Source: Candidatus Liptonbacteria bacterium (GTDB lineage: Bacteria; Patescibacteriota; Minisyncoccia; UBA6257; 2-01-FULL-56-20). From it: 64,000 nucleotides of DNA. This document shows, piece by piece, positions 1 to 64,000 of this stretch. The position numbers and the translations under genes were made by a program. The notes beneath the pieces were generated by a model. That model ran no database searches, was not told the DNA's origin, and saw nothing but the letters and a program-made list of their open reading frames with translations. The DNA lies in contig JACQKW010000015.1 of assembly GCA_016204385.1 (NCBI GenBank), positions 98,155-162,154 on the forward strand, read 5' to 3'. Numbering within the stretch: the first letter of the stretch is position 1; each line of letters begins with the position of its first letter.

Positions 1-433
1 GCGCATGCTTCGAAAACGCCGCCTCCATTTTTACATAGTCAATTTCGTTGTACACATCGCCGTAGATTACAAAAAAATTGTCTTTGAGATAGCCCGCTCC
101 GCCAGAGGCGGATCCGCCTTCGGCGGAGAAATTTTTCATTCCCCCTGCCGTGCCTCGGATTTCGGGCTCTTCGAGCACGTAGGTGATCTTCACGTCCCAT
201 TTGGAGCCATTACCAAAATAGCCGCGAATTTTCTCGGGGAGATAGAAGAGATTAATAAAAAACTCTTTGACGCCGTGCGCTTTGAGGCGTTCGATTTGCC
301 ACTCCAAAATCGGTTTCCCCAAAAGCGGCACCATCACTTTCGGGATAGCGTCGCCGGTTATTTCTTTAAGCCGCGTACCGAGCCCCGCGGAGAGGATTAC
401 GGCCTGACTTATGGCTGACGACTTATGACTCAT
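1..433 (-). CDS. Sugar-1-phosphate nucleotidyltransferase, partial at the N-terminal part because the gene runs off the window start. Candidate D-glycero-alpha-D-manno-heptose-1-phosphate guanylyltransferase (HddC-like).
   Basis: My own translation of the minus strand from the ATG at 431-433 gives MSHKSSAISQAVILSAGLGTRLKEITGDAIPKVMVPLLGKPILEWQIERLKAHGVKEF. The G-x-G-T-R-L motif is typical of NTP-transferases. The gene overlaps the gmhB stop by 11 nt. It is absent from the ORF track because it is truncated. The plus-strand ORF 5..418 is its antisense shadow. Confidence 0.6.
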   Translation of the reverse strand, partial: MSHKSSAISQAVILSAGLGTRLKEITGDAIPKVMVPLLGKPILEWQIERLKAHGVKEFFINLFYLPEKIRGYFGNGSKWDVKITYVLEEPEIRGTAGGMKNFSAEGGSASGGAGYLKDNFFVIYGDVYNEIDYVKMEAAFSKHA

Positions 434-977
434 GACTGATAATCTTTACCGCGTTTAACAAGTTTTTCCCGACAAAATTCGGTTTCACGTGCGCAAATTG
501 AGGGTCATTACTCCTCACGCTCGATTTCACAAAAATCGTCTTCAACCCCGCCGCTTTCCCTGCCATAATATCCCACGCGTGGTCGCCCACCATAAAACTG
601 CCTCTACGGGAAATGCCAAATTTTTTCATCGCCTTCAGAATCATCCCCGGCTTCGGCTTCCGGCAGGAGCAATTCTTGCGATACTTTTTAAGATTCGCAT
701 TCGGATGGTGCGGGCAGTAGTAGATTGCGTCAATTTTTGCTCCTTGTTTCGCCAGTCGCTTTATGAGCACATCATGAATGTGCTCAACCTGTTTTTCGGT
801 GAGCCACCCCCGCGCGATGACCGGCTGATTTGTGACAATTATCGTTAAAAATCCAAGCTTATTGATTTGCTTTATGGCTTTCGCCACGCCCGGAAGAATT
901 TTAAGCTGCGAGAGACGGCGCAAGACATCAACCTCTTTGTTGATAACACCGTCCCGATCGAGAAAAACCGCGCGCAT
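423..977 (-). CDS. gmhB: D-glycero-D-manno-heptose 1,7-bisphosphate phosphatase (HAD superfamily, GmhB)
   Basis: An N-terminal FLDRDGVIN HAD motif I, a GDHxxD-type motif (MVGDHAWD), about 180 aa. It sits in an operon with gmhA and the heptose kinase. Confidence 0.8.
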   Translation of the reverse strand: MRAVFLDRDGVINKEVDVLRRLSQLKILPGVAKAIKQINKLGFLTIIVTNQPVIARGWLTEKQVEHIHDVLIKRLAKQGAKIDAIYYCPHHPNANLKKYRKNCSCRKPKPGMILKAMKKFGISRRGSFMVGDHAWDIMAGKAAGLKTIFVKSSVRSNDPQFAHVKPNFVGKNLLNAVKIISHES

Positions 978-979
978 TT

Positions 980-1582
980 TTACGCTGAATGATCGGCTAA
1001 GTGGTTAAAGTAATCTTTAAAATACTTGATCATCATGTGAAGAATCACGCCGTGGATGCCTTCGACGAGGAAATAGTTCCCCGTTTCCGCCGGGACGTAG
1101 ATCTTGGCGTCCGCGAGTTGGTTCAATTTGTTCCCCGCGTCGAAACCGGACACGCCGATCACGGGCACGTGTCGGGCTTTCGCAAGTTCCACCGCTTTAA
1201 TCACGTTCGACGAATTGCCGGAGCTTGAGATCGCGATAATCGCGTCCGAATCCTGGAGGTAATTCTGGAGCGGCCCCGCAAAAATCATATCAAACCCGAT
1301 GTCGTTCGCCCACGCGGTAATCTCTGATTCGGTCGAGGGCAAGCGGATTGCCTGAAAACGCCGGTGGTGCTTGTCAAGATTGCTGTCGAAAACCGTTTTG
1401 TTGAAATCCGCCACCCAGTGCGTTGCGATTGCCATCGAACCGCCGTTTCCGAACACGTAAATTCTCCCGTCGCGCTCGTACGCGGCCTGGAGAATATTCA
1501 ATGCCTTCGCGATTTCCTCATCGGGGAGGTTGCGGAGCGCTTCTTCGGCTTTTGCTGAAAAGTTTCGTATGTATTGCTTCAT
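980..1582 (-). CDS. gmhA: Phosphoheptose isomerase (SIS domain, GmhA)
   Basis: 200 aa. The SIS-fold signatures are present (GNGGSMAIATHWVADF... IAISSSGNS). The size and context match sedoheptulose-7-phosphate isomerase. Confidence 0.85.
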   Translation of the reverse strand: MKQYIRNFSAKAEEALRNLPDEEIAKALNILQAAYERDGRIYVFGNGGSMAIATHWVADFNKTVFDSNLDKHHRRFQAIRLPSTESEITAWANDIGFDMIFAGPLQNYLQDSDAIIAISSSGNSSNVIKAVELAKARHVPVIGVSGFDAGNKLNQLADAKIYVPAETGNYFLVEGIHGVILHMMIKYFKDYFNHLADHSA

Positions 1583-1587
1583 ATTGC

Positions 1588-2646
1588 TTATACAAACGAT
1601 CTATTGTGATAATCTCCGTTATAGAGAACCTCGGTGCCGCACTGGACAAACTTTACCGGCAACTCGCGGAAATCGGCAAGGTTTTTTTCTTGCGCGACGC
1701 GCCGGACGGCTTCACGGATCTCATTCTTCTTCTCGGGCGGCGCGAGAAAGAGCACGCAACCGCCGCCGCCCGCGCCCAGGACCTTCCCTCCCCATGCGCC
1801 GTGATCCATTCCTGCGGCATAGAAATCGTCGATAAGCGAATTTGAGACATTTGATGCCAAGCTCTTTTTTTTGAGCCACCCTTGGTGGAGCATCCCGCCA
1901 AGGCCCTTATAGTCCGCGGAGAGCAAACGAGTCGAGAATTCATGGACGGAGGCAGCCATCTCTTTGAGCGTCTCAAACTTCTTGTCAATATTTGATTTCT
2001 GTTCGGTTAAAATGGAGGATGCCGCCCTCGTAATGCCGGTAAAGAACAAGAGAAGATGGTTCTCGAGGCCGAGACGCTTCTTGTAATCGAGGAGTACCGG
2101 ACGCACCTCCACGGATTCATCGGGATTGAACTGTATGATATTAAACCCGCCAAATGAGGCGGCGTATTGGTCTTGTTTTCCAATCGGCTCGCGAACAAGT
2201 TCGATCTCAAGGCGCGAAGCCGCCTCCGCCGCCTCCTGCTGATTGATTTTTTTCCCCTGATACGCATGAAGCCCCTTCATGAGGGCGACCGAAAAACTGG
2301 AGGACGAGCCGAGGCCGGTCTTTGCGGGCAAGGTCGCAAATGAGCCGATCTCGATATTTTTGTGGATCCCGAGATCGAGAAGCGCTGCTTTAATCCGTGT
2401 GTGTTCAAGCTCGCTCGGGTGCGCCGCGGTTTCCGACTTTGAATACCGCGCAGATACTTTATCAATAAGCGGCGTCCTGTTTATGACCACATATACATAT
2501 TTATCGATCGTGGTCGAAATGACCCTTCCGGGAGAGCGGCGATAAAAATCTGCGAGGTCGGTTCCCCCGCCCACGAAACTTATTCTTAATGGTGCGCGTA
2601 CGACAATCACCAACATACGATAAAACAAGGAGAGGCAACGTGTCAA
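1588..2646 (-). CDS. hddA: GHMP-family sugar kinase, candidate D-glycero-alpha-D-manno-heptose 7-phosphate kinase (HddA-like)
   Basis: The PLRISFVGGGTD motif near the N-terminus, a glycine-rich GLGSSSS ATP loop and a C-terminal GAGGGG. The true start may be the internal Met at about 2616 (MLVIVVRAPLRISF). Confidence 0.7.
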   Translation of the reverse strand: MTRCLSLFYRMLVIVVRAPLRISFVGGGTDLADFYRRSPGRVISTTIDKYVYVVINRTPLIDKVSARYSKSETAAHPSELEHTRIKAALLDLGIHKNIEIGSFATLPAKTGLGSSSSFSVALMKGLHAYQGKKINQQEAAEAASRLEIELVREPIGKQDQYAASFGGFNIIQFNPDESVEVRPVLLDYKKRLGLENHLLLFFTGITRAASSILTEQKSNIDKKFETLKEMAASVHEFSTRLLSADYKGLGGMLHQGWLKKKSLASNVSNSLIDDFYAAGMDHGAWGGKVLGAGGGGCVLFLAPPEKKNEIREAVRRVAQEKNLADFRELPVKFVQCGTEVLYNGDYHNRSFV

Positions 2647-2670
2647 AGCGTGCTACAATAGACATATACG

Positions 2671-3933
2671 ATGACCATCCCCGCACGCTTTTCACAAAAA
2701 ATACTCCTCGCGGGAAAAATACTGTTCCTGCTCGGCGTCGCGTTTCTTATCATCCGGAAAAACACGTACCCGTGGCCGCTCAAACGGGCGAGCGACGTTT
2801 TTTTTCTGCTCTCCGCCCTCTCGGCGCTCTCATACGCCGCACTCCGAAGAGAATGGAATCTATTCGTACGTGCCGCCGAAAGGGTGCGGGTTGGGCTCGC
2901 GCTTATATTCTCGGGGCTCTTCCTTGCCTCACTCGCCGGTTATTTCATTCAGGATGTCTCCCTTGGCACAGAAGGGTGGCTTTCACTCGGAAGATTCACC
3001 GAAGTCGCAGTGATTCTTCTTCTCGTGGGATTCTTCCAGTCGCAGGATGCAAACTTTTTTAAAAAAATAGCCATCGCACAGCTCTCGACGCTCGCATATC
3101 TCGGCGCACTTCTTATCCCGAACGATCTCGACATTCACCTGTACCGTTTCGAACTCTTCGAAAACTGGCCGTCGAACGTCGCGTACTACCTTCTCGTGAG
3201 TTTGAGTTTGTTCATCGTCTTCGCGCTTCAGCGCCTCAAGCCGCTCCAATGGAAGTTTTTGCTTTTCTACGTGCCCGCGGCGGGCCTCTTCGCTATTTTT
3301 CTCTGGGCGCAATCCCGCGCAAGCTGGATCGGTTTTGTAATCGCAACGCTCTTGATCCTCGGTATCTGGAGCATAAAGGCGGGCGGGGGCATGCTCCCGC
3401 GCTTTCTTTTCGGAGGCCTTCTCTCCGTCTCGCTCGTAATCACGGGGTTTTTGATACTGCCATCTCTGCCCCGAGGCGAGGTGATTATAAGGTTTTCTCC
3501 TTCTCCCCAAATGCCGGTGCAAACGGATGGACTCCCCCTTGTCCAAAAATCCCCTTCTCCATCGCCCGCGTTCGGCTTCTACGAACCATCACGGCCATAC
3601 CTGTGGAACGCGTATACAGAAAAAATCGCGGATCAGCCCCTTGGTTTCGGATTGAACTACGCGCCCATATGGTACGAAGGGAGCGCGCGCGGCCCCCATA
3701 ACACCATACTTGAACTCATCGTGCTCGGCGGCTATGTCACGCTCGCCGGTTTTCTGTATCTCCTCTACCGCGGATTCGGCAACGTCGCCGCAAAATTGAA
3801 AGAATCACGCGATACCGCGTGGCCGCTCTATGTCTTTGCATCGCTCACCGCACTCGTGGTCGTCTCTCTCTTCGACAACATGAGCACATTCCGGCTTCTG
3901 TGGATCGTCCTCGGCATGGCAATATATCTCTAA
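2671..3933 (+). CDS. Polytopic membrane protein of the O-antigen ligase / Wzy_C family
   Basis: About 12 predicted TM segments. It carries a QSRASWIGFVIATL segment resembling the Wzy_C motif and a large periplasmic loop. A candidate extended -10 promoter (TGcTACAAT) lies at about 2651-2666. Confidence 0.5.
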   Translation: MTIPARFSQKILLAGKILFLLGVAFLIIRKNTYPWPLKRASDVFFLLSALSALSYAALRREWNLFVRAAERVRVGLALIFSGLFLASLAGYFIQDVSLGTEGWLSLGRFTEVAVILLLVGFFQSQDANFFKKIAIAQLSTLAYLGALLIPNDLDIHLYRFELFENWPSNVAYYLLVSLSLFIVFALQRLKPLQWKFLLFYVPAAGLFAIFLWAQSRASWIGFVIATLLILGIWSIKAGGGMLPRFLFGGLLSVSLVITGFLILPSLPRGEVIIRFSPSPQMPVQTDGLPLVQKSPSPSPAFGFYEPSRPYLWNAYTEKIADQPLGFGLNYAPIWYEGSARGPHNTILELIVLGGYVTLAGFLYLLYRGFGNVAAKLKESRDTAWPLYVFASLTALVVVSLFDNMSTFRLLWIVLGMAIYL

Positions 3934-4028
3934 AATTCACCTTTACCTCACGTCAGACGATCGTTCGACATGAAGTAAATTTAAACCAGTGAGCACGTTG
4001 TTCGCCACGGAGTTTTACAGTCGGCATG

Positions 4029-5135
4029 TTACGCGATCCCCTTCTTGAGCGCGGTAAGCCCGCGACGATCAACCCTCTTGTCAAATCCCTCCTCCGTAAA
4101 CCACCGAACATAGTCGCGGATTGCTTCCGCAGAAGCGTGCTGCGGCCTCCATCCGAGACGCTTTAATTTTGAGATGTCGGAGACCGCATGCCGCGTGTCT
4201 GTCCTCCGGAATGCTCCAATTGCAATGGGCGATGGGGAAGCGGTGATTTTCTTCACTAACTTTGCAAAATCTAATACCCGGTATGCGCTTCCTCCTCCGA
4301 CGTTGAAAATTCCGAAATCGGTTTTCCGGTTCGTGAGCGCCAAAAGGTTCGCGCGCACCACGTCGCGGATATTCACAAAATCCCGCGTCTGCATGCCGTC
4401 TTCATACACCGTGATCGGCACCTTCGCGAGCGCCTGGCTTACAAAAATGCGGAGCGCACCGGAATAAAGATTTCTCGGCGACTGGCGGGGGCCCTGCACG
4501 ATCGAGTAGCGGAACGCGGTCGTCGGAATCCCGTACGTTTTCCCGAGACGCATTGCACAATTCTCAAGCGCCTGCTTGGAAAGGCCGTAGGAATTCGTCG
4601 GCATCACGTCCTGATCTTCGCGGAATGGAATGGAACGCGCAGGTCTTCCGTGCGGGCAAAGAATATCCCATTTCTTCCGCTTGAGTTCTATAAGGGCCCG
4701 CAGTTCAGGATAAAACATCGATTCCGAATGCGCGCAGCGGTATACCCCATCGCCGTAGACAAATTGGGAGCTTGCAAGCACCACTTTTTTGACGGGAAAA
4801 CGCCGTTCAACGATTGTCTCATACAGAAGCGCGGTTGAAACCGTGTTCGTGGTAAAAAATGTGCTGAAATCGAGCCGCTGGTCCTGATATGCCGCGAGAT
4901 GATAGACGCAGGACGCGCCGCGGAGCGCTTTTTCCCACATTTTCTTCTCGCGCACGTCGCCCCGAATAAGCTCGAAGCCCTTCTGCAGAACGTAGTTCGG
5001 CCACCGCCCCGTATGCACCGGCGGCGAGAGGTTGTCCAGGATTTTTACCTTATATCCTTTTTTTGCGAGGGCGTCTGCGGTGTGCGACCCAATGAATCCG
5101 GCGCCCCCCGTCACCAGTGCGTATCGCTTCTTCAT
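4029..5135 (-). CDS. NAD-dependent epimerase/dehydratase (extended SDR) with a Cys/His-containing insertion
   Basis: An N-terminal TGGAGFIGSH Rossmann motif and a YxxxK catalytic motif (YGLSKQ). There is an about 40-aa insert (CAHSESMFYPELRALIELKRKKWDILCPHG). Confidence 0.75.
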   Translation of the reverse strand: MKKRYALVTGGAGFIGSHTADALAKKGYKVKILDNLSPPVHTGRWPNYVLQKGFELIRGDVREKKMWEKALRGASCVYHLAAYQDQRLDFSTFFTTNTVSTALLYETIVERRFPVKKVVLASSQFVYGDGVYRCAHSESMFYPELRALIELKRKKWDILCPHGRPARSIPFREDQDVMPTNSYGLSKQALENCAMRLGKTYGIPTTAFRYSIVQGPRQSPRNLYSGALRIFVSQALAKVPITVYEDGMQTRDFVNIRDVVRANLLALTNRKTDFGIFNVGGGSAYRVLDFAKLVKKITASPSPIAIGAFRRTDTRHAVSDISKLKRLGWRPQHASAEAIRDYVRWFTEEGFDKRVDRRGLTALKKGIA

Positions 5136-5171
5136 ATTTCGGTGTCACACCACATTGTAGCCGAGAAACGC

Positions 5172-6131
5172 CTATCCTCCAAGCAGGCGGCGCTGCTTCG
5201 ATGCCCAAAGGGATTGGATCGCTGCGCTCACAAAAGAGATCGGAAGAATCCGCACGAGGGACACAAGAAGCCGGCAGAGCACAGACAATGGAAATTTCTC
5301 CCACGCCTGCCGGAGGGTTCCTTCGAACTCTTCCCTTCGTCCCGCCACAAGGTACGCCACGGCAAGTTTGAGCCGTGTGTTCCGCATGACTTGTTCTGCT
5401 CCATACTTCCTTCGTTCCTCATCTGACATTTCCGAAAAAATCCGCTCAAGACTTCTCACGTTCGAACGCTTCATGCGGTACTGATTCTCAAACCGCGAGT
5501 GGCTCCCTTTCCGCAGACGGTTGTAATGAAGCTCTTCGGGAATGAAACCGAACCGCACGCCGCGCCTCGCCATGCGGAGCCACAAGTCCCAATCCTCCGC
5601 GTCGCGGAAACCGGGATCAAACCCCCCGGCCGCGGCAAACACCTCCCGCCGCATCATGAGCACATTCGGATTTATAAGATTCCACCGGAGGAGCGGCGCG
5701 AAAATATCCCCCGAGAAGCGCGCCCTCCGGTAGTGGAGAAATTTCTCCGGTTCATCCTCGTAGAAACTTATAAAATGGCAGTACACCGCGCCGCACTCGG
5801 GGTGAGATTCAAGAAACCGCACCTCTTGTTCCGCCTTCTCGGGATGGTAATAATCATCGGGATCAAGAAACGTGATGTACTTGCCGCGCGAGAGTTCAAA
5901 AGCTTTATTCCGCGCGCGGGAAACGCCCGCGTTTTCTTGGTCGTGATACACCACTCGCGAATCTTTCCTGTACCGCCTGATTTTTTCTTCCGTTTTGTCA
6001 GTTGAGCCGTCGTTTACAATCACAAGTTCTATGTTTTTGTACGTCTGATTCAGAGCAGAATCAACCGCTTTCTCGATAAATCGTTCGGCGTTATACGCCG
6101 ACATCAAGATGGAAACAAGAGGTGGTTTCAT
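5172..6131 (-). CDS. Family 2 glycosyltransferase (GT-A fold)
   Basis: VSILMSAYNAERFIEKAVDSALNQTY...VNDGSTD and a DPDD (DxD) motif. Confidence 0.8.
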   Translation of the reverse strand: MKPPLVSILMSAYNAERFIEKAVDSALNQTYKNIELVIVNDGSTDKTEEKIRRYRKDSRVVYHDQENAGVSRARNKAFELSRGKYITFLDPDDYYHPEKAEQEVRFLESHPECGAVYCHFISFYEDEPEKFLHYRRARFSGDIFAPLLRWNLINPNVLMMRREVFAAAGGFDPGFRDAEDWDLWLRMARRGVRFGFIPEELHYNRLRKGSHSRFENQYRMKRSNVRSLERIFSEMSDEERRKYGAEQVMRNTRLKLAVAYLVAGRREEFEGTLRQAWEKFPLSVLCRLLVSLVRILPISFVSAAIQSLWASKQRRLLGG

Positions 6132-7156
6132 CGAATTGATGCGTAGAGTTTTAACATCTCTTCTGCGCGGCGGCGGTAGGTATGCTCGTGACGCGCCCTT
6201 TCAATACCCCGCGCTCGGATCTCTTCCCGTGCGCGTTCGTTCCTTAAATAATAGTCAATTTTTCGAAACCAGTCCGCATCGTCCTTCGCGATAACGATTT
6301 CTTTGCCGGGCACGAAGAATTTTTCGATCCCCGCGCAGTTATCGGTAAGCTCGAAACCCCCCGCGGCGGGAATCTTGAATTCCCGCTCGTTTGAAATATT
6401 TAAAACCCCTCCCTTCCCGTCGTCGGGATGGATATTGAGCGATATCTTTGCGGAAGAATAGAGGAATCGCTCCTCATTGACCGGCAACTGGACGCGCATC
6501 CCGTAGAGGACTTCAGCCATGCGATGCCACCGCATTTTTTTCGATGCCCGCCCAAGCGCTCCGAGCGCTTTGTCCTTCGCCGTCCATCCGGGCCCAAAGA
6601 CAATGACATGATAGTTCTTCAGAAGGGGAAAAAGCAATCTCCCGAACCTCTCTTTTTTTGTCCATAAATTTGCGCCTATAAAACAGACGTCGCATTGGTA
6701 CCGAGGAACGGGGGCGACGGGGAAATGCGTCCGGGGGTTCGCGGCAAGCGGAATGATCGTATAGCCGACCCCCGAAACTTTCTGAAATCCCTCCATGGCG
6801 GTTTCCGAATAACTCGTAAAATATGCATCCTGCCAGCCCTCCGTTCGAAGAAGCCGCTTTTTCGCTTCTGTGTCGCCGAAATCTTCCCCCAGCCGTACGA
6901 ATACTTTCCCTCCGCCGCCGCGAAAACGCCTGAGTACGCCCAAGAAATCCTGCCCGAGAAGCAATAAATCGTTTTGTGAGGTGAGAAAGAGGTTCGGCGA
7001 GGTGTTTCGCAACACCTCGCCCAAATTCTCGTGATTCTCGAACACGGATACCTCGTGTGCCAAATCAGTGAAGGCGTCGCGGAAACCCTCAAAAATCCAG
7101 CGGTCGGCCCCCAAGCCGTACCTGAACGGTATGTGATAGAGGATTCTCATCAACAT
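6128..7156 (-). CDS. CgeB-like glycosyltransferase (DUF3880/Glyco_trans_1_2-like), paralog type A
   Basis: 342 aa. It is a clear paralog of 17029..18036 (MRILYHIP..., shared C-terminal R..EHTY..R motif). The stop overlaps the next gene by 4 nt. Confidence 0.6.
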   Translation of the reverse strand: MLMRILYHIPFRYGLGADRWIFEGFRDAFTDLAHEVSVFENHENLGEVLRNTSPNLFLTSQNDLLLLGQDFLGVLRRFRGGGGKVFVRLGEDFGDTEAKKRLLRTEGWQDAYFTSYSETAMEGFQKVSGVGYTIIPLAANPRTHFPVAPVPRYQCDVCFIGANLWTKKERFGRLLFPLLKNYHVIVFGPGWTAKDKALGALGRASKKMRWHRMAEVLYGMRVQLPVNEERFLYSSAKISLNIHPDDGKGGVLNISNEREFKIPAAGGFELTDNCAGIEKFFVPGKEIVIAKDDADWFRKIDYYLRNERAREEIRARGIERARHEHTYRRRAEEMLKLYASIR

Positions 7157-7167
7157 GCTGTTGCGTA

Positions 7168-8217
7168 CTATACAACACCTACGTTCTTAAAAATATCCTC
7201 GAACCGTTTCTCGTACGTATGCTCGCGGAGCGTGCGTTTGTACGCGGCATTCGCGATGCGTTCGCGCTCCCCATCGTGCGCGAGATAATGCTTTACCTTC
7301 TCCACGAGGTCGCGCGGCGACCGATAGAATGCCATCTCCTTCCCTTCCTCGTAATAACGCGGAATGTCCTCTGAAAATCCCGAGATCACGAATGCGCGGC
7401 ACCCTGCAAGCTCGAACGGCCTTGCGTGCGTATGCGGAATGCTGAAATGGAGGTACGCGCGGAGATTATTAATGAAATGGAAATCCGGGACTATACGCTG
7501 CGCGGATCGCTTGAATAAGATGCGCGCGAGCACGCGGGGAGAGAACAAGCTCGCTCGTCCCGTGAGATTCAAATTGATCTTGCTCCGCGAAAAAATGCGG
7601 AGCATTTCCTCATGCGACACCTTGCCTCCGGGCCAACCGTACCCGAAGGTTTGCACTTTGACCCCTGCGTCCTTTAGTGCATTAATAACGCCTGCGCGCT
7701 GGGGCTTCCACTGTCCCACGAAGCTTACCTCAAAGTCCTTCGGCACATCCACGGGCTTATAGAGATTCGTGTTGCACGCCCACTGGGATAAAATCACGTT
7801 CTTGCAGCCGCGTTTCCCGTACCACGCAAGCGCCTTTGAATAGGTGGTTACCGCCAAATCAAAATACGGCGGCCAGTACTTGGAATAATTCCAGAACCGC
7901 CAATAATCGTCCGCGAACCACGCTACGCTTTTTGTATTCGTTTCTTTCCTTATAAAGCGGAGAGTATCGAAGTCAAGTTCGTTCGTGTACATGAACGCGA
8001 ACAATACGTCGGGCTTTCTTTCTTTGAGCAATTGAATGAGTTCGCTATTCCACTTTTTCCTCCCCTTTTTCACGATCGGATCAAAAGGAAATTCAGTCAC
8101 GAGAATTCCCGGCATATTCTTGAGCGTGGAATAGAAATTTGTGTATTCAAAGCTCAATCCTCGATTCGGATCATAATTCTCGCGCTCGAGCCCCGTGTAG
8201 AGGATCTTTATCCCCAC
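7168..8217 (-). CDS. CgeB-like glycosyltransferase, paralog type B
   Basis: 349 aa with a GTG start. It is a paralog of 28211..29284 (KILY/ENYDPNRG..., C-terminal LREHTYEKRF). Confidence 0.6.
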   Translation of the reverse strand: MGIKILYTGLERENYDPNRGLSFEYTNFYSTLKNMPGILVTEFPFDPIVKKGRKKWNSELIQLLKERKPDVLFAFMYTNELDFDTLRFIRKETNTKSVAWFADDYWRFWNYSKYWPPYFDLAVTTYSKALAWYGKRGCKNVILSQWACNTNLYKPVDVPKDFEVSFVGQWKPQRAGVINALKDAGVKVQTFGYGWPGGKVSHEEMLRIFSRSKINLNLTGRASLFSPRVLARILFKRSAQRIVPDFHFINNLRAYLHFSIPHTHARPFELAGCRAFVISGFSEDIPRYYEEGKEMAFYRSPRDLVEKVKHYLAHDGERERIANAAYKRTLREHTYEKRFEDIFKNVGVV

Positions 8218-8218
8218 A

Positions 8219-8347
8219 CCTAATAAGCTTTGAGGCTTTCGGCAAGTTGCCTCATGAGCTGATTGAACGCATTCGACCTTAACTTCAAATTCTTCATGCT
8301 CCTCATACTATACACGTAGCACGTAGTAGATAGCGAAGCTTATTAGG
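8219..8347. repeat. Perfect 12-bp inverted repeat (CCTAATAAGCTT ... AAGCTTATTAGG) flanking a 105-bp intercistronic spacer
   Basis: Seen directly. The left arm is at 8219-8230 and abuts the start of 7168..8217. The right arm is at 8336-8347, just downstream of the stop of 8357..9262. Confidence 0.6.
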
Positions 8348-8356
8348 CGTGAGGAT

Positions 8357-9262
8357 TTAAAGCCATCTCTTATAGAGGGCGTGCCCGCCGCGATAGAGCG
8401 ATGTCCCGAAAAACGAGAGGATATACTGCGCATATGCAGTATAATTCGACGGCGAAACGGAAAGCGCTTTTTTTAAATACGCTCGTCCCTCCTTGAGCTC
8501 TCCCGCCCTGCAAAACTTCCCGCCGATCGCCTGGAGGTACGAACTGCGGCAACGCGGACGCGTTTTAAGAATATCCGCGAACTCCCGGCATACCTTGCGT
8601 TCCGCGTTCGCAGCATCCAAGAGGCGGTCCCCGAGGCGCGCGCCAGAGTGCGTACGAATTTTAAGAATCGCATCCGGCACAAAGTCCACCTCGAATTTTC
8701 TCATGAGACGGAGGTAAAATTCCCAGTCCTCCGAGGTCTTGAGTGCTTCATCGTACCCACCCACCGCACCAAACACGCTCTTCCGAATCAGTGGATTTGA
8801 CGCGGAACCGGTGAGCGGATCCCGTTCGCAAAGATACGCTTCAAGCACCGATCCGCGGAGTTTTGGCCGAAATGTTTCATACGTTTTTCCGTCACGCACG
8901 CGGCGGAAACCGCCATAGATCATTCCTACCCGTTCTGAAGATTTTCCGAAAAGCGCGAGTTGCTTTTCGAGTTTCTCGGGAAGCCACTCGTCGTCATCGT
9001 CCAAAAAGCCGACAAATTCGCCCTTCGCCTCGCGCACTCCCCGGTTGCGCGCCTCCGAAATCCCGATTCGCCCGTGGTTCACATAGCGAATTCTTTTGTC
9101 GCCGAAACTCCTGACAACTTCTTCGGTATCATCGGTGGAACCGTTGTCGAGCACGAGAAGCTCGAAATCCTTGACTGTCTGCGCAAGCACGCTCGCAATC
9201 GCAGATTTGAGCATGAGAGAGCGATTCCATGTGGTGATGACCGCAGAAATTTTCGGTTTCAT
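8357..9262 (-). CDS. Family 2 glycosyltransferase
   Basis: MKPKISAVITTWNRSLMLKSAIASVLAQT...LDNGSTDDT and a DDDDEW motif. I chose the start at 9262 rather than the track's 9310. The conserved GTAAAG-type motif abuts this ATG, as it does for other island genes. Confidence 0.75.
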   Translation of the reverse strand: MKPKISAVITTWNRSLMLKSAIASVLAQTVKDFELLVLDNGSTDDTEEVVRSFGDKRIRYVNHGRIGISEARNRGVREAKGEFVGFLDDDDEWLPEKLEKQLALFGKSSERVGMIYGGFRRVRDGKTYETFRPKLRGSVLEAYLCERDPLTGSASNPLIRKSVFGAVGGYDEALKTSEDWEFYLRLMRKFEVDFVPDAILKIRTHSGARLGDRLLDAANAERKVCREFADILKTRPRCRSSYLQAIGGKFCRAGELKEGRAYLKKALSVSPSNYTAYAQYILSFFGTSLYRGGHALYKRWL

Positions 9263-9270
9263 ACACGATA

Positions 9271-9300
9271 CGTAAAGTGTAATGGGTAAAGCGTAAAACG
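9271..9300. promoter_or_regulatory. Conserved island motif, instance 1 (CGTAAAGTGTAATGGGTAAAGCGTAAAACG)
   Basis: Direct repeats of GTAAAG/GTAATG with 8-bp spacing, immediately upstream of the start of 8357..9262. Related copies are at 16091, 28191 (inverted), 31162 and 32396. Confidence 0.4.
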
Positions 9301-9411
9301 CAAAGCGCAATGCGCAAAAGTTTTTCTGCGGACACTGCGCATTACGCGTACCCCTTACGATGCCTTACTCATTTCATAGAGTCGTGATAGAATCGGTAAG
9401 TTACAAAACTC

Positions 9412-10920
9412 GTGTGGCGGCGCGGTAAAACATCGATGCACATCAAAGATTTCATATTCGAACCGAAGACGGGCGGGCAAAGGATCGGGCGAAGGATTTT
9501 CCGGAACGCGTTCTGGCTCACGTTCGGCGATGTGCTGAATCGGGTCCTCAAGCTCGCCCTTGTGGCGGTTATGACGCGCGTACTTCCCGTCGCGGAGTTC
9601 GGCGCGTTCACGTTTACGCTGAATCTCTTAGGGCTCACGTTCATACTCGCCGATCTTGGCATCTCAAACGTGCTCCAGCGAAGACTTGCGGCCGAGGACG
9701 ATCGCACGTACCTCTCAACCACGTTTGCCATGAAACTCGGGCTTCTTGTGCTTGCGGGCGTAGTTTCGCGTATCGCGGCAGGAGTAAGCGACCCTGCCGT
9801 TGCAGCGCTCGCATCCGTCCTTATTTTCATGATGGCGCTCGACGTGCTTAAGAATTTCTTCCTCGTCATTCACACCGCGAAAAACCGCATGGACAAAGTT
9901 GCCATCGCGAACAATGCGGAAACCGCAGTGATCGTGCTTCTCGGATTTCTCGTGCTTACGAACGTTCCCTCGGTCATCGCGCTTGCGTGGGTATATGTGC
10001 TCGGAGCGCTCGCCGCATTCTCCTACGTCGCGTGGACCGTGCGGCGGGAACTCCTGGGGCTTTTTTCGTTTATCAACGTCCGGCTCATGAAAACAGTGGC
10101 GTGGGCGGGCTGGCCGCTCGCCTTGGGGGGCATGGTATGGGGGCTTATGAGCACCACCGACAGCCTAATCCTCGGATGGCTCACGAACCTTGAGCTCGCG
10201 GCATTCTACAACGCCGCCGCAAAAATTCCCCAGTTTTTGGGGCCAATCGGGGGAATCGTGGTGGGCGCGACGTTTCCCTCGCTCGTCGCAACCATAAAAA
10301 ATCATGAGCTTCACAAAAAACTTTTCGAGAGAATCAATGAAATTCTGTTTGCCCTCACCATACCGATCGCGGCCGGGGGCCTATTGGTCGCCGAACCCAT
10401 AATCCGAACGCTCTATGGCGACGCCTACCTTCCCTCGGCGTTCGTGCTTATATTTCTCCTTTTTAACCTCGTACAAACCGCCATTAATTTCTTTCTCACC
10501 CAACTTATCTTCGCGCACGATCATCAGTCGCAATCGCTCCTCTATGTCTCGCTCGCGTGGCTCACAAATATTGCCTTGAGCGTCATTCTTATTCCGATCT
10601 ATGGCATGGGAGGGGCAGTCGGCGCCACGATCCTCGGCCAAGGGCTTATCTTCATTTCGCACACACATTTCGTAAAAAGAAAATACGGGCTCGTCGTACT
10701 CACGAAAGAGGTGGCAAAGCCGGCATTCGCGGCGGCAATGATGTATGTGATACTTTTGGCGTTCGGCGCCGGCCGCAGGTCAATCTTCATCACGATACCA
10801 GCGGGAGCTATTCTTTACGGAATTATACTGATCGCACTCAAGCCAAATCTTCTTCACGACATTAAAAGCCTCTTTCGCGGAGAGAAACCGCGAATTGCGC
10901 CGGAGACCGGGAATCTTTAA
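9412..10920 (+). CDS. wzx: Wzx-type polysaccharide/oligosaccharide flippase (MOP superfamily)
   Basis: About 500 aa with 12-14 TM helices and the typical polysaccharide-biosynthesis-protein N-terminal region (FWLTFGDVLNRVLKLALVAVMTRVL). The start is probably the internal Met at 9436. Confidence 0.8.
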   Translation: MWRRGKTSMHIKDFIFEPKTGGQRIGRRIFRNAFWLTFGDVLNRVLKLALVAVMTRVLPVAEFGAFTFTLNLLGLTFILADLGISNVLQRRLAAEDDRTYLSTTFAMKLGLLVLAGVVSRIAAGVSDPAVAALASVLIFMMALDVLKNFFLVIHTAKNRMDKVAIANNAETAVIVLLGFLVLTNVPSVIALAWVYVLGALAAFSYVAWTVRRELLGLFSFINVRLMKTVAWAGWPLALGGMVWGLMSTTDSLILGWLTNLELAAFYNAAAKIPQFLGPIGGIVVGATFPSLVATIKNHELHKKLFERINEILFALTIPIAAGGLLVAEPIIRTLYGDAYLPSAFVLIFLLFNLVQTAINFFLTQLIFAHDHQSQSLLYVSLAWLTNIALSVILIPIYGMGGAVGATILGQGLIFISHTHFVKRKYGLVVLTKEVAKPAFAAAMMYVILLAFGAGRRSIFITIPAGAILYGIILIALKPNLLHDIKSLFRGEKPRIAPETGNL

Positions 10921-11909
10921 CGCTTGCGCGCCCTGAACGTCAGTTCATCTCCCAGTGTGAAGGGACGGAGCAGAGGATCAATGAAAAACTCCGCGGCGTT
11001 TGAAATCGCATTCAACTGGCGCAGGGTTTTTGCGCCTGCAGCTCTGAATTTCGGGAATGCATACCCGATGTCCGCCATGAGAGTGGAGAAAATCTTGACC
11101 GAAACAACCGAAGTTACGCGAAAACCGCATTGCGAGAGAAGGGTGAGCAGATTTTTCTTGTTGTAGTTATACAAATGCCGCGGAATCTCGAATCCAAACC
11201 AGTTTTTTCCGAACAATCGCGCGAGAAAACTCCCGGTATTGGGAACGGTAATAATGACCTCCCCGTCGTCTTTGAGGATGCGCTTTGCTTCGGACAGCAT
11301 TTCCTTCGGATCGGGCAGATGCTCAAATACGTGGTGCATGGTGATCGCGTCGAAATGGCTGTCAGGAAAACGGAGTTCGCCCACCGTCCCAACATGGGCG
11401 TCGAGCCCCCTTTTCTTCGCGACCCCAACCGCGCGCTCTGAAAAATCAATACCAACGACTTCCGTCCATCCTACACGCTTCATTGACGACATGAACTGGC
11501 CGCTTCCGCAACCGATATCAAGCAGACTGCCGTTGTCCCGATAGTAAGGATAATGCGCGAGCCGTAACGCATAGGGATAGAAAATGACCTGCCACCATCT
11601 CTTCCCCGGCGGATATCCGAACCAATAGCGCCGCGCTCCGCGGGACATCACGTTCCGGATCCTGCCCGTCGTTTCGCCATGCGCTCCGGAGTCCGCAAAA
11701 TCGGCGTGAGGTCCGTATTCGCGGGGGTAATGCGCGTGAAGCACGCGCTCCCCGGGGTGGGGCGAAAGAAATACCAGTCCGCACGCCGGACAGCGCCAAA
11801 GATCAAATTCACCCTTGCGGCCTTCGTAGAGCCGATCCGGGCTTCGGAAGTAGGGCGAGGCCGCCCGCGCGCAGATAAAACACCGAATATCCTTTCGTGG
11901 AGAATCCAT
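10917..11909 (-). CDS. Class I SAM-dependent methyltransferase with an N-terminal CxxC...CxxC zinc ribbon
   Basis: CFICARAAS...CPACG, then LLDIGCGSGQF (motif I) and a later acidic motif II. It overlaps wzx by 4 nt. Confidence 0.7.
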   Translation of the reverse strand: MDSPRKDIRCFICARAASPYFRSPDRLYEGRKGEFDLWRCPACGLVFLSPHPGERVLHAHYPREYGPHADFADSGAHGETTGRIRNVMSRGARRYWFGYPPGKRWWQVIFYPYALRLAHYPYYRDNGSLLDIGCGSGQFMSSMKRVGWTEVVGIDFSERAVGVAKKRGLDAHVGTVGELRFPDSHFDAITMHHVFEHLPDPKEMLSEAKRILKDDGEVIITVPNTGSFLARLFGKNWFGFEIPRHLYNYNKKNLLTLLSQCGFRVTSVVSVKIFSTLMADIGYAFPKFRAAGAKTLRQLNAISNAAEFFIDPLLRPFTLGDELTFRARKR

Positions 11910-12644
11910 CTACTGAACAGAGCGGATGATTTTTTTAAAAAGGGCCTTGATCGGTTTTCTTAGGGCGCCGGGAATCGGGAGCGCGCGCAGGCCGTAGATC
12001 ATGTTCAAAAAGTACGCGTAGCGATTCCTTATCCTGTCCCACGACGTCTGCCGCGCGGGGTGCACCTTTGTCGCAAAACTTACGGAGTCAATCACGCCCG
12101 CCGCGCGGAAATGCCGCGAGAGAAAAATACACTCACGTACCACTCGTTTCACGTCGTCGAACGTCGAATCGTGATAGGCAATTACGCCGCCTTCGATAAG
12201 GTGCGGGAACCATGAATCGAAATCGAGCTTCGCCGCCTCGTAGGCGTGTGCGCCGTCGATCCAAAGAAATTCCACCGGTGTATCCCACGTCTTCGCCACA
12301 CTTTCCGAACGGCCAACGATCGGCACCACAAATTCGGTTACCCCTGCGTGTGTAATGTTTTTTTTGAATTCCTCGAACGTCCAGATGTTTTTCGTTTTGA
12401 ATATCTCGTGGTGTTCCGGCGCCCCCGTATGCGGGTCTATTGCGTATACTTTTCCCCCCTTGCCGTCCTTGAGGCCATTCGCAAGCCAAATCGTTGATTT
12501 TCCTTTCCAGGAACCGATTTCTACAATCGCGCCTCTGCCGGTGCATCTTCTTGCCGTTTCATAGAGAAACCTTCCCTCGTCACGAGAGAGCCATCCATCC
12601 ACATGCTCCAGCGTTTTTTCAATTTCGCCAATTCTCTCGTTCAT
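11910..12644 (-). CDS. Class I SAM-dependent methyltransferase (Methyltransf_24-like, sugar O-methyltransferase candidate)
   Basis: IVEIGSWKGKSTIWLA glycine-rich SAM loop, then IDPH..., about 240 aa. Its start is adjacent to the stop of the previous methyltransferase. Confidence 0.6.
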   Translation of the reverse strand: MNERIGEIEKTLEHVDGWLSRDEGRFLYETARRCTGRGAIVEIGSWKGKSTIWLANGLKDGKGGKVYAIDPHTGAPEHHEIFKTKNIWTFEEFKKNITHAGVTEFVVPIVGRSESVAKTWDTPVEFLWIDGAHAYEAAKLDFDSWFPHLIEGGVIAYHDSTFDDVKRVVRECIFLSRHFRAAGVIDSVSFATKVHPARQTSWDRIRNRYAYFLNMIYGLRALPIPGALRKPIKALFKKIIRSVQ

Positions 12645-12645
12645 C

Positions 12646-13659
12646 TTAAAAAATCACTTCTTCCGGAAGAGCTTCCTTCGCGAGGCCCCAATCTTCTCCG
12701 CTCGGAAGCCAGGGTTTCTTCGCGCGAAGCATCTTGAGGTAGAAAGGTTTATTGCGCTCAAAATCGGAACGCGGCCGTCCGCTCTCGACCCCTCCTCGTT
12801 CATGATCCTGGTGGTAGATAGGATACGGAAATATTTTCTGGGTAAGGCCCGCGGCAAGCGCCATAAAGCAGAGGGCGTCAGGATACGCATAGTGGTTCAC
12901 CTCCGGATAGCCGCCAAAAAAATCCCACCATTTTTTGTGCATGAGAAAGAAGTCCCCGGCGGCGTTCATGTAAGGAGGGGGGTGGGGGAAAAACCTGGCG
13001 CGGTTCCTTAGGTAGGTGAGCATTCTTCTCGCGTTGCGCGCACCGAACCAATATTCGCCGCGCACGAACATGGCGCCATAATTGTTGTGTACGTACCGAA
13101 AATTATCCGCGCAAAATGCGAGTTGCTCCTCCGGGGAGAGTGCGCGCGGGATCGCATCTTTTGGGAGATCATGCCGATCAACGCGATACACCGAATGCTC
13201 GTCCAAACGTCTCGACCCGAAATACCCTACAAGCTCGCTGCTGTAGACGAGGTCGGGGTTCGTGCAAAGCACGTATTCTCCGCGCGCGCGGCGCGCGCCG
13301 ACGTTCTTCCCGAAATATTCGAAAAAGTACTGCCGGTCGCCGTGTGGCACCGTGCGATGCACTGCGGGGGGCACTTCCACAATCCGGACGCTGCCGTAGG
13401 GAAGTTGCCGTGGCCAGGCAAGCACATTCTTTAGTTTCGGCTGATTGGCCGGGGGGTTCCACTCAACGATAATAAGCTCCGCGTTCAATGCATACTTCTC
13501 CCATAGATAAAACTGATTGTTTAAAAAGATTTGAAAACGATCTAAAAATCCTTCGCCGTAATTATCGTTTCTCCCAACAACGACGAGCGAAAGATACGGG
13601 TTATGCGGTGTTCGTTGTGCGCGTTTCATATGATTCCTTTGTGCGCCTATGCCAAACAA
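12646..13659 (-). CDS. Hypothetical protein, possible GT-A-like glycosyltransferase
   Basis: The LSLVVVGRNDNYGEG and IIVEWNP segments resemble GT-A strand/loop patterns, and NPDL is a possible DxD variant. This is weak and based on pattern only. Confidence 0.3.
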   Translation of the reverse strand: MFGIGAQRNHMKRAQRTPHNPYLSLVVVGRNDNYGEGFLDRFQIFLNNQFYLWEKYALNAELIIVEWNPPANQPKLKNVLAWPRQLPYGSVRIVEVPPAVHRTVPHGDRQYFFEYFGKNVGARRARGEYVLCTNPDLVYSSELVGYFGSRRLDEHSVYRVDRHDLPKDAIPRALSPEEQLAFCADNFRYVHNNYGAMFVRGEYWFGARNARRMLTYLRNRARFFPHPPPYMNAAGDFFLMHKKWWDFFGGYPEVNHYAYPDALCFMALAAGLTQKIFPYPIYHQDHERGGVESGRPRSDFERNKPFYLKMLRAKKPWLPSGEDWGLAKEALPEEVIF

Positions 13660-16090
13660 ATATTACCGGGACAATTGCCATAGTCAACAGCGACACGATG
13701 ATCGAGTACGGGAAAAAGAGGGGTTCGTACGCAAATCGCACCTCGTGAGTTCCCTTGGGGACATATACCCCGCGGAAGAGCACGTTTGCGGGATACACTG
13801 CCGTAGGCCTGTCGTCCAAATAAGCGCGCCAGCGACTGAAGAACGTATCGGTCAAAACCAGCATCGCGTCCCGATCAGCTTCGGTTGAAATGACGACTTC
13901 ATCGGGGCGATAAGAAACAATGTCCGCCGCTACGTAGCGCTCTTTGCCGGAACCAAGAAGTTCTGCTTCGCCGCCGCCCTCAAGAACCACCGACGTTTTT
14001 GGATCAAATGATTCGGCATAGAACATATCGCGCGCCTCGGCTGGCGTCCGAGCATCCATTACATGAAAGACAAGGTATGCTCGAGGCAAAACCACAGTAT
14101 TTTCGTAAATCCGAAGATCGTCATCATAGACAAGCTTAAACGCTGAATCAACCGCTTCGAAAGGCATGGTTGATTCCGTCACAAAGTATTTCAGATTCGC
14201 CGCGTCAAAGAACTTCTGGGGAGTAGCGGCGACATCTTCTGTGTTTAATTTAAAATAATCGTGATCATTTTTTAAAATCGTGTCCGGCACGAACGAGCGG
14301 AATCGTTCCGGAAATACGGCTGATGTGGTTTGAAACTTACGGATACGATAAGTATCCCCTAAACTCACCGGGAACGTATATCCCGTGCTTATAACTCCGA
14401 AGTAATCACTGCTCGTCTTTGACTGCAAGAACTCTACGAATGGCGGCGTTACGTATGGATCGAAGTATTTGAATCCATCCCTTATTTTCGGCATATACAA
14501 CCATGATTCGAATACAAGGAATATAAGAAGCGCAGTGAGCGCGAATGTCTTCTTTGATCGAACCGCCCAAAAGATGAGCGCAACCACCACTGACGCGAAA
14601 AGTACGGTCTTCAGAAAAAGGAAGGACACGAAATACGCCCCGTCGCGGATGAATGAAAGCGCGGCGCTTCTTATCCATTCCGGGAACCTTGCAAGCGCGT
14701 TCTCTATAAGCCCCACGGTCTCCGGCCGGCGATTCAGAAGATCTAAATCAGGGGTGTAGCTTTGAAGGAATTCGCCGCGGAACGCGAGAAATATAAAGAG
14801 GAATGCCGCAATAATGGACAGTATCGAGGCAAGAAATCGCCTTGTATCAAACCGGAGACGACGGGAAAGGCCGTCGAACGCGAACGCGGCAACCACGCTT
14901 ACCGCAAACGCCATTGGTCCGTAGAGCTTATGCCACCCGATCTTGTCGAGTATCGGAAGGCTTCCTATCCAGTGCACAAGCGGAAATCCAAATATCTTCA
15001 GGATTCCGAACGCGACGAATCCGTAGAAAAAATAGATGACGTTCGGCTTCGGCCGCATGAAAAAGCTTAAAAGAAAGAGTAAAAGAACGGCGATCGTGAC
15101 GTACGGCACGATGTTCAAGAATGTGTCGAAAAGATGCCCCCCGATCGCGAATTCCAGGAACGTCGAGGGTGTCACGAACAGATGAAGAAGATATATTGGG
15201 TTCGCGTACTCGAGTCCGTGTTTCATCGTAACGAACGGCCCGTAATCGTAGATGGTGACGGCCTGAACGAAAAGCGTAAGAAGATCAATGAAATACGGAA
15301 GCGCGATAAGCCCCCCGATCAACATAATAAACACAAAACTCCTTATATGCGCAGCATACCGTGCGCGGAGCGTCCTCTCATTAAAAACTCTCCAAAGAAA
15401 ATACGCACCGAAGAAGAGGGTGGCCAAGATCACCGACTGGGGCTGACCCGCGACGGTGAGAAGCCCCACGAATAATCCCGTAAGAAATACGTAACGCCCT
15501 CGGCCTGTTCCTCCCTGCAGATATTTTTCCAAGCCGAAGAAGATGTACGGCAGAGTTGCCTCAATGTCCAGAAACCAATAGGTAAGAAAGACAAAAAAAT
15601 ATCCGGAGAACATATACGCGACTCCCCCGAAGAGCGCGGAGCGCCTCTCGAGCCCCATCGTTCGAAGATAAAGGAAAGCGCCGAACCCCGCGATTATAAA
15701 TCTGAGGATAATCGCCCAATCGAATGCCCTAAGAGTGTCGAAGATATAGAAATAGGCGAGCCGGAAGGGATTATAGAGCGCGCCGCCCAAGAGAAGCGCG
15801 GACTCTCCCCCGCCATCGTACGGAGACCACAGCGGCAGGCGGCCCGATTTCAAAGTCTCGATTGCGAAACGCGTCGCAGGCACCTCGGTACGCACATGCG
15901 TGCTCCCATCAATTACCCACGGCGTCTTGATCTGCGGCGGGACAAGGTTGTGGCGCTCGTAGAGAACCGGAAACGCCTCGAAAAGCGATTGAAACCCGAG
16001 CGCAACCGGAAGGAAAAAGAGGAGCGCGAGAAGGCCTACAAAAAATAGGCCGTAGAAATAGTCGTTTTTGAAAGTAAAGGGGTTTTTCAT
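13601..16090 (-). CDS. YfhO-family large membrane glycosyltransferase (GT-C-like)
   Basis: 829 aa. It has many N-terminal TM helices plus a large C-terminal soluble domain, and is rich in aromatic residues, with an overall YfhO-like layout. Its ATG is directly preceded by conserved motif instance 2. Confidence 0.5.
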   Translation of the reverse strand: MKNPFTFKNDYFYGLFFVGLLALLFFLPVALGFQSLFEAFPVLYERHNLVPPQIKTPWVIDGSTHVRTEVPATRFAIETLKSGRLPLWSPYDGGGESALLLGGALYNPFRLAYFYIFDTLRAFDWAIILRFIIAGFGAFLYLRTMGLERRSALFGGVAYMFSGYFFVFLTYWFLDIEATLPYIFFGLEKYLQGGTGRGRYVFLTGLFVGLLTVAGQPQSVILATLFFGAYFLWRVFNERTLRARYAAHIRSFVFIMLIGGLIALPYFIDLLTLFVQAVTIYDYGPFVTMKHGLEYANPIYLLHLFVTPSTFLEFAIGGHLFDTFLNIVPYVTIAVLLLFLLSFFMRPKPNVIYFFYGFVAFGILKIFGFPLVHWIGSLPILDKIGWHKLYGPMAFAVSVVAAFAFDGLSRRLRFDTRRFLASILSIIAAFLFIFLAFRGEFLQSYTPDLDLLNRRPETVGLIENALARFPEWIRSAALSFIRDGAYFVSFLFLKTVLFASVVVALIFWAVRSKKTFALTALLIFLVFESWLYMPKIRDGFKYFDPYVTPPFVEFLQSKTSSDYFGVISTGYTFPVSLGDTYRIRKFQTTSAVFPERFRSFVPDTILKNDHDYFKLNTEDVAATPQKFFDAANLKYFVTESTMPFEAVDSAFKLVYDDDLRIYENTVVLPRAYLVFHVMDARTPAEARDMFYAESFDPKTSVVLEGGGEAELLGSGKERYVAADIVSYRPDEVVISTEADRDAMLVLTDTFFSRWRAYLDDRPTAVYPANVLFRGVYVPKGTHEVRFAYEPLFFPYSIIVSLLTMAIVPVIFVWHRRTKESYETRTTNTA

Positions 16091-16118
16091 CGTAAAGAGT
16101 AATGAGTAAAGGGTAATG
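16091..16118. promoter_or_regulatory. Conserved island motif, instance 2 (CGTAAAGAGTAATGAGTAAAGGGTAATG)
   Basis: It abuts the ATG of the YfhO-like gene. It is near-identical to instance 1. Confidence 0.4.
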
Positions 16119-16134
16119 AAAAAAATGCGGGGGG

Positions 16135-16968
16135 TCAGTATTCGGGCGTGCGCGCTCTTCTTTTCGCATACTGGAATAATTTCGGAAATTTCATTTTTAC
16201 GGCGCCCGCAAATCCCCTCAAATAACGATTTTTAACGAAGAGCAGCGTAAAAGGAGAAAAAAATCTTCCGCCGTGTTTTCGATTTACCGTCCACGTTTCG
16301 TCCCATGATCGCTTCGCGCCAACCCATGATTTTTTCTCTTCATGCAAGCCGCCGACACTTGTCACTTCGGGAATATGCCGGACAGTGCCGTGAGATCTCA
16401 TAATCCGCAAAAAAAGTTCGTACTCCGGCACATACTCGATCCGCTCGTCGAGATACCCTACATTCGGAAGCCACGATCTCCGAAAGATGCTTCCGTCCTG
16501 CGGGATCTGATATCCCCGATTTAACATGTCGTCGAGCGTGTAACGCCGATAGCGGCGGCGCACTCGGTTTCCGTCCGCATATTCACCCCAGCTATCACCG
16601 TAGATAATGTCGGCATCCGGCACGCGCACCGCCTCCTTCATAAGGACGGCAATCCCCTCGGGGAGCCAATAATCGTCATCATGGGTAACCGTTACGTATT
16701 CACCTTGCGCCATCCGGAGTCCCTTGTTGATGGCTTCGACTTGATTTCTGTCCTTCTCCGATATCCACCGCAGACGATACTTTTTTTCATAGCGTGCGAG
16801 GAGTTCCTGCGTTCCGTCGTTCGAGAGACCGTCCACCACCACATGCTCCACATTTTTGTATGTCTGCGCAATGACGCTCTGAATCAGCCGCTCGAGCAAT
16901 TGCTTGCGGTTCCGCGTCGCGGTGACAACGGTTACCAAAGGATACTGCGACATCGATCTATGATTCAT
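16135..16968 (-). CDS. Family 2 glycosyltransferase
   Basis: LVTVVTATRNRKQLLERLIQSVIAQTY...VDGLSNDGT and DDDD. Confidence 0.8.
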   Translation of the reverse strand: MNHRSMSQYPLVTVVTATRNRKQLLERLIQSVIAQTYKNVEHVVVDGLSNDGTQELLARYEKKYRLRWISEKDRNQVEAINKGLRMAQGEYVTVTHDDDYWLPEGIAVLMKEAVRVPDADIIYGDSWGEYADGNRVRRRYRRYTLDDMLNRGYQIPQDGSIFRRSWLPNVGYLDERIEYVPEYELFLRIMRSHGTVRHIPEVTSVGGLHEEKKSWVGAKRSWDETWTVNRKHGGRFFSPFTLLFVKNRYLRGFAGAVKMKFPKLFQYAKRRARTPEY

Positions 16969-17028
16969 GATTTAAGATTTACAAAAGCGACACAATTGTC
17001 CCATAATCCCTAATTCATAATTCTTTAT

Positions 17029-18036
17029 TCACGATCTTTTAAGATCGGAGTACCATTTAAGAATCGTGCGCGCCCGGTTGTGGTAGGTATGTTCGCGAAG
17101 CGCGCGTTCGGTTCCCCTTTTCTGAATTTCCTTCCGTTCCTTTTCGTGCGTAAGGTAGTACTCCACTTTTTCGAAAAAATCACGATCGTCTTTCGCCATT
17201 ACCAGCTCGTCTTCGCTGAAGTATTTCCGCGCGAGCGGCACATAGTCGGAAATCTCAAACCCGCTGCACGCAGGAATCTTGAACGTCCGGCCATTCAGAA
17301 GAAAGGTTTTTCTATCGCCCATCTCTTCGTGAAAATTAAGTGAGATCTTCGCCGATGCGTACGCCTGATTTTCCTCCTCATACGGCACTTGGCGCCCTAT
17401 CCTCCAATCAGAAACGAGCCCCGTACCGAAGAGCTTACGCTCGGCTTTCCCGAGCGGCCTCAATATATGGGTGTCAAACGCATCCCATCCCATGCCGAAG
17501 ATTTTTACGTGATATTTGTTCTTGAGCGGGAATAACCGGCGGCGATAGAGTTCCCGCTTCTTCGGAAGATTTGCCCCAACGTAGAGGATGTCGCACTCAT
17601 ATTTTTTTACTGGCGGAACCGGAAAATGGTACTGGCGCGACGCCGCGAGCGGAAGCATGCGAAGCGCGCGGCCGGTGAGAGCTTGAAACTGCGGCCACTC
17701 GAGCTCGGTGGTGTACACATCCGCCAAGTAATCATCGCGGATAAGCCGAATGAGCTCGTGATCGCCTTCTTCGATCACGCCCGCCTTTATGAACACCGCT
17801 CCGCCCCGTACGCGATATGTTTTTAAGGTTTCCGCATTCCGCGCAGGATCAATAATGTTGAGCGAGGTGATAAAAAAATCGGGAGTTACATTCCTCAATT
17901 TTTCTCCAAGATTATCACGCTCGGTCAAAGAAACAACGTCATGGCCGAGACCCCGAAACGCGTAGGTGTAACCGTCGTAGATGGTGCGGTCATCCCCTAT
18001 GCCGGCGGGATAAGGGATGTGATAAAGAATCCTCAT
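17029..18036 (-). CDS. CgeB-like glycosyltransferase, paralog type A (second copy)
   Basis: 335 aa. It aligns along its full length with 6128..7156 (MRILYHIPYPAGIGDDR...; C-terminal ERALREHTYHNRAR). Confidence 0.6.
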   Translation of the reverse strand: MRILYHIPYPAGIGDDRTIYDGYTYAFRGLGHDVVSLTERDNLGEKLRNVTPDFFITSLNIIDPARNAETLKTYRVRGGAVFIKAGVIEEGDHELIRLIRDDYLADVYTTELEWPQFQALTGRALRMLPLAASRQYHFPVPPVKKYECDILYVGANLPKKRELYRRRLFPLKNKYHVKIFGMGWDAFDTHILRPLGKAERKLFGTGLVSDWRIGRQVPYEEENQAYASAKISLNFHEEMGDRKTFLLNGRTFKIPACSGFEISDYVPLARKYFSEDELVMAKDDRDFFEKVEYYLTHEKERKEIQKRGTERALREHTYHNRARTILKWYSDLKRS

Positions 18037-18968
18037 TTTTTCTCCTCGTCAAAATCCGAAAGAAGTTTATCCTTCATCGAGTCATAGGTTTTCTCCATTG
18101 ACTCGACGGTCACATTGTTCTCTATCTCCCACATCTTCGCCTGGATATTAAAAAAATAGAAACAGTACTGCGCGGTGATAATAAGGCCGCGCCAGCCCCA
18201 CCGCCACGCGCCGCCCACGATCATATATTTGAGGAAAAAATATATTGGCTTCCCCACGAGCTTGAGTCCGGAAAAATGACGCCCGAGGCGAAGATTTGCT
18301 TTTGCTTCCTCGGTCGAATATTTGCCGTGCGCCGCCTCAAATTTTGATACGTCATAGGTGCTGAAATGATGTACCGCGTACTTCTCGCCTCGGGGAAGAT
18401 AGAGCACTTGATCCTCCGGCACGGCAATTTTTCCAAACCTGCCGATTTGATTTCCCATAAAATCTATCGCGCCTTTTTTGAAAAACCTCAATGTATATCC
18501 GTCATCCAATTTTACTCCTCCATAGTTATAATTCTTGCGCCACATCCATACCGCTCGATAGTTGTCCTGCCGCGAGAGCATGGCCATCTTTTCGAGAAGG
18601 GACTTGGTAAGAAGTTCATCCACATACGCCCAGTAGAGCCAATCGGTTTTCGCAAGTTTCTCGACGAGCGCTACGGTTTCCGCCCCCTCGGTCCAGCCGG
18701 GATGCTGAAACAACTCTACCCGCGCGCCAAATTTCCGCGCCTCGGCCGCGGTGTCGTCGCGGGTACGGTCGTCGAGCATTACAAGAACCCCGCCGTAACC
18801 GCCGAGATTTCTTAAAAGATACGGGATTCGCCTCGACTCGTCGCGCGCAAATACTACAAATGTTATGGCTTCTTCTTTACCCATAGGTGATAGGCAGGAA
18901 TAGTATGGGCGAGCGTTTCGTGTTTTTAAAGAAAAACGCCCATAGTCGGTGGGGTGCGGGTCGGGCAA
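18033..18968 (-). CDS. GT-A-like glycosyltransferase (GT2-related)
   Basis: ITFVVFARDESRRIPYLLRNL... and DDRTRDD. The likely true start is the internal Met at about 18884 (MGKEEAITFVVF). It overlaps the previous gene by 4 nt. Confidence 0.55.
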   Translation of the reverse strand: MPDPHPTDYGRFSLKTRNARPYYSCLSPMGKEEAITFVVFARDESRRIPYLLRNLGGYGGVLVMLDDRTRDDTAAEARKFGARVELFQHPGWTEGAETVALVEKLAKTDWLYWAYVDELLTKSLLEKMAMLSRQDNYRAVWMWRKNYNYGGVKLDDGYTLRFFKKGAIDFMGNQIGRFGKIAVPEDQVLYLPRGEKYAVHHFSTYDVSKFEAAHGKYSTEEAKANLRLGRHFSGLKLVGKPIYFFLKYMIVGGAWRWGWRGLIITAQYCFYFFNIQAKMWEIENNVTVESMEKTYDSMKDKLLSDFDEEKK

Positions 18969-18979
18969 ACCCCGAAGGA

Positions 18980-19969
18980 CTAAGTGAGCTTGGGCAGTTT
19001 CGCCATACGTTCCAAAATATGCGCCGCATCTTTTTCATTTCCCTGGGATGGATTCTTGAACGCTTCAATATCGGCATGGTGCACATTCTCGGGAAACGGA
19101 AATTGTTTTGCTTTTACCTCGCGCACGTAGGCAGAAAAAACGTCGTACATCAATTGTCCCACGGTTTTTTCTCCCGCGTCAGGTTTGTAGTGCTTGATAT
19201 ATTTAGGAACTGGCCGGGTGCCCCAATCATAGAGATCAAGCGGATCGTGCCCGATTAAGAGCTGGCCGTCCACGTGCCTCCCGGAGCCGATGCCGTAGAC
19301 GGGAATTTTAAGCTCGTTTCTGATGATCCCCGAAACCTCTTCCGTCACGCCCTCAAGAAGAATTGCAAATGCTCCCGCGTTCTCCAGGGCACACGCAGTT
19401 TTGAGAAGCTCCATCGTTCCTTCGACGGTTTTTCCCTGGATCCGATGCCCTCCCATCTCGTGGATTTTCTGGGGATTTAATCCCAAATGCCCCATCACAA
19501 GAATCTCCGCGTTTGCGATTGCTTCAAACCGAGGCAGAAGCTTCATGCTCGCTTCGCATTTCACTGCCGCACACCTCGCTTCTTTTATAAACCGCACCGC
19601 ATTATGCGCTGCGTCTTCGTTTGATGCCTGATACGCGCCCAACGGCATATCGCCCACGGTGAACATCGGCCCCGCGCCCCGCGCGGCGGCGGAGGCAAAC
19701 ACGATCATTTCGTCCATCGTCACCGGAAGCGTGTTGCCGTACCCTAACACCGTCATCCCGAGCGAGTCGCCGATAATTATGACATCAGCGCCGGCTCTGG
19801 CCGCCGTCCGCGCAAACGGATAGTCGTAAATGCTCAAGGCGGCGACCGGGATGCCTTTCTCTTTCATATCGTGAAGGGTGGTAACCTTCACGTCCGGGCG
19901 CGGCTTCGCGGGCGCCGAGCCGTGCGGCGGCGCAGAAGCTGCGGGAAGCGGTCCTTGCGCGTGTGTCAT
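18980..19969 (-). CDS. panB: 3-methyl-2-oxobutanoate hydroxymethyltransferase homolog (PanB family) with N- and C-terminal extensions
   Basis: TTLHDMKEKGIPVAALSIYDYPFARTAARAGADVIIIGDSLGM matches the PanB core. It has an about 25-aa low-complexity N-terminal extension and is embedded in the glycan island. Confidence 0.75.
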   Translation of the reverse strand: MTHAQGPLPAASAPPHGSAPAKPRPDVKVTTLHDMKEKGIPVAALSIYDYPFARTAARAGADVIIIGDSLGMTVLGYGNTLPVTMDEMIVFASAAARGAGPMFTVGDMPLGAYQASNEDAAHNAVRFIKEARCAAVKCEASMKLLPRFEAIANAEILVMGHLGLNPQKIHEMGGHRIQGKTVEGTMELLKTACALENAGAFAILLEGVTEEVSGIIRNELKIPVYGIGSGRHVDGQLLIGHDPLDLYDWGTRPVPKYIKHYKPDAGEKTVGQLMYDVFSAYVREVKAKQFPFPENVHHADIEAFKNPSQGNEKDAAHILERMAKLPKLT

Positions 19970-20021
19970 ATTCCTACACGATATATCGCAACGAGGAAAA
20001 AATCAATGTTCGGGTTAAGAA

Positions 20022-21209
20022 TTACCGGCCGCGAGAAAAATCGGCGATGCGGCGCGCCCCTCTTTTAAGATCGTGCATCGAAGCCGCGAAACTTATCCTC
20101 ACAAAACCGGGAGCGAGGAACGACTCACCGGGAACGATAGCGACCCGCTTTTCTTTGAGAAGCTTTGCGCACCATGCGCTCGCAGTCGGCATTCGATGAT
20201 TCAGCAATCTTTGCACATTCACAAAAAGGTAAAATGCTCCCTCGGGAGGAACGAATGAAATCGAATCTATCCGCGAGAGCGAACGAACGAGAAATTCCCG
20301 CCGCAGAGTAAATTCCTGACGCATTCGGGCAAGCGGCGCCTGCGAACCTCGAAGTGCCTCGATCGCCGCCTTTTGCGCGATGGACGAGGTATTCGAAGTG
20401 GTCTGGCTCTGGAGCGAAGTGATCGCGCGAATAAGCCGCTCTGGCCCTGCGGCATAGCCAATGCGCCACCCGGTCATTGCGTATGCCTTCGAGAATCCGT
20501 TTACGGTAAGCGTGCGTTCCCTGATTCTCGGCCCAAAAGACGCAATCGATCGGTGCTTTCCCTGATATAAAATCTTTTCATAAATTTCATCGGAAATCAC
20601 GAAAATGCGTGTTCGAACCGCGAGTTCTGCGATGCGGCGCAGCTCCTCTTGATCGATCGTCGCCCCGGTGGGATTTGCGGGGCTATTCAAAAGCAACACC
20701 CTGGTCCTCGGAGAAAAGCGCTTTGCGAGCGCGAGCGCGGTGAGCTTGAAGGGGCTGGTTAATTTACAATACACCGGTAACGCGCCTGCAAGCTTCACCT
20801 GCTCGACATAGGTAGTCCATGTGGGCGTGGGAATCACCACGTGATCTCCCCTCTCGCAAAGAGCTTGAAACGCATGGTAGAGAATTTGCTTGCTTCCTAC
20901 GCCCGCGACCACTTCAGAGGGAAGGTAAGAAATCTTATTATCGCGGCGGAGCTTTTTTGCGATTTCCTCGCGGAGCTCGGGAATGCCCGGGGTTTCGGTA
21001 TAATGCGTGAACCCCTGGGCGAGCGCAGCGACTCCTGCGCGTACAATATGCGCCGGCGTGCTGAAATCAGGCTCACCGAGGCCAAGATTTATGACCGGGA
21101 TCCCCTCGGCGCGCAGATTCTTTACTTCCGTATCGAGCCCGAGCGTGGGCGACGGAGCAAGGGACCTCACGCGCGATGATATTGTCGTTTCCTTGTTCTT
21201 CACGTGCAT
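20022..21209 (-). CDS. Class I/II PLP-dependent aminotransferase (AspAT-like)
   Basis: 395 aa. It has the LGLGEPDF N-terminal motif, NSPANPTG and a PLP lysine in GFSKAYAMTGWRIGY. Confidence 0.85.
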   Translation of the reverse strand: MHVKNKETTISSRVRSLAPSPTLGLDTEVKNLRAEGIPVINLGLGEPDFSTPAHIVRAGVAALAQGFTHYTETPGIPELREEIAKKLRRDNKISYLPSEVVAGVGSKQILYHAFQALCERGDHVVIPTPTWTTYVEQVKLAGALPVYCKLTSPFKLTALALAKRFSPRTRVLLLNSPANPTGATIDQEELRRIAELAVRTRIFVISDEIYEKILYQGKHRSIASFGPRIRERTLTVNGFSKAYAMTGWRIGYAAGPERLIRAITSLQSQTTSNTSSIAQKAAIEALRGSQAPLARMRQEFTLRREFLVRSLSRIDSISFVPPEGAFYLFVNVQRLLNHRMPTASAWCAKLLKEKRVAIVPGESFLAPGFVRISFAASMHDLKRGARRIADFSRGR

Positions 21210-21218
21210 GTAAGTAAT

Positions 21219-23051
21219 TTATTGCAATCGCTGCCAGCCTTTCTTCCCCGCGAGGCGCGGTACGGGTTTTACCAAGATGTTTTGCGAAAGTTCCTCGTCC
21301 GAGAGATATGGCGCCATATCTTCAAGAGGCCTGCCAAATTCAAGTTTGGGATTCAACTTTTGGTCGCGATCTATCCGCACATCGCAAAGGATCGGCCCTT
21401 TGTGCGCAAGCACTTTCGCAATCATGTCCTTGACCGCCGCCGGTTTCTCGACGACGATCGCGGGAATGCCGTAGGCCTCGGAGACCCGCGCGAAGTCCGG
21501 CATACTGTAGCCGCCTTCGGGCTCGGTTGCGTAACGGCGATTTTCAAAGTAGGCCTCCTGAAATTGCTTGATGATGGCCATCCCACGGTTATTCAAAATG
21601 AACATTTTGATGGGAAGATTGTAGTGGGCAACGGTTTGAAGCTCCTGAATATTTAGCTGGAACCCGCCATCGCCGTCGATGCAGATGATGTCTTTTCCCG
21701 GCGCCGCGAACGCCGCTCCGATTGAGGCGGGGAAGGCGTAGCCCATCGGCGAATTGCCGAAGGTGGAGATGATCCTTTGCCCTTTCTTCACAATCCATCC
21801 CTGCATCGTCCAGACTAAATTTCCCCCTTCGTCCGTAATCACAATTTCATCCTGGGGAAGCGCGTCGGAGAGGGCGTGGATGAACGCATAAGCGCTCACC
21901 GCGGGCATTTGAAAATGTTCGGGAAGGACCGCGTGGTATTTTTTCTTCCATTCGCGCGCGCGAGAAAGCCACGCGCCTATATCGGGCTTCTTGAATTGCG
22001 GAATGCTCGCGAGTGCGGCGTTTAAGAACCGTTTCGCATCGGCGCACACCGCAATCGTCGGCGTAAATCCCCGGTTTTTGTGAAGCTCGTGGGGATCGAT
22101 GTCCACCATGACCGACTTGCCTTCGCGCAAGAACAAATCCACCCGCCCGCCCGTCTGTCGGGTATCAAGCCGCGAGCCCACGGAAATGAGGAGATCCGCA
22201 TTCTGGACAGTAAAATTCGCCCCGCGGTCGCCGTAGACGCCGATCGTCCCGGCATAATTCGGGTGATCGTGCGGTAAAATATCGAACGCGCTCCAAGAGA
22301 CGAGGATCGGGAACCCGAGGGCTTCTGCGAACCGCAGTGCCTCGCGTTCCGCGTTCGCAAGCTTTATGCCGCCTCCCAAAAGCACCGCGGGGCGCCGAGC
22401 CTCCGAGACGAGCGCACCCATTTCAGAAATCTTCTTCTTTAAATCCTCGTCGCTCTCTTGCGGTGTTCCGTGAAAATCCCGGCGCGGATCGAAGGCGGGG
22501 AGGGTTGCGGGGTCAATATCCGCCACTTGCACATCAAGCGGCACATCAATCAAAACCGGCCCCGGGCGGCCTTCATGCGCAATGTAATATGCCTTCTCCA
22601 ATTCAAACCGGATGCGAGAAGGATCACGCACTTGCGCCGCATATTTTGTAATGGGCTTTGCGATGCTCACAATATCGGTTTCCTGGAATCCAACCTGGCG
22701 CGGCCTCGTTTCTATGCTCTCAACCGATTCCTTCGTATTCACCTGGCCCGTGATGAACAATCCCGGTATTGAATCAAAATAGCATCCGCAGATGCCGGTA
22801 ATAAGATTCGTGGCGCCGGGGCCGCTTGTCGCAATCGCAACCCCTATGCCGGGACCAATGCGGGAATAGACTTCCGCGGCCATGGCGCCCGCCTGTTCAT
22901 GTTGGACACAGATATAACGGATATCTCCTTTCGCCTTTTCTCGGTTGCCTAAAGAATCCACGAGGTGCGCGATAGCTCCGCCGGTAACCGAAAATACGTG
23001 GCGCACGCCCCGCTCCGCAAGAAACTCCGCAATATAATCGGTGAGCTTCAT
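21219..23051 (-). CDS. Thiamine-diphosphate-dependent enzyme of the acetolactate synthase large-subunit family
   Basis: 610 aa. It has an N-terminal Pyr domain (ATSGPGATNL), a central domain and a C-terminal GDGGFQ...NN TPP-binding motif. Confidence 0.85.
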   Translation of the reverse strand: MKLTDYIAEFLAERGVRHVFSVTGGAIAHLVDSLGNREKAKGDIRYICVQHEQAGAMAAEVYSRIGPGIGVAIATSGPGATNLITGICGCYFDSIPGLFITGQVNTKESVESIETRPRQVGFQETDIVSIAKPITKYAAQVRDPSRIRFELEKAYYIAHEGRPGPVLIDVPLDVQVADIDPATLPAFDPRRDFHGTPQESDEDLKKKISEMGALVSEARRPAVLLGGGIKLANAEREALRFAEALGFPILVSWSAFDILPHDHPNYAGTIGVYGDRGANFTVQNADLLISVGSRLDTRQTGGRVDLFLREGKSVMVDIDPHELHKNRGFTPTIAVCADAKRFLNAALASIPQFKKPDIGAWLSRAREWKKKYHAVLPEHFQMPAVSAYAFIHALSDALPQDEIVITDEGGNLVWTMQGWIVKKGQRIISTFGNSPMGYAFPASIGAAFAAPGKDIICIDGDGGFQLNIQELQTVAHYNLPIKMFILNNRGMAIIKQFQEAYFENRRYATEPEGGYSMPDFARVSEAYGIPAIVVEKPAAVKDMIAKVLAHKGPILCDVRIDRDQKLNPKLEFGRPLEDMAPYLSDEELSQNILVKPVPRLAGKKGWQRLQ

Positions 23052-23059
23052 AGAAAGAT

Positions 23060-23983
23060 TTATCCCGCCTTTCCCGTGCGCGTGTGGTCGAGCAGCGCAT
23101 CGCCTTCTTCCAAAATCCGCATGTCAATCAGTTTGAGGTTCGCCTGGTACCAGCGGTAAAGTTCGCGGATTGCCTCATGAATAGGTGTGAACCGAAAATC
23201 CGGCAGTTCTTGCATAAGGCGGCGGTTCGCGCCGCTATATTCTTTTCCCATGCCATCGTGGAGCACGCGAATTTCACACTCATGGCCTCCGATTTTATTT
23301 ATGCTACGGGCGATCGAGAGAAGGTCAATCGGATCACCACTCGAAACATTGTATATAGTACCCGGGATTCCGTGAAAGGCGAAGTGCTCGATAATTCGCA
23401 TGAGATCCGCAATATACACGTAGTCATAGACGGTATTTTGCCGTATGGTGATCGGGAGTTCCAGAATATTTTTCAAAATCGCGTTCGAGATGAATCGGAG
23501 ATGGTAGGGCTCGTATTTTCCAAACACGCCGAAGAGCCGCATGCCTAACACCGGAAATGAACGCGCAAGGATTATCTTCGAGCACTCGTATTTGGAACGG
23601 CCGTACTCATCTTCAGGTACGTGCACTCCGAAATAATCCTCGTCCATTTTCGGCGCATAGAACCGGATGTCATATTCAGCGCCGGACCCAAACTGGATCA
23701 TCCGCGCCCCCCCCGGAAGATTGCGGGCAAGGTTTAGGAACATCCGCACGTTCTGATCCTGCACGCCTCGCATGCCCGCCGTGTCGCGCCGGCCACCCAC
23801 GCCCGCGGCATGGAGCACAACCTGAATGCGCTTCAGGGAAAGATAGCCGCGCACCGCATCTTCGTCCAGCAGATCGAGTGCTCCGCGTGACGGAGCAAAG
23901 ACTTTCGCGCGAGGAGAAAAATATTCCGTGAGATTGCGGCCGATAAACCCGCTGCCGCCGGAGATAAAAAGTCGCGTATTCAT
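23060..23983 (-). CDS. NAD-dependent epimerase/dehydratase (short, GDP-fucose-synthase-like fold)
   Basis: Start chosen at the Met at 23983 (MNTRLFISGGSGFIGRNL). It carries a YGRSK catalytic motif. The track's longer ORF (to 24088) would overlap the next gene. Confidence 0.7.
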   Translation of the reverse strand: MNTRLFISGGSGFIGRNLTEYFSPRAKVFAPSRGALDLLDEDAVRGYLSLKRIQVVLHAAGVGGRRDTAGMRGVQDQNVRMFLNLARNLPGGARMIQFGSGAEYDIRFYAPKMDEDYFGVHVPEDEYGRSKYECSKIILARSFPVLGMRLFGVFGKYEPYHLRFISNAILKNILELPITIRQNTVYDYVYIADLMRIIEHFAFHGIPGTIYNVSSGDPIDLLSIARSINKIGGHECEIRVLHDGMGKEYSGANRRLMQELPDFRFTPIHEAIRELYRWYQANLKLIDMRILEEGDALLDHTRTGKAG

Positions 23984-24015
23984 ATGCCCGATATGGACAA
24001 TGCGCGCCGGAAAAC

Positions 24016-25074
24016 TTAGTGTAATTCCATTTTTCCCTCCTCGGTTTCGATCGGCACGTGCCGCATCCAGAGCTTGTTCTTCCACCACTCCCTGTTATTC
24101 ACGTACCAGGCAATCGTGGCTTTGATGCCCTCGTGAAAACTGGTTACGGGCTCCCAGCCCAACACCCGTTGAATTTTCGCGGTATTCGCAGTATGGCGGA
24201 ACACCTGCCCGGGCCGGTCACCCACATTTAAGGCATAGGGAGAATATGAAATTTTATCTTTATGTCCGTGATTCATTTCCTCGATCACCGCCTCGGCAAT
24301 GGTTTTGATGCTCACATCCTTTCCGTTTCCCACGTTAAACACTTCGCCTACGACCTGCGCGGCCGGTGCCCGGAGGACGAGGTCAATCGCTTGTATCAAA
24401 TCTTCAACGTAGGTGAAATCACGGCTGCTCCTGCCCGTACCGTGAATCGTGAGCGGCTCCCCCAAAAGACAGCTTGTCACGAACCGCGGAATCAGTTTTT
24501 CGAGGTGCTGGCGCGGCCCGAACATGTTGAACGGGCGGATGATGACCGCGGGAATCTTGTAGGTGATGTAATAGGACATCACCAGGCGGTCGGCGCCTGC
24601 CTTGGCCGCCGCGTAGGGGCTCTGGGGGATAAGCGGGTGCTCCTCGTCCATTTTATCCTGGAGCGCCGTGCCGTAAACCTCCGAGGTAGAAATATGGATG
24701 AAGCGATCGATCTGCTTCCGGTGGCTCAAAACGGCATTCGCCACCCGCTGAGTGCCGATCACATCGGTTTCAAAAAAATTCGTGTCGTCGTAGATCGAGC
24801 GCGCAACATGCGTCTCGGCCGCAAAGTGGATCACGGCATTCGCCTCCGAAACAAGCTTCTCGACCACCTTCGCGTTCCGGACGTCTCCATAGACGAATCT
24901 GAATCGCGGGCTTGTTTGGATTTCGTCGGGAATGTTCCGAATGTCGCCCGCGTAGGTCAAGGCATCAAGCACAATAAACTTGGTCTCGGGATATTTCTTA
25001 AAAAGATGGATAAGCGCATTGCTGCCGATAAACCCCGCGCCTCCCGTAATGAGGATCGTCTTTGGATTTTGCAT
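24016..25074 (-). CDS. NDP-hexose 4,6-dehydratase (dTDP-glucose 4,6-dehydratase-like, RfbB family)
   Basis: Start at the internal Met (MQNPKTILITGGAGFIGSN). It has HFAAETHVARSI, YAAAKAGAD (YxxxK), NMFGPRQ and EKLIP. Confidence 0.75.
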   Translation of the reverse strand: MQNPKTILITGGAGFIGSNALIHLFKKYPETKFIVLDALTYAGDIRNIPDEIQTSPRFRFVYGDVRNAKVVEKLVSEANAVIHFAAETHVARSIYDDTNFFETDVIGTQRVANAVLSHRKQIDRFIHISTSEVYGTALQDKMDEEHPLIPQSPYAAAKAGADRLVMSYYITYKIPAVIIRPFNMFGPRQHLEKLIPRFVTSCLLGEPLTIHGTGRSSRDFTYVEDLIQAIDLVLRAPAAQVVGEVFNVGNGKDVSIKTIAEAVIEEMNHGHKDKISYSPYALNVGDRPGQVFRHTANTAKIQRVLGWEPVTSFHEGIKATIAWYVNNREWWKNKLWMRHVPIETEEGKMELH

Positions 25075-25116
25075 ACAGTAGAATATAGGGCATTCCCCGG
25101 AAATTGGCAAGAAAAT

Positions 25117-25827
25117 TCACCGCGTCCCCCGCACGCGAAGTTCCCAGAAAAGTTTCAAGATCGCCCGCACCACGGAGAAAAAATTACGCTTGATGGCTTT
25201 CATATTCGGGCCTTTCTTATCTTTCGTGAAAATCATGGGGACCACGGTATAGCTCTTCTTCCGGTAAAGAAGCGGAATAATCGTCTCGGCGCAAAAAGCA
25301 AAACTGCCGTTCAAGGAAATGGTCTTGAGAAGGTCGGTACGCACGACGATCGGCCCGTTGTAATATTTAATTCCGAATCCGAAAAGGATATTGAGCGTGA
25401 GCACAAACCCCTCGGAGACAACCCACCGCACCGGATGCCGCACGCCTTCATTCGCAATGTAAATCAAACTCATGTCGGCTTTTCCGACGGACCGAAAGAG
25501 GTCTTTGAGAGATTCTTTTGTGACCATGTCATCTCCCGGCAGGAGGCAGTGGTATTCCTTCGCCGCAAGCGCGATGCTCTTTTTATAACATCCCCCTTGA
25601 TTCAAATTTACTTCGTTATGCACCGAGCGGATGCGCGGATCCTCCCGCGCGAGCTCGTCCGCAATCGCGCCCGAACGGTCGCGGCTCGCATCGTCAATCA
25701 CGATAATCTCGTAATCTGAAATCACGCCCGCGAGCGCGTCCTTGGCGGCGCGGACACTCCTCTCAAGTGTGTCTTCCTCGTTATACGCGGTCACGACGAC
25801 CGTAAGCGAGGGTCTCTTTTGAGCCAT
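25117..25827 (-). CDS. GT2 polyprenyl-phosphate sugar synthase-like glycosyltransferase (DPM1/CsbB/GtrB-like, soluble form)
   Basis: 236 aa. It has LTVVVTAYNEEDTLERSV...VIDDASRD and a DD motif, with no C-terminal TM region. Confidence 0.7.
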   Translation of the reverse strand: MAQKRPSLTVVVTAYNEEDTLERSVRAAKDALAGVISDYEIIVIDDASRDRSGAIADELAREDPRIRSVHNEVNLNQGGCYKKSIALAAKEYHCLLPGDDMVTKESLKDLFRSVGKADMSLIYIANEGVRHPVRWVVSEGFVLTLNILFGFGIKYYNGPIVVRTDLLKTISLNGSFAFCAETIIPLLYRKKSYTVVPMIFTKDKKGPNMKAIKRNFFSVVRAILKLFWELRVRGTR

Positions 25828-25830
25828 GCT

Positions 25831-26205
25831 CTAACTGTAGAGGAGAAGGAAAAGGCCCGCGATAATGAGGCTTATCCCCGCAACTTTAAACAGAGTGAAC
25901 GACTCGCTGAAGAGAAATATCGAGAGGGCGGTCGTGATCACAATGGTAAGCGCGATGTTTACCGGATACGCCCGCGAGAGCTCCACTTTACTCACAAGCC
26001 AAATCCACAAAAACATCCCCGACCCCAAAAGCACCACCGCCGAGAACACGAAAGGATTCGCGAGTATCTTCAATGCCCTCACGATCAGATTCTGATCCCC
26101 GGCGAAGATGCGGCCGAGGTCAAGCGAACCGCGCTTTAGGAGCAGCTGGGCGACGGCATTTATGCCTGCGGTGATCAAAAAAACGCCGAGATAGATAGGG
26201 CTCAT
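25831..26205 (-). CDS. Small 4-TM SMR/EamA-like membrane protein (GtrA/ArnE-F-like candidate lipid-linked sugar flippase)
   Basis: 124 aa with four hydrophobic helices. It sits immediately upstream of the polyprenyl-phosphate glycosyltransferase, with a 4-nt gap. Confidence 0.5.
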   Translation of the reverse strand: MSPIYLGVFLITAGINAVAQLLLKRGSLDLGRIFAGDQNLIVRALKILANPFVFSAVVLLGSGMFLWIWLVSKVELSRAYPVNIALTIVITTALSIFLFSESFTLFKVAGISLIIAGLFLLLYS

Positions 26206-26227
26206 CTTCGTTTCATACTAATAAAGA

Positions 26228-26268
26228 TGGGGAGAAAAGAAAAGCGCTCCGACACGTTGTCGGAGCGC
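26228..26268 (-). terminator. Rho-independent terminator for 26289..26834
   Basis: On the minus strand the hairpin GCGCTCCGACAACGTGTCGGAGCGC is followed by TTTTCTTTTCT. Confidence 0.6.
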
Positions 26269-26288
26269 GATGATGCGGTGCGCTGGAT

Positions 26289-26834
26289 TCAGTAACCTCT
26301 CACCTCCCTGTACTTCTTCATGGCCGCGGGGATGACGAAGTCCCGATGGGACGCCACGAGACCGTCCCCGTCCGTGTGAGGAAAAAAGAACGCTCCCCTC
26401 GGATTCGTGGGGATTCCGCGCGCGAGAGCGATGAAGATCCGAAGCGTGTACATGCCGCGCTCGGAATCCGTCGCATCCACCGTCGCCGCCGGGATCACCC
26501 AGTCGAAGTCAACCCCCTCGCGCCGCTTGAGCCGCTCGAAAGTGTTCCCGAGAAACTCGTTCTTTCCATGCGTCACGCCCGGACAGTGGAGCTGTCCCGG
26601 ATACGGCTCGCTCGGGCTCTCCCAGGGGGTCGGCCTCCGAACGAGGTAAAGCTTTCCCTTCTCGTTGAAAAGCGCGAGCTCGGTCGAGATGTTCTTCTTC
26701 GACCGCACGTGCGCTTCGAAGACCTCGCCCGGCATGTCCTTCCCTTTGTTCTGGCAGTAGGCGATCTTTCCCAAAATCGCCACCGCGACTTCTTGTTCTT
26801 CGTCCGTCCACTCGGTGCTTTTCGGGTCTACCAA
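26289..26834 (-). CDS. Hypothetical protein (181 aa) on its own promoter/terminator unit
   Basis: I recognise no motif with confidence. It is bounded by a consensus sigma70-like promoter and an intrinsic terminator. Confidence 0.4.
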   Translation of the reverse strand: MVDPKSTEWTDEEQEVAVAILGKIAYCQNKGKDMPGEVFEAHVRSKKNISTELALFNEKGKLYLVRRPTPWESPSEPYPGQLHCPGVTHGKNEFLGNTFERLKRREGVDFDWVIPAATVDATDSERGMYTLRIFIALARGIPTNPRGAFFFPHTDGDGLVASHRDFVIPAAMKKYREVRGY

Positions 26835-26885
26835 GCGTCACCTCCGGCGTTATACGGGAAACGGTTGTCAAAAAATCCGAAGAAT

Positions 26886-26914
26886 ATACTACACCACAAG
26901 ATGCAGTATGTCAA
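26886..26914 (-). promoter_or_regulatory. Near-consensus sigma70 promoter (TTGACA, 17 nt spacer, TAGTAT) driving 26289..26834
   Basis: On the minus strand: cTTGACAtactgcatcttgtggtgTAGTATattc. Confidence 0.45.
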
Positions 26915-26935
26915 GCGAGCGTGGGTAGTGAGCGG

Positions 26936-28168
26936 TTACCTTTGTCTTTTAAGAAAACTCCCGAATACCTCGAACAAATGCGCAAACATTTTTCCGGTCA
27001 TGCCGTGGTGGCAGCCGATGAGGAATGAGTTTTTCATCACATAATCGGTTACGGGATACCCGCCCCGCCGCGCGCGGAAGGGATGGATGCGCCGGAAGCC
27101 GGGTTGTTTTAGGGCGTTACCGGTGAAAATCGGCCTTGTTTGGATGTTGTGCTTTTCAAGGTACTTGGTGATTTGAAGGCGGGTAAACGGCGCTCTCCGG
27201 CGGATAGTGAGCGGAAACGCAAGCCAGACAGTACTCGCCTTCGGGTATTCTTCGGGGAGAATGAAAAAATCTTCATATTGCCCAAAAAACCTCTTGAGGC
27301 GCTTGAAGTTCGCCCGCCTCCGGCGGGTAAACTCTGGAAGCCGCTTCAGATTCTCGAGCGCGAACGCCGCTTGGATTTCACTCGGCTGAAAATTGTATCC
27401 GATTTCGCTGAAGATGAATTTCGCGTCGTACGGAATATTCCCGATCTTCGACGAGAACCGCTTCCGGATGTCCTCGGATTTCGCGTACGCGCCGAAGAGC
27501 GTGGACTCGCGTCCCCAATTCGACATCACGAGCGCGCGGCGGGCGAGATCTCGGCCGTTCACGCACACCATTCCACCGCCGCCCGCGGCGGTCACAATGT
27601 GAGACGCATAGAAGCTTGTGGTCGTAATATCGGAATATGTTCCCGTGGGCCTTCCCGCGAACGCTCCGCCGAGTGTATCGCACGAATCTTCGATGTAAAG
27701 CAATTTATGTTTTTTTGCAATCGCGAGGAGTTTTCGGAAATCCGGCAAATTCCCGATAAGCGAGGGGATCATGAGCGCTTTGGTTTTCTTCGTGATGAGT
27801 GGTTCAATCTGCTCCTCGTTAATCTGATACGTACCCATTTTCACATCCGCGAAGACCGGCACAAGCCCTTTCTGCACGATCGGCGCAAGCGTGGTCGAGA
27901 AGGTAAGGAGTGGGGTAATAACCTCCGCTCCTTTGGGCAACCCCGCGATTTCAAGCGCGATCAAATTCGCCGAAGAACCGGAGTTCACCATCACGCCGTG
28001 CTTTTTCCCGAAAAGCTTCGCGATTTTTGCCTCGAAATCATGCACCAAATTGCCCGCAACGATCATTTTATTCGGGCGCTTAAGTACGGCGTTTACAGCC
28101 ACAATTTCCTTCCCATCGTAGAACGTCGTCGCGTAAGGAACGCGGATTCTTTTTTCTTTACTTTTCAT
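26936..28168 (-). CDS. DegT/DnrJ/EryC1 fold enzyme with His in place of the PLP lysine, a ColD/E1-like sugar 3-dehydratase candidate
   Basis: 410 aa. The usual SF(H/Y)xxK motif reads SFYASHIVTAAGGGG, that is H instead of K. This is the hallmark of ColD/E1-type 3-dehydrases. There is no obvious [2Fe-2S] Cys cluster. Confidence 0.65.
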   Translation of the reverse strand: MKSKEKRIRVPYATTFYDGKEIVAVNAVLKRPNKMIVAGNLVHDFEAKIAKLFGKKHGVMVNSGSSANLIALEIAGLPKGAEVITPLLTFSTTLAPIVQKGLVPVFADVKMGTYQINEEQIEPLITKKTKALMIPSLIGNLPDFRKLLAIAKKHKLLYIEDSCDTLGGAFAGRPTGTYSDITTTSFYASHIVTAAGGGGMVCVNGRDLARRALVMSNWGRESTLFGAYAKSEDIRKRFSSKIGNIPYDAKFIFSEIGYNFQPSEIQAAFALENLKRLPEFTRRRRANFKRLKRFFGQYEDFFILPEEYPKASTVWLAFPLTIRRRAPFTRLQITKYLEKHNIQTRPIFTGNALKQPGFRRIHPFRARRGGYPVTDYVMKNSFLIGCHHGMTGKMFAHLFEVFGSFLKRQR

Positions 28169-28190
28169 GTTTTATGTCTGTCGTACGTAT

Positions 28191-28218
28191 CACCTTTTAC
28201 TTATTACACCTTACGTCC
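28191..28218. promoter_or_regulatory. Conserved island motif, instance 3, in inverted orientation (plus strand CACCTTTTACTTATTACACCTTACGTCC)
   Basis: The reverse complement CGTAAGGTGTAATAAGTAAAAGGTG matches instances 1 and 2. It lies 23 nt upstream of the start of 26936..28168. Confidence 0.4.
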
Positions 28219-29284
28219 TCCCCTCAATCACGTCAAAAATATACCGAAACCACGCCTCAAACGTATGGTCGCGGAGTACCCGTTGGTATCCCGCCTCGGC
28301 AATCGCTTCGCGTTCTTCTTTGTGTGCGAGATAATACTTGATTTTTAAGATGAGATCTCCCGTAGTTCTGTAATGCACGATTTCCTTTCCCTCTGTAAAC
28401 GGCTCGCCGAAATAGAGCGCGGGGCCCGTGAGGAGAAACGCCCGCATGGCGGGTACCTCAAAGACGCGGGCGCGCGCCATGGGGCGCACCATGTTTTTGA
28501 GTGTGAGGAAATTTCCGCGGACGTTTTTAAAGTCGAACATGAGCTTCGCATCGCGCGTGGCGCCCGGCGGACGGCGGATCAATATTCTCGCAAGGGACTT
28601 CGGCCGCAAGAACGAATGGAGCGGCTGTCCGGAAAAATTAAGGTTGATCCTGCTCCGGCTCATCACGTCAAGCATTTTCTCGTGCGAAACGATGCCTCCC
28701 GGCCAGTCGGGACCGAAGCACGAGATCTTCACCCCTGCGCGCTTCTCTATTCGCACGATAAGCTGTTTTCGCTGGGGACTCCCGCGCCCTACGAAACTTA
28801 CATCAATGTCCTTTTCTGTATCTTTCGGCGGATACAAATCGGGATTGACCGCCCAATTGATCCCAATCACTCGTTCGCCAAGTTCCTTATGCCACTTTAC
28901 GGCCGGCGGATAATACGTGACCACCCAATCAAAACATCCCGCCCAATGCCGCCACGAATCGAAAAATCCCCCATCGTCGTCGGGAATGATGCCGATAGTC
29001 GTGAGCTTCTTGCTCTTCGTTATCTCGCGGAATATTTCCTTGTCAAAATAAGGATTCAAGACAAAAATCAGAACGTTTGGCCGTTCCGATCTTATGATCT
29101 CCAAAAGCTCCTGCCGAATCTCTCCGGAGGAAAGTTCCCCGAGCTTGTCCGTGGGATAGAAAATTACCTCCGTTTTCGGAAGCTTTTTGAGTGAAAGATA
29201 GTAGTTGTTGTATTCAAAACTATTCTCCTTAAAGCCTTTTGCCTTGTCGGAGAAATACCGCAATGCAACAAGAAGAATTTTCAT
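28211..29284 (-). CDS. CgeB-like glycosyltransferase, paralog type B (second copy)
   Basis: 357 aa. It is a paralog of 7168..8217 (C-terminal LRDHTFEAWF). Confidence 0.6.
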   Translation of the reverse strand: MKILLVALRYFSDKAKGFKENSFEYNNYYLSLKKLPKTEVIFYPTDKLGELSSGEIRQELLEIIRSERPNVLIFVLNPYFDKEIFREITKSKKLTTIGIIPDDDGGFFDSWRHWAGCFDWVVTYYPPAVKWHKELGERVIGINWAVNPDLYPPKDTEKDIDVSFVGRGSPQRKQLIVRIEKRAGVKISCFGPDWPGGIVSHEKMLDVMSRSRINLNFSGQPLHSFLRPKSLARILIRRPPGATRDAKLMFDFKNVRGNFLTLKNMVRPMARARVFEVPAMRAFLLTGPALYFGEPFTEGKEIVHYRTTGDLILKIKYYLAHKEEREAIAEAGYQRVLRDHTFEAWFRYIFDVIEGRT

Positions 29285-30204
29285 GAAAACTCTTTAAAAT
29301 CCGGTTGTTCCCACCACCTGCACTCGTCTGCCCAAGTGCGCATCCGCTCGTAAGTCAAGCGAATACCCTCTTCAATTGAGGTCGTTGCCCTCCAACCCGT
29401 AAGCTTCGCAAGAAGCGAAATATCATTCGTGAAATGCATGGGGCCCGATACCGGTTTCCCGAGATCGCGCACTGGTTTCCCCGAGAGCTCGCCTATGATT
29501 TCGGCGATCCGTCCGACGGAAACCGACTGCCCCGAACCCATATTCACGGGCCCCGTGTAGTCCGTATCCAAAAGTTTCACTACGGCGAGGGCGGCGTCAT
29601 CCAAGTATAAAAAATCACGCACCGGCTTCGTATTCCACAGTACGATGTCTTTTGCGGGAGAGAGCGCTTTTTGGATAAGCATGGGCACGAGGTCGGGACG
29701 AATTAGCTTTGTGGGGCCGTAGATATTTGAGAAGCGTACCGCGATGGTCGGAACCTTCTTATGGAACTTCGCAACTTCTTCGGATATATATTTGCTGAAC
29801 ACATATTCGTTCACGTAGGGGTTCACGGATTGCGTCTCATCCACTGGATTCTGCATCTTCGTGACATCATAAAGGAGGACGGTGCTAAAGAAAATCAGCT
29901 TTTTTATATTCCTCTTTTGCAAGTAATACAAAATTTTCTTGAGAGGAAGAACATTATACTCAAATCCCATCATCGGCCGCGCATTGATTCGGTGGTGGTT
30001 CGAACTCCCAATTAAGAAAATGACCTTGTCGAAATCAAGAGAGTCCAAAACACTCAAGTCGTCCAGATTAGAAAGAGGAGTATGTTTGTTTTTGATATAG
30101 GGAGGGAGCTTTGTGCGGCCGACGGAGGTAATGTCCGGATATTTCTCAAGGATTATGGGCCCGAGGAATCCGCTCCCGCCGAAAAGAATCGTTTTCGAAG
30201 TCAT
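29281..30204 (-). CDS. NAD-dependent epimerase/dehydratase family protein
   Basis: ILFGGSGFLGP Rossmann motif and YVFSKY (YxxxK). It is more AT-rich than its neighbours. Confidence 0.7.
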   Translation of the reverse strand: MTSKTILFGGSGFLGPIILEKYPDITSVGRTKLPPYIKNKHTPLSNLDDLSVLDSLDFDKVIFLIGSSNHHRINARPMMGFEYNVLPLKKILYYLQKRNIKKLIFFSTVLLYDVTKMQNPVDETQSVNPYVNEYVFSKYISEEVAKFHKKVPTIAVRFSNIYGPTKLIRPDLVPMLIQKALSPAKDIVLWNTKPVRDFLYLDDAALAVVKLLDTDYTGPVNMGSGQSVSVGRIAEIIGELSGKPVRDLGKPVSGPMHFTNDISLLAKLTGWRATTSIEEGIRLTYERMRTWADECRWWEQPDFKEFS

Positions 30205-30234
30205 GAGAAAATGTAAGCAACGAATAGCCGAGCT

Positions 30235-31161
30235 CTACGCGAAATTTCGGCTTTTTATCACCCTGCGCAACCCTTCCTCAAGCGACACCGTCGGGCGCCA
30301 CCGGAGCTCCCTCCGTATCTTTGACGCGTCGAGAGCGTAGCGTAGTTGCTCTCCCGGCCTGTCGGGAACGTATATTGGCCTTGCTTCTTTTCCTAAAAGC
30401 TTTGCGATTCCCCTATAGAGGGTGTTGAGCGACGTCTCAACGCCCGTTCCGACGTTGAAAATCGGATTCGGATGGTTTTTTGGGACTCCGAGCGCGAGAA
30501 GGTTCGCGCGAATGACATCGTCAATGTAGACGTAATCTCGCGTTTTCTTTCCGTCCCCCCATATTTTCGCTTGTTTTCCTTTCGACAGCTGCCTCACGTA
30601 ATCCGCCATGGCACCCGTCGCCTGGCGCGGACCGTAAATTGCGGCGTACCGGAAGATCACGTGCGGCAAACCGTGGAGGTGGTTGAATACTTTCAAGTAG
30701 TTTTCAACCGCGTGTTTCGAAGCGATATAGGGCGAGATGAACGAAAGCGGCTCTGTTTCTCTCGCGGGCAACCTCGCCGTATTCCCGTACAAAAAACCGG
30801 AAGAACTAAAGACGACTTTCTTTACCCCATTCCGCTCACAGTTTTTAAAAAGATTCACTGAGCCGACAATGCCATCGCGATCCAGAAGCGGATCCTCGGT
30901 CGAACGAGGCACGAGCACGTGGAACGCAAAGTGATACACGTACTCCGGGCGGAACTTGTCAAAGACATTCTTGAGGGATGGGCTCGCGATGTTCATCCGG
31001 TAGAATTTCGCTTTTGGGTTCACGTTTTCCTTCCGTCCGGTCGAAAGGTTGTCCACGATCGCAACTTTTGCGCCGCGCGCAAGGAGCGCATCAACTGTGT
31101 GAGAACCTATAAATCCCGCGCCTCCCGTGACGAGAAATCTTTTTCCTTTCACATTCACCAT
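30235..31161 (-). CDS. NAD-dependent nucleotide-sugar epimerase (GalE-like)
   Basis: RFLVTGGAGFIGSH, YIASKHAVE (YxxxK). 308 aa. Confidence 0.75.
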   Translation of the reverse strand: MVNVKGKRFLVTGGAGFIGSHTVDALLARGAKVAIVDNLSTGRKENVNPKAKFYRMNIASPSLKNVFDKFRPEYVYHFAFHVLVPRSTEDPLLDRDGIVGSVNLFKNCERNGVKKVVFSSSGFLYGNTARLPARETEPLSFISPYIASKHAVENYLKVFNHLHGLPHVIFRYAAIYGPRQATGAMADYVRQLSKGKQAKIWGDGKKTRDYVYIDDVIRANLLALGVPKNHPNPIFNVGTGVETSLNTLYRGIAKLLGKEARPIYVPDRPGEQLRYALDASKIRRELRWRPTVSLEEGLRRVIKSRNFA

Positions 31162-31182
31162 ATGTATAGAGTAGAGTAAACC
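31162..31182. promoter_or_regulatory. Conserved island motif, degenerate instance 4 (ATGTATAGAGTAGAGTAAACC)
   Basis: It abuts the ATG of 30235..31161 and shares GTAWAGAGTAGAGTAAA with instances 1 and 2. Confidence 0.3.
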
Positions 31183-31191
31183 GCCGGGCCG

Positions 31192-31234
31192 AAAAATTCA
31201 AGAAAATGCGGGCGTCCCGTGTGGGACGCCCGTG
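31192..31234 (-). terminator. Rho-independent terminator for 31237..32379
   Basis: On the minus strand: GGGCGTCCCACACGGGACGCCC followed by GCATTTTCTTGAATTTTT. Confidence 0.55.
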
Positions 31235-31236
31235 CG

Positions 31237-32379
31237 TCACAAAAATCCGCTGTCGTGCGCCTTCGTTTCGATCACTTCCGCCACGTACTCCGCAAGCGCA
31301 AGCCCGGCGGTGAGTCCCGGAGATTCGATTCCCACAAGACTCACGAACATCGGGAACGCCGGCGTCTCAAAGCGCACCAGAAAATCGTCTTCCCCCTTCC
31401 CTGGGTTCACTTTCGCGCGGAGTCCCGAATACGCCCAGACGAGGTCGTCGCGGGTGAGCGACGGAAGGAACCGCCGCGCGCCGTCCAAGAATTCATCGGG
31501 CGGCGTGTGCACGGAGAAGTCGTCCTGCGTGCTCTTCCACGGCTTCGCGTTCGGGCCCACGAGGAGCCGGCCGTCCATAGACTTCGTGAGGTGGATCCCC
31601 TTCACGGGATGCTTCGGGGGGAGTGCGGGGTAGACAAGCGTTCCCCGGATGAGGTCCTTTTTAGGACCGACGACTTCGTAGTACTCGCCGCGGTACGGGA
31701 AAATCTTGTACCCGTTGAATCCCGCGAGCGCAGAAACGGCATCAGAGGAGACCCCCGCCGCATTTACCACGAGGCGCGCGCGATACCGCTTGCGTTGCGT
31801 GGTCTCGAGCTCATACGAGGAAACTCTTCTTGTAATCCACTTCACTTCCGCGCCGAAAAAGAACCGTGCGCCTCCTTTCTCTGCCGCACTGCGGAGCGCA
31901 CGCCCGAGCTCTCCCTGATCCACCATCCACACTTCGGGGAGGTAAATGCCGAGCGCGGCGCGCACGCGGGGCTCAAGCTTGCGGATGCCCTTGCCCGAAA
32001 GAAGCCGGATCGGGATCTTTTGGGTGCGGCTGTTGCGGTAGAGAAGCCAGAGCGACTTAAGCTCGGAGGTAAGCCCTGCGAGATCACGGCGTGCCGCGGC
32101 GATGACCATTCCGCACTTGCGGTGGGGAACGTGTTCGCGCTCGCAGAACTCGATAAGGAGTGTGCTCCCCTGCCGCGCGAGCTTGGACTTCAAAAAATCC
32201 GGGTTTTGATGAACTCCCGAATGCACCACGCCGCTGTTGTGCCGGCTTGCCTCGGAGAATTCTGATTCATTCCTCTCGAGCACGGCAACGCTCACGTGCG
32301 GAAATGTTTCCAAAAGCTTCAGGGCGATCGAGCACCCCACCACACCCGCTCCCACGATTACCACGTCCACGAGTACCAT
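31237..32379 (-). CDS. FAD-dependent oxidoreductase (DAO / L-2-hydroxyglutarate-oxidase-like family)
   Basis: N-terminal VVIVGAGVVGCSIA dinucleotide-binding motif. 380 aa. Confidence 0.7.
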   Translation of the reverse strand: MVLVDVVIVGAGVVGCSIALKLLETFPHVSVAVLERNESEFSEASRHNSGVVHSGVHQNPDFLKSKLARQGSTLLIEFCEREHVPHRKCGMVIAAARRDLAGLTSELKSLWLLYRNSRTQKIPIRLLSGKGIRKLEPRVRAALGIYLPEVWMVDQGELGRALRSAAEKGGARFFFGAEVKWITRRVSSYELETTQRKRYRARLVVNAAGVSSDAVSALAGFNGYKIFPYRGEYYEVVGPKKDLIRGTLVYPALPPKHPVKGIHLTKSMDGRLLVGPNAKPWKSTQDDFSVHTPPDEFLDGARRFLPSLTRDDLVWAYSGLRAKVNPGKGEDDFLVRFETPAFPMFVSLVGIESPGLTAGLALAEYVAEVIETKAHDSGFL

Positions 32380-32395
32380 GACGATGTTCTCCTTT

Positions 32396-32424
32396 CAGTA
32401 AGGGCTGTGGGGAGTATAGAGGGG
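32396..32424. promoter_or_regulatory. Conserved island motif, weak instance 5 (CAGTAAGGGCTGTGGGGAGTATAGAGGGG)
   Basis: It lies about 17 nt upstream of the ATG of 31237..32379. The similarity is only partial. Confidence 0.2.
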
Positions 32425-32438
32425 CTGTTCCCCTGTGT

Positions 32439-32477
32439 CAAAAAAAAGAAAACGGCTCCCGATGAGCTGGGAGCCGC
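32439..32477 (-). terminator. Rho-independent terminator downstream of 32616..33572
   Basis: On the minus strand: CGGCTCCCAGCTCATCGGGAGCCG followed by TTTTCTTTTTTTT. Confidence 0.55.
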
Positions 32478-32615
32478 GAACACGACCGGCAGGCCGGGCA
32501 ACCCCGAGGGGGAGGTAAACCAGCCTGCCGGGGGGGACTATCGGTAAGTGTAGCCGAAGAATGCGCGGAGCGTCAACCCCACGCCTATGCAGAGGTGTGG
32601 GGGTCAAGCAGCGCA

Positions 32616-33572
32616 CTACACGTTCGAATGCGGATTTTGAATGTCAATGACCTCGCTCAATTTTATGAGTTCGTCAATGCCCTGTTCCATCGAAACAGAC
32701 GTGTGGTAGCCGAGCTTCTCAAGCTTATTGTATGAGACAAGATAATCGCGCTGGTCGAGGTCTTTTCCGATGTCCGCGAAGTGAAGGTAGTAATCGACTT
32801 TGTTCAATATCATCCGGCAGATCGCTTCCTTCGAATAATTCAAGTCGTTACTTCCCACGTTGTATATCTCTCCCTTCATCTTGTCGTAGTTGTCGATCGC
32901 AAAAAGGAACGCGCGCGCCATGTCGCGTACGTGGATGAACGTCCGCATGAAATGTTTCTCGTAGACAATTAAGCTGCGTTCCCTCACGGCTTTATAGGTA
33001 AAATCGTTCGGAAGAAGGTCAAGCCGCATCCGTGGCGAGACGCCAAAGGCGGTTGCAAACCTAAAAATTACGAATTCTTTGTTTTGTTTTATAATCTCCT
33101 CCGCTTCGGTTTTTTGTCTGCCGTAGTCGGTCAAGGGATTCAATGGGGTCGTTTCGGTACAGAGAGCCTCGAGCATTTTTCCATAATTACTTCCCGTAGA
33201 GGCGTAAAACACCGGGATTTTTCCGGCTGCCACCTCCACGACGTGCTTTGTGCCGTTCACGTTAATGTCTCTCGAAAGTTCGGGGTCTTTTCTGCATGCG
33301 GGAAACCCGACAATGGCAGCGAGATGCACAATGTAATGTGCGCCTTCGGCTGCCTTTAGAACCGTCTCGCGGTTCCGAATGTCGCCTTTCATGAACTCGA
33401 ACCTATCCCGCGAGAAAAAAGAGAGTATGCCGTGCGGGCCAAACTTAAGACTATCCAACACCCGCACGCGGTAACCCTCGTGAAGCAAGCGGTCCACGAG
33501 CACGGTGCCCACGTACCCCGCCCCGCCGGTCACGAGCACGAGCTTGTCTTTGTTTTTATCTGAATCGCCCAT
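32616..33572 (-). CDS. NAD-dependent epimerase/dehydratase family protein
   Basis: Start chosen at the internal Met (MGDSDKNKDKLVLVTGGAGYVG). It carries YGRQK (YxxxK). The track's N-terminal extension to 33758 overlaps the fcl 3' end and is likely spurious. Confidence 0.7.
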   Translation of the reverse strand: MGDSDKNKDKLVLVTGGAGYVGTVLVDRLLHEGYRVRVLDSLKFGPHGILSFFSRDRFEFMKGDIRNRETVLKAAEGAHYIVHLAAIVGFPACRKDPELSRDINVNGTKHVVEVAAGKIPVFYASTGSNYGKMLEALCTETTPLNPLTDYGRQKTEAEEIIKQNKEFVIFRFATAFGVSPRMRLDLLPNDFTYKAVRERSLIVYEKHFMRTFIHVRDMARAFLFAIDNYDKMKGEIYNVGSNDLNYSKEAICRMILNKVDYYLHFADIGKDLDQRDYLVSYNKLEKLGYHTSVSMEQGIDELIKLSEVIDIQNPHSNV

Positions 33573-33612
33573 GGTAAGGAAAGTGTACGACGCTAATAGT
33601 GCACCACCGCGC

Positions 33613-34563
<951 letters not shown>

Positions 34564-35526
34564 TTAGTACCCCAACCGTTTTCGGTTGTTTGCATACCAC
34601 TCGATCGTCTCTCGGAGCCCGTCCGTGAGCTTTACTTCAGGCTTCCAGCCGGTTGCCTGCATAAGTTTCGAGATGTTCAATACTTTGTGGAGCGCGCCAT
34701 CGGGTTTCGAAGCATCCCACCGTATCGTTCCTTTGAATCCGACGATTGCGCAGATTGTCTCCGCGAGTTCCTTAATCGGAGTGCCTACGCCGGTGCCGAC
34801 ATTCAAAGGTTCCGGATAATTTCCGAGTTCCGTAATCGCAACGATCGCCTTCGCGGCGTCCGAGGCAAATATGAACTCCCGCACTGCCGCGCCGGTTCCC
34901 CATACTACCACTTCGCGCTTCCCATCCTCGCGCGCATCGACAAACTTCCGGATGAGCGCGGAGGCCACGTGCGACCGATCTGGGTCGAACGTATCTCTCG
35001 GTCCGTAAAGGTTCGCAGGCACCGCGAAAGAAAAGTTCAAGCCGTGCTCCCGCGCATATGCCCGTGCCCCCAAAAGCAACGCGCGCTTTGAGAATCCATA
35101 CACCTCAACCGTCGGATGGAGCGGCCCCGCAAGGAGGTCTTTCTCTTCAAAATTTCCCGTAAGCGCCCCCGGGTACATGCAGGCCGATCCCACGATCATA
35201 AGTTTCTGAATCTTATGCTCGATCGAAAGATCGAGGATGTTGAGCGCCATTATTACATTGTCCCGAAAGATGGCGCTCGGATACTTTACGTTATACCCGA
35301 TGCCGCCCACCTTCGCCGCCGCATGGATCACGATATCTGGCGCGAATTTTTGGAATGCCTCGCCATAACTCCCTTTTTTCGTAAGATCGTACTCCTCCAT
35401 GCGCGGCGAAAAGAGGTTCGTGCCGGGAACACCGCGCGATGTAAGCTCGTGAATGAGATGGGAACCTAAAAATCCCGAACCTCCCGTCACAAGTATTTTT
35501 TTGTCCGCAAGCCTAATCCGTTCCAT
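34564..35526 (-). CDS. Second Fcl-family epimerase/reductase paralog (candidate ColC-like GDP-4-keto-3,6-dideoxymannose reductase or other GDP-sugar reductase)
   Basis: KILVTGGSGFLGSH, AAAKVGGIGYN, YGFSKR. 320 aa. It is in tandem with fcl and adjacent to a ColD-like gene. Confidence 0.7.
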   Translation of the reverse strand: MERIRLADKKILVTGGSGFLGSHLIHELTSRGVPGTNLFSPRMEEYDLTKKGSYGEAFQKFAPDIVIHAAAKVGGIGYNVKYPSAIFRDNVIMALNILDLSIEHKIQKLMIVGSACMYPGALTGNFEEKDLLAGPLHPTVEVYGFSKRALLLGARAYAREHGLNFSFAVPANLYGPRDTFDPDRSHVASALIRKFVDAREDGKREVVVWGTGAAVREFIFASDAAKAIVAITELGNYPEPLNVGTGVGTPIKELAETICAIVGFKGTIRWDASKPDGALHKVLNISKLMQATGWKPEVKLTDGLRETIEWYANNRKRLGY

Positions 35527-35542
35527 ACAATCCTATGACATC

Positions 35543-36649
35543 CTACGCAAGCAGTGGTTTCACGGTGTGTACCATAAATGCAAGGTCTTCGTCGGTAAGA
35601 TTCTGATGAATGGGGAGATACAGCGTCCGGTGCGAAAGATCTTCGGCCACCGGAAACGCGCCGGGCGTATAGCCAAGATAACGATATGCTTCCTCGTCGG
35701 TTGGGATGGAGCTAAAAAGTTTTCGGCATTCGATGCCCGCATTAAAGATTTTCTGAAGCGCTTCATCGCGCTGGTTCTGGCTCGCAAACATGAGGGGAAA
35801 TCCGTGGAGCACGTGGGAGCGATCGGAAGTGTCGGGAATGAGATCAACGCCCAACCCATCCCGCAACACTGCGTAATTTCGCTTTTTCTTTGCAATGAAT
35901 TCATCGAGGCGTCCAATGAGTCCCAGGCCGATGATGGCTTCCATCGAATTCATTTTTGCGTTAAAGCCGATGCGGGGAAACACAAATTTTTCCGCCACGT
36001 TGTGGCTCTTGACCGCATGATTGCGGAGCGAAACAATAAGATCCGCCATTTCCTTGTGCTTCGTCACCACCATGCCCCCTTCCCCGCAGCAAATGGTATG
36101 CGACGCAAAGAATGAATACGTCCCTGCGTCGGCAAGCGTCCCTGCATATTTTCCTTTATACGTGGATCCGAACGCCTCGCAGTCATCGCTCAAGAACCAG
36201 ATGCCGCGGCGCCTCGCAATATCAGCAATTGCATCCATATCGCAAAATCCTCCGAGAAGATTCACGGGCGTAATGGCGAGGGTGCGGGGAGTGATTTTCT
36301 CTTCAATTTTTGAGGTGTCAATCTGAAAATCCGGCCCGACGTCAACAAATACCGGCTTCAGGTGGTTATAGTAGGCGGCATTCACGTGCGCAATAAACGT
36401 AAGCGCAGGAATGATGACTTCGTCTTTTCCCGGCCGCAAATATTTTGCGGCCGCGAGCATTAATGTATCTGCGGCGGTGCCGGAAGAAGCGCTGAGCGCG
36501 TAGGGTGCGGAAAATTTTTTCCGGATTGCTGCTTCAAAATCTTCTGTGTAGCGCCCCTGGCTTATCACGCCTGCGTCGAGCGCCTCACGCATGAGTTTCT
36601 TAGTTTCCTCGGTGATATTGACCGACCCCAAATGAACTTTCACCCCCAT
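35543..36649 (-). CDS. DegT-fold enzyme with His replacing the PLP lysine, a ColD-like GDP-4-keto-6-deoxymannose 3-dehydratase candidate
   Basis: 368 aa. It has SFFASHTICCGEGGMV, that is H at the canonical K position, and lies immediately downstream of gmd. Confidence 0.7.
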   Translation of the reverse strand: MGVKVHLGSVNITEETKKLMREALDAGVISQGRYTEDFEAAIRKKFSAPYALSASSGTAADTLMLAAAKYLRPGKDEVIIPALTFIAHVNAAYYNHLKPVFVDVGPDFQIDTSKIEEKITPRTLAITPVNLLGGFCDMDAIADIARRRGIWFLSDDCEAFGSTYKGKYAGTLADAGTYSFFASHTICCGEGGMVVTKHKEMADLIVSLRNHAVKSHNVAEKFVFPRIGFNAKMNSMEAIIGLGLIGRLDEFIAKKKRNYAVLRDGLGVDLIPDTSDRSHVLHGFPLMFASQNQRDEALQKIFNAGIECRKLFSSIPTDEEAYRYLGYTPGAFPVAEDLSHRTLYLPIHQNLTDEDLAFMVHTVKPLLA

Positions 36650-36650
36650 A

Positions 36651-37664
36651 CTATGCGTTTTTTACCATCTTCTCCATTCCATACTCCTCGAGATCGTGCA
36701 CGAGCATCATGCGCGTGAGTTCCTTAAAGGTAACCTTCGGTTTCCACCCCAGTTTTTCTCTCGCTTTCCGCGCGTCGGCAACCAAGTGCACGACTTCGGT
36801 CGGGCGGTAATAGCGCGGATCTATCTCCACGTAGGATTTCCAGTCGTGGACGCCCACGAGCCGGAACGCTTCTTCCACAAACTCCCCCACGCGGTGGCTC
36901 TCCCCGGTGCCGATCACATAATCATCGGGTTCGGACTCTTGCAACATTTTCCACATCGCTTCGACGTACTCCGGCGCATACCCCCAATCGCGCTTCGCCT
37001 CAAGGTTTCCGAGAAAGAGCTTCTTCTCTTTCCCGGCGAGAATCCGTGCAATGCCATGCGTGATTTTCCTTGTCACAAACGTTTCGCCGCGGCGGGGGGA
37101 CTCGTGATTAAAAAGTATCCCGTTCGCCGCAAAGATGCCGTACGCCTCGCGATAGTTTCTCGTGGTGTGGAATGCAAATACCTTCGAGGCGCTATACGGG
37201 CTCCGCGGATAAAACTTCGTCTCCTCGTTCTGCGGCGGCGGCGCGGCGCCGAACATCTCCGAACTCGACGCCTGATAAAACTTCACCTTCTTCCTCGCGT
37301 GTTCTTCGTAATCTTTGATTCCTTCAAGGAGCCGCAGCGTGCCGACCGCGACGATGTTCGCGGTGTACTCGGGAATATCGAAACTTACGCGCACGTGCGA
37401 CTGGGCGCCAAGATTGTAGATTTCATCAGGCTGAACCTTATATATGAGCTTCCGCACGGTGCTCGCGTCCGCAAGGTCGCCGAAGTGAAGGTGCATCTTC
37501 ACCCCGTTTACATGCGGATCGGTATATAGATGGTCAATACGGGACGTATTGAACGACGATGCGCGCCGGATAATCCCGTGCACTTCGTATCCCTTCGAGA
37601 GCAGGAGTTCCGCAAGATAGGAACCGTCTTGGCCGGTAATGCCGGTGATGAGGGCTTTCTTCAT
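36651..37664 (-). CDS. gmd: GDP-mannose 4,6-dehydratase
   Basis: [35 protein letters not shown], then [13 protein letters not shown] and RDWGYA. This is a textbook Gmd. 337 aa. Confidence 0.9.
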
Positions 37665-37682
37665 CTGATTCCTTATACGACG

Positions 37683-38309
37683 TTACTTCCGCGGCGTCAA
37701 TCGGGTTTCTATCTCCGAGAGTACCGCGCGCGTACTCTCGTCGTCTTTCCACTGTAAAAGTATCTGCGTTGCGATCTTCCTTGCGTCCTCAAGGTTTCCC
37801 TCGGCACGCGAGACATCGAGCAATCCGTAAAGGAACTGCGGGCGCTTCGGACTCATCGAGAGTCCCTGCGCAAAGTGCCGTTTCGCGTCCCCGAGGTATG
37901 CGGGGTTCCCGGTCCTCACAAATGCGATCTCGTGCAATATGCCCAATACGTAAAGGTTTTGGTTGAAACTCATTCCCCTGCCGCGTTCAATAATCGGGGC
38001 ATAGTATCGGTTCACAAATGAGAGAGCGCGCGCGATGACCTCGGGCGGAACATTTTGCTGATTCACGATGCCAAGCAGTTGGTTCGCCACGTTTCTCACG
38101 AGTTCCTCCTCTCCGATGGGAGACGCACGCGCAAGCGGCTCTGCGAGGATCTTCTCGATCTCCTCGATCGTACCGGCTCTTCCCAGAGAATTGAGCGCCG
38201 CGATAAAGCTCTTTGACTTCTGATACGGCAAAAACGAGCCGAAATATGCGATTCCGAGAATGACCGCGCCAAGCGCGACGGCAATAATCTGTTTAGCGGG
38301 TGTCTTCAT
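37683..38309 (-). CDS. Hypothetical membrane-anchored protein (N-terminal TM helix plus helical soluble domain)
   Basis: Start chosen at MKTPAKQIIAVALGAVILGIAYF. The track's N-terminal extension is Ser/Cys-rich junk that overlaps the upstream gene. Confidence 0.4.
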   Translation of the reverse strand: MKTPAKQIIAVALGAVILGIAYFGSFLPYQKSKSFIAALNSLGRAGTIEEIEKILAEPLARASPIGEEELVRNVANQLLGIVNQQNVPPEVIARALSFVNRYYAPIIERGRGMSFNQNLYVLGILHEIAFVRTGNPAYLGDAKRHFAQGLSMSPKRPQFLYGLLDVSRAEGNLEDARKIATQILLQWKDDESTRAVLSEIETRLTPRK

Positions 38310-39723
38310 GTGCGTAGAAAAAGTAATGCCCGAGTGCGAGAAAGAAGAAGAGGTTGATATAGATGGGCAAAACGTCGAAAAGCGCGAGTCCCTGCACGAA
38401 GTATCCCATTGGCATCGCAAAAAGAAGGGCGCTTTGGTGGAACGACAGGCCGTGCCGACCGGGGTCTTTTAAAAAACGTCTCTTGAAAAATTCAATATAG
38501 AATACCGCGAGCATTCCGAGGTAGGAAAGGAGGCCGAGAACCCCCGTGGCGGCAAGATAGTCGAACACCACATTATGGGCTCGGTCAAACCACGTCTCCG
38601 TGTTCATGTTCGGGACGAAATGCCTTGGATCAAAATATTTGTCGAAGGTGATGCTGAAATTTTCGGGGCCCCACCCCAAGATCGGGCGTTCTTTGAATCC
38701 CTGCCATGCGGAATTCCACGTCCAAAACCTCGTCTGTATCGTTCTGTCTCCCAGCCCCACGTCCGCGAGTTCAAGAAATCGTGTCCCGGGAATTTTCTTG
38801 ACGACATCGGTATTTCGATAGTACACCAGGAAACCGCCAACGATGAGAAGCCCCGCAAGCGTTCCCCCGATTGCCTTCCTCGCCTGCGGCCGCGCGAAGA
38901 ATAGAGAGAGAAGATAGGCGATACCCCCGGCGCCGAGGCCAAGAAATGCGCCTCGCGTTTGGCTAAGAACGAAAAAGAAGAGGAATACAAGCATCAAGCC
39001 GCTGAACGCAACCCATCCCTTCCAGTTCGCGTTCCCGGTTTTTTTCTTTGGCTCCGCCGAAGAGAGCCAGAGAAACGACGCATAAAAAATTGAGAACATA
39101 AGAAAAGGGGCGACATAGGCGGGGTTCCCGAGCGTGCCCTGAAAGCGCGCAAGGGTGAGCCGCCCCCACGCGCTCTCGGGGAGCGACTCGGACGAGTAGG
39201 GTCCCACGAAACGCACGAGGCGATCGGCATCGGCGCCGCTATTTACGCCCGGTATCTCGAGAACGCCATTTGCAAGAATCCCATAGAGGATCATGAGAAG
39301 CGCGATCGAAAGAAACAGGTAAAAAGCCCTGCGCCACGAAGACCAGTCGCGAAAGTGAAATGTGAGGAGCACGAAAAAGATATAATAATGCATCATCTGA
39401 AACCCGCCCTCGCCCCGTTCGTAGTTCGACCAGAACGCGCCCGAAGGATCGTATGCGAAGAACGATGCGAGAACGTAAAAGAACGCGAAGAGAGATACGG
39501 CGATGAAAAGTGGGTTTGAAACGGCGCGGCGGAAAAGCGACCCTAATTCCCCCGGCCCCGCCTCGAATGCCCAATGAAGGAGAAGAAATATAAGGGAAAA
39601 CTCTATCGAGATCCTGAAGAAATAATACTTCCCGCCGATAAAGGGGAAGAATGTGGCAGAGAGCACCACGAGCGCGCTTGCGAGCGACGCGTAAAGAAAG
39701 AATTTTGATGTGTTACGCAGCAT
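38293..39723 (-). CDS. O-antigen ligase/polymerase family membrane protein (Wzy_C)
   Basis: Start chosen at MLRNTSKFF. It is multi-TM, with a SQTRGAFLGLGAG Wzy_C-type motif and a large loop. Confidence 0.55.
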   Translation of the reverse strand: MLRNTSKFFLYASLASALVVLSATFFPFIGGKYYFFRISIEFSLIFLLLHWAFEAGPGELGSLFRRAVSNPLFIAVSLFAFFYVLASFFAYDPSGAFWSNYERGEGGFQMMHYYIFFVLLTFHFRDWSSWRRAFYLFLSIALLMILYGILANGVLEIPGVNSGADADRLVRFVGPYSSESLPESAWGRLTLARFQGTLGNPAYVAPFLMFSIFYASFLWLSSAEPKKKTGNANWKGWVAFSGLMLVFLFFFVLSQTRGAFLGLGAGGIAYLLSLFFARPQARKAIGGTLAGLLIVGGFLVYYRNTDVVKKIPGTRFLELADVGLGDRTIQTRFWTWNSAWQGFKERPILGWGPENFSITFDKYFDPRHFVPNMNTETWFDRAHNVVFDYLAATGVLGLLSYLGMLAVFYIEFFKRRFLKDPGRHGLSFHQSALLFAMPMGYFVQGLALFDVLPIYINLFFFLALGHYFFYAHEDTR

Positions 39724-39825
39724 TGTACGCCGACGCTGATACGCTAATGGACGCAAATGACGCGGATGAAAATGAAACCGCAATTTGCGTCATTCGAGTG
39801 TATTCGCATATTGGCGTCGCTCTGT

Positions 39826-41349
39826 CTATTTGGCATATTCGACCGCCCGCACCTCTCGGATCACGTTCACTTTTATTTCGCCAGGGTATTTTAACTCGGA
39901 CTGTATCCGCGTCGCAACCTGACGCGCAAGCTCGAGCGCGCCGAAGTCGTCCACTTTTTCAGGTATCACAAAAATGCGCAGCTCGCGCCCCGCAGAGATC
40001 GCATACGCCTGCTTTACGCCCGCAAACTCCTTCGCGATCTTCTCAAGATCCCCAAGCCTCTTAATGTAGTTTTCGAGCGTCCCGCGGCGCGCGCCCGGCC
40101 GCGCTGCGGAGAGCACGTCAACCGCAGTTACGATGTGCGCCTCGGGTATGGCGTACGGATAATCATCGTGATGCGACTGCATTGCAAGAATAACCGCCTC
40201 CTCTATGCCATATTTCTTGAGCAATTTTCTTCCAAGCTCTACGTGGGTTCCCTCGACTTCGTGGTCAATGGCTTTTCCGATGTCGTGAAGGAGCGCCCCT
40301 TTCTTCGCAACCTCCACGTTCAAGCCAAGTTCCGCGGCGATCACTCCGGCGAGGTGCGCCATCTCAAGCGAATGCGTAAGCACGTTCTGCCCAAAACTTG
40401 TCCTGAAATGAAGGCGCCCCAGAAGCTGGATGATGTCTTTTGGAAGATTGTAAATTCCCACTTCGTTCGCGGCCGCTTCGCCGATTTCGAGAATGCGCTT
40501 CTGCAATTCTTGTTTTGCCTCCTCGACTTTCTCTTCGATTTTCGCAGGTTGGATCCTGCCGTCTTTCAGAAGCTTCTCGAGCGCAAGGCGCGCAACCTCG
40601 CGGCGATACGGATCGAACGAGGAGATTACGATTGAATCCGGCGTCTCGTCAATCACAAATTCCACCCCGGTCGCGCGTTCGAGCGCGCGGATATTCCGCC
40701 CCTCTCGTCCGATGATTTTTCCCTTGAGTTCTTCGTCTGAGAGCGGAAACAGCGTGGTAGTGATCTCCGAAACATGGGAGCGCGCGAAACGCTGCAGCGC
40801 GCCGACGATAATGTCGGCGCTTCGCTTTTCGACTTCGTCGCGCCGTTCCTGATTCAGTTTCTGCGTGAGCGCCGCAAGGTCGTTCCGGTACGCCTCGCGC
40901 ACATCTCGGAGCATTTCGTTTCGGGCGTCTTCTCGCGAGAGGCCGCTCATTTTCTCGAGCTTTCCCTCAAGCTCTTTTTTTATGGAACCAATTTCGATAT
41001 CGCGCGCCGCCGCCGCTTGGGCGTGTTCCTTTAGTTCCAGTTCGCGCTGATCAAAATCCCTCTGGCGTTTTTCAAGCGTCTCTTCCCGATGGAATAAGCG
41101 GTTCTCGAGGTTGGCGTACTGCGCCTGGCGCTCACGCTCCTCTTTTTTCATTTCCGCCAAAATGCCCGCGGCTTTCTCTTCGCTTTCTAAAACGACTTCC
41201 TTCGCTTTCCTTTCGCTCTCTTCGAGGCGCGATTTAATCTTTCGCTCTACCGAAGTGAGGCGCTGGAGGGAAAGAAATCTCCTTCCCACATACCCGAACG
41301 CAAAACCCAAAATGAGCCCCGCAATCAATGCGAGCGGTGAAAATTGCAT
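39826..41349 (-). CDS. rny: Ribonuclease Y
   Basis: An N-terminal TM helix, a coiled-coil region, a KH domain (IIGREGRNIRALE) and an HD domain (LLHDIGK...). 507 aa. Confidence 0.9.
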   Translation of the reverse strand: MQFSPLALIAGLILGFAFGYVGRRFLSLQRLTSVERKIKSRLEESERKAKEVVLESEEKAAGILAEMKKEERERQAQYANLENRLFHREETLEKRQRDFDQRELELKEHAQAAAARDIEIGSIKKELEGKLEKMSGLSREDARNEMLRDVREAYRNDLAALTQKLNQERRDEVEKRSADIIVGALQRFARSHVSEITTTLFPLSDEELKGKIIGREGRNIRALERATGVEFVIDETPDSIVISSFDPYRREVARLALEKLLKDGRIQPAKIEEKVEEAKQELQKRILEIGEAAANEVGIYNLPKDIIQLLGRLHFRTSFGQNVLTHSLEMAHLAGVIAAELGLNVEVAKKGALLHDIGKAIDHEVEGTHVELGRKLLKKYGIEEAVILAMQSHHDDYPYAIPEAHIVTAVDVLSAARPGARRGTLENYIKRLGDLEKIAKEFAGVKQAYAISAGRELRIFVIPEKVDDFGALELARQVATRIQSELKYPGEIKVNVIREVRAVEYAK

Positions 41350-41614
41350 CGTAGCAATATACTCCTAAATTCTTCATTACGCGGGTGGCCATGGGTGCGA
41401 TGAATGAGTTTTTTAGGAATAGGTGTGTTTTGTTTGTTTGACCGTTTTTCATCCCTAATGCTATTTCAATTCTCGGCACAAGTCAACCGACAGAACGGCT
41501 GTCCCTGTCTTAAAAAACCGAGGGCGGCCTCAATTGCGGAGAGCGCGATACGCCTCCCCGTGCCCTCGAGGGCATATTCCGATACAATATACTCACAGCG
41601 CATATTACGTTCCT

Positions 41615-43150
41615 ATGGCACGCACGGTTCTTCTTATCATATTGGACGGCTTTGGCATTGGCAGGGACGACCAGTCAAACCCGATCTATATGGCACAACC
41701 GGAAACGCTTCGCATGGTCCGCGAGGAATATCCGACCACGAGCCTTCACGCCTCGGGAATCAGCATTGGCCTTCCGTGGGGCGAGGTCGGCAACAGCGAG
41801 GTGGGGCATCTTACGATCGGCGCCGGCAAAGTGCTCTACCAGTACTACCCGAGGATCGTGATGTCCATCCGCGACCAAAGTTTCTTTGAAAACCCCGCGC
41901 TTGCGGGCGCCTTCTCGCATGCCCTCGCACACCGGTCCGCGGTGAACTTCCTGGGCCTCCTTTCGCGAGGCAACGTTCATGCGTCGCTTGAACATCTCCT
42001 TGCGCTTATCCGCATGGCGGAACAGCGCGGCGTGAACTATAAACTGCATCTTTTCGCAGACGGCAAGGATACCCCTCCTTCGTCTATCAGAAAATTCCTC
42101 CGCGAGATCCCCTTTGAGCGGCTCGCGACGCTCACGGGGCGATACTATGCCATGGATCGGGAAGAAAACTGGCAACTCACGAAACGCGCATACGATAACC
42201 TCGTGCACGGAGACGGGGAGCTTGTGCAAAACCCCGAAGAACTGGAGACGGCAATTAAGGCAAATGAGGCGCGCGGGAACAACGAAGAGTACCTTCCCCC
42301 TCTTTCATTCGGGAAAGAGAAGGTGATCGGCGATAATGAAGCGATACTATTCTTCAATTATCGCGAAGACAGCATTCGCCAGTTAAGCGAGAGCTTCATC
42401 CTCCCCAAGTTTGACAAATTTCCCGTAAAAAAGTTCCAAAATTCCTGGATCACGACGTTCTCCCAATACGAAGAGCGTTTCAACGTTCCCGTCGCATTCC
42501 CGGCGGAAACCATCGAACACACATTGGGAGAGGTGCTCGCGGCGAATGGGAAAACCCAGCTTCGCGTCGCAGAGACGTATAAGTACGCGCATGTCACCTA
42601 TTTTTTTAACAACTATCGCGAGGAGCCGTACCAAAACGAGTATCGCGTGCTTATCCCCTCGCTCACCTCCCCCCATATCGAGCAGCATCCCGAGATGATG
42701 GCGTCCGCTATCTCCGATCGGCTGATCCAGGCGCTCGAAAACCAGTCGTTCGATTTTATACTCGCAAATTACGCAAATCCCGACGCGATCGCCCATACGG
42801 GCGACTATGAGGCCTCGATAAAGGCCGTCAAAATCATCGACCATGAACTCGGCCGCGTACTCAAGGCGATCCATGGCACGCCCGCCGCGCTCGTGATCAC
42901 TTCAGACCACGGGAACATGGAGGAGGTCATCAATCCTTTTACGTCGCTCCCCGAGACACAGCACGATCCAAACCCGGTTCCCTTCCATCTCGTTGCTCCG
43001 GAGTATCGGGGGAAGAAGTTCGTCAATAATGCCAATCTTCGCGAACCCATCGGCATTCTTTCGGACGTTGCGCCTACCGTGCTTGCGCTCCTCGGCATTG
43101 CGCCTCCCGAGGATATGAACGGCAAGAACCTTCTTGCGCAACTGCTTTGA
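41615..43150 (+). CDS. gpmI: 2,3-bisphosphoglycerate-independent phosphoglycerate mutase
   Basis: Start at MARTVLLIILDGFGIG. It has the SEVGHLTIGAGK catalytic Ser motif and ends ...TVLALLGIAPPEDMNGKNL. About 511 aa. Confidence 0.9.
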   Translation: MARTVLLIILDGFGIGRDDQSNPIYMAQPETLRMVREEYPTTSLHASGISIGLPWGEVGNSEVGHLTIGAGKVLYQYYPRIVMSIRDQSFFENPALAGAFSHALAHRSAVNFLGLLSRGNVHASLEHLLALIRMAEQRGVNYKLHLFADGKDTPPSSIRKFLREIPFERLATLTGRYYAMDREENWQLTKRAYDNLVHGDGELVQNPEELETAIKANEARGNNEEYLPPLSFGKEKVIGDNEAILFFNYREDSIRQLSESFILPKFDKFPVKKFQNSWITTFSQYEERFNVPVAFPAETIEHTLGEVLAANGKTQLRVAETYKYAHVTYFFNNYREEPYQNEYRVLIPSLTSPHIEQHPEMMASAISDRLIQALENQSFDFILANYANPDAIAHTGDYEASIKAVKIIDHELGRVLKAIHGTPAALVITSDHGNMEEVINPFTSLPETQHDPNPVPFHLVAPEYRGKKFVNNANLREPIGILSDVAPTVLALLGIAPPEDMNGKNLLAQLL

Positions 43151-43512
43151 TCCGCGCCATGAAATTCATTTCTCGTCTCGTAAGCACACTTTTCGGAAAC
43201 GCTGCGGGCATCCTTGCCGCGTGGTACGTGATCCCGGGATTCAACCTTGAGAACCCGGGTATCCTCGAGATCGCGGTCCTCGCGGGCGCCCTTACTGTTC
43301 TGAATATATTCGTGAAGCCGGTGCTCAAACTCCTCTTCGGGCCTCTTCTGCTGCTCACGCTCGGCCTCGGAATCATCGTGATCAATGCATTCCTTCTCTT
43401 TCTCCTTGACACGTGGTCGGAGAACCTTACTATAGAAGGCGTCTTGCCATTCGCCTTTGGCGCGCTCGTGATAAGCGCGGCAAATATCCTGATCCATTTA
43501 TTTGTGAAGTAA
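43147..43512 (+). CDS. Small 4-TM membrane protein (Phage_holin_4_2/DUF-like family)
   Basis: 121 aa with four hydrophobic helices. Its start overlaps the gpmI stop by 4 nt. The family assignment is from memory of similar proteins. Confidence 0.4.
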   Translation: MIRAMKFISRLVSTLFGNAAGILAAWYVIPGFNLENPGILEIAVLAGALTVLNIFVKPVLKLLFGPLLLLTLGLGIIVINAFLLFLLDTWSENLTIEGVLPFAFGALVISAANILIHLFVK

Positions 43513-43532
43513 TCACGCATTGCGCCCGGCAT

Positions 43533-43739
43533 ATGATCAGCATCCTACACATCATTGTTTCGGTTCTGCTCATCGCACTTATCCTCATCCAGGAACGTTC
43601 CGCGGGCCTCTCAAGCCTTTTTGGCGGAGAGGGCTTTGGGTTTTATCAAACGCGGCGGGGCTTGGAAAAAATCGCGTTCTGGAGCACCGTGGGGCTCATC
43701 GTGCTCTTTGTGCTTCTCTCGATCGTTCAGTTATACTGA
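43533..43739 (+). CDS. secG: Preprotein translocase subunit SecG
   Basis: MISILHIIVSVLLIALILIQERSAGLSSLFGGEGF has the typical SecG first helix and the glycine-rich loop. 68 aa. Confidence 0.65.
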   Translation: MISILHIIVSVLLIALILIQERSAGLSSLFGGEGFGFYQTRRGLEKIAFWSTVGLIVLFVLLSIVQLY

Positions 43740-43766
43740 ACGAAAGGGTTCCTCCTCCCGCGCCCC

Positions 43767-45452
43767 ATGCCGCGTGACGCGGCGCTCTGCGTTAAACGTA
43801 TGCTCACAAAACTCAAGAAGATATATCGCGTGCTTTCGCGCACCGAACGCGCCGCGTTCGCGGCATCGGTCGCGATTGCAGCCGTCACGTCGGTCATTCT
43901 CGCAGGCACGGTGATCGGAAAGGTCACCAAGGCGGTCGCGGCGCGAGGCGGAAGCTACAGCGAGGGCGTCGTGGGGCAACCCTCGTTCGTAAATCCCGTC
44001 ATCGCATCGAATGATGCGGACAAAAGCCTCGTGCGGCTTCTCTTCAGCAACGTGATGGACCTAAGCGAGAAGGTTGAGCCGGAGGGCGAGGGGCGGGTGT
44101 GGGTGTTGAGGCTCAAGGAAAACCTTGCGTGGCACGACGGAGAGGAACTCACGAGCGACGACGTTCTCTTCACCGTCCGGAAGATACAAGACCCCGACAG
44201 CCGCTCGCCGCTCTTCGAAAGCTGGCAGGGCGTCCGCCTTGAGCGCGTAAGCAGCCGCGAGGTGCGCTTTAATCTCGGAAATCCGTATGTATTCTTTGCC
44301 TCAAACCTTAAAAACCTCTATGTGCTCCCGAAGCACCTCTACGAGCATATCCCGGTTGCGAATTGGAGGATTTCTGAATTCAACTTAAAACCCGTGGGCA
44401 GCGGTCCGTATGTGTTTGACTCCTACGACACGCGGCCAGACGGTTTTATCACCGAATATCGCATCAAGCCGAATGGCGAATATTTCGACGCGAGGCCTTT
44501 CATATCGAATATCACGTTCCGCTTCTATCAAAATAAGGACGAGCTCATTCACGCATTCAATGGAGGCCGCATAGACGGGCTCGCGGGCATTGAAATGCGC
44601 GAGCTTGAACAAATCGGGAGGCCGTACGGCGTGGAGTACTTCCAACTCCCGAACTATTACGCGGTATTCTTTAATCAAAACCAAAATATCGCCCTGAAAG
44701 AGCGGGAGGTGCGGCGAGCGCTCGCCGCAGCCGTCGATCGCCAGAAACTCGTTGCGGAAATTTTTAAGGGTCGCGCAGCCGTGGTGACGGGGCCGATCCC
44801 GCACGACACCGACCTTGCTCGCGCAACGATTCACGCCTCGCCCGCTTCGGCGGATGCGGCGAACGAGATTTTGGAAGATGCGAAATGGGCGCGGGGCGAA
44901 ACCGGAATCCGCGAAACACGGGTAAGGAACTCCGCAATTCACCTCGAACTTACGCTCACCGTCCCCGACGTGCCGTTCCTTGTCCGCACGGCGGAATATC
45001 TTAAATCAGCGTGGGAGGAAATCGGCGCGGCGATACATATCAACCTCGTTCCGCTCGAGGAGGTTGCCGACCCCATAATCAAAAATCGCGAGTACCAGAT
45101 GATATTATTCGGGAACATCTTAAACGCCGGGTCAGACCTCTATTCGTTCTGGCACTCGTCGGAACGCTTCCATCCCGGGCTGAACTTGAGTCTTTATCAC
45201 AATGACAAAGTAGACGGACTCATCGAATCCATACGGCAAAACTTCGACGTCGAACGCGCCGAGTCGCTCTATCGCGAGCTTCAGGAGCGTATCGTCGAAG
45301 ACTTTCCGGCGATCTTCCTCTATTCGCCCGATTATCTCTACGTCACCGGCAAGGAACTCAAAGGAATGTCGCCGCGGCTTATCACGGAACCCGCCGACCG
45401 ATTCAGCAACATTGCCGATTGGCATCTGAAGACAAAACGTGTCCTCAAGTAA
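43767..45452 (+). CDS. ABC transporter substrate-binding protein, family 5 (oligopeptide/nickel-type)
   Basis: An N-terminal signal-anchor, the size (about 550 aa) and the SBP_bac_5-like central region (LRL.E.L.WHDG...T..DV.F). Confidence 0.7.
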   Translation: MPRDAALCVKRMLTKLKKIYRVLSRTERAAFAASVAIAAVTSVILAGTVIGKVTKAVAARGGSYSEGVVGQPSFVNPVIASNDADKSLVRLLFSNVMDLSEKVEPEGEGRVWVLRLKENLAWHDGEELTSDDVLFTVRKIQDPDSRSPLFESWQGVRLERVSSREVRFNLGNPYVFFASNLKNLYVLPKHLYEHIPVANWRISEFNLKPVGSGPYVFDSYDTRPDGFITEYRIKPNGEYFDARPFISNITFRFYQNKDELIHAFNGGRIDGLAGIEMRELEQIGRPYGVEYFQLPNYYAVFFNQNQNIALKEREVRRALAAAVDRQKLVAEIFKGRAAVVTGPIPHDTDLARATIHASPASADAANEILEDAKWARGETGIRETRVRNSAIHLELTLTVPDVPFLVRTAEYLKSAWEEIGAAIHINLVPLEEVADPIIKNREYQMILFGNILNAGSDLYSFWHSSERFHPGLNLSLYHNDKVDGLIESIRQNFDVERAESLYRELQERIVEDFPAIFLYSPDYLYVTGKELKGMSPRLITEPADRFSNIADWHLKTKRVLK

Positions 45453-46442
45453 CGCGGCGCGGGAATTTAAGAAGAATATACTCGGATGGAATCTCCAGCT
45501 TGGTTTCTCGCACCTCACCACATCGAATCTTCGCGTGCTCGCGAGAGCCCGCCCCAAGAGCATTGTCGTCGTCGGCATCGGCGGATCAGGCCTTGCCGGG
45601 GACATTCTCTCGTCCGTACGCCGCGAAATTGGCCTCCGCATTCCGCTATTCATATGGAAAGACTACGGCACGCCGGGAGAAGAAACGGCGGGGCTCCTGC
45701 GCCCTTTGTACGTCTTCGTCTCGTTCTCGGGCAATACCGAGGAGACGCTCTCCGGCCTTGAAGGATTCGCGCGCGCGGGGAAAATCCGGGAGAACGTCGC
45801 GGTGGTGACCACGGGGGGAAAAATGAAATCGCTTGCAGAACGGCTCCGCCTCCCGTGCGTGGAGTTTCCCGCCGGGAGCTTGACACCGAGGCAGGCAACG
45901 GGTAGTATGTTCTATGGAATAGTAACTGCGCTTCGCGCGGCGGGACTCGGGCTCCGCGTGCCGGTGTTCCCCCGCATTCGCTCCGCACGCGGGGAACACC
46001 CCGCAAAGGCGCTCGCGCGGCAACTGAAGAAAAGACTGCTTCTGTTTTACACCGATGAATCATACCGCCCCGTGGGGGCAATATGGAAAATAAAGTGCAA
46101 CGAAACCGCCAAGACGCTCGCGTTCGCGAACGTAGTGCCGGAAATGAACCACAACGAGCTCGTAGGATTTGAAACATTGCGTGTTCCCGCCTCCGCCATT
46201 TTCTTCGAAGATCCCGGAACATATCCCCGCACAAAAAAAGATTTCGAATCACAAAGAAACTTCTCTCCGCCCGAGGCGTACGCGTGCATACCCTGAAACT
46301 CGCGGGAGGGCATACGCTTGAAAAAATCTGGAACTCGCTCATCTTTGCAGACTGGACCACGTACCACTTGGCGCGCATGACCGGCGTAGATCCGAGCGAA
46401 ACGAAGATCATTGATGCGCTCAAGCGCAGCATGAAATCGTAA
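45439..46442 (+). pseudogene. pgi: Bifunctional phosphoglucose/phosphomannose isomerase (SIS type) interrupted by a +/-1 frameshift at an A7 tract (46233..46239)
   Basis: Frame 1 ends at 46296 (...YACIP*). The +2 frame continues through ...RGVRVHTLKLAGGHTLEKIWNSLIFADWTTYHLARMTGVDPSETKIIDALKRSMKS to a TAA at 46440, matching the PGI/PMI C-terminus. Adding one A to the A7 run restores a single ORF. Confidence 0.55.
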
Positions 46443-46460
46443 AAGTGTTTCCACTCGCTC

Positions 46461-46544
46461 GCCCCCCTGGCGGAATCGGCAGACGCACAGGTTTCAGGAA
46501 CCTGTGGGAGTAATCCCGTAGAGGTTCAAATCCTCTGGGGGGCA
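46461..46544 (+). tRNA. tRNA-Leu (anticodon CAG), type II with a long variable arm. CCA is not encoded.
   Basis: Folded by hand. The acceptor pairs GCCCCCC/GGGGGGC. The D-stem is 3 bp. The anticodon stem is CAGGT/ACCTG with loop TTCAGGA. The variable arm is about 15 nt. The T-arm is AGAGG-TTCAAAT-CCTCT. The discriminator is A. Confidence 0.8.
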
Positions 46545-46595
46545 CGAATAAATAGTGGCGATTCGTACATTCGTAACACATTCGCTATTCGCAAC

Positions 46596-48386
46596 ATGAT
46601 GGCAAGAAAATTACCTTCACGCTCACGGCCGTATGGCCGCCCTTCGCGCGCATCAACAGAGAGGCGTCCATTTCCTCGTACGCATGCCAAACCCATGCCA
46701 GAAAAACCCCAAAAAGAGGGCGGCGAACCGCGCCTCCGCTTCGTGCCGCTCGGCGGACTCGAAGAAATAGGGCGGAACTGCTCCTTCTTCGAATATAAAA
46801 ACGAGATCGTCGTCGTTGACGTCGGCATCCAATTCCCCGAAGAGGAAACCCCGGGAATTGACTACATCATTCCGAACGTCGAGTATCTCGAAAAGAAGAA
46901 GGCGAACATCCAGGGCATCATCCTCACGCACGGCCACTACGACCATATCGCCGCAATTCACTATCTCATAGGAAAACTCGGCAACCCTCCCATTTATACC
47001 GCCGCATTCACCCGCGCGATGGTTGAAAAGCGGCACGAGGAATTCACGAACGCGCCCAAGCTCATGTTTCACACCGTGAAGGACGGTGAACGGGTAAAAA
47101 TTTCGGAACACTTCTCCGCTCGGTTTTTTGACATTGAGCACACCATTCCGGAGGCGCTCGGGTTCGCGCTCGAAACGCCGGTCGGAAAAATGGCGAGTTT
47201 CGGCGATTTCCGCCTCGACATCGGCAAAGACGGCACGCCCGAACATCTCGAAAAATTCGAAGCGCTGGGCCGCGAGGGCATCCTCTCCCTCTTCCTCGAC
47301 TCGACGGGCGCCGACATACGCGGAGCGTCGCTCTCCGAACGCACGATCGAAGAAAACATAGAGGCGCTTATGAAAGACGCGCCCGGCCGCGTCGTGATCG
47401 GCATTTTCTCCTCGCTTATTGACCGCATTTTGGAAATTGTAAAAATCGCCGACCGGCTCGGCCGCAAAGTGGCGGTAAACGGCCGCTCGATGAAAACCAA
47501 CCTCGACATCGCAAAAAATCTCGGCTATTTCAAAGACGAGAAAGGAGTGATGATTCCGCTCGAAGAAATCGGCAAACACAAAGACAACAAAATCGTGGTG
47601 CTCACGACCGGCGCCCAGGGAGAACAGAACGCGGGCCTCATGCGCATTGTGAACGGCGAACACCGGCTTATGAAACTGAAATCGACCGACACCGTCATAT
47701 TCTCCTCTTCGGTTATCCCCGGGAACGAGCGCAGCGTGCAAACCTTACAAGACAACATCGCACGGCAGGTACGCGAAGTGTACAACTCAAAACTTCTCGA
47801 CATCCACGTAAGCGGGCACGCAAACGGCGAGGACCTCAGGGTGGTGCTCTCTTTGGTAAAACCTAAATTCGTGGTGCCCGTCCACGGCTACTATTTTAAA
47901 CGGAAATCAGTCGTGAAAATTGCTGAGTCGGCCGGAATGAAAGGGGAACAGGTAATACTGATGGACAACGGCCAGGTTGCCGAGGTTGGCCCCGATCATT
48001 TCCGCGTGACGAATGAGACTGTGCCTGCGTCGTACGTGATGGTGGACGGCTTGGGGGTGGGCGACGTCGAAGAGGTGGTGCTCCGCGACCGGCGCGCACT
48101 CGCGCAGGAAGGCATGGTCGTCATCATCATGACCGTAGATCGTAAGAACGGGCGGCTCCTCAAGAGCCCCGACATCATCTCCCGCGGATTCATCCATATC
48201 AAGGAACACCACGAGGTGCTCGAGGAAATACGAAAGCGGCTCCGCGGTTTAATCTCACGCCTTCCTTCGTACCAACCCATCGAGAGCGACTATTTAAAAA
48301 CGCTCATCCGCGATCAGATAGGGCAATTCCTGTATACTAAGACAAGGCGGAGGCCCATGATACTGCCGGTAGTCATTGAAATTTAG
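46596..48386 (+). CDS. rnj: Ribonuclease J (metallo-beta-lactamase / beta-CASP)
   Basis: HGHYDH motif and the LDSTGA and HVSGHA beta-CASP motifs. About 560-596 aa. The true start may be internal. Confidence 0.85.
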   Translation: MMARKLPSRSRPYGRPSRASTERRPFPRTHAKPMPEKPQKEGGEPRLRFVPLGGLEEIGRNCSFFEYKNEIVVVDVGIQFPEEETPGIDYIIPNVEYLEKKKANIQGIILTHGHYDHIAAIHYLIGKLGNPPIYTAAFTRAMVEKRHEEFTNAPKLMFHTVKDGERVKISEHFSARFFDIEHTIPEALGFALETPVGKMASFGDFRLDIGKDGTPEHLEKFEALGREGILSLFLDSTGADIRGASLSERTIEENIEALMKDAPGRVVIGIFSSLIDRILEIVKIADRLGRKVAVNGRSMKTNLDIAKNLGYFKDEKGVMIPLEEIGKHKDNKIVVLTTGAQGEQNAGLMRIVNGEHRLMKLKSTDTVIFSSSVIPGNERSVQTLQDNIARQVREVYNSKLLDIHVSGHANGEDLRVVLSLVKPKFVVPVHGYYFKRKSVVKIAESAGMKGEQVILMDNGQVAEVGPDHFRVTNETVPASYVMVDGLGVGDVEEVVLRDRRALAQEGMVVIIMTVDRKNGRLLKSPDIISRGFIHIKEHHEVLEEIRKRLRGLISRLPSYQPIESDYLKTLIRDQIGQFLYTKTRRRPMILPVVIEI

Positions 48387-48421
48387 CCAATAGCCAGTAG
48401 GGTTTAGGGGGTGGAGATCAG

Positions 48422-48784
48422 ATGTTAAATTCGTATCAGGAACTCACGGTGTGGAAAAAGAGTATCGAGTTGGTTACGGAAATTTATTCTCTCACCAATC
48501 TTTTTCCTAAAGCAGAAATATATGGCATTACAAGTCAGATGAGACGATCGGCAATTTCTATCCCCTCGAATATTGCAGAAGGTTATACAAGGAAACATCT
48601 CCAGGAATATATCCAATTTATAAGAATTGCATTCGGTTCTAGCGCAGAATTGGAAACACAACTTATCATTAGTAAAAAATTAGGGTTCGCTCCCCTCGAG
48701 AAATTTGAAAAGTCTGAACGATTACTCATCGAGGTTAAAAAGATGTTAAATAAGATGGTCGCATCCTTAATGGCTAAGCTCTAG
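48422..48784 (+). CDS. Four-helix-bundle protein (23S rRNA intervening-sequence protein family)
   Basis: 120 aa. It has EIYGITSQMRRSAISIPSNIAEG and FIRIAFGSSAELETQL. There is a sharp local GC drop to about 38%. Confidence 0.8.
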   Translation: MLNSYQELTVWKKSIELVTEIYSLTNLFPKAEIYGITSQMRRSAISIPSNIAEGYTRKHLQEYIQFIRIAFGSSAELETQLIISKKLGFAPLEKFEKSERLLIEVKKMLNKMVASLMAKL

Positions 48785-48809
48785 CGAGTACCCTATTGGC
48801 TACACCCTA

Positions 48810-49799
48810 ATGGCTAAACCCTCTTTGGTTTCCGGAATTCAGCCAAGTGGCCGCTTGCATCTCGGCAACTATTTGGGCGCCTTGAAAAATTTCGTCGAGC
48901 TTCAAAACTCGGACAAGTACCAGTGTTATTTTTTTATTGCCGATCTCCACTCGCTCACCGAACCGTTCGATCCAAAAGAGAAATCGAAGCAGATTTTAGA
49001 ACTCGCGGCTGATTACCTCGCCGCGGGCTTAGATCAAAAAAAATCGACTATTTTTTTGCAGTCAGCAATTCCCTCGCACAGCGAGCTCGCCCGAATTCTG
49101 GAAAATCTCGCTCCTATGGGAGAACTGAATAGAATGACACAATTTAAGGAAAAGAGTAAAACACAACCGGGGAACGTAAATGCCGGGCTTTTCACCTACC
49201 CCACGCTCATGGCGGCGGACGTGCTTCTTTATAACGCAGAATTCGTACCTGTGGGCGATGACCAAGATCAACACCTTGAGCTCACGCGCACGCTCGCACG
49301 AAAGTTCAATGCGAAATTCGGCAAAACTTTCATCGAACCGCAACCACTCCATACCTCCGCCCCACGCGTGATGAGCTTAGGGAATCCCGAGAAGAAAATG
49401 TCGAAGTCGCAACCCGCGACTTGCCTCTTCCTCGACGATTCGCCGGAAGAGATAAAAGCGAAGGTAATGCGCGCAGTCACCGACTCGGGCTCGGAGGTTA
49501 CATACGACGAAAAAAGGAAACCAGCAGTAAGCAACCTGCTTATGATGTATGCGTCGCTTACCGGAGAACCTACTGTGAAAATCGAGAAAAAATTTGCCGA
49601 TAAAAACTATTCGCAATTCAAAACCTCGCTCGCCGAAACAATCGCCAATCACTTCGCTGATTACCGGAAGAAGAAACGAGAACTAACGACGAAGTCCTAC
49701 GTCCTAAAGACTATCCTGAAGTCCGGCTCCAAAAAAGCCGCAAAAATCGCGAATAAGAAAATTACCGAAGTGAAAGAAAAAATCGGCATCGCTATCTGA
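48810..49799 (+). CDS. trpS: Tryptophan--tRNA ligase
   Basis: SGIQPSGRLHLGNYLGA (HIGH-type), KMSKS and the GxDQ motif (VPVGDDQDQH). Confidence 0.9.
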   Translation: MAKPSLVSGIQPSGRLHLGNYLGALKNFVELQNSDKYQCYFFIADLHSLTEPFDPKEKSKQILELAADYLAAGLDQKKSTIFLQSAIPSHSELARILENLAPMGELNRMTQFKEKSKTQPGNVNAGLFTYPTLMAADVLLYNAEFVPVGDDQDQHLELTRTLARKFNAKFGKTFIEPQPLHTSAPRVMSLGNPEKKMSKSQPATCLFLDDSPEEIKAKVMRAVTDSGSEVTYDEKRKPAVSNLLMMYASLTGEPTVKIEKKFADKNYSQFKTSLAETIANHFADYRKKKRELTTKSYVLKTILKSGSKKAAKIANKKITEVKEKIGIAI

Positions 49800-49884
49800 C
49801 GGGCTTGCACAAGCTGGATTTTCGTGATTTACTTCCGGTCAGCAGAAACCGGATTCTTTAAAACTTCAGCAAGGAGGGTGCGCG

Positions 49885-50445
49885 ATGCTTGTGGTTCGGC
49901 GCGAAGACGAAGTGAAAGCTTTTCCTCACGCAGCGGGGTTTGTTACGGCGCTCACGGGCGAGAAAGACTTTGCCGGAGCGAATCTCGCGATCGTCCGGCT
50001 CTTTGGGCCCGATCTGCCGCACTATCACGAAGCGAGAACCGAATTCTACTACATCGCGGAGGGTCTCGGGACGCTTGTCGTGGGCCGCGAAGTCATCTCG
50101 GTGAAGCCCCGCACGGCCGTCATCGTCCCGCCGCGGACCGCCCACCACCTCATTCCCCATTCCGCGGTCAAGCTCCATGTTTTCTCCGTCCCGGCATGGA
50201 GCGAACACGATGAACACTTCATTGATCCCGACCACCCCATGCACGGCTACTCGCTTTTTCGGGAGAAAGTCGAGCTGGTGAACGAGCTCGTGAGGCGCGC
50301 AGATCTCGAACTTCCGCCAGGAATATCGGGGGAACGACTTGAAGAGTTCACTGCCCTGCGGATGAAGCTCGTCTCGGACGAGGGATGGGATACTATGAAC
50401 GTCGCCGAACTTCGGGAACTGCTTGTCCGCAAGGAGAATGCGTAG
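49885..50445 (+). CDS. Cupin-domain protein
   Basis: The HxH...E...H-type pattern (LPHYHEARTEFYYIAEG...PRTAHH). 186 aa. Confidence 0.55.
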   Translation: MLVVRREDEVKAFPHAAGFVTALTGEKDFAGANLAIVRLFGPDLPHYHEARTEFYYIAEGLGTLVVGREVISVKPRTAVIVPPRTAHHLIPHSAVKLHVFSVPAWSEHDEHFIDPDHPMHGYSLFREKVELVNELVRRADLELPPGISGERLEEFTALRMKLVSDEGWDTMNVAELRELLVRKENA

Positions 50446-50456
50446 GGAGAACCTTT

Positions 50457-50486
50457 CGGCGCGCGAGCAATCGCGCGCTTTTTTTG
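50457..50486 (+). terminator. Rho-independent terminator after the cupin gene
   Basis: GGCGCGCGAGCAATCGCGCGC followed by TTTTTTT. Confidence 0.6.
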
Positions 50487-50487
50487 C

Positions 50488-50516
50488 TTGACAAAATAAA
50501 AAATTCAGTTTAAGAT
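50488..50516 (+). promoter_or_regulatory. Sigma70-like promoter (TTGACA, 17 nt spacer, TAAGAT) for the IMPase-family gene
   Basis: TTGACAaaataaaaaattcagttTAAGAT, followed by an about 70-nt leader with an AAAGGAG Shine-Dalgarno. Confidence 0.45.
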
Positions 50517-50588
50517 ATCGCAGCGTCTTTAAGCACCTTGAATCCTGAATAACGAACCCTTTCTCGTCTCGACCCAAAAGGAGCGGCT

Positions 50589-51383
50589 ATGTTTGTATAT
50601 TTGGAAGCATTCCGTAGAATCGAGTCGGAAGTGTGTAAGGCGCTTCTCGCAAAACAGCGCCAGTCGAAGAAAGTCGGGGTTTCCGTACGAGATTTCGTTA
50701 CGGACGCCGACCATCTCTCGGACGACCTGATCCGTACAGCGCTCGCAAGGGAGTTTCCCGAAATTCCCTACTACTCTGAAGAAATGCCGATCGAGAGTGT
50801 GCGCTTAGGGAAGTGTTTCGTGGTGGACCCGATTGACGGCACGACGAACTTCTACTACGGGGATGACGGGAACTACTGGGGCGTATCAATCGCGCTCATC
50901 GAGGACGATTATCCTCTGGAGGGCGTCGTGATCCGCCCGGGAACCCATGAGTGCTGGGATGCCGTCTCGTTTGAGAGAACTATATGTTATTCCATGTCTC
51001 GGCCGGTCACGATCGACCTAAACCGCATGGGCGTGAGCAGCGAGACGGATCTCCAACACTCCCGCGTCTGGATCGACCCCGCGAAAGGAGACCTCAAGCT
51101 CTTCCGCGCGATGCGCGAGAAGCTCGAGGAGTGCACCACGCTCCCGCAGACCCGCATCGTCTGCACCATCTCTATGATGCAGATCCCGATGGGACGGATC
51201 GACGGCTATGTCCACCCCGGCCCCATGCCGGAGGACATCGCCGCCGCGATGCTCGTCGTCGAGGCCGCGGGTGGCCGCGTCACGAATCTCAAGGGGAAGC
51301 GCTACCGCGTCTTCTCCCGCGAGCCGATGGTGGCCACGAACGGAAAGATCCACGAACCGCTTCTCGAGCTTCTCAACCAGTAA
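50589..51383 (+). CDS. Inositol monophosphatase family protein (SuhB/IMPase)
   Basis: The VVDPIDGTTNF motif plus the WGVSIAL and EAAGG motifs. 264 aa. Confidence 0.8.
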   Translation: MFVYLEAFRRIESEVCKALLAKQRQSKKVGVSVRDFVTDADHLSDDLIRTALAREFPEIPYYSEEMPIESVRLGKCFVVDPIDGTTNFYYGDDGNYWGVSIALIEDDYPLEGVVIRPGTHECWDAVSFERTICYSMSRPVTIDLNRMGVSSETDLQHSRVWIDPAKGDLKLFRAMREKLEECTTLPQTRIVCTISMMQIPMGRIDGYVHPGPMPEDIAAAMLVVEAAGGRVTNLKGKRYRVFSREPMVATNGKIHEPLLELLNQ

Positions 51384-51407
51384 CAATCCCGAAAAAGGAG
51401 GTGTGTC

Positions 51408-52145
51408 TTGAAAATCGAAGCGCATCCAGTCCTCGGATGGCCGATCGTAACGGCAGCGAACTGCTTCGACGTGATCCGCTCTTTGGGCATCAAGCCGTGG
51501 CAGCAGGTCCGGGAACCCGAACCTCTCGATTCCTTCCTCTCTCACGCGACCGAGCCGGAGAAGGACGAGTACCGACGGTTCGGCCCCAAGAACTTCGTCG
51601 TCCGCTACCGGAATCCCCACACGGGTGAACCGTTCAACGGCTTCCGGTCCGTCTTCAAGCCCGCGGCCGTGGTTTTCGCCCTCCTCGACGAGCACGTTCC
51701 CGTGACCGCGGAGTGGAAGCACGGGAATGATCGGATCACGATCGTCCCCGTGGCCGGCGTCCCGGGCAAGAAGGAAGCGGAACTTCCCACGCTCGCCGAT
51801 CGCATGCGAGCCACCGCCATCCGTGAGTGGAACGAAGAGACCGGCACCGAGCTCTCATCGGTGACACCGCTCTCTCCCCCGAGCGGCATCTACTCCGCGG
51901 TCCGGCCTGCGGAGATCCAGTACTTCCCGTTCGTGGGCAGGGTCAAGGAACCGGTCGTGAAAGGACCGACTAAGTTCGACGCGAACGAGCACCTGAAGAT
52001 GGTTCTCTTCTCGCTCAATGAGTGGCTCGCGCTCATCGAAACCAACGAACTCTGGGATCAGCGTCCCGAGTTCGGGCTCGAAATGTGTGCGCGCGACGTG
52101 ACCTACGCCGCGCTCCGCGAGCTCGAGCGACTCAAGTTCGTCTAG
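51408..52145 (+). CDS. Nudix-like hydrolase (divergent Nudix box)
   Basis: GVPGKKE...REWNEETGTEL matches REUxEExGU but with an extended loop before RE. Confidence 0.4.
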   Translation: MKIEAHPVLGWPIVTAANCFDVIRSLGIKPWQQVREPEPLDSFLSHATEPEKDEYRRFGPKNFVVRYRNPHTGEPFNGFRSVFKPAAVVFALLDEHVPVTAEWKHGNDRITIVPVAGVPGKKEAELPTLADRMRATAIREWNEETGTELSSVTPLSPPSGIYSAVRPAEIQYFPFVGRVKEPVVKGPTKFDANEHLKMVLFSLNEWLALIETNELWDQRPEFGLEMCARDVTYAALRELERLKFV

Positions 52146-52158
52146 ACAGTACACCACA

Positions 52159-52190
52159 GGGGGCATCCGGATTCCGGATGCCCCATTTTT
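52159..52190. terminator. Bidirectional intrinsic terminator between the convergent Nudix-like gene and ileS
   Basis: GGGGGCATCCGGATTCCGGATGCCCC with T-runs on both flanks. Confidence 0.6.
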
Positions 52191-55100
52191 TATATTTTCT
52201 TCACCGCAACCCAGATCGGCACACCATCGAGTTTTGAATCAAGCTCCGCATCGAACTTATCGGTTTTTTTATAGTAGATTGTCCGCGCGCCCACTTCGTG
52301 AAGAAACGCTTGTTCGGCGCCCTGAAGAATTGATTGGACGTGGCTGGGCAGCGCGAAATAAATCTCTATTTTATCCCTTGGTTTAAGTCCCGCATCCTGC
52401 CGTAAGTCCTGCACCATGCGCACCATTTCCCGCACCATGCCTTCCCTTTTAAGCTCCAGCGTGATTGCGGTATCAAGCGCAACATCTTCTTTCGTGTTGC
52501 GATCAAATTTGATCTCTTTTACATTCACTTCATCCGCTAAAATTTCGAGTAGTTCCTTACGATTTGCCATTTGCCTGCCCGCTTCGCGTTGCGACCTGCC
52601 CGACTTGCCTTCGGCAACTCGAAGGCTGGCGGGAGCAAGGCGGGCGGGCCATTTGCTATTTGCCGCGACGCGAAGCGCCGCAAGCGGTTGCCTCACTTTT
52701 ATGCCTGCCTCGGCGCGTTTGGCGAGCGCCACGCTTGCGATGCGCCGCACCTCTTCCATCGCGGCGATAAGCGCTTTGCCATTTGCCCTTTGCCCTTTGC
52801 GAAGTATTGGCCAGTCCGCAAGGTGCGGAGAGAGCGCAGTTTTCACATTCCCCTTGAGTTCACCGTAAAGGAATTCCGCAAAAAAGGGCGTGAAAGGCGA
52901 AATGAGAAGCGTGAGCTCATGCAAGACATGGCCAAGCGTAACCGAGGCATCGTTAAAATCTTTTCCTTTATCCATATTCTTCCCGGCTCCCTGTCGTTCC
53001 GGCTGGAATCTTCGGCGCGAACGGCGGATATACCAGCGCGAGAGGTCATCAACAAGCGCCTCGAGCGCAAGCGCCGCGCCCCGAACGTCGTAGGATTCGA
53101 GCGAATCGGTCGTCTTTTTCTTGGTTTCTTCAAGCCGCGCAAGGATCCATTTGTCTAAGATATTGTTGGATGTTGGATGTTGGATGTTGGATGTTTTTGA
53201 TCTGACATCTAACTTCTCACGTCCTACATCGAACGCCTTACCATACGTCTTGTAAAACACGAGCGAGTTATAGAGAAGAAGATGAAATCGCCGATATGCC
53301 TTAAGGACATCGGCTTCTTCGAAATTCATCGGCTCGCCGGCGGGTTTTACGGTATAGAAATACCAGCGCACGGCGTCAACGCCGTATTTTTCCATCATGC
53401 GCCACGGGTCAACCACGTTCCCCTTCGACTTCGACATTTTCTTTCCGTGCATGTCGTGGAGAAGCCCGAGCGATATGACGTTCTTATACGGGCGCTCGCG
53501 GCCAAGTGCGGTTGCGACCGCAAGGAGCGTATAGAACCACCCCCTCGTCTGGTCCATCGCCTCAGTGATGTAGTCGGCCGGATACTCATTCGGTAGGGTT
53601 GGGCGTTGGATGTGAGAAGTTGGATGTTGCGCGAAGGGCCAGTGCGCTTGCGCAAACGGCATCGCGCCGGAATCGAACCACGCGTCGGCGAGTTCCGTGA
53701 CGCGGCGCATCTCGCCGCGGCATTTACCGCACGGAAACCCGCACTCGTCTATAAACGGGCGGTGCAGGTCTACGAGACCGGATTCATTTCTCGGCAATAC
53801 CTTCAGTTCCAACTTTCGCGCCTCGCCCACGCGCACAAAATCCTTGCCGGGCTCTCCGGCGTTCCCCTTCCTCAAAATCGTTTCTCGCTCGTCCCACCCT
53901 TCTCCCGCGTGGAAAAGCATCCAGATGGGATATTCGTGGCTCACGAGCAGGATGCGTTTCCCCTTGTGTGTCCGCTCGAGTTCAGAAAGCAGTTTCCACG
54001 CCCTCGCCCGGAGGTCACGGAGCGACTCGCCCCCCTCGGGACGCTTCTCAAAACGCATTTCGAGCGTCGGGTAGAGCGCGCCGTACTCCTCGCTGCGGCA
54101 ACCCGAAAGTTTGCCAAGGTGTATTTCATGCAAGCGCGGATCGAAAATAACTTTTTTGATTCCGAGCACGCCTGCCGCAATCTCCGCGGTCTCTTTCGTC
54201 CGGAGTATGTCCGATGAGATAAGCACTTCGATGCCCGCTTTTTTGAGTCGCTCGGCAGTTTGTTTCACTTGGTCGCGCCCGATGGTGGTGAGATGATACT
54301 GTTTCTGTCCGGAATCAATGAGTTTAAGGAGTTGGATCTCTGATTCGCCGTGCCGGAGAACCCAATACTCGTTTTTTGCTTTCCCGGCGCGCGTTCTCAA
54401 CTCCTCGACGCCGCCGATCACCTCGGTCGCCGCGCATGTGCCGCACCTCCATATGGGGAGCGGCGTGCCCCAATACCGCTCGCGCGAAAAATTCCAGTCC
54501 TTCACGTCGCGGAGCCACTCGCCGAAGCGCCCCTCTCTAAGATGCAGCGGCACCCAATTGATTTTTTTGTTTTCCTTGAGCAATTTCCCTCGGAGCTTGC
54601 TCATCGCGACGAACCACGATTTCCGCGCATAGTAGATGAGCGGCGTCCCGCACCGCCAGCAAAATGGGTACTCGTGTGTATACGGTTGGGTAGCAAAAAG
54701 CAAATCGCGCTTTTTGAGATATGAAAAAATTTTTTCTTCGGTTTTTTTATCCTTCACCGCAAGTCCGGAAAGCCCCAGAACATCCTTTGTGAACTTTCCT
54801 TCTTCGCTTACGGTATGGCGCTGCGGCAGATCGTTGTTAACGCCTAGTTGATAGTCATCTTCGCCGTACATTACCGCAGTGTGCACCACCCCCGTGCCTT
54901 CGTCGGTCGTCACGAAATCCGCGGCATAGATTTTGTGAGAGTTCTTATTGCGCAATGATTTCACATCAAAAAGCGGCTCGTAGGAAAGCCCAGCAAGGTC
55001 ACTGCCCTTGAAATCCTTGATGTTAGTGAACTTCCCAATAACCTTTCCAGCCATCACAATATCTGCCACGCTTTGATTTCCTTGCGGATGACGCGCTTCA

Positions 55101-56047
55101 ACGCCAAGGATTCTTTTGTCGGCGTCATCGGTTGCCGCAAAGATATACGTTTCTCCTTCCTTTAAGGGAAGGTTTGGGACGTCAATACTTTGAACCGTAA
55201 CGCTCATATATCGAATATTCCTCCCCACCGCGAGTGCAACATTCCCGGGCAGCGTCCATGGTGTGGTCGTCCAAGACAAGACATATGTATTCGGCGCGAT
55301 TCGCGCTTTGCGATTCGCGCTTTGCGATCTAAGCTTGAATTTCACATAGACCGACTGATCCGTTGCCTCCTCGTACCCTTGCGCCAGTTCGTGCGAGGAG
55401 AGCGCCGTGCCGCATCGGGTGCACCACGGCACCACTTTGTGCCCCTCATAGAGAAGTTTCTTCTTCCAAAACTCTTTGATGGTCCACCAGAGCGTTTCAA
55501 TATAGCTTGTCTCGTATGTCACATATGGATTCTTAAGGTCGAGCCAAAATCCCATCCGCTCGGTGAGCTTTTCCCACTCGTCTTTGTACTTCCAAACGGA
55601 TTCGCGGCATTTTTGGTTGAACTCCGCGATGCCATATTTTTCAATATCCTTCTTTGATGTGAGCCCCAGCGCCTTCTCCACCTCAATCTCCACCGGCAGG
55701 CCGTGCGTGTCCCAACCGCCCCTCCGCGGCACGAAAAAACCGCGCATGGTCTTGTAGCGAAGGATGATGTCCTTGAAGGAACGCGCGAGGACGTGATGGA
55801 TGCCGGGCCGCCCGTTCGCAGTCGGCGGCCCTTCAAAAAACACAAAGTGTTTTTTGCCCTGAGCCTGTCGAAGGGCGATCGTTTTTTCGAAAATCCGGTG
55901 CGTTTTCCAGAACTTCAAAATCTGTTCTTCTTCCTTAGGCAGGTGGAACGCTCCCGGAGAAGAAAACGCCGGGGCGTCTCCCGTAGGGATACCGTTATCT
56001 CTCATTTTAAAATTCCGCATGCGTGTGGTATCATACAACAGTTCCAA
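52190..56047 (-). CDS. ileS: Isoleucine--tRNA ligase (type 2-like) carrying an about 210-aa histidine-phosphatase (PGAM/RHG) insertion
   Basis: The HIGH-region analogue (GRPGIHHVLARS), the WNFSRERYWGTPLP editing/zinc region, KMSKS, and YPADYITEAMDQTRGWF. The insertion spans residues about 558-765 (nt about 53750..54380) and starts VLRHGESE with downstream SSDILRTKETA and LLVSHE motifs. The true start may be the internal Met (MRDNG or MRNFK). Confidence 0.9.
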   Translation of the reverse strand: MELLYDTTRMRNFKMRDNGIPTGDAPAFSSPGAFHLPKEEEQILKFWKTHRIFEKTIALRQAQGKKHFVFFEGPPTANGRPGIHHVLARSFKDIILRYKTMRGFFVPRRGGWDTHGLPVEIEVEKALGLTSKKDIEKYGIAEFNQKCRESVWKYKDEWEKLTERMGFWLDLKNPYVTYETSYIETLWWTIKEFWKKKLLYEGHKVVPWCTRCGTALSSHELAQGYEEATDQSVYVKFKLRSQSANRKARIAPNTYVLSWTTTPWTLPGNVALAVGRNIRYMSVTVQSIDVPNLPLKEGETYIFAATDDADKRILGVEARHPQGNQSVADIVMAGKVIGKFTNIKDFKGSDLAGLSYEPLFDVKSLRNKNSHKIYAADFVTTDEGTGVVHTAVMYGEDDYQLGVNNDLPQRHTVSEEGKFTKDVLGLSGLAVKDKKTEEKIFSYLKKRDLLFATQPYTHEYPFCWRCGTPLIYYARKSWFVAMSKLRGKLLKENKKINWVPLHLREGRFGEWLRDVKDWNFSRERYWGTPLPIWRCGTCAATEVIGGVEELRTRAGKAKNEYWVLRHGESEIQLLKLIDSGQKQYHLTTIGRDQVKQTAERLKKAGIEVLISSDILRTKETAEIAAGVLGIKKVIFDPRLHEIHLGKLSGCRSEEYGALYPTLEMRFEKRPEGGESLRDLRARAWKLLSELERTHKGKRILLVSHEYPIWMLFHAGEGWDERETILRKGNAGEPGKDFVRVGEARKLELKVLPRNESGLVDLHRPFIDECGFPCGKCRGEMRRVTELADAWFDSGAMPFAQAHWPFAQHPTSHIQRPTLPNEYPADYITEAMDQTRGWFYTLLAVATALGRERPYKNVISLGLLHDMHGKKMSKSKGNVVDPWRMMEKYGVDAVRWYFYTVKPAGEPMNFEEADVLKAYRRFHLLLYNSLVFYKTYGKAFDVGREKLDVRSKTSNIQHPTSNNILDKWILARLEETKKKTTDSLESYDVRGAALALEALVDDLSRWYIRRSRRRFQPERQGAGKNMDKGKDFNDASVTLGHVLHELTLLISPFTPFFAEFLYGELKGNVKTALSPHLADWPILRKGQRANGKALIAAMEEVRRIASVALAKRAEAGIKVRQPLAALRVAANSKWPARLAPASLRVAEGKSGRSQREAGRQMANRKELLEILADEVNVKEIKFDRNTKEDVALDTAITLELKREGMVREMVRMVQDLRQDAGLKPRDKIEIYFALPSHVQSILQGAEQAFLHEVGARTIYYKKTDKFDAELDSKLDGVPIWVAVKKI
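53165..53192. repeat. Tandem heptamer (GTTGGAT)x4 inside ileS coding sequence, encoding ...TSNIQHPTSNN
   Basis: Seen directly. The related GTTGGATGT also occurs twice at 53617-53640, encoding QHPTSHIQ. Confidence 0.7.
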
Positions 56048-56353
56048 AACGGTGAACCGATTGGTTGTGGGACTACTCCCGTTCTACCTGCATGCGTAGT
56101 CCCACGGTTGCGGGAAATCGTTCCCGCGGCCCACCGTTCTTTTTTTTCTTTCAATATGTCCATCATAGAAAATATTCCGCCTTTTGACAAAAACCGCATC
56201 CGCGATACCCTATAAGCGGCGGTCCTTGTGGGGAATGCGGGAATGGCGACGGCGCTCTTCTGTCCCGACCGACGATCGAGGACGTGGGGAAACCGGCATT
56301 TCCGCATCTGTTGGGGCGTTCCCGACAGCCGCCGCTTTTTTATTTTTTATGCA

Positions 56354-58048
56354 TTACATCCGCTCGGGCGCTTTGATTCCCAATAATCCCAGTCCTTTTG
56401 ATAATACCTCCGCCGCGGCACGCAAGAGCGAAAGCCGCGCATTTTTCCTCGGCACATTTTCGTCTTTGAGTATCGGCGTGGATTCGTAATAACCGTTTAC
56501 GAGGTTCGCAAGCTTAAACAGATATTCCGCGAGACCGTTCGTCGCATACGTTTCCACCGCGCGTTCAAGCGCATACGGCAGCTCAAAAAGATGGCGGATG
56601 AGCGAAAGTTCTTCGTCAGTTTCGAGCGTCGAGAAATCTGGAGCGCCAATCTTTCCCGCTTTTCGCCCGATGCTTCGTATGCGCGCATGCGAGTATTGCA
56701 GATACGGCGCACTATTTCCCCTCACCGAGAGCATTTTTCCCCAGTCGAACACAATGTCCGTGCTCCTGTGTTCCTTAAGGTCGTTGTATTTGAGCGCCCC
56801 GATTCCCGTCATTTCCGCAATTTCCGCTTTTTCTTTCTCCGGAAGTTCCGGATTTTTCTCTTCGACAATCTTCCGCGCGAGCGACACCGCCTTATTGACA
56901 AGCTCATCGAGCGGAATGGTCTTCCCCTCGCGGGTCGAAAGCTTCTTCTTATCCTCCCCGAGCACAAGCCCGAACTTTACATGCGCGATTTTCTCCGCAT
57001 CCCATCCAAGGAGCTTCGCCGCCGCGGCAAGCTGCGAGAAGTGGAGTGCCTGCTGGTTCGCCACCACGTAGAGAATTTTCTCGGGCGCATATTTCTCAAG
57101 GCGCAACTTCAAAACCGCAAGCTCTCTCGTGAAATACACGCTTGCCTCGTCTGATTTCCTTATGAGTGCGGGCGGGAGGTGAAACTCATCAAGCGGAATA
57201 ATCACTGCTCCCTCGCTTTCTTTTGCAATCCCTTTCTTGAGCAACTCGGCGACGATCGCAGGGAGGTCTTTTTCGTAATCGCTCTCGCCGCTCACCACAT
57301 CGAACGTTACGCCTAACTTTTCATACGTTTCCCCGAATTCGCGAACCGATTCCCGTCGGAACCATTCCCATAATTTCCGATTTTCGGCGTCGCCATGTTC
57401 AAGCTTTCTGAATTCCTCCTGGCCGCGGCGCAGAAGCGCGGGGTCTTTTTCCTCCTCGCCGTGAAAACGCACATAGAGCAGAACGAGCGCGTCAATCGGC
57501 GCTTCTTTCACTTCCTTTTCTTTCCCCCACATTTTGTACGCCGCGATGAGCTTGCCGAACTGCGTGCCCCAATCGCCAAGGTAGTTCCAGCGGATCACGG
57601 TATATCCCAAAAATTCATGGATATTCGCGAGCGCGTCGCCGATGATCGTCGAGCGCAAATGCCCCACGTGCATCGGCTTTGCGATGTTCGGGGAAGAATA
57701 TTCGACGATCACTTTCTTTCCCCGCCCGACATCCTTCGCGCCAAATTTTTTATCGGTACGGAAATCACGAAACGCGTCGCGCTGCGCCTGCGCGGATACC
57801 CAGAAATTTATGAACCCGGGCGGGGCAACCTCGATCTTTTCGAAAAAATCCCGTGGGACGCGCGATTTGATCGCGTGCATAAGCTCCTCCGCAAGCGCAA
57901 CCGGCTCTTTTCCCTCGCGCTTCGCGCGAACCATCGCGAGGTTCGTTGAATAATGACCCTGCGCTTCTTGCTCAGGAATAGTAACGCTAACCGAGATATC
58001 CCCAGGTGAGACCTGTTCGAGCAGCTGTGTAATGATTTTTTTAAGCAT
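56354..58048 (-). CDS. argS: Arginine--tRNA ligase
   Basis: SPNIAKPMHVGHLRSTIIGDA (HIGH-type) and the C-terminal DALR anticodon-binding region. 564 aa. Confidence 0.9.
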   Translation of the reverse strand: MLKKIITQLLEQVSPGDISVSVTIPEQEAQGHYSTNLAMVRAKREGKEPVALAEELMHAIKSRVPRDFFEKIEVAPPGFINFWVSAQAQRDAFRDFRTDKKFGAKDVGRGKKVIVEYSSPNIAKPMHVGHLRSTIIGDALANIHEFLGYTVIRWNYLGDWGTQFGKLIAAYKMWGKEKEVKEAPIDALVLLYVRFHGEEEKDPALLRRGQEEFRKLEHGDAENRKLWEWFRRESVREFGETYEKLGVTFDVVSGESDYEKDLPAIVAELLKKGIAKESEGAVIIPLDEFHLPPALIRKSDEASVYFTRELAVLKLRLEKYAPEKILYVVANQQALHFSQLAAAAKLLGWDAEKIAHVKFGLVLGEDKKKLSTREGKTIPLDELVNKAVSLARKIVEEKNPELPEKEKAEIAEMTGIGALKYNDLKEHRSTDIVFDWGKMLSVRGNSAPYLQYSHARIRSIGRKAGKIGAPDFSTLETDEELSLIRHLFELPYALERAVETYATNGLAEYLFKLANLVNGYYESTPILKDENVPRKNARLSLLRAAAEVLSKGLGLLGIKAPERM

Positions 58049-58323
58049 ATGAGGATTGACGCATCGCTTCTCCTGCGGGTACGCTTAAATGAGAACGATT
58101 TGAGCGACGGCGCTTGAGGATCCCGCCATACGCCTGGGCGAAAGAACGTAGCGGCGAAACCGAGAGTTCGAGCGAAACCCCGCACATTGCGTTTCCTTCT
58201 CTCTCCTGCTCCCCTAGTCCTTCCACCTCATCAAATCCTCGCCCGTCGCTCTTTTTATCTCTTTCATTATCCATGATGCGCTCCCAAGGCGCAATTTTTT
58301 TGACCTTGCGCTAATATGAAAGA

Positions 58324-58764
58324 ATGAAGGTGCTCTCGGAGAACCGCCGCGCGAAATTCGACTATGAAACGCTCGATACCTACGAAGCAGGCATCGAGCT
58401 TTTGGGAACCGAAGTAAAAAGCGCAAAACTTGGGCGGATAAATTTATCGGGCGGACATGCCATTGTGCGCAAAGATGGGGTGTGGCTCGTGGGGATAGAA
58501 ATTCCCGCCTATCAGCCGAAGAACGCGCCCCAGGATTTCGACGCAAAACGCACGCGCCGGCTCCTGCTCCATGCATCTGAAATAAAAAATCTTATCGGCA
58601 AGCTTCACGAAAAGGGGCTCTCGCTTATTCCCCTTCGCGCATATCTCAAAAACAGTTTGGTCAAGATCGAACTTGGTCTCGCGAGGAGCCGAAAGAAGCA
58701 CGACAAGCGCGAACTCCTCGCGCGCCGCGCCCACGAACGCGAAATAAGGGAACGGGAACGCTAA
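58324..58764 (+). CDS. smpB: SsrA-binding protein SmpB
   Basis: FDYETLDTYEAGIELLGTEVKS...NLIGKLHEKGLSLIPL and a basic C-terminal tail. 146 aa. Confidence 0.9.
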   Translation: MKVLSENRRAKFDYETLDTYEAGIELLGTEVKSAKLGRINLSGGHAIVRKDGVWLVGIEIPAYQPKNAPQDFDAKRTRRLLLHASEIKNLIGKLHEKGLSLIPLRAYLKNSLVKIELGLARSRKKHDKRELLARRAHEREIRERER

Positions 58765-59117
58765 AAGAAACTGCCCGAGGATTGCCTCCGTAAAAGCGTG
58801 TAGATGCCGTCACGCGAATACGTGAGCGTGTATTGGTTTTCATTGTCCGCCTCGAACTGTGCGGATCCCTTGAGGCGCGCCTGATCGAAAAATACCGTCG
58901 CCTCCTCGCGCGCGAGGTCGTCGCGTAAATACGCAACACCGCTTTTCACGTCGTCTTCCGTCTCGTACTGCACGCGATAGCCGTGAATGGTGGTTTTTTC
59001 AAGCATTTTGTCTTTTATATGATAATAGCACGGTATTGTCCTTTTGATGCCAGCGAATGGGTACAGAAAAAGCGCTCCGACGTGTGGTCGGAGCGCGTGG
59101 TCTTCACCTTGCGTCAT
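58761..59117 (-). CDS. Hypothetical protein (118 aa)
   Basis: Start chosen at MTQGEDH, which is preceded by a GAAGGGG Shine-Dalgarno 4 nt upstream. The track's longer 159-aa ORF overlaps the upstream small gene. It converges on smpB. Confidence 0.35.
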   Translation of the reverse strand: MTQGEDHALRPHVGALFLYPFAGIKRTIPCYYHIKDKMLEKTTIHGYRVQYETEDDVKSGVAYLRDDLAREEATVFFDQARLKGSAQFEADNENQYTLTYSRDGIYTLLRRQSSGSFF

Positions 59118-59274
59118 CCCCTTCGATTTCGATGCCGCAGTGGGCGCAGTAGTCCGGGTCTTGGGCGTCGCGAACATGCGAGCCGGTGGGAGAATTGGGG
59201 CACGTTCCATCCACGTTTGGCATGCTGAACACATCGACAAATCGGCGCTCTTTCGGATGAGGTTCCATGCTCAT
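59104..59274 (-). CDS. Small Cys-containing protein (56 aa, C-x18-C-x2-C)
   Basis: MSMEPHPKERRFVDVFSMPNVDGTCPNSPTGSHVRDAQDPDYCAHCGIEIEGDDAR. A strong AAGGAGG Shine-Dalgarno sits 6 nt upstream of the ATG at 59274. Confidence 0.4.
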   Translation of the reverse strand: MSMEPHPKERRFVDVFSMPNVDGTCPNSPTGSHVRDAQDPDYCAHCGIEIEGDDAR

Positions 59275-59322
59275 ACCAGTCCTCCTTTCCAGAGAATACT
59301 GCGTTATAGAGTTCTCAAGGTG

Positions 59323-59452
59323 CAAAACGAAAAGAGCCGCCGAGAGGGGCGGCCCTTGCGTTACTTGTGTGCTTTAACTACCGCAGCCCTTCTCGTGCGC
59401 TCAAAGCTCGGTAGCTAAAGAAATTGATGTGGAGACGGTTATTCATCTCGAT
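59323..59452 (-). ncRNA. Candidate small RNA (about 130 nt) bounded by a consensus promoter and an intrinsic terminator. It contains a possible 22-codon micro-ORF.
   Basis: Promoter TTGACG, 16 nt spacer, TATAAT at 59459-59486 on the minus strand. Terminator GCCGCC-CCTCTC-GGCGGC plus TCTTTTCGTTTT at 59354-59323. The internal stem is CTACCG...CGGTAG. The micro-ORF is ATG 59446..59381 (MNNRLHINFFSYRALSAREGLR). Confidence 0.3.
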
Positions 59453-59458
59453 ACCTTG

Positions 59459-59486
59459 ATTATACTCCGCGAGAAGGTGCCGTCAA
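59459..59486 (-). promoter_or_regulatory. Near-consensus sigma70 promoter for the candidate sRNA
   Basis: On the minus strand: TTGACGgcaccttctcgcggagTATAAT. Confidence 0.45.
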
Positions 59487-59501
59487 ACCGGAAATGGGGA
59501 T

Positions 59502-59530
59502 AAAAAAACGCGCTGCCGGTGGGCAGCGCG
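59502..59530 (-). terminator. Rho-independent terminator for 59558..59932
   Basis: On the minus strand: CGCGCTGCCCACCGGCAGCGCG followed by TTTTTTTAT. Confidence 0.6.
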
Positions 59531-59557
59531 GGCGTTGCGGAGCGCGTACGCGTCCGC

Positions 59558-59932
59558 CTAATGCACGGTGCAGTGGTTGGCGTCTTCCTCGTTGAGCTTT
59601 CGCCACGCACCCTCCGCAGAGCGAAGCTGTTCAAGGCGCTGCGCCCCTTGAACAATCTCCGCGGCATTCTTGACCCACACAAACGACCGGACTGCCGGGA
59701 GCACGCGTTCCTCGATTTTGGGAAGGCGGGACTCGCGCACCTGCGCAATGAGGTGATGGATTTCCTGTTCCGAGATGTGCGCGAGCAGAACACCCGTCCT
59801 CACCGTAAAGATCGCCGCCTCCTGCGACGCAAAGTACGGACTCGTCACGCCCGAGGGCGCAATGATGCGCCCGTGCATGCCGCAGTTCTCGCACCACTCA
59901 ATCCACGCCGCGGACCTCACGAGTTCGGCCAT
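59558..59932 (-). CDS. Hypothetical protein (124 aa) with an N-terminal CxxC and a C-terminal H/C tail
   Basis: WIEWCENCGMHG...NEEDANHCTVH. It has its own terminator. Confidence 0.45.
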   Translation of the reverse strand: MAELVRSAAWIEWCENCGMHGRIIAPSGVTSPYFASQEAAIFTVRTGVLLAHISEQEIHHLIAQVRESRLPKIEERVLPAVRSFVWVKNAAEIVQGAQRLEQLRSAEGAWRKLNEEDANHCTVH

Positions 59933-60015
59933 AGCACCTCCTCCACAAAAGTAGGATGTCGTAGAACTAAAAAGAGGAAAGCACGCGGCGCATCTTTTGT
60001 CAAGACGCGGCGGTC

Positions 60016-60053
60016 ATAATAAAATCACCCCGCTTAGCGGGGATGATTTTATC
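60016..60053. terminator. Bidirectional intrinsic terminator after 60066..60287
   Basis: CACCCCGC-TTA-GCGGGGATG with ATAATAAAAT upstream and ATTTTAT downstream. Confidence 0.55.
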
Positions 60054-60065
60054 GCAGAGAATTTT

Positions 60066-60287
60066 CTAACAGCACTTGCACTTTGATCCCATGAGCTTCA
60101 TGGCGCCGGCCGCAATCACAAGAATCGGCCACGCGTAGCCCGCAAATTCATCCGTGAGCGTTCCCGCCGTCCGGAGCAGAAACACGAGCCCAAAGAGTAT
60201 TATGAGGATCGGGATGATTTTGTGGTGCGTGCATCCGCAGACTTTCCCCTTCTCCATCATCCCCATTCCCATCTTATCTTCCATCAT
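60066..60287 (-). CDS. Small Met/Cys-rich single-TM membrane protein (73 aa), a possible metal-binding peptide
   Basis: MMEDKMGMGMMEKGKVCGCTHH, a hydrophobic helix, then ...KLMGSKCKCC. A candidate extended -10 promoter (TGGTATAAT) lies at about 60330-60345 on the minus strand. Confidence 0.45.
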   Translation of the reverse strand: MMEDKMGMGMMEKGKVCGCTHHKIIPILIILFGLVFLLRTAGTLTDEFAGYAWPILVIAAGAMKLMGSKCKCC

Positions 60288-60439
60288 AATAATGTAAAAT
60301 GACCACCTCGACCTTTCTGGATCGCTTCTACGCTTATTATACCACTTCTGATTTTCAGGAGTCGGAAAACCGCCTTTTCGTCGCGTAGCTCGCTCAGGGC
60401 ACTTGAAAATCTAATCCCGCCTTTTAGGCTGGAATGCTT

Positions 60440-60567
60440 TTCTAAGTGGAGATGGGGGAATTGAACGTCGTCGCTCGCTATACAGCAAGCTCCTCCCTCA
60501 CAACCCACGGTTTTGAGTAATTTCCTATACGGGAGGACTCCATCTCCTCCCGACCCCTCCTTTTGTT
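60440..60567 (-). ncRNA. Highly structured RNA element with nested helices and a 10-bp pseudoknot-forming complement. It also contains a 20-codon micro-ORF with a strong Shine-Dalgarno. It could be a riboswitch, an sRNA or a leader.
   Basis: P1 pairs GGAGATGG (60440-7) with CCATCTCC (60532-9). P2 is GCTCGC-TATACA-GCAAGC; on the minus strand this is GCTTGC/GCGAGC, all Watson-Crick or GU. P3 pairs TCCTCCC (60483-9) with GGGAGGA (60523-9). GGAATTGAAC (60449-58) is complementary to GTTCAATTCC (60558-67) across P1, which suggests a pseudoknot. The minus-strand micro-ORF is AAGGAGG...ATGGAGTCC... (MESSRIGNYSKPWVVREELAV). Confidence 0.3.
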
Positions 60568-60574
60568 CAATTCC

Positions 60575-60623
60575 ACCCTTCAGAAATAAAATATCCCACC
60601 CTTGCGGTGGGGTATTTTATTTT
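60575..60623. terminator. Bidirectional intrinsic terminator downstream of the PHP-ATPase gene. Its loop carries an 8-bp tandem duplication (CTTGCGGT x2).
   Basis: An 18-bp stem (GAAATAAAATATCCCACC / GGTGGGGTATTTTATTTT) with a GC-rich core and A/T-rich outer arms. The loop is CTTGCGGTCTTGC. Confidence 0.5.
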
Positions 60624-60788
60624 AGTGGAGCGTATCGGGGCAGACCTCGAACCGGATCCGCTTTAATCCAGGCGTTGTGGCGGTGGTTCGCGGAGAACCC
60701 CACGATCACCTTCCAGTATGGCACACGGAGCGATGGTGCCAAGGGGGCGGAAGTTGCCGCGTGACGCAAAAAAAGACCACCCTACAAT

Positions 60789-63401
60789 CTATAGGTCATA
60801 CTTCTGAATCCTTAACCTTAGAGCATCCTTACCACCTTCAAGATGCACAAGTAGTAGCTTGTTAGTCTCCAAATGATCTACTGCACCACTACTCTTGATT
60901 TCGCCCTTATCTGCGCTTGCATCAAGAACATGACTCAATTCTGCATCTGCACCCACAGCGATGTTCGGATTGTGAGTTGTGAAAATGAACTGGCGGTCCT
61001 CCTTGCTCCTTCGCAACGTCTTCACTACATGCCCGTATATGGATTGAGTGTCGAGGGGTTCCTCGGGTTGATCGATAACCAACGGCCCACGCCCTTCGAT
61101 CATAGCCAGTGAGATGATAACTGTGCCTTTCTGACCTGTAGATAGCTCACGAAGCGTCTTCTCCCGTCCTGGTTCGACAACGTAAGTGACCTCTGGTAGG
61201 TCCGGAAGCGATACACACTCGAGTTCATATAGCTCATCAAGGGGCTTACCCGAGAAGGATTCGACCAGCCGCTGTGAAACGCTCTGCGTTACCCCAGCCT
61301 GTTTCGCAAGGGAATTAATGTCGCCCTTCCTCACGAGTGCTAGAAGTTGCCGTGGTGAGAGTACCCTAGCCGCCTGTCGAATATCAGGCTCTCTTACATA
61401 GCCGCTCCGCGAAAGCGTTCGGATAGTCTCCTCAAACTCGGATCGGTCTCCGGACAAAACAACCTTTATCCGAACAAGGCCGCCCAGACCAACTTCGAAC
61501 TCCTCTGCCTTTTTGTTTCGCTTCTCCCATCTCCTTTTCCTGACCAGATCCAGCCGATCGAGCAGTCTGCCCCGCTGCGAGTCTAGAGTTCGTTCTTCCT
61601 CCCTTACCTTCGTTAGTTCTGCCCCGTGTTTCCTTAGAGTCTCGACTCGCTTTCCGAGGCTGCGGAAACGGGCATTTACCTTCCGAACATCTTTCTGACC
61701 CAGTTCTTCCAATGCGCTATCATGCTCATCCTTCTTAGCGTTGAACAGCGGCGTCAGCTCATCTGAGATCTTCTTAATGTTCTTTCGCAGCCCCTCGACC
61801 GATCCCAACAAGTCGCGCTTCGCAGAGGCGATGGCTTTGACAACAGCATCGTGGACGCCCTCCAGGCCCTTTATGATCTTCTTGTTTGGCGCATCCGCTG
61901 GTGCTGCTATTTCGACGTGTGTTAGATCAACATCGTCCAAAGCGTTTTCCATAGCTGAGCCGAGCTCGCCGAGTGCTTCATCCAGCGAGGCGACATATTC
62001 CTGTTCAGCCTCCCAGTTTGGAAATTCCTTCAGGACGGGATTCTTCAACTGTCGTTCAAGACTCTTATATTGAGTACGGGTCGCTTCCTTCCCGGTTTCT
62101 GGGTTGTCCAACTCGCTCTGAAGGTGAGATATCCGATCCTGGCATTTCACGAACTCCTTTGCATTCGTGCGAAGTTCATTCAGGATTCTGTTTTCCTCAG
62201 TCTGCTCCTCTTCAAGGGTTACTCTGCGGTCGATTAGGTCTAGCTGAGCGAGTGGATTTGAGGCAATCTGCACGAACTCCCCCTGACTGAAGAATGCCGG
62301 CGATGTCTCAAGCTGCGCCACACTGCCGGTGCCATCACGAACCTCTCTATCTGTTGCCCACGGCTGGACCTCTCTTTTAATGGTTTTCACTTCACCATCA
62401 CCATCAAGATACTCCACAACAACTGATCCGCCGTGGCCCACCAGCGAGGCAATCTTGCCTTCGTGATCCTCTCGGATATCCCTAAACTCTGACACATCAT
62501 CAAAACAGTACCGGAGCAGTTCGATTACCGTCGATTTCCCTGTCCCCTTTCCACCAACCAAGCAGTTGAGGCTCTCGTGGAAGCCAAACGACAATCCTCC
62601 AAAGAAACCCTGGTCGACTGAAAGCCGCATTATTCGAGGGTGGGTAGGTTCGCGGTAGTTCCAAGGAAATCGGACTCGCACTTCGTGATCCAGCAGAGCG
62701 TGGCGAACACCCCTAAGTGATGGCTTATCCATCTTGAGATATGTCACCCGTCGCCCGATTTCGGCAAGACTATGAGAATCCGATGAATGCGTGCAAGGCT
62801 TCGCGGGATAGGTAGGAGCGAGCTTGCCGTTGCAAAATTTGTCGATATCGGATTCCTTGGTGTGCTCGAGCGCAGCGAGTTGGGGGAGAGGCACGAGGGC
62901 AATCTTGTATTGGCCTTTCGCCTTCAACAACCCGTTGTTCTCATTGGCATGAGCGGCGATAGCGAGGCCTCCCGCCTCGTGAATTTTCTTTATGACGATT
63001 TCAGCATGATCATCTGAGATCGCCTCTTCTTTGCCTTGTGTGTCTCGTTGGATGCCGACGCTAATCAGAAGATCCGCGATCTTCGAAGTATCGTGGTTCA
63101 CCTCGAACAGTGCCAAGATGTGTCCTTCTGGAGTAGTAATCTCGACACCCGGGAGGACCGTGACAGTGCTCTTCTCGCTGGCGGAGCGCATGGATTCGAT
63201 CCACTCGACCGAGTTATGGTCCGTAATCCCGAGGATGTCGATGCCCTTCTTCGCCGCTTCCTGAATCAGCTTCTCTGGGGTGGCATCTTTGCCGGAGTGG
63301 TCTTTCGAGGCGGGTGTATGCGTGTGCAGGTCGGCTTTGTAGAACCGAGCGCCTTCAGAATCAGCCATGGTGCCTGAATAATACTCCTTCAGACAGGCCA
63401 C
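60789..63401 (-). CDS. PHP-domain phosphoesterase fused to an SMC/Rad50-like ABC ATPase with a long coiled coil. Candidate single-gene defence protein with a Ppl-like architecture.
   Basis: 870 aa. The N-terminal PHP motifs are DLHTHTPAS, GITDHN, VEIT, GHIL, AAHA and SSDSHS. Walker A is GGKGTGKST. About 400 aa of charged coiled coil follow. The C-terminal ABC signature is LSTGQK, Walker B is LVIDQPEEPLD and the H-loop is FIFTTHNPN. Confidence 0.8.
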   Translation of the reverse strand: MACLKEYYSGTMADSEGARFYKADLHTHTPASKDHSGKDATPEKLIQEAAKKGIDILGITDHNSVEWIESMRSASEKSTVTVLPGVEITTPEGHILALFEVNHDTSKIADLLISVGIQRDTQGKEEAISDDHAEIVIKKIHEAGGLAIAAHANENNGLLKAKGQYKIALVPLPQLAALEHTKESDIDKFCNGKLAPTYPAKPCTHSSDSHSLAEIGRRVTYLKMDKPSLRGVRHALLDHEVRVRFPWNYREPTHPRIMRLSVDQGFFGGLSFGFHESLNCLVGGKGTGKSTVIELLRYCFDDVSEFRDIREDHEGKIASLVGHGGSVVVEYLDGDGEVKTIKREVQPWATDREVRDGTGSVAQLETSPAFFSQGEFVQIASNPLAQLDLIDRRVTLEEEQTEENRILNELRTNAKEFVKCQDRISHLQSELDNPETGKEATRTQYKSLERQLKNPVLKEFPNWEAEQEYVASLDEALGELGSAMENALDDVDLTHVEIAAPADAPNKKIIKGLEGVHDAVVKAIASAKRDLLGSVEGLRKNIKKISDELTPLFNAKKDEHDSALEELGQKDVRKVNARFRSLGKRVETLRKHGAELTKVREEERTLDSQRGRLLDRLDLVRKRRWEKRNKKAEEFEVGLGGLVRIKVVLSGDRSEFEETIRTLSRSGYVREPDIRQAARVLSPRQLLALVRKGDINSLAKQAGVTQSVSQRLVESFSGKPLDELYELECVSLPDLPEVTYVVEPGREKTLRELSTGQKGTVIISLAMIEGRGPLVIDQPEEPLDTQSIYGHVVKTLRRSKEDRQFIFTTHNPNIAVGADAELSHVLDASADKGEIKSSGAVDHLETNKLLLVHLEGGKDALRLRIQKYDL

Positions 63402-63438
63402 GTGAAGAGCGAGTGAGCGGGAGCTATCCTCCCTCCTG

Positions 63439-63654
63439 ATGGAAAGGGACGAAGAATTGGATTTCCTACGGAAGCTCTACCCTGGGCTCACCGAGGACGA
63501 GCTCCAGGCGGCCGGCGATCGTCTGGACGAGTACCTGGACCTGGCGCTCCGGATCTACGAGCGGCTCCGCCAGGACCCGGCCGCCTACCCACTGCTCAAG
63601 GCCCTCCTTGAGGAGCGGCGGGACAAGGGGGGAGACTCCGCCGACGACGGCTAG
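63439..63654 (+). CDS. Hypothetical small acidic helical protein (71 aa) with very high GC3
   Basis: MERDEELDFLRKLYPGLTEDELQAAGDRLDEYLDLALRIYERLRQ... Nearly every codon ends in G or C (about 70% GC), unlike the rest of the window. Confidence 0.35.
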   Translation: MERDEELDFLRKLYPGLTEDELQAAGDRLDEYLDLALRIYERLRQDPAAYPLLKALLEERRDKGGDSADDG

Positions 63655-63677
63655 CGGTTCGATTCCGCTCGGGTCTC
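63632..63677 (+). other. tRNA 3'-half-like minihelix (T-arm AGCGG-TTCGATT-CCGCT plus acceptor-like strands), a possible att-site remnant
   Basis: The GTTCGATTC T-loop is a perfect consensus. GAGACTC upstream can pair with GGGTCTC downstream. There are no D or anticodon arms, so it is not a complete tRNA. Confidence 0.3.
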
Positions 63678-64000
63678 AGCCGGGCTCGGGGGAGTTAAAG
63701 CTCGGACGAAGCAAGAAAACACCGATGTTCTGGTGTTTCTTCGCCACACTTCGGTTCTCTGTCAAGGCTACACGTTGTGGAGTACCGTGCAGGACATTCG
63801 AACCCTTTTTAGCGCGGAACCGCACACCGCAGAAGAACTCATGGCTCGGATACGCCAGGTCCTGGACCCCGGCTTCGAGAAGAAGTCGAGGCCGCGGCGT
63901 AACACTGGCAGCTCTCACCTCAGGTCTTGCGGACTGCCCTCCTGGGGCTCTAGCTCCGGGCACGGCCACGCGAGGCTTCTCCTCGCATCCTGACTCCCGG

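Follow-up and report, generated by a model that had tools for sequence, protein, structure and literature searches.

The isoleucyl-tRNA synthetase (IleRS) analysed here, from a Candidatus Liptonbacteria bacterium, a very small uncultured member of the candidate phyla radiation (CPR), is, as read from its sequence, a type-2 enzyme with a complete small histidine phosphatase of the PhoE/PspA/GpgP/CobC-like type set into the tip of its zinc-knuckle CP3 subdomain. The product is very probably an active phosphatase housed within a functional synthetase. An earlier note on this DNA had claimed an IleRS with a histidine-phosphatase domain between the two halves of the zinc knuckle, and the matches to TIGR00392 and PF00300, together with the intact motifs, bear this out; the five motifs quoted there (WRCGTC, VLRHGESE, SSDILRTKETA, LLVSHE and CGKC) all lie in one open reading frame of the minus strand.

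The gene, ileS, occupies positions 52190..56005 (minus strand) of the window, by which we mean the whole 64,000-nucleotide stretch that was analysed, and its product matches TIGR00392 and the Pfam families tRNA-synt_1, Anticodon_1 and DUF5915. The reading frame, 52190..56047, is uninterrupted and comprises 1285 aa if the TTG at 56047 is taken as the start. MBI4095170.1 of Candidatus Liptonbacteria (P0212 in our numbering), the entry in the database, is an exact match to it and starts at M15, the ATG at window position 56005. Residue numbers below are those of the 1285-aa frame with the TTG start and not those of the database protein. In the profile search, the region outside the insert scores 815 bits against the ileS equivalog TIGR00392, for which the cut-off is 621.4. 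The class I signature motif is GIHH (aa 82–85, 55793..55804, minus strand), a non-canonical G-X-H-H form that is known as a functional signature-motif variant of IleRS2 (PMC10485003); G/A-X-H-H is found in 118 of 119 homologues. The KMSKS motif (aa 870–874, 53426..53440, minus strand) is retained in 115 of the same 119. In the CP1 editing domain the strings WTTTPWTLPGN and GTGVVHTAVMYGEDDY are readable in the translation, and we take them to be the counterparts of the E. coli IleRS editing motifs (Thr-rich and GTG-VH...D, respectively). The C-terminal DUF5915 (PF19302, aa 1175–1284) corresponds to the type-2 architecture, that is, ARD3/DUF5915 and no C-terminal zinc-binding domain, and the best named NCBIfam relatives are of the MupA/MupB type. 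The family and the domain order are those of Thermus thermophilus IleRS (1ILE/1JZQ) and Priestia megaterium IleRS2 (8C8U). With type-2 IleRS the window protein shares both the C-terminal DUF5915 and the IleRS2-type signature motif, although its G-X-H-H variant sets it apart from the known type-2 structures that were compared. With the signature, KMSKS, CP1 editing, anticodon-binding and DUF5915 elements all in place, nothing of a type-2 IleRS is missing from the host, for which charging of tRNA(Ile) is predicted.

The two halves of the CP3 zinc knuckle, WRCGTC (aa 533–538 with C535 and C538, 54434..54451) and CGKC (aa 773–776 with C773 and C776, 53720..53731), both on the minus strand, align to C461/C464 and C502/C504 of T. 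thermophilus IleRS, and their Cys residues are present in 119 of 119 homologues. After deletion of the insert the window segment aligns to the Thermus enzyme at an E value of 9e-87, these zinc ligands included. In the known type-2 IleRS structures about 37 residues separate the Cys pairs, whereas the window protein has a phosphatase of 195 aa there. The insert had been placed at 53750–54380 with a length of about 210 aa; the position was essentially correct, and alignments to T. thermophilus IleRS and to the insert-less IleRS of two relatives (L067/L069) refine the limits to 53807..54391 on the minus strand (aa 553–747, about 195 aa). The reading of the region as an ordinary connective-peptide subdomain is ruled out by the same alignments, since only about 40 aa occupy this site in the Thermus and L067/L069 enzymes.

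The match of the insert to Pfam His_Phos_1 (PF00300) extends over aa 562–719 with an E value of 4.3e-34 and 118–122 bits, against a gathering cut-off of 21.7. The first catalytic motif, VLRHGESE (aa 563–570, 54338–54361), contains the RHG triad R565, H566 (the putative nucleophile) and G567 (54347..54355), which aligns to the RHG of PhoE (1H2E); the Arg and the His are conserved in all 119 homologues and the Gly in 115. The second phosphate-binding Arg, R616 (54200..54202), lies in SSDILRTKETA (aa 611–621, 54185–54217) and is invariant in the 119 sequences. The putative general acid E641 (54125..54127), in RLHEIHLG, aligns to the Glu of RLREIHLG in PhoE and is Glu in 116 and Asp in 3 of the 119. 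The second catalytic His, H704 (53936..53938), belongs to LLVSHE (aa 700–705, 53933–53950), which continues as LLVSHEYPIWM, and is likewise found in 119 of 119; all of these elements are on the minus strand. The residues named in the earlier note as the RHG, substrate-binding and second-His elements are thus invariant or nearly so, and E674 and R682 of the insert are invariant as well. This conservation is maintained although the inserts of the 119 homologues share only about 50% identity. The dN/dS ratio is 0.05–0.13 for the insert and 0.05–0.14 for the host IleRS. The AlphaFold2 model of the domain is confident (pLDDT 90, pTM 0.87) and, in agreement with the PGAM fold that the note had proposed to confirm by structure prediction, displays an alpha/beta/alpha arrangement of the PGAM type; its best Foldseek matches are phosphatases of the same superfamily, PspA (4IJ5), GpgP (4QIH) and PhoE (1H2E), with probability 1.0 and a target-normalised TM score of 0.74. 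The insert has a basic pI (median 9.2), but the host domains are just as basic, and the charge is therefore uninformative on RNA binding.

In fold, size and catalytic residues the insert matches PhoE (1H2E/1EBB), PspA (4IJ5), the glucosyl-3-phosphoglycerate phosphatase Rv2419c (4PZ9/4QIH) and CobC (2P9Z), but the identity to them is only 22–29%. It also differs from the small branch-1 phosphatases in the residues after the second His (SHEYPIWM in place of SHG/THG) and in being embedded rather than free-standing. It falls below the equivalog cut-offs of the named phosphatases (PspA, 56.7 against 350 bits; CobC, 61.7 against 162.9; SixA, 27 against 74.5; PRK13462, 29 against 226). The best NCBIfam match, at 82–86 bits and far under the cut-off of 326, is the bifunctional RNase H/acid phosphatase PRK07238 (the Mycobacterium Rv2228c type), in which a CobC/PhoE-like phosphatase is likewise joined to a nucleic-acid enzyme; there, however, the fusion to RNase H is terminal, while here the phosphatase is inserted into an aminoacyl-tRNA synthetase (aaRS).

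The embedding of a phosphatase in IleRS had been called unusual, and the fact of the embedding stands, but this is no isolated case, the architecture being the usual one throughout a large clade of Parcubacteria. The architecture occurs in 65 species-representative genomes of Patescibacteria, the complete genome AP024682 among them. None of the 120 best full-length homologues of the window IleRS lacks the embedded phosphatase and, in a search with the insert among 1.84 billion proteins, IleRS sequence is present in 116 of the 150 best cluster representatives. Because it recurs across related species that number in the hundreds, the pairing looks functional. In IleRS of the Gracilibacteria/Peregrinibacteria type the domain is found at two alternative sites, B and C (the zinc-knuckle site being site A), with 2–4 copies per protein in some cases, and in the approximately 250 listed proteins every fusion lies within the chain, the three loops used being grouped around the catalytic core. 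A neighbour-joining tree of the phosphatase domains contains site-specific clades, with long branches and without support values, and as a weak indication it agrees with an inheritance of the insert that looks vertical and clade-wide.

Other guests are found at these loops too. One IleRS (P0399) lacks a His_Phos domain and has at site B a pair of HAD phosphatases in tandem, in which the DxDG(V) motifs are intact, and in two others (P0400 and P0416) one loop holds both His_Phos and an AAA_33/AAA_18 P-loop kinase. The ileS genes of relatives also host endonuclease domains (DUF559 and REase-like), an IS200-type Y1_Tnp transposase, and GNAT, kinase and hydrolase domains, and at the same loops there are short peptides that recur in frame, as well as a heptanucleotide repeat; for one such peptide, SPDLAKRD, the coding DNA was absent from the loci that were fetched. 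A precedent for an IleRS with an extra catalytic domain is NF040702 (ileS_w_GNAT), but the window protein scores 314.8 against its cut-off of 1999 and has no GNAT match in Pfam; GNAT-bearing IleRS that also possess His_Phos do exist among the homologues. Pnkp of the T4 type unites a kinase and a phosphatase in end healing, and the phosphatase folds employed there are HAD or metallophosphoesterase. Some IleRS of the Gracilibacteria type (AAA_33/AAA_18 with His_Phos, and HAD in another) resemble this kinase-plus-phosphatase logic, a likeness that as regards function is speculative. The window protein, in contrast, possesses the phosphatase only, and of a different fold, the Pfam scan revealing in it neither a HAD or metallophosphoesterase domain nor a P-loop kinase.

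In sister lineages a free-standing homologue of 187–193 aa adjoins an insert-less ileS in five of the seven informative loci, with argS upstream. The phosphatase gene and ileS are separated by a 4-nt or an 18-nt gap or overlap by 10 nt, and alignment of the L067 and L069 proteins shows that the CP3 knuckle is empty in the ileS beside it. In the remaining two loci the homologue is situated away from ileS; one of these genes (P0161, locus L079) overlaps a gene for a ROK sugar kinase near glmS, which points to sugar-phosphate metabolism. Insert-less relatives have a gene of the YbaK-type tRNA_edit family or a Ser_hydrolase gene beside ileS, and in one locus (L074) rpiB overlaps ileS. In the window, argS (56354..58048, minus strand; Pfam tRNA-synt_1d, DALR_1 and Arg_tRNA_synt_N) is directly upstream of ileS. 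In the 348-nt spacer between them the Rfam scan returned no leader RNA or T-box, even at E <= 1, and promoter-like matches did not exceed what shuffled sequence would give. A GC-rich hairpin with T/A tracts (52160..52184; 11-bp stem with 9 GC pairs) lies between ileS and a convergent Nudix-like gene and is likely to be a bidirectional terminator.

We consider it probable that the protein is a bifunctional IleRS–phosphomonoesterase in which the physical coupling is under selection, and with rather less assurance we lean, on balance, towards a functional coupling of the phosphatase to the synthetase. One polypeptide would thus comprise two enzymes, an IleRS host and a nested phosphatase guest. 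By the chemistry of the family, H566 would attack the phosphomonoester to form a phospho-histidine intermediate, with the phosphate held by R565, R616 and H704 and with E641 as the general acid. The guest would have originated from a small free-standing phosphatase gene immediately upstream of ileS, as in the argS–X–ileS operon of the sister lineages. The use of at least three insertion loops, always internal, and the exchange for HAD phosphatases in one case suggest that proximity of the phosphatase to the catalytic core of IleRS was selected. The DUF559 and Y1_Tnp guests are an observation against coupling, as they indicate that the loops may be merely permissive landing sites.

The principal alternative, possible though in our opinion doubtful, is an independent housekeeping phosphatase of metabolites (sugar phosphate, phosphoserine or a glycerate-type compound) whose chemistry is unrelated to aminoacylation, and which, first as a neighbour in the operon and then as an insert in a tolerant loop, would have gained only co-expression, stability or genome economy. 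The closest neighbours of the insert in sequence and structure, PhoE, PspA, GpgP and CobC, are indeed small-molecule phosphatases; the overlaps of P0161 with the ROK kinase gene near glmS and of rpiB with ileS in L074 fit this explanation, and the genomes of CPR bacteria are small and contain many gene fusions. Nevertheless, the operon alone already provides co-expression, and overlapping genes would most simply fuse N-terminally, while every listed fusion is internal and three loops were used. An unrelated HAD phosphatase stands at the same loop in one IleRS, and 116 of the 150 closest relatives of the insert are found inside IleRS; both facts count against this alternative. If, on the other hand, the loops were simply permissive, the insert may be selfish cargo of a mobile cassette, fixed without benefit to the host since the cell would not survive its imprecise removal from a gene that is essential. 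The variety of endonuclease-like, transposase, GNAT, kinase and hydrolase domains in the ileS of relatives and the recurrent peptides and heptanucleotide repeat speak for such traffic, but we regard this explanation of the phosphatase as quite improbable: its catalytic residues are invariant at about 50% identity, its dN/dS of about 0.1 equals that of the host, it looks to have been passed on vertically throughout the clade, the tree grouping the domains by insertion site, and no intein (Hint) or homing-endonuclease domain was detected in the window protein by the Pfam scan.

Two further readings can be set aside with more confidence. A cofactor-dependent phosphoglycerate mutase (dPGM) moonlighting within IleRS and supplying the glycolytic mutase step is suggested by a weak similarity (NF038349 dPGM_arch, 80.6 bits; GpmB, 64 bits) and by dPGM structures among the lower Foldseek matches. 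The equivalog cut-offs are, however, missed widely (NF038349, 80.6 against 225; PRK03482, 64 against 261; PRK01295, 38.8 against 316). A full-length dPGM has about 230–250 aa and closes its active site with a C-terminal tail, while the inserted domain has about 195 aa and lacks the tail because the chain runs straight back to the zinc knuckle. The window moreover has its own cofactor-independent phosphoglycerate mutase gene (41534–43150; iPGM_N and Metalloenzyme), which argues against a glycolytic mutase role; on the cut-offs and this gene we reject the dPGM reading, which appears highly improbable, and the term 'PGAM-like' should be taken to mean a phosphatase and not a mutase. The least probable reading, to which we attach almost no weight, is that the module has lost catalysis and serves in structure, tRNA binding or regulation, or that it is an assembly artefact. 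Domains inserted in aaRS often lose catalysis, but here the full catalytic set is invariant. A chimeric assembly, which the earlier note had raised as a possible refutation, is ruled out by the identical junctions in 65 independent assemblies, one of them a closed genome, and by the GC content, which is continuous across the insert.

Returning to the bifunctional enzyme, our favoured guess at the substrate, held with low confidence, is a phosphate at a tRNA 3' end or on a nucleotide, two of the candidate roles that the earlier note had put forward beside Ap4A and regulation. The candidates would be a 3'/2'-phosphate or pyrophosphate at the acceptor end of tRNA, which would block charging, or a nucleotide phosphate of the aminoacylation cycle, and a glycolytic intermediate would not be a substrate. 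We know of no histidine phosphatase that acts on RNA ends, and this counts against the tRNA-end substrate. The insertion site lies in CP3 (PMC7191050), and the CP2–CP3 linker ends 6 residues ahead of the zinc knuckle; in yeast IleRS this linker lines the pocket for the CCA end of the tRNA (PMC7955072). The toxSAS toxins pyrophosphorylate the CCA end of tRNA and thereby block aminoacylation (10.1101/2021.04.30.441581, PMC11559606); this chemistry, the loops of P0400 and P0416 with kinase and His_Phos, and the tRNA_edit and Ser_hydrolase neighbours of ileS are side observations that lend plausibility to a tRNA end. A broader idea, which we offer as a rather unlikely one, is that the IleRS of CPR bacteria is a platform tethering enzymes of the acceptor end or of aminoacyl nucleotides (His and HAD phosphatases, P-loop kinases, GNAT, serine hydrolases and YbaK-type deacylases), the window phosphatase being an activity that heals or detoxifies the tRNA 3' end. 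On such a platform it might strip a 3'-phosphate, a cyclic phosphate or a toxin-added pyrophosphate ahead of charging.

We found no literature on an IleRS with a histidine phosphatase and no paper on an apparently active phosphatase within the catalytic body of an aaRS; a 2026 survey of about 10^5 IleRS sequences does not contain the words 'phosphatase', 'CPR' or 'Patescibacteria', and NCBI labels many of the proteins concerned only as 'class I tRNA ligase family protein'. The aaRS are among the best-studied enzymes, and their accessory domains for editing, tRNA binding and signalling have repeatedly yielded new biology. An operon neighbour, insertion at three loops, multiple copies and one non-homologous swap together make up the pattern by which comparative genomics classically recognises a functional link. 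If the role is only metabolic, the protein is still a clean natural case of a neighbouring gene that has moved whole inside an essential enzyme, into one of its internal loops. If healing of tRNA 3' ends coupled to the synthetase proves true, an aaRS would have built into it a hitherto unknown form of quality control in translation or of defence against toxins. More generally, a link with the aminoacylation cycle or with tRNA ends would give translation a new auxiliary activity, in a radiation that holds a large share of bacterial diversity.

The ileS gene of the window is a single open reading frame on the minus strand (52190..56047, 1285 codons from the TTG at which residue numbering begins here). 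The database protein starts at M15 (window 56005) and is identical to NCBI MBI4095170.1, labelled 'class I tRNA ligase family protein [Candidatus Liptonbacteria bacterium]', the source contig of which is 191 kb. The earlier note had claimed from motifs an isoleucyl-tRNA synthetase (IleRS) with a PGAM-like histidine-phosphatase domain between the zinc-knuckle halves, at 53750-54380. All five motifs quoted there lie in this one minus-strand frame (WRCGTC, aa 533-538; VLRHGESE, aa 563-570; SSDILRTKETA, aa 611-621; LLVSHE, aa 700-705; CGKC, aa 773-776), and the profile matches confirm the claim as well. The Pfam order is tRNA-synt_1, His_Phos_1, tRNA-synt_1/1g, Anticodon_1 and DUF5915, with His_Phos_1 at aa 562-719 (E 4.3e-34, 118 bits vs a cut-off of 21.7), and the whole protein exceeds the NCBIfam ileS equivalog cut-off (TIGR00392, 815 vs 621). 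GC content shows no break at the insert.

In the boundary test, aa 553-747 were deleted and aa 440-552, joined to aa 748-900, were searched against PDB sequences. This insert-deleted segment is colinear with Thermus thermophilus IleRS (1ILE, E 9e-87), C535/C538 corresponding to C461/C464 and C773/C776 to C502/C504 of that enzyme in the PDB alignment. Since only ~40 residues separate the two cysteine pairs in insert-less relatives, the alignment proposed in the earlier note delimits the guest domain to aa 553-747 (window 53807-54391, minus strand), nested at the tip of the CP3 zinc knuckle. The CP3 subdomain is known to hold this zinc motif (PMC7191050), and in yeast IleRS the pocket for the tRNA CCA end is lined by the CP2-CP3 linker (PMC7955072), the window counterpart of which, VKDWNFSRERYWG, ends 6 residues ahead of the knuckle.

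The host enzyme looks intact, with all expected features kept. The CP1 editing motifs are readable in the translation, KMSKS is found in 115 of 119 homologues and the four CP3 cysteines are kept in all 119. The signature motif is GIHH (55793-55804, minus strand), i.e., G-X-H-H in place of H-X-G-H, and a G/A-X-H-H signature occurs in 118 of the 119 close homologues. The G-X-H-H variant of type 2 IleRS (IleRS2) is experimentally functional and confers mupirocin hyper-resistance (PMC10485003), and the hyper-resistant type is therefore predicted for these CPR enzymes.

Scanning one genome for each GTDB species by sequence pattern turned up 65 loci with this insert between the same flanks; the pattern-based method makes this a lower bound. 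All belong to Patescibacteria of the Parcubacteria/Paceibacteria type (Lipton-, Jorgensen-, Giovannoni-, Yanofsky-, Niyogi-, Sung- and Kaiserbacteria), most are one uninterrupted frame of 1140-1275 aa, and one lies in the complete genome AP024682. PF00300 is present in 120 of the 120 best full-length homologues (51-61% identity), named in the source only 'isoleucyl-tRNA synthetase' or 'class I tRNA ligase family protein'. When the insert alone was searched against 1.84 billion cluster representatives, 116 of the best 150 matches also contained IleRS sequence. The mis-assembly considered in the earlier note is excluded by the recurrence of this junction architecture in independent genomes, the complete one included, and in all 120 homologues.

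The residues of the guest domain are strongly conserved. R565, H566, R616, H704, E674, R682, G590 and S612 are invariant in 119 full-length homologues, position 641 varies between E (116) and D (3), and position 567 between G (115) and A (4). In the PDB alignment RHG, R616, E641 and H704 fall on the catalytic residues of PhoE, E641 on its 'RLREIHLG'. With a mean pairwise identity of 0.50, the insert changes more quickly than the catalytic core (0.62-0.72) and at about the rate of the C-terminal domain (0.48); in eight close pairs its dN/dS of 0.05-0.13 compares with 0.05-0.14 in the host, approximate values because dS is near saturation. The structure prediction suggested in the earlier note (AlphaFold2, aa 520-795, 34-sequence alignment) gave a confident model (pLDDT 90, pTM 0.87), the best fold matches of which are histidine phosphatases: PspA phosphoserine phosphatase (4IJ5/4IJ6), mycobacterial glucosyl-3-phosphoglycerate phosphatase (4PZ9/4QIH/6S2Q) and PhoE (1H2E), at Foldseek probability 1.0 and TM 0.74 normalised to target, with dPGMs ranking lower. 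The embedded phosphatase thus looks active, as far as its residues can predict.

The insert scores below the cut-off of every named NCBIfam phosphatase/mutase equivalog, the top match being 'bifunctional RNase H/acid phosphatase' (82-86 bits vs 326). A glycolytic mutase (dPGM) was rejected: every dPGM cut-off is missed (80-84 bits vs 225 for the archaeal model), and the domain, of ~195 aa, is devoid of a C-terminal tail. The window also carries a cofactor-independent PGM gene (iPGM, 41534-43150, plus strand; iPGM_N and Metalloenzyme), which gives the organism a glycolytic mutase of its own.

The remaining 34 of the best 150 insert matches are without IleRS sequence; most are of 187-219 aa and share ~35-41% identity with the insert, and fragments and a few longer proteins make up the remainder. 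The gene neighbourhood was looked up for eight free-standing homologues, one of them on a contig too short to judge. Five directly adjoin an insert-less type-2 ileS, with argS upstream: P0336 (L067/L068, 4-nt gap), P0150 (L069/L070, 10-nt overlap), P0189 (L073), P0171 (L077, 18-nt gap) and P0165 (L072, ileS convergent). In the L067/L068 and L069/L070 gene families smpB is divergent from argS, an smpB / argS / ileS arrangement that the window shares; at least 36 of the 65 loci have argS immediately ahead of the fused ileS. The two homologues not adjacent to ileS are followed by a small ORF and recO (L078) or overlapped by a ROK kinase gene with glmS nearby (L079). Free-standing and nested forms match from end to end ('MNKYFILRHG' with 'KNEYWVLRHG', '...KGELRRLN*' with '...VGEARKLELK'), so that the nested domain corresponds to a complete neighbouring gene.

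Other genes also cluster at ileS. A YbaK/ProX-type tRNA_edit deacylase gene starts 1 nt after an insert-less ileS (L075, 8109-8585) and a Ser_hydrolase-like gene, of a family nested in the IleRS P0389, abuts another (L074, 8332-8841); neither was found at ileS in the Verrucomicrobia control locus L076. In the window, the stretch just downstream of ileS is high in GC (49885-52145, plus strand; 0.58-0.64 vs ~0.53 nearby). Its products are a cupin protein, a member of the inositol-monophosphatase family (E 1e-33) and a Nudix-like protein with a weak match (E 5e-4, below cut-off), so that more phosphatase/pyrophosphatase-type genes adjoin ileS; Nudix genes also occur near argS/ileS in L067, L069 and L077. 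Translation and RNA genes surround ileS: besides ArgRS, tRNA-Leu(CAG) (46461-46545), RNase J (46596-48386), TrpRS (48810-49799) and SmpB (58324-58764), all on the plus strand.

In IleRS of Gracilibacteria, Peregrinibacteria and Peribacteria type (grouped by source names) His_Phos occupies not only the CP3 knuckle (site A) but also site B, just after WFDSGSMPYA, and site C, between the catalytic body and the anticodon-binding domain. Among the best 120 homologues of one such protein, P0202, at least one copy is present in 107, two in 15 and three in 2; the fragment P0071 has four. In P0399, which is without His_Phos, site B is occupied by a tandem pair of HAD phosphatases whose DFDGV and DNDGV motifs are intact; in P0389 it holds Ser_hydrolase and in P0351 a DUF559 endonuclease-like domain. 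The domain that follows may be GNAT (P0338) or a P-loop kinase of AAA_18/AAA_33 type (P0400); site C holds an AAA_33/Zeta_toxin-like kinase in P0416. These proteins, of up to ~1860 aa, are a hot spot of nested domains (P0338, P0351, P0389, P0399, P0400, P0416, P0210, P0422), with GNAT, AAA_33/AAA_18/Zeta-toxin-like kinases, HAD phosphatases, serine hydrolase, DUF559/REase-like endonuclease and IS200-type Y1 transposase. In a rough NJ tree, weak evidence as it bears no support values, domains of one insertion site cluster together and the Parcubacteria site-A clade falls among free-standing proteins.

Small repeats mark the same loops. The window ileS contains (ACATCCA)x4 (53167-53194, minus strand; ...SNIQHPTSNN...) and, ~420 nt upstream, a degenerate copy (53600-53613, minus strand; ...QHPTSHIQ...), with 4 pattern matches in the window vs 0.22 expected; both fall in loops, sites C and B, at which Gracilibacteria-type IleRS carries phosphatase domains. 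A 7-nt unit is odd in an essential gene because a one-unit change would shift the frame. In five homologues '(L/R)xSPDLAKRD' directly follows the CxxC of the N-side (P0219, P0302, P0320) or C-side (P0224, P0288) knuckle half, and P0399 carries NPHPNPLPEGEG three times (aa 971, 1110, 1229), bordering sites B and C and at one further place. These recurrent in-frame peptides, known from protein sequence alone, resemble small inserted repeats such as Rickettsia palindromic elements.

Elsewhere in the window, an 870-aa protein (60792-63401, minus strand) with an N-terminal PHP domain and SMC/AAA_23/AAA_21 (AbiEii-like) ATPase regions may be a defence or DNA-repair ATPase-nuclease. The long same-strand ORF run at ~1-37700, mostly on the minus strand, is probably a cell-surface polysaccharide cluster, as read from translations: several ORFs are glycosyltransferase-like, and NAD-dependent sugar epimerase/dehydratase-like N-termini occur at 4029-5135, 30235-31161, 34564-35526 and 36651-37664, among others.

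A full-text literature search found no description of an IleRS with a nested histidine phosphatase; the words 'phosphatase', 'CPR' and 'Patescibacteria' are absent from a 2026 study of domain architectures of ~10^5 IleRS sequences, as is 'phosphatase' from a 2026 domain-insertion survey. Automated annotation does catch the fusion, one relative bearing the IMG name 'isoleucyl-tRNA synthetase/phosphohistidine phosphatase SixA/...GNAT'.

The phosphate removed may be one carried by the acceptor end of tRNA or by a nucleotide that takes part in the aminoacylation cycle, a speculative and rather unlikely proposal for the substrate. It is favoured by the position of CP3 directly after the CCA-pocket linker, by the kinase and phosphatase combinations and the aminoacyl-tRNA-directed neighbours (YbaK-type, GNAT, esterase) of relatives, and by the fact that 3'-pyrophosphorylation of tRNA by toxSAS blocks charging (10.1101/2021.04.30.441581, PMC11559606). 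Against it, every structural neighbour is a small-molecule phosphatase and one free-standing homologue (L079) stands in a sugar-kinase context. Nor is any histidine phosphatase known to act on RNA ends, which also counts against the tRNA-end substrate. The main rival, an unrelated metabolite phosphatase merely riding on IleRS, is possible but somewhat improbable in our judgement.

We lean slightly towards selection for the physical coupling itself, since the operon already gives co-expression, since N-terminal fusion would be easiest for overlapping genes yet all fusions among the ~250 listed proteins are internal, since they occupy three loops round the second half of the catalytic fold, and since a non-homologous phosphatase holds one such loop in one lineage. 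The fused architecture is inherited across a large clade, and the comparisons show one gene product, bifunctional by prediction, that joins an intact IleRS2 with a complete, strongly constrained phosphatase domain of what would be a catalytically competent type.

Follow-up and report, generated by a model that had tools for sequence, protein, structure and literature searches.

Does the long minus-strand gene near one end of the 64,000-nucleotide stretch analysed here (the window), taken from a bacterium of the CPR (Patescibacteria), encode a single-gene anti-phage system, and if so, is that system Ppl? The original prediction proposed the first and, tentatively, the second, on the grounds that the encoded protein fuses a PHP nuclease to an SMC-like ABC ATPase. 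We began by delimiting the gene itself. A mechanical open reading frame is present at 60789..63401(-) and extends to GTG 63401 (870 aa), yet the true start is likely ATG 63368, giving a protein of 859 aa: a public protein of identical sequence (P0001) begins at this ATG, the N-termini of the homologs line up at it in the alignment, and a GAAGGAG lies just 5' of it, whereas GTG 63401 has no ribosome-binding site. A promoter-like site stops 10 nt before ATG 63368. The features of the locus are collected in Table 1.

Table 1. Coordinates of the features of the PHP-ABC locus, in window positions unless another sequence is named.
Feature	Position	Strand	Basis or remark
PHP-ABC ATPase CDS	60789..63368	-	859 aa from ATG 63368
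PHP phosphoesterase (nuclease) domain, residues 1-245	62634..63368	-	Pfam PHP and PHP_C; invariant columns; Foldseek
ABC ATPase head, N-terminal half (Walker A GGKGTGKST, Q-loop)	62214..62633	-	Pfam, alignment, model
Predicted antiparallel coiled coil, residues 386-627 of 859	61488..62213	-	Secondary structure of the model
Predicted ~90-aa helical domain, between coiled coil and C-terminal head half	61209..61487	-	Model
ABC head, C-terminal half (LSTGQK, VIDQPEE, D-loop, THN, LEGG)	60792..61208	-	Pfam, alignment
Promoter-like -35/-10 (TTCACG, 17 nt, TATTAT)	63378..63406	-	Match to consensus only
Divergent 71-aa ORF	63439..63654	+	Without family match
43-bp direct repeat, copy A, proposed island boundary	60625..60667	-	41/43 identical to copy B
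43-bp direct repeat, copy B, putative far boundary	L001 3-45, just past window end		9.26 kb from copy A
GC hairpin with T-run, bidirectional terminator-like	60595..60614	-	Just outside repeat copy A

Two statements made earlier about the flanks of the gene had to be revised. The gene had been credited with its own terminator, but the sequence immediately 3' of the stop codon contains no convincing one, folding no better than shuffled sequence (z = -0.72), and the clear hairpin with a T-run comes only 175 nt further on. The gene had also been placed next to a compositionally foreign edge. The DNA beyond the gene is indeed mildly GC-richer (0.579), but the gene itself is not foreign (GC 0.524 versus 0.535), and strong compositional foreignness of the gene was ruled out.

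Regarding the protein, Pfam, invariant motifs and AlphaFold/Foldseek agree on a PHP nuclease joined to a Rad50/SMC-like ABC ATPase, as had been proposed. Pfam matched PHP and PHP_C, followed by SMC_N/AAA_23/AAA_21, and all of the PHP and ATPase motifs named earlier were present and invariant or nearly so (across 14 and 32 homologs). The alignment retained the complete set of PHP metal ligands (in 870-aa numbering, H26xH28, D61-H62, E87, H94, H151 and D208xH210), and the ATPase showed Walker A GGKGTGKST, Q-loop Q373, the signature LSTGQK, Walker B VIDQPEE, a D-loop and the H-loop THN; a C-terminal LEGG motif is likewise conserved in the family alignment. Besides E. coli Ppl (WP_015059139, L014), the aligned sequences included Spaf_1101 and two TrlFs from E. 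coli plasmids. With E. coli Ppl included, H26, H28, H62, E87, H94, H151 and D208 were invariant, as were the GxGKS core of Walker A, the signature Gly, and D777 and E780 of Walker B, while D61, H210, Q373, the signature residues S754/Q757 and H810 were conserved in at least 90% of the aligned sequences.

AlphaFold modelled the protein with confidence (pLDDT 88.4, pTM 0.72), and Foldseek matched its N-terminal domain to Endonuclease Q (7k30/5zb8, rmsd 3.5 Å) and to PHP phosphoesterases, and its ATPase part to the heads of MukB, Smc, JetC, Rad50 and RecN (probability 1.00). As modelled, the head is bipartite and of the Rad50/SMC type, with the Walker A half and the signature/Walker B half joined by an antiparallel coiled coil. 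This coiled coil had been estimated at about 400 aa, a figure that shrinks in the model to ~242 aa, followed by the ~90-aa helical domain. Its apex shows no CxxC zinc hook and no Cys in apex sequence 470-510, and the model shows no hinge domain. A sequence search of the PDB returned generic ABC and PHP matches only, and no solved relative of Ppl or TrlF.

We then asked to which of the named PHP-ABC families the protein belongs. It scored 461 bits against the NCBIfam TrlF family (NF045780, cutoff 350), with residues 17-868 spanning positions 2-943 of the 944-position model, and fell below the cutoffs of both the Ppl equivalog (NF042955; 214.6 bits in two stretches, cutoff 1000) and the Spaf_1101 family (NF045781; 231 bits, cutoff 475). 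Among the defence libraries, the best match was to the broad PADLOC model of Ppl, PDLC02208 (hmmscan, E = 3.9e-44; best stretch 4-313 of 894), while the PADLOC models LmuB, AriA and GajA matched weakly and only in the P-loop and signature regions. A match to MADS mad3 was set aside as uninformative, as it covered the generic ATPase region alone.

Compared directly by BLASTP, the protein and E. coli Ppl aligned over residues 6-286 (29.5% identity, E = 5e-28) and 691-856 (29%, E = 4e-15), leaving the central third unaligned, with an overall identity of ~20%. In a neighbour-joining tree the two fell into different clades: Ppl grouped with the E. coli IncF 'TrlF', and the protein fell in a separate, mostly metagenomic clade, both inside one large PHP-ABC superfamily. 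With Ppl the protein shares a similar length (891 aa for Ppl), an N-terminal PHP domain with identical metal ligands followed by an ABC head split by a helical/coiled-coil insert, and occurrence as a single gene on mobile elements. Every catalytic motif can be aligned between the two, even the Walker B 'DQPE', which is unusual, and the 'EGG' near the C-terminus. The Ppl assignment held as to architecture and best PADLOC match but failed otherwise: the protein stays below the equivalog cutoff, passes that of TrlF, aligns with Ppl in its two terminal thirds only and sits in another clade of the tree. The HMM search that had been suggested as a check recovered the PHP and SMC-type domains and returned TrlF, not Ppl, as the family. 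For annotation, the proper label is 'TrlF family / Ppl-like PHP-ABC nuclease', not Ppl. A literature search under the name 'TrlF family' found nothing.

The superfamily is large, and it occurs patchily in bacteria and archaea as well as on plasmids and in phages. With a threshold of E <= 1e-30, the matches form at least 1330 clusters at 50% identity, some members lie in phage and satellite records, and, of 1186 matching plasmid records, 847 are conjugative. We examined the neighbourhoods of 12 other loci, namely 10 homologs, E. coli Ppl and one Spaf_1101 protein, and found that nearly all are mobile elements or defence islands, that no partner gene is conserved across them, and that the immediate neighbours differ at every homolog locus. 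The closest homologs (56-60% identity) come from unrelated organisms, where they are part of integrative and conjugative elements. Neighbourhoods included integrase/TrwB elements, TIR, RadC, PDDEXK and serine recombinase genes and, in haloarchaea, Dpd/DUF1156/DUF499/SNF2/Mrr clusters; one homolog, on a Rhodococcus plasmid, sits beside a Shedu SduA_C gene and a Mu transposase, and some are embedded in type I R-M operons. On an IncC plasmid a TrlF-TrlG pair was found, and on an Enterococcus plasmid ThiF, JAB and a hypothetical gene precede a Spaf_1101 PHP-ATPase.

In keeping with the accessory location that had been proposed for it, the gene closes a 9.26-kb segment that has a copy of the 43-bp direct repeat at either end. 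Just beyond the window, this segment also carries CapH/CapP (HTH, M78), Multi_ubiq, E2, JAB and ThiF genes, which form a CapH/CapP-regulated ubiquitin-like (Ubl) conjugation operon of Bil/6E type, upstream of the PHP-ABC gene and on the same strand. We propose that the segment is a small mobile island of this tiny-genome bacterium. No recognisable integrase was found in it, and we rejected a prophage origin, as PHROGs gave no structural or replication matches and returned just the unknown phrog_1090, a HicB-like protein and a regulator. Repeat copy A ends ...GGTTCGA...ACGCTCCAC, a sequence reminiscent of the 3' end of tmRNA or tRNA-Ala; the tentative idea that it may be a tmRNA 3' end draws on likeness to the ssrA ends of relatives and on synteny. 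ARAGORN found no tRNA or tmRNA near the repeat, nor did the repeat match Rfam at E <= 10. Two independent Logan contigs stop 4 nt from repeat copy A, and scans of metagenome contigs gave no match to an empty site or to sequence past repeat copy B. The conserved smpB-argS-ileS block ends at smpB. A comparison of synteny, also suggested at the outset, covered the surroundings of argS in 11 relatives (up to 10 kb per side, contig permitting) and turned up no PHP-ABC homolog there, including in the relatives that keep smpB-argS-ileS; the relatives used are distant (ArgRS at most 57% identical).

Several known systems combine similar parts. Mre11-Rad50/SbcCD shares the ABC head, the long antiparallel coiled coil and the metal-dependent phosphoesterase nuclease, and a logic of DNA-end or hairpin processing is likely in both; however, its nuclease is of the calcineurin type, whereas here a PHP domain is fused in cis, the coiled coil is much shorter and lacks the zinc hook, and the genomic context is accessory. 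That no SbcD-type partner would be involved had been anticipated, and indeed no neighbour matched the calcineurin-type (Metallophos) family. Wadjet JetC, Lamassu LmuB, PARIS AriA and Gabija GajA likewise pair an ABC/SMC-type ATPase with a nuclease against phages or plasmids, JetC structures being among the top fold matches, but these systems are multi-subunit or use Toprim, Cap4 or other nucleases, and no JetA/B/D, LmuA/C or AriB gene lies nearby. Closer to hand, Spaf_1101 belongs to the same PHP-ABC superfamily and shares its conserved motifs, differing in its extended N-terminus and in identity (20%), and TrlF of the Photorhabdus trlR-trlF-trlG operon has the same architecture and a patchy distribution linked to horizontal transfer. 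The TrlG-linked TrlF of the IncC plasmid is 21-23% identical to the protein, and, in contrast to the TRL operon, no TrlG (AlbA_2/HATPase_c_4) or TrlR domains turned up in the genes nearby, whether in the window or on L001.

These comparisons bear on what else the gene could be. A housekeeping protein of DNA repair or chromosome maintenance in a reduced genome, i.e., a fused PHP analogue of SbcCD/Mre11-Rad50 or of RecN, would account for the likeness to Rad50, RecN and SMC heads, for the role of PHP domains as proofreading or repair nucleases in PolX and EndoQ, and for a gene GC that matches the host, and canonical repair genes are often missing from CPR genomes. Yet the gene lies within a repeat-bounded accessory segment, the stretches around argS that were compared in relatives lack a homolog, the closest homologs are found in unrelated organisms on integrative and conjugative elements, and the family is patchy, all of which makes this explanation very improbable. 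The mobile setting could also fit a selfish factor that serves the maintenance or competitiveness of the island or plasmid, by excluding competitors, by addiction or by processing the element's own DNA, and not host anti-phage immunity. The predominance of conjugative plasmids among the plasmid matches, the ICE-like elements with TrwB/TraG coupling proteins, RadC and DUF932, the phage and satellite records and the position of the gene at the very edge of the island all fit such a role. True defence genes, however, also typically ride mobile elements, the homolog Ppl protects against phages, and the embedding in type I R-M operons and the Shedu, TIR and DUF1156/DUF499 neighbours point to defence, so that we consider a selfish role unlikely; mechanistically, the two overlap.

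A third possibility makes the gene part of a multi-gene system, either as the effector nuclease of the adjacent co-directional CapH/CapP-Ubl operon or together with an unrecognised partner (the 71-aa or 88-aa gene), with TrlF-TrlG-TrlR and the R-M-embedded homologs as parallels. It draws on the presence of the Ubl genes upstream on the same strand of the same segment, on the comparable order of genes on the Enterococcus plasmid, on other family members that are fixed in multi-gene clusters, and on the finding, in another organism, of a 54% identical homolog of the 71-aa ORF at a distance of 6 kb from the P0003 homolog. Nonetheless, the gene and the operon are ~750 nt apart, with a divergent ORF and a promoter-like site in between, none of the 9 other loci inspected in the clade and its sister groups has an E1, E2 or JAB gene, TrlG (AlbA_2 + HATPase_c_4) and TrlR are absent from the window and L001, and the immediate neighbours change from one homolog locus to the next. 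We therefore hold this arrangement to be distinctly unlikely at the present locus. Still, given the multi-gene, R-M-like clusters around several homologs, some members of the family may not act alone.

What the data show directly is how the domains are arranged, that the catalytic motifs are intact, which family the protein falls into, that the gene has an island setting, and that the distribution is patchy and linked to mobile elements and defence genes. Because of the mobile and defence-rich neighbourhoods, the lack of a conserved partner, the island and the absence near the argS of relatives, a stand-alone defence nuclease is the best reading; and since the family is a named and widespread one and the gene lies on a small mobile island, we put the probability that this is an ordinary stand-alone anti-phage or anti-plasmid gene of the Ppl/TrlF superfamily at roughly 0.62. 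The single-gene defence logic put forward originally fits the variable neighbourhoods, even though the identification as Ppl was not upheld, and we infer that the protein acts as a single gene without a conserved partner. Weighing against this reading are the low overall identity to the validated Ppl with its unaligned central third, the fact that temperature restriction in Photorhabdus, the sole TRL phenotype, was mapped to TrlG and not to TrlF, the multi-gene clusters around several homologs, the missing integrase and the distance of the relatives used for synteny.

According to a review, E. coli Ppl is a 3'-5' exonuclease on ssDNA that is inactive with bound NTPs and is released by phage-induced nucleotide depletion together with 3'-OH ends (PMC12904381). 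Moreover, T7 is among the phages restricted by Ppl, and Bas63 gp130 counteracts it (PMC11482910), and in S. epidermidis PADLOC-called ppl correlates with phage resistance (PMC13152194). By analogy, we infer a defence role, a substrate and a nucleotide gate for the protein studied here. Its Rad50/SMC-like head and ~240-aa coiled coil would dimerise upon nucleotide binding and then engage DNA, the substrates most likely being the DNA of invading phages or plasmids, in the form of free ends or of intermediates of replication or recombination, and the cis-fused PHP domain would degrade the engaged DNA as a metal-dependent exonuclease or endonuclease. Functionally, such a protein would resemble Mre11-Rad50/SbcCD condensed into one chain, and a nucleotide-gated switch comparable to that of Ppl is plausible. 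The gene has a putative promoter region of its own and takes the terminal place in an integrase-less island, with the Ubl conjugation module probably independent of it. Quite improbable, in our estimation, is a more far-reaching scenario, in which the clade would consist of single-chain 'PHP-Rad50' immune nucleases with a mechanism of their own, acquired by CPR bacteria on small integrase-less islands that target the 3' end of ssrA or of another small RNA gene, and the nuclease on this island would maybe be coupled to CapH/CapP-Ubl. Such coupling could come about by co-induction triggered by DNA damage, or by attachment of the Ubl to the nuclease itself or to its phage target.

Most likely, then, the gene itself is not something new, its family being already named and widespread. 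It does give the Ppl/TrlF superfamily a well-supported member with intact motifs from the CPR, whose defence repertoires are poorly charted. It also brings out that the curated labels 'TrlF family' and 'Ppl' denote branches of one large PHP-ABC superfamily, whose members are met again and again in defence islands, in type I R-M operons and on conjugative plasmids. The locus is also compact and clonable, which suits it for testing whether the nucleotide-gated exonuclease mechanism of Ppl generalises across that superfamily.

In the protein under study, a PHP domain whose metal site is intact is fused to a likewise intact Rad50/SMC-type ATPase head with a coiled coil, and the gene stands alone within an accessory island. 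Pfam placed PHP at residues 24-105, with a weak PHP_C match besides, and SMC_N/AAA_23/AAA_21 across residues 267-820. Alignments were made first to 13 homologs and later to 31; among the 13 were the genuine Ppl of E. coli, a Spaf_1101 protein and plasmid-borne TrlFs of two types from E. coli. Every motif listed in the original prediction proved invariant or nearly so, namely (in 870-aa numbering) H26xH28, D61-H62, E87, H94, H151 and D208xH210 of the PHP domain, and Walker A GGKGTGKS(T), Q373, S754-G756-Q757, Walker B D777-Q-P-E780, D784 and H810 of the ATPase; a C-terminal LEGG motif was likewise conserved. An AlphaFold model built from a 32-sequence alignment was confident (pLDDT 88.4, pTM 0.72), and Foldseek comparison with the PDB matched its ATPase part to the heads of MukB, Smc, JetC, Rad50, RecN, cohesin and condensin, and its N-terminal domain to Endonuclease Q (rmsd 3.5 Å, ~232 columns) and PHP phosphoesterases. 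The nuclease-plus-ATPase architecture proposed at the outset is right. The coiled coil, put earlier at about 400 aa, spans ~242 residues (386-627 of 859) followed by a ~90-aa helical domain, and its apex has neither a CxxC hook nor a hinge. In the Walker B motif D-Q-P-E (residues 766-771 of 859), a Gln directly after the Asp occupies the place of the usual ABC ATPase catalytic Glu; the D, P and E are invariant in the aligned superfamily, Ppl included, and the Gln is found in at least 90% of sequences. Speculatively, this Gln may be relevant to nucleotide sensing versus hydrolysis.

The 870-aa open reading frame, read from a GTG, is real, yet a downstream ATG giving 859 aa is the more likely start, because P0001, a 100% identical public protein from two Logan assemblies, begins there, the N-termini of homologs line up there, and a GAAGGAG motif and a -35/-10-like site lie upstream of it. 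The gene had also been credited with its own terminator; no significant hairpin directly follows the stop codon, and a clear hairpin with a T-run lies 175 nt downstream instead.

The assignment to Ppl did not hold. Over its full length the protein scored 461 bits against the NCBIfam TrlF family AAA-like ATPase model (NF045780; cutoff 350), compared with 231 bits for the Spaf_1101 family (cutoff 475) and 214.6 bits for anti-phage protein Ppl (cutoff 1000). Ppl was the top PADLOC match (E = 3.9e-44, best stretch 17-305), the others being generic (mad3, LmuB, AriA, GajA, PtuA). In pairwise comparison the closest non-identical homolog shared 59% identity with the protein, the TrlFs of actinobacteria and haloarchaea 28-31%, an E. 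coli IncF TrlF 27% and a TrlG-linked IncC TrlF 23%; with E. coli Ppl, two terminal segments alone aligned, at ~29%. In a neighbour-joining tree the protein fell within a mostly metagenomic clade whose sisters are the actinobacterial and haloarchaeal TrlFs, while Ppl grouped with IncF TrlF, and TrlG-linked TrlF with Spaf_1101. Given these groupings, Ppl and "TrlF" are branches of one PHP-ABC superfamily. It is a large one: at E <= 1e-30 an exhaustive HMMER scan returned 1330 cluster representatives, and at E <= 1e-3 it returned 9214. The name Ppl should be replaced here by "TrlF-family / Ppl-like PHP-ABC nuclease". The name TrlF goes back to trlR-trlF-trlG, a temperature restriction locus of Photorhabdus whose temperature phenotype was mapped to TrlG (AlbA_2 + HATPase_c_4), with no role assigned to TrlF (PMC7554251).

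The host is a CPR/Patescibacteria bacterium whose top ArgRS match is 57% identical, from uncultured "Saccharibacteria"/Paceibacterota MAGs, and the smpB-argS-ileS block is kept in these relatives. The sequence fetched around their argS genes (<=10 kb per side, contig permitting) held 0 homologs of the PHP-ATPase gene. As a separate observation, the 1285-aa isoleucyl-tRNA synthetase contains an inserted His_Phos_1 histidine-phosphatase domain with an RHG motif (E = 4e-34), an insertion that seems conserved in the CPR lineage, since the relatives' enzymes align over their full length.

The island is bounded by a 43-bp direct repeat (41/43 identical; chance expectation 0) with copies 9.26 kb apart, one of them just downstream of the gene. 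The Logan contig L001, 100% identical to the window across a 3330-nt overlap, reaches 5.9 kb past the window end, and its length, 9256 nt, equals one repeat period. L001 and a second, independent Logan contig (L002) both end 4 nt before repeat copy A. The longest exact run common to copies A and B is 24 nt, shorter than the k of 31 used by the Logan assembler, so the breaks suggest to us that the sampled population contains alternative junctions, either empty or circular. The repeat ends in ...GGTTCGA...ACGCTCCA-C, like a tmRNA/tRNA-Ala acceptor end; it has no Rfam match and its T-arm is non-canonical. The ssrA gene lies directly beside smpB in four relatives (L019, L020, L021, L024); in a fifth (L018) it is convergent to smpB, 8.5 kb off, and a large serine recombinase abuts or overlaps its 3' end. 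The 64-kb window, positions 58764-60700 included, yielded no ssrA/tmRNA gene. We hypothesize that the island targets ssrA. As for composition, a foreign edge had been proposed: the remaining island is mildly GC-richer (0.579), but the gene itself (0.524) is close to the upstream chromosome (0.535).

Coordinates of the features discussed (L-numbers denote fetched sequences)
Feature	Location	Strand
PHP-ATPase ORF (870 aa, from GTG 63401)	window 60789-63401	-
Preferred start, ATG	window 63368	-
-35/-10-like site	window 63406..63378	
Walker B D-Q-P-E	window 61050-61067	
Hairpin and T-run	window 60595-60614	
43-bp repeat, two copies	window 60625-60667; L001 3-45	
71-aa ORF	window 63439-63654	+
Homologs of the 71-aa ORF	L003 16598-16804; L004 14143-14349	
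88-aa protein	L001 5533-5799	
Ubl operon	L001 2256-5410 (~64517-67671, extended window coordinates)	as PHP-ATPase
DUF5678 and 139-aa proteins	L001 540-1168	
IleRS	window 52190-56047	-
His_Phos_1 insertion	IleRS residues 562-719	
ssrA locus of a relative	L018 619-2443	
Enterococcus gilvus pCR1B locus	L016 1-5160	
R-M-like clusters	L029 4107-12866; L015 1017-10607; L012 1284-8832; L009; L013	

Just past the window end, upstream of the PHP-ATPase, L001 carries a CapH-like HTH gene (PADLOC E = 8e-14) and a CapP-like M78 peptidase (E = 3e-8), then Multi_ubiq (79 aa), Prok-E2_E (132 aa) and Prok-JAB (176 aa) genes, each weak singly but canonical in order, and after them a ThiF E1 (285 aa, E = 5e-36). 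Together they make up a ubiquitin-like conjugation operon of the Bil/6E type, regulated by a pair of the DNA-damage type and found here in a CPR bacterium. Genes for a HicB-like and a DUF5678 protein are also on L001, and neither an integrase nor phage genes were found in the island. Between the ThiF and PHP-ATPase genes, an 88-aa protein matches phage family phrog_1090 (E = 2e-30) and, marginally, Cas2 models (E about 0.009). Adjoining the PHP-ATPase gene is a divergent 71-aa ORF that has no family annotation; a 54%-identical homolog lies ~6 kb from P0003, the 59%-identical PHP-ATPase, in an unrelated element. At the island's far end, the gene after that of the small DUF5678 protein encodes 139 aa with no Pfam match, in whose sequence we read a retropepsin-like 'LLDSGAD' motif; the two look like a two-gene module.

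Twelve further loci were examined, those of ten homologs, of E. coli Ppl and of one Spaf_1101 protein, and no neighbour gene was conserved across them. Nearly all were mobile or rich in defence genes, with a tyrosine integrase and TrwB at P0003; TrwB, PDDEXK, RadC, TIR proteins and large serine recombinases at P0007 and P0044; PDDEXK and DUF932 at P0027; an IS200-type transposase at P0035; Shedu SduA_C and Mu transposase at P0107, on a Rhodococcus plasmid; and QueC/SNF2, DUF1156/DUF499 and Mrr or a restriction endonuclease in two haloarchaea. P0053 sits within a type I R-M operon (HsdM-HsdS-X-HsdR), the IncC plasmid carries HsdR-TrlF-TrlG-HsdS-AAA-HsdM, and IncF plasmids carry a DEAD helicase, an N6-methylase and TrlF, or Ppl itself. 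R-M-like clusters repeatedly hold PHP-ABC homologs. By tblastn, 1186 plasmid records matched, 847 of them conjugative, as did 10 phage or satellite records.

These contexts, together with the repeat-bounded island and the lack of a homolog around argS in relatives, bear out the placement in a defence island. The same evidence contradicts a housekeeping role in DNA repair, which we consider improbable, as did the original prediction: the gene lies in an island, has no counterpart in the argS-flanking sequence retrieved from relatives, and has its nearest homologs in mobile elements. A selfish function, serving the island or plasmid, is plausible if still unlikely, and overlaps mechanistically with a defensive one. 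Slightly less probable is a PHP-ATPase coupled to the adjacent Ubl operon or another partner. On Enterococcus gilvus plasmid pCR1B, the Spaf_1101 PHP-ATPase is immediately preceded by a ThiF-family E1 gene, a JAB/MPN gene and a hypothetical gene, a second case of E1/JAB genes beside a superfamily member; however, the inspected loci of our protein's own clade and its sister groups hold no E1, E2 or JAB genes, and the pCR1B adjacency may be a defence-island coincidence, e.g., CBASS Cap2/Cap3.

As a stand-alone defence nuclease, the more probable reading, the protein would bind DNA through an ATP-dependent head dimer, and its PHP domain would then degrade the head-bound DNA, the targets probably being ends or intermediates of invading DNA. 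E. coli Ppl is reported in a 2026 review (PMC12904381) to be a ssDNA 3'-5' exonuclease that NTPs, when bound to both of its domains, keep inhibited; the activating signals are the nucleotide depletion that phages cause, together with 3'-OH ends from homing endonucleases. T7 is restricted by Ppl, which Bas63 gp130 counters (PMC11482910), and PADLOC-called ppl genes correlate with phage resistance in S. epidermidis (PMC13152194). The present protein adds one member to the known PHP-ABC superfamily; the main interest lies in its host, a CPR bacterium, in the island that the repeats bound so cleanly, and in the CapH/CapP-Ubl module next to it.
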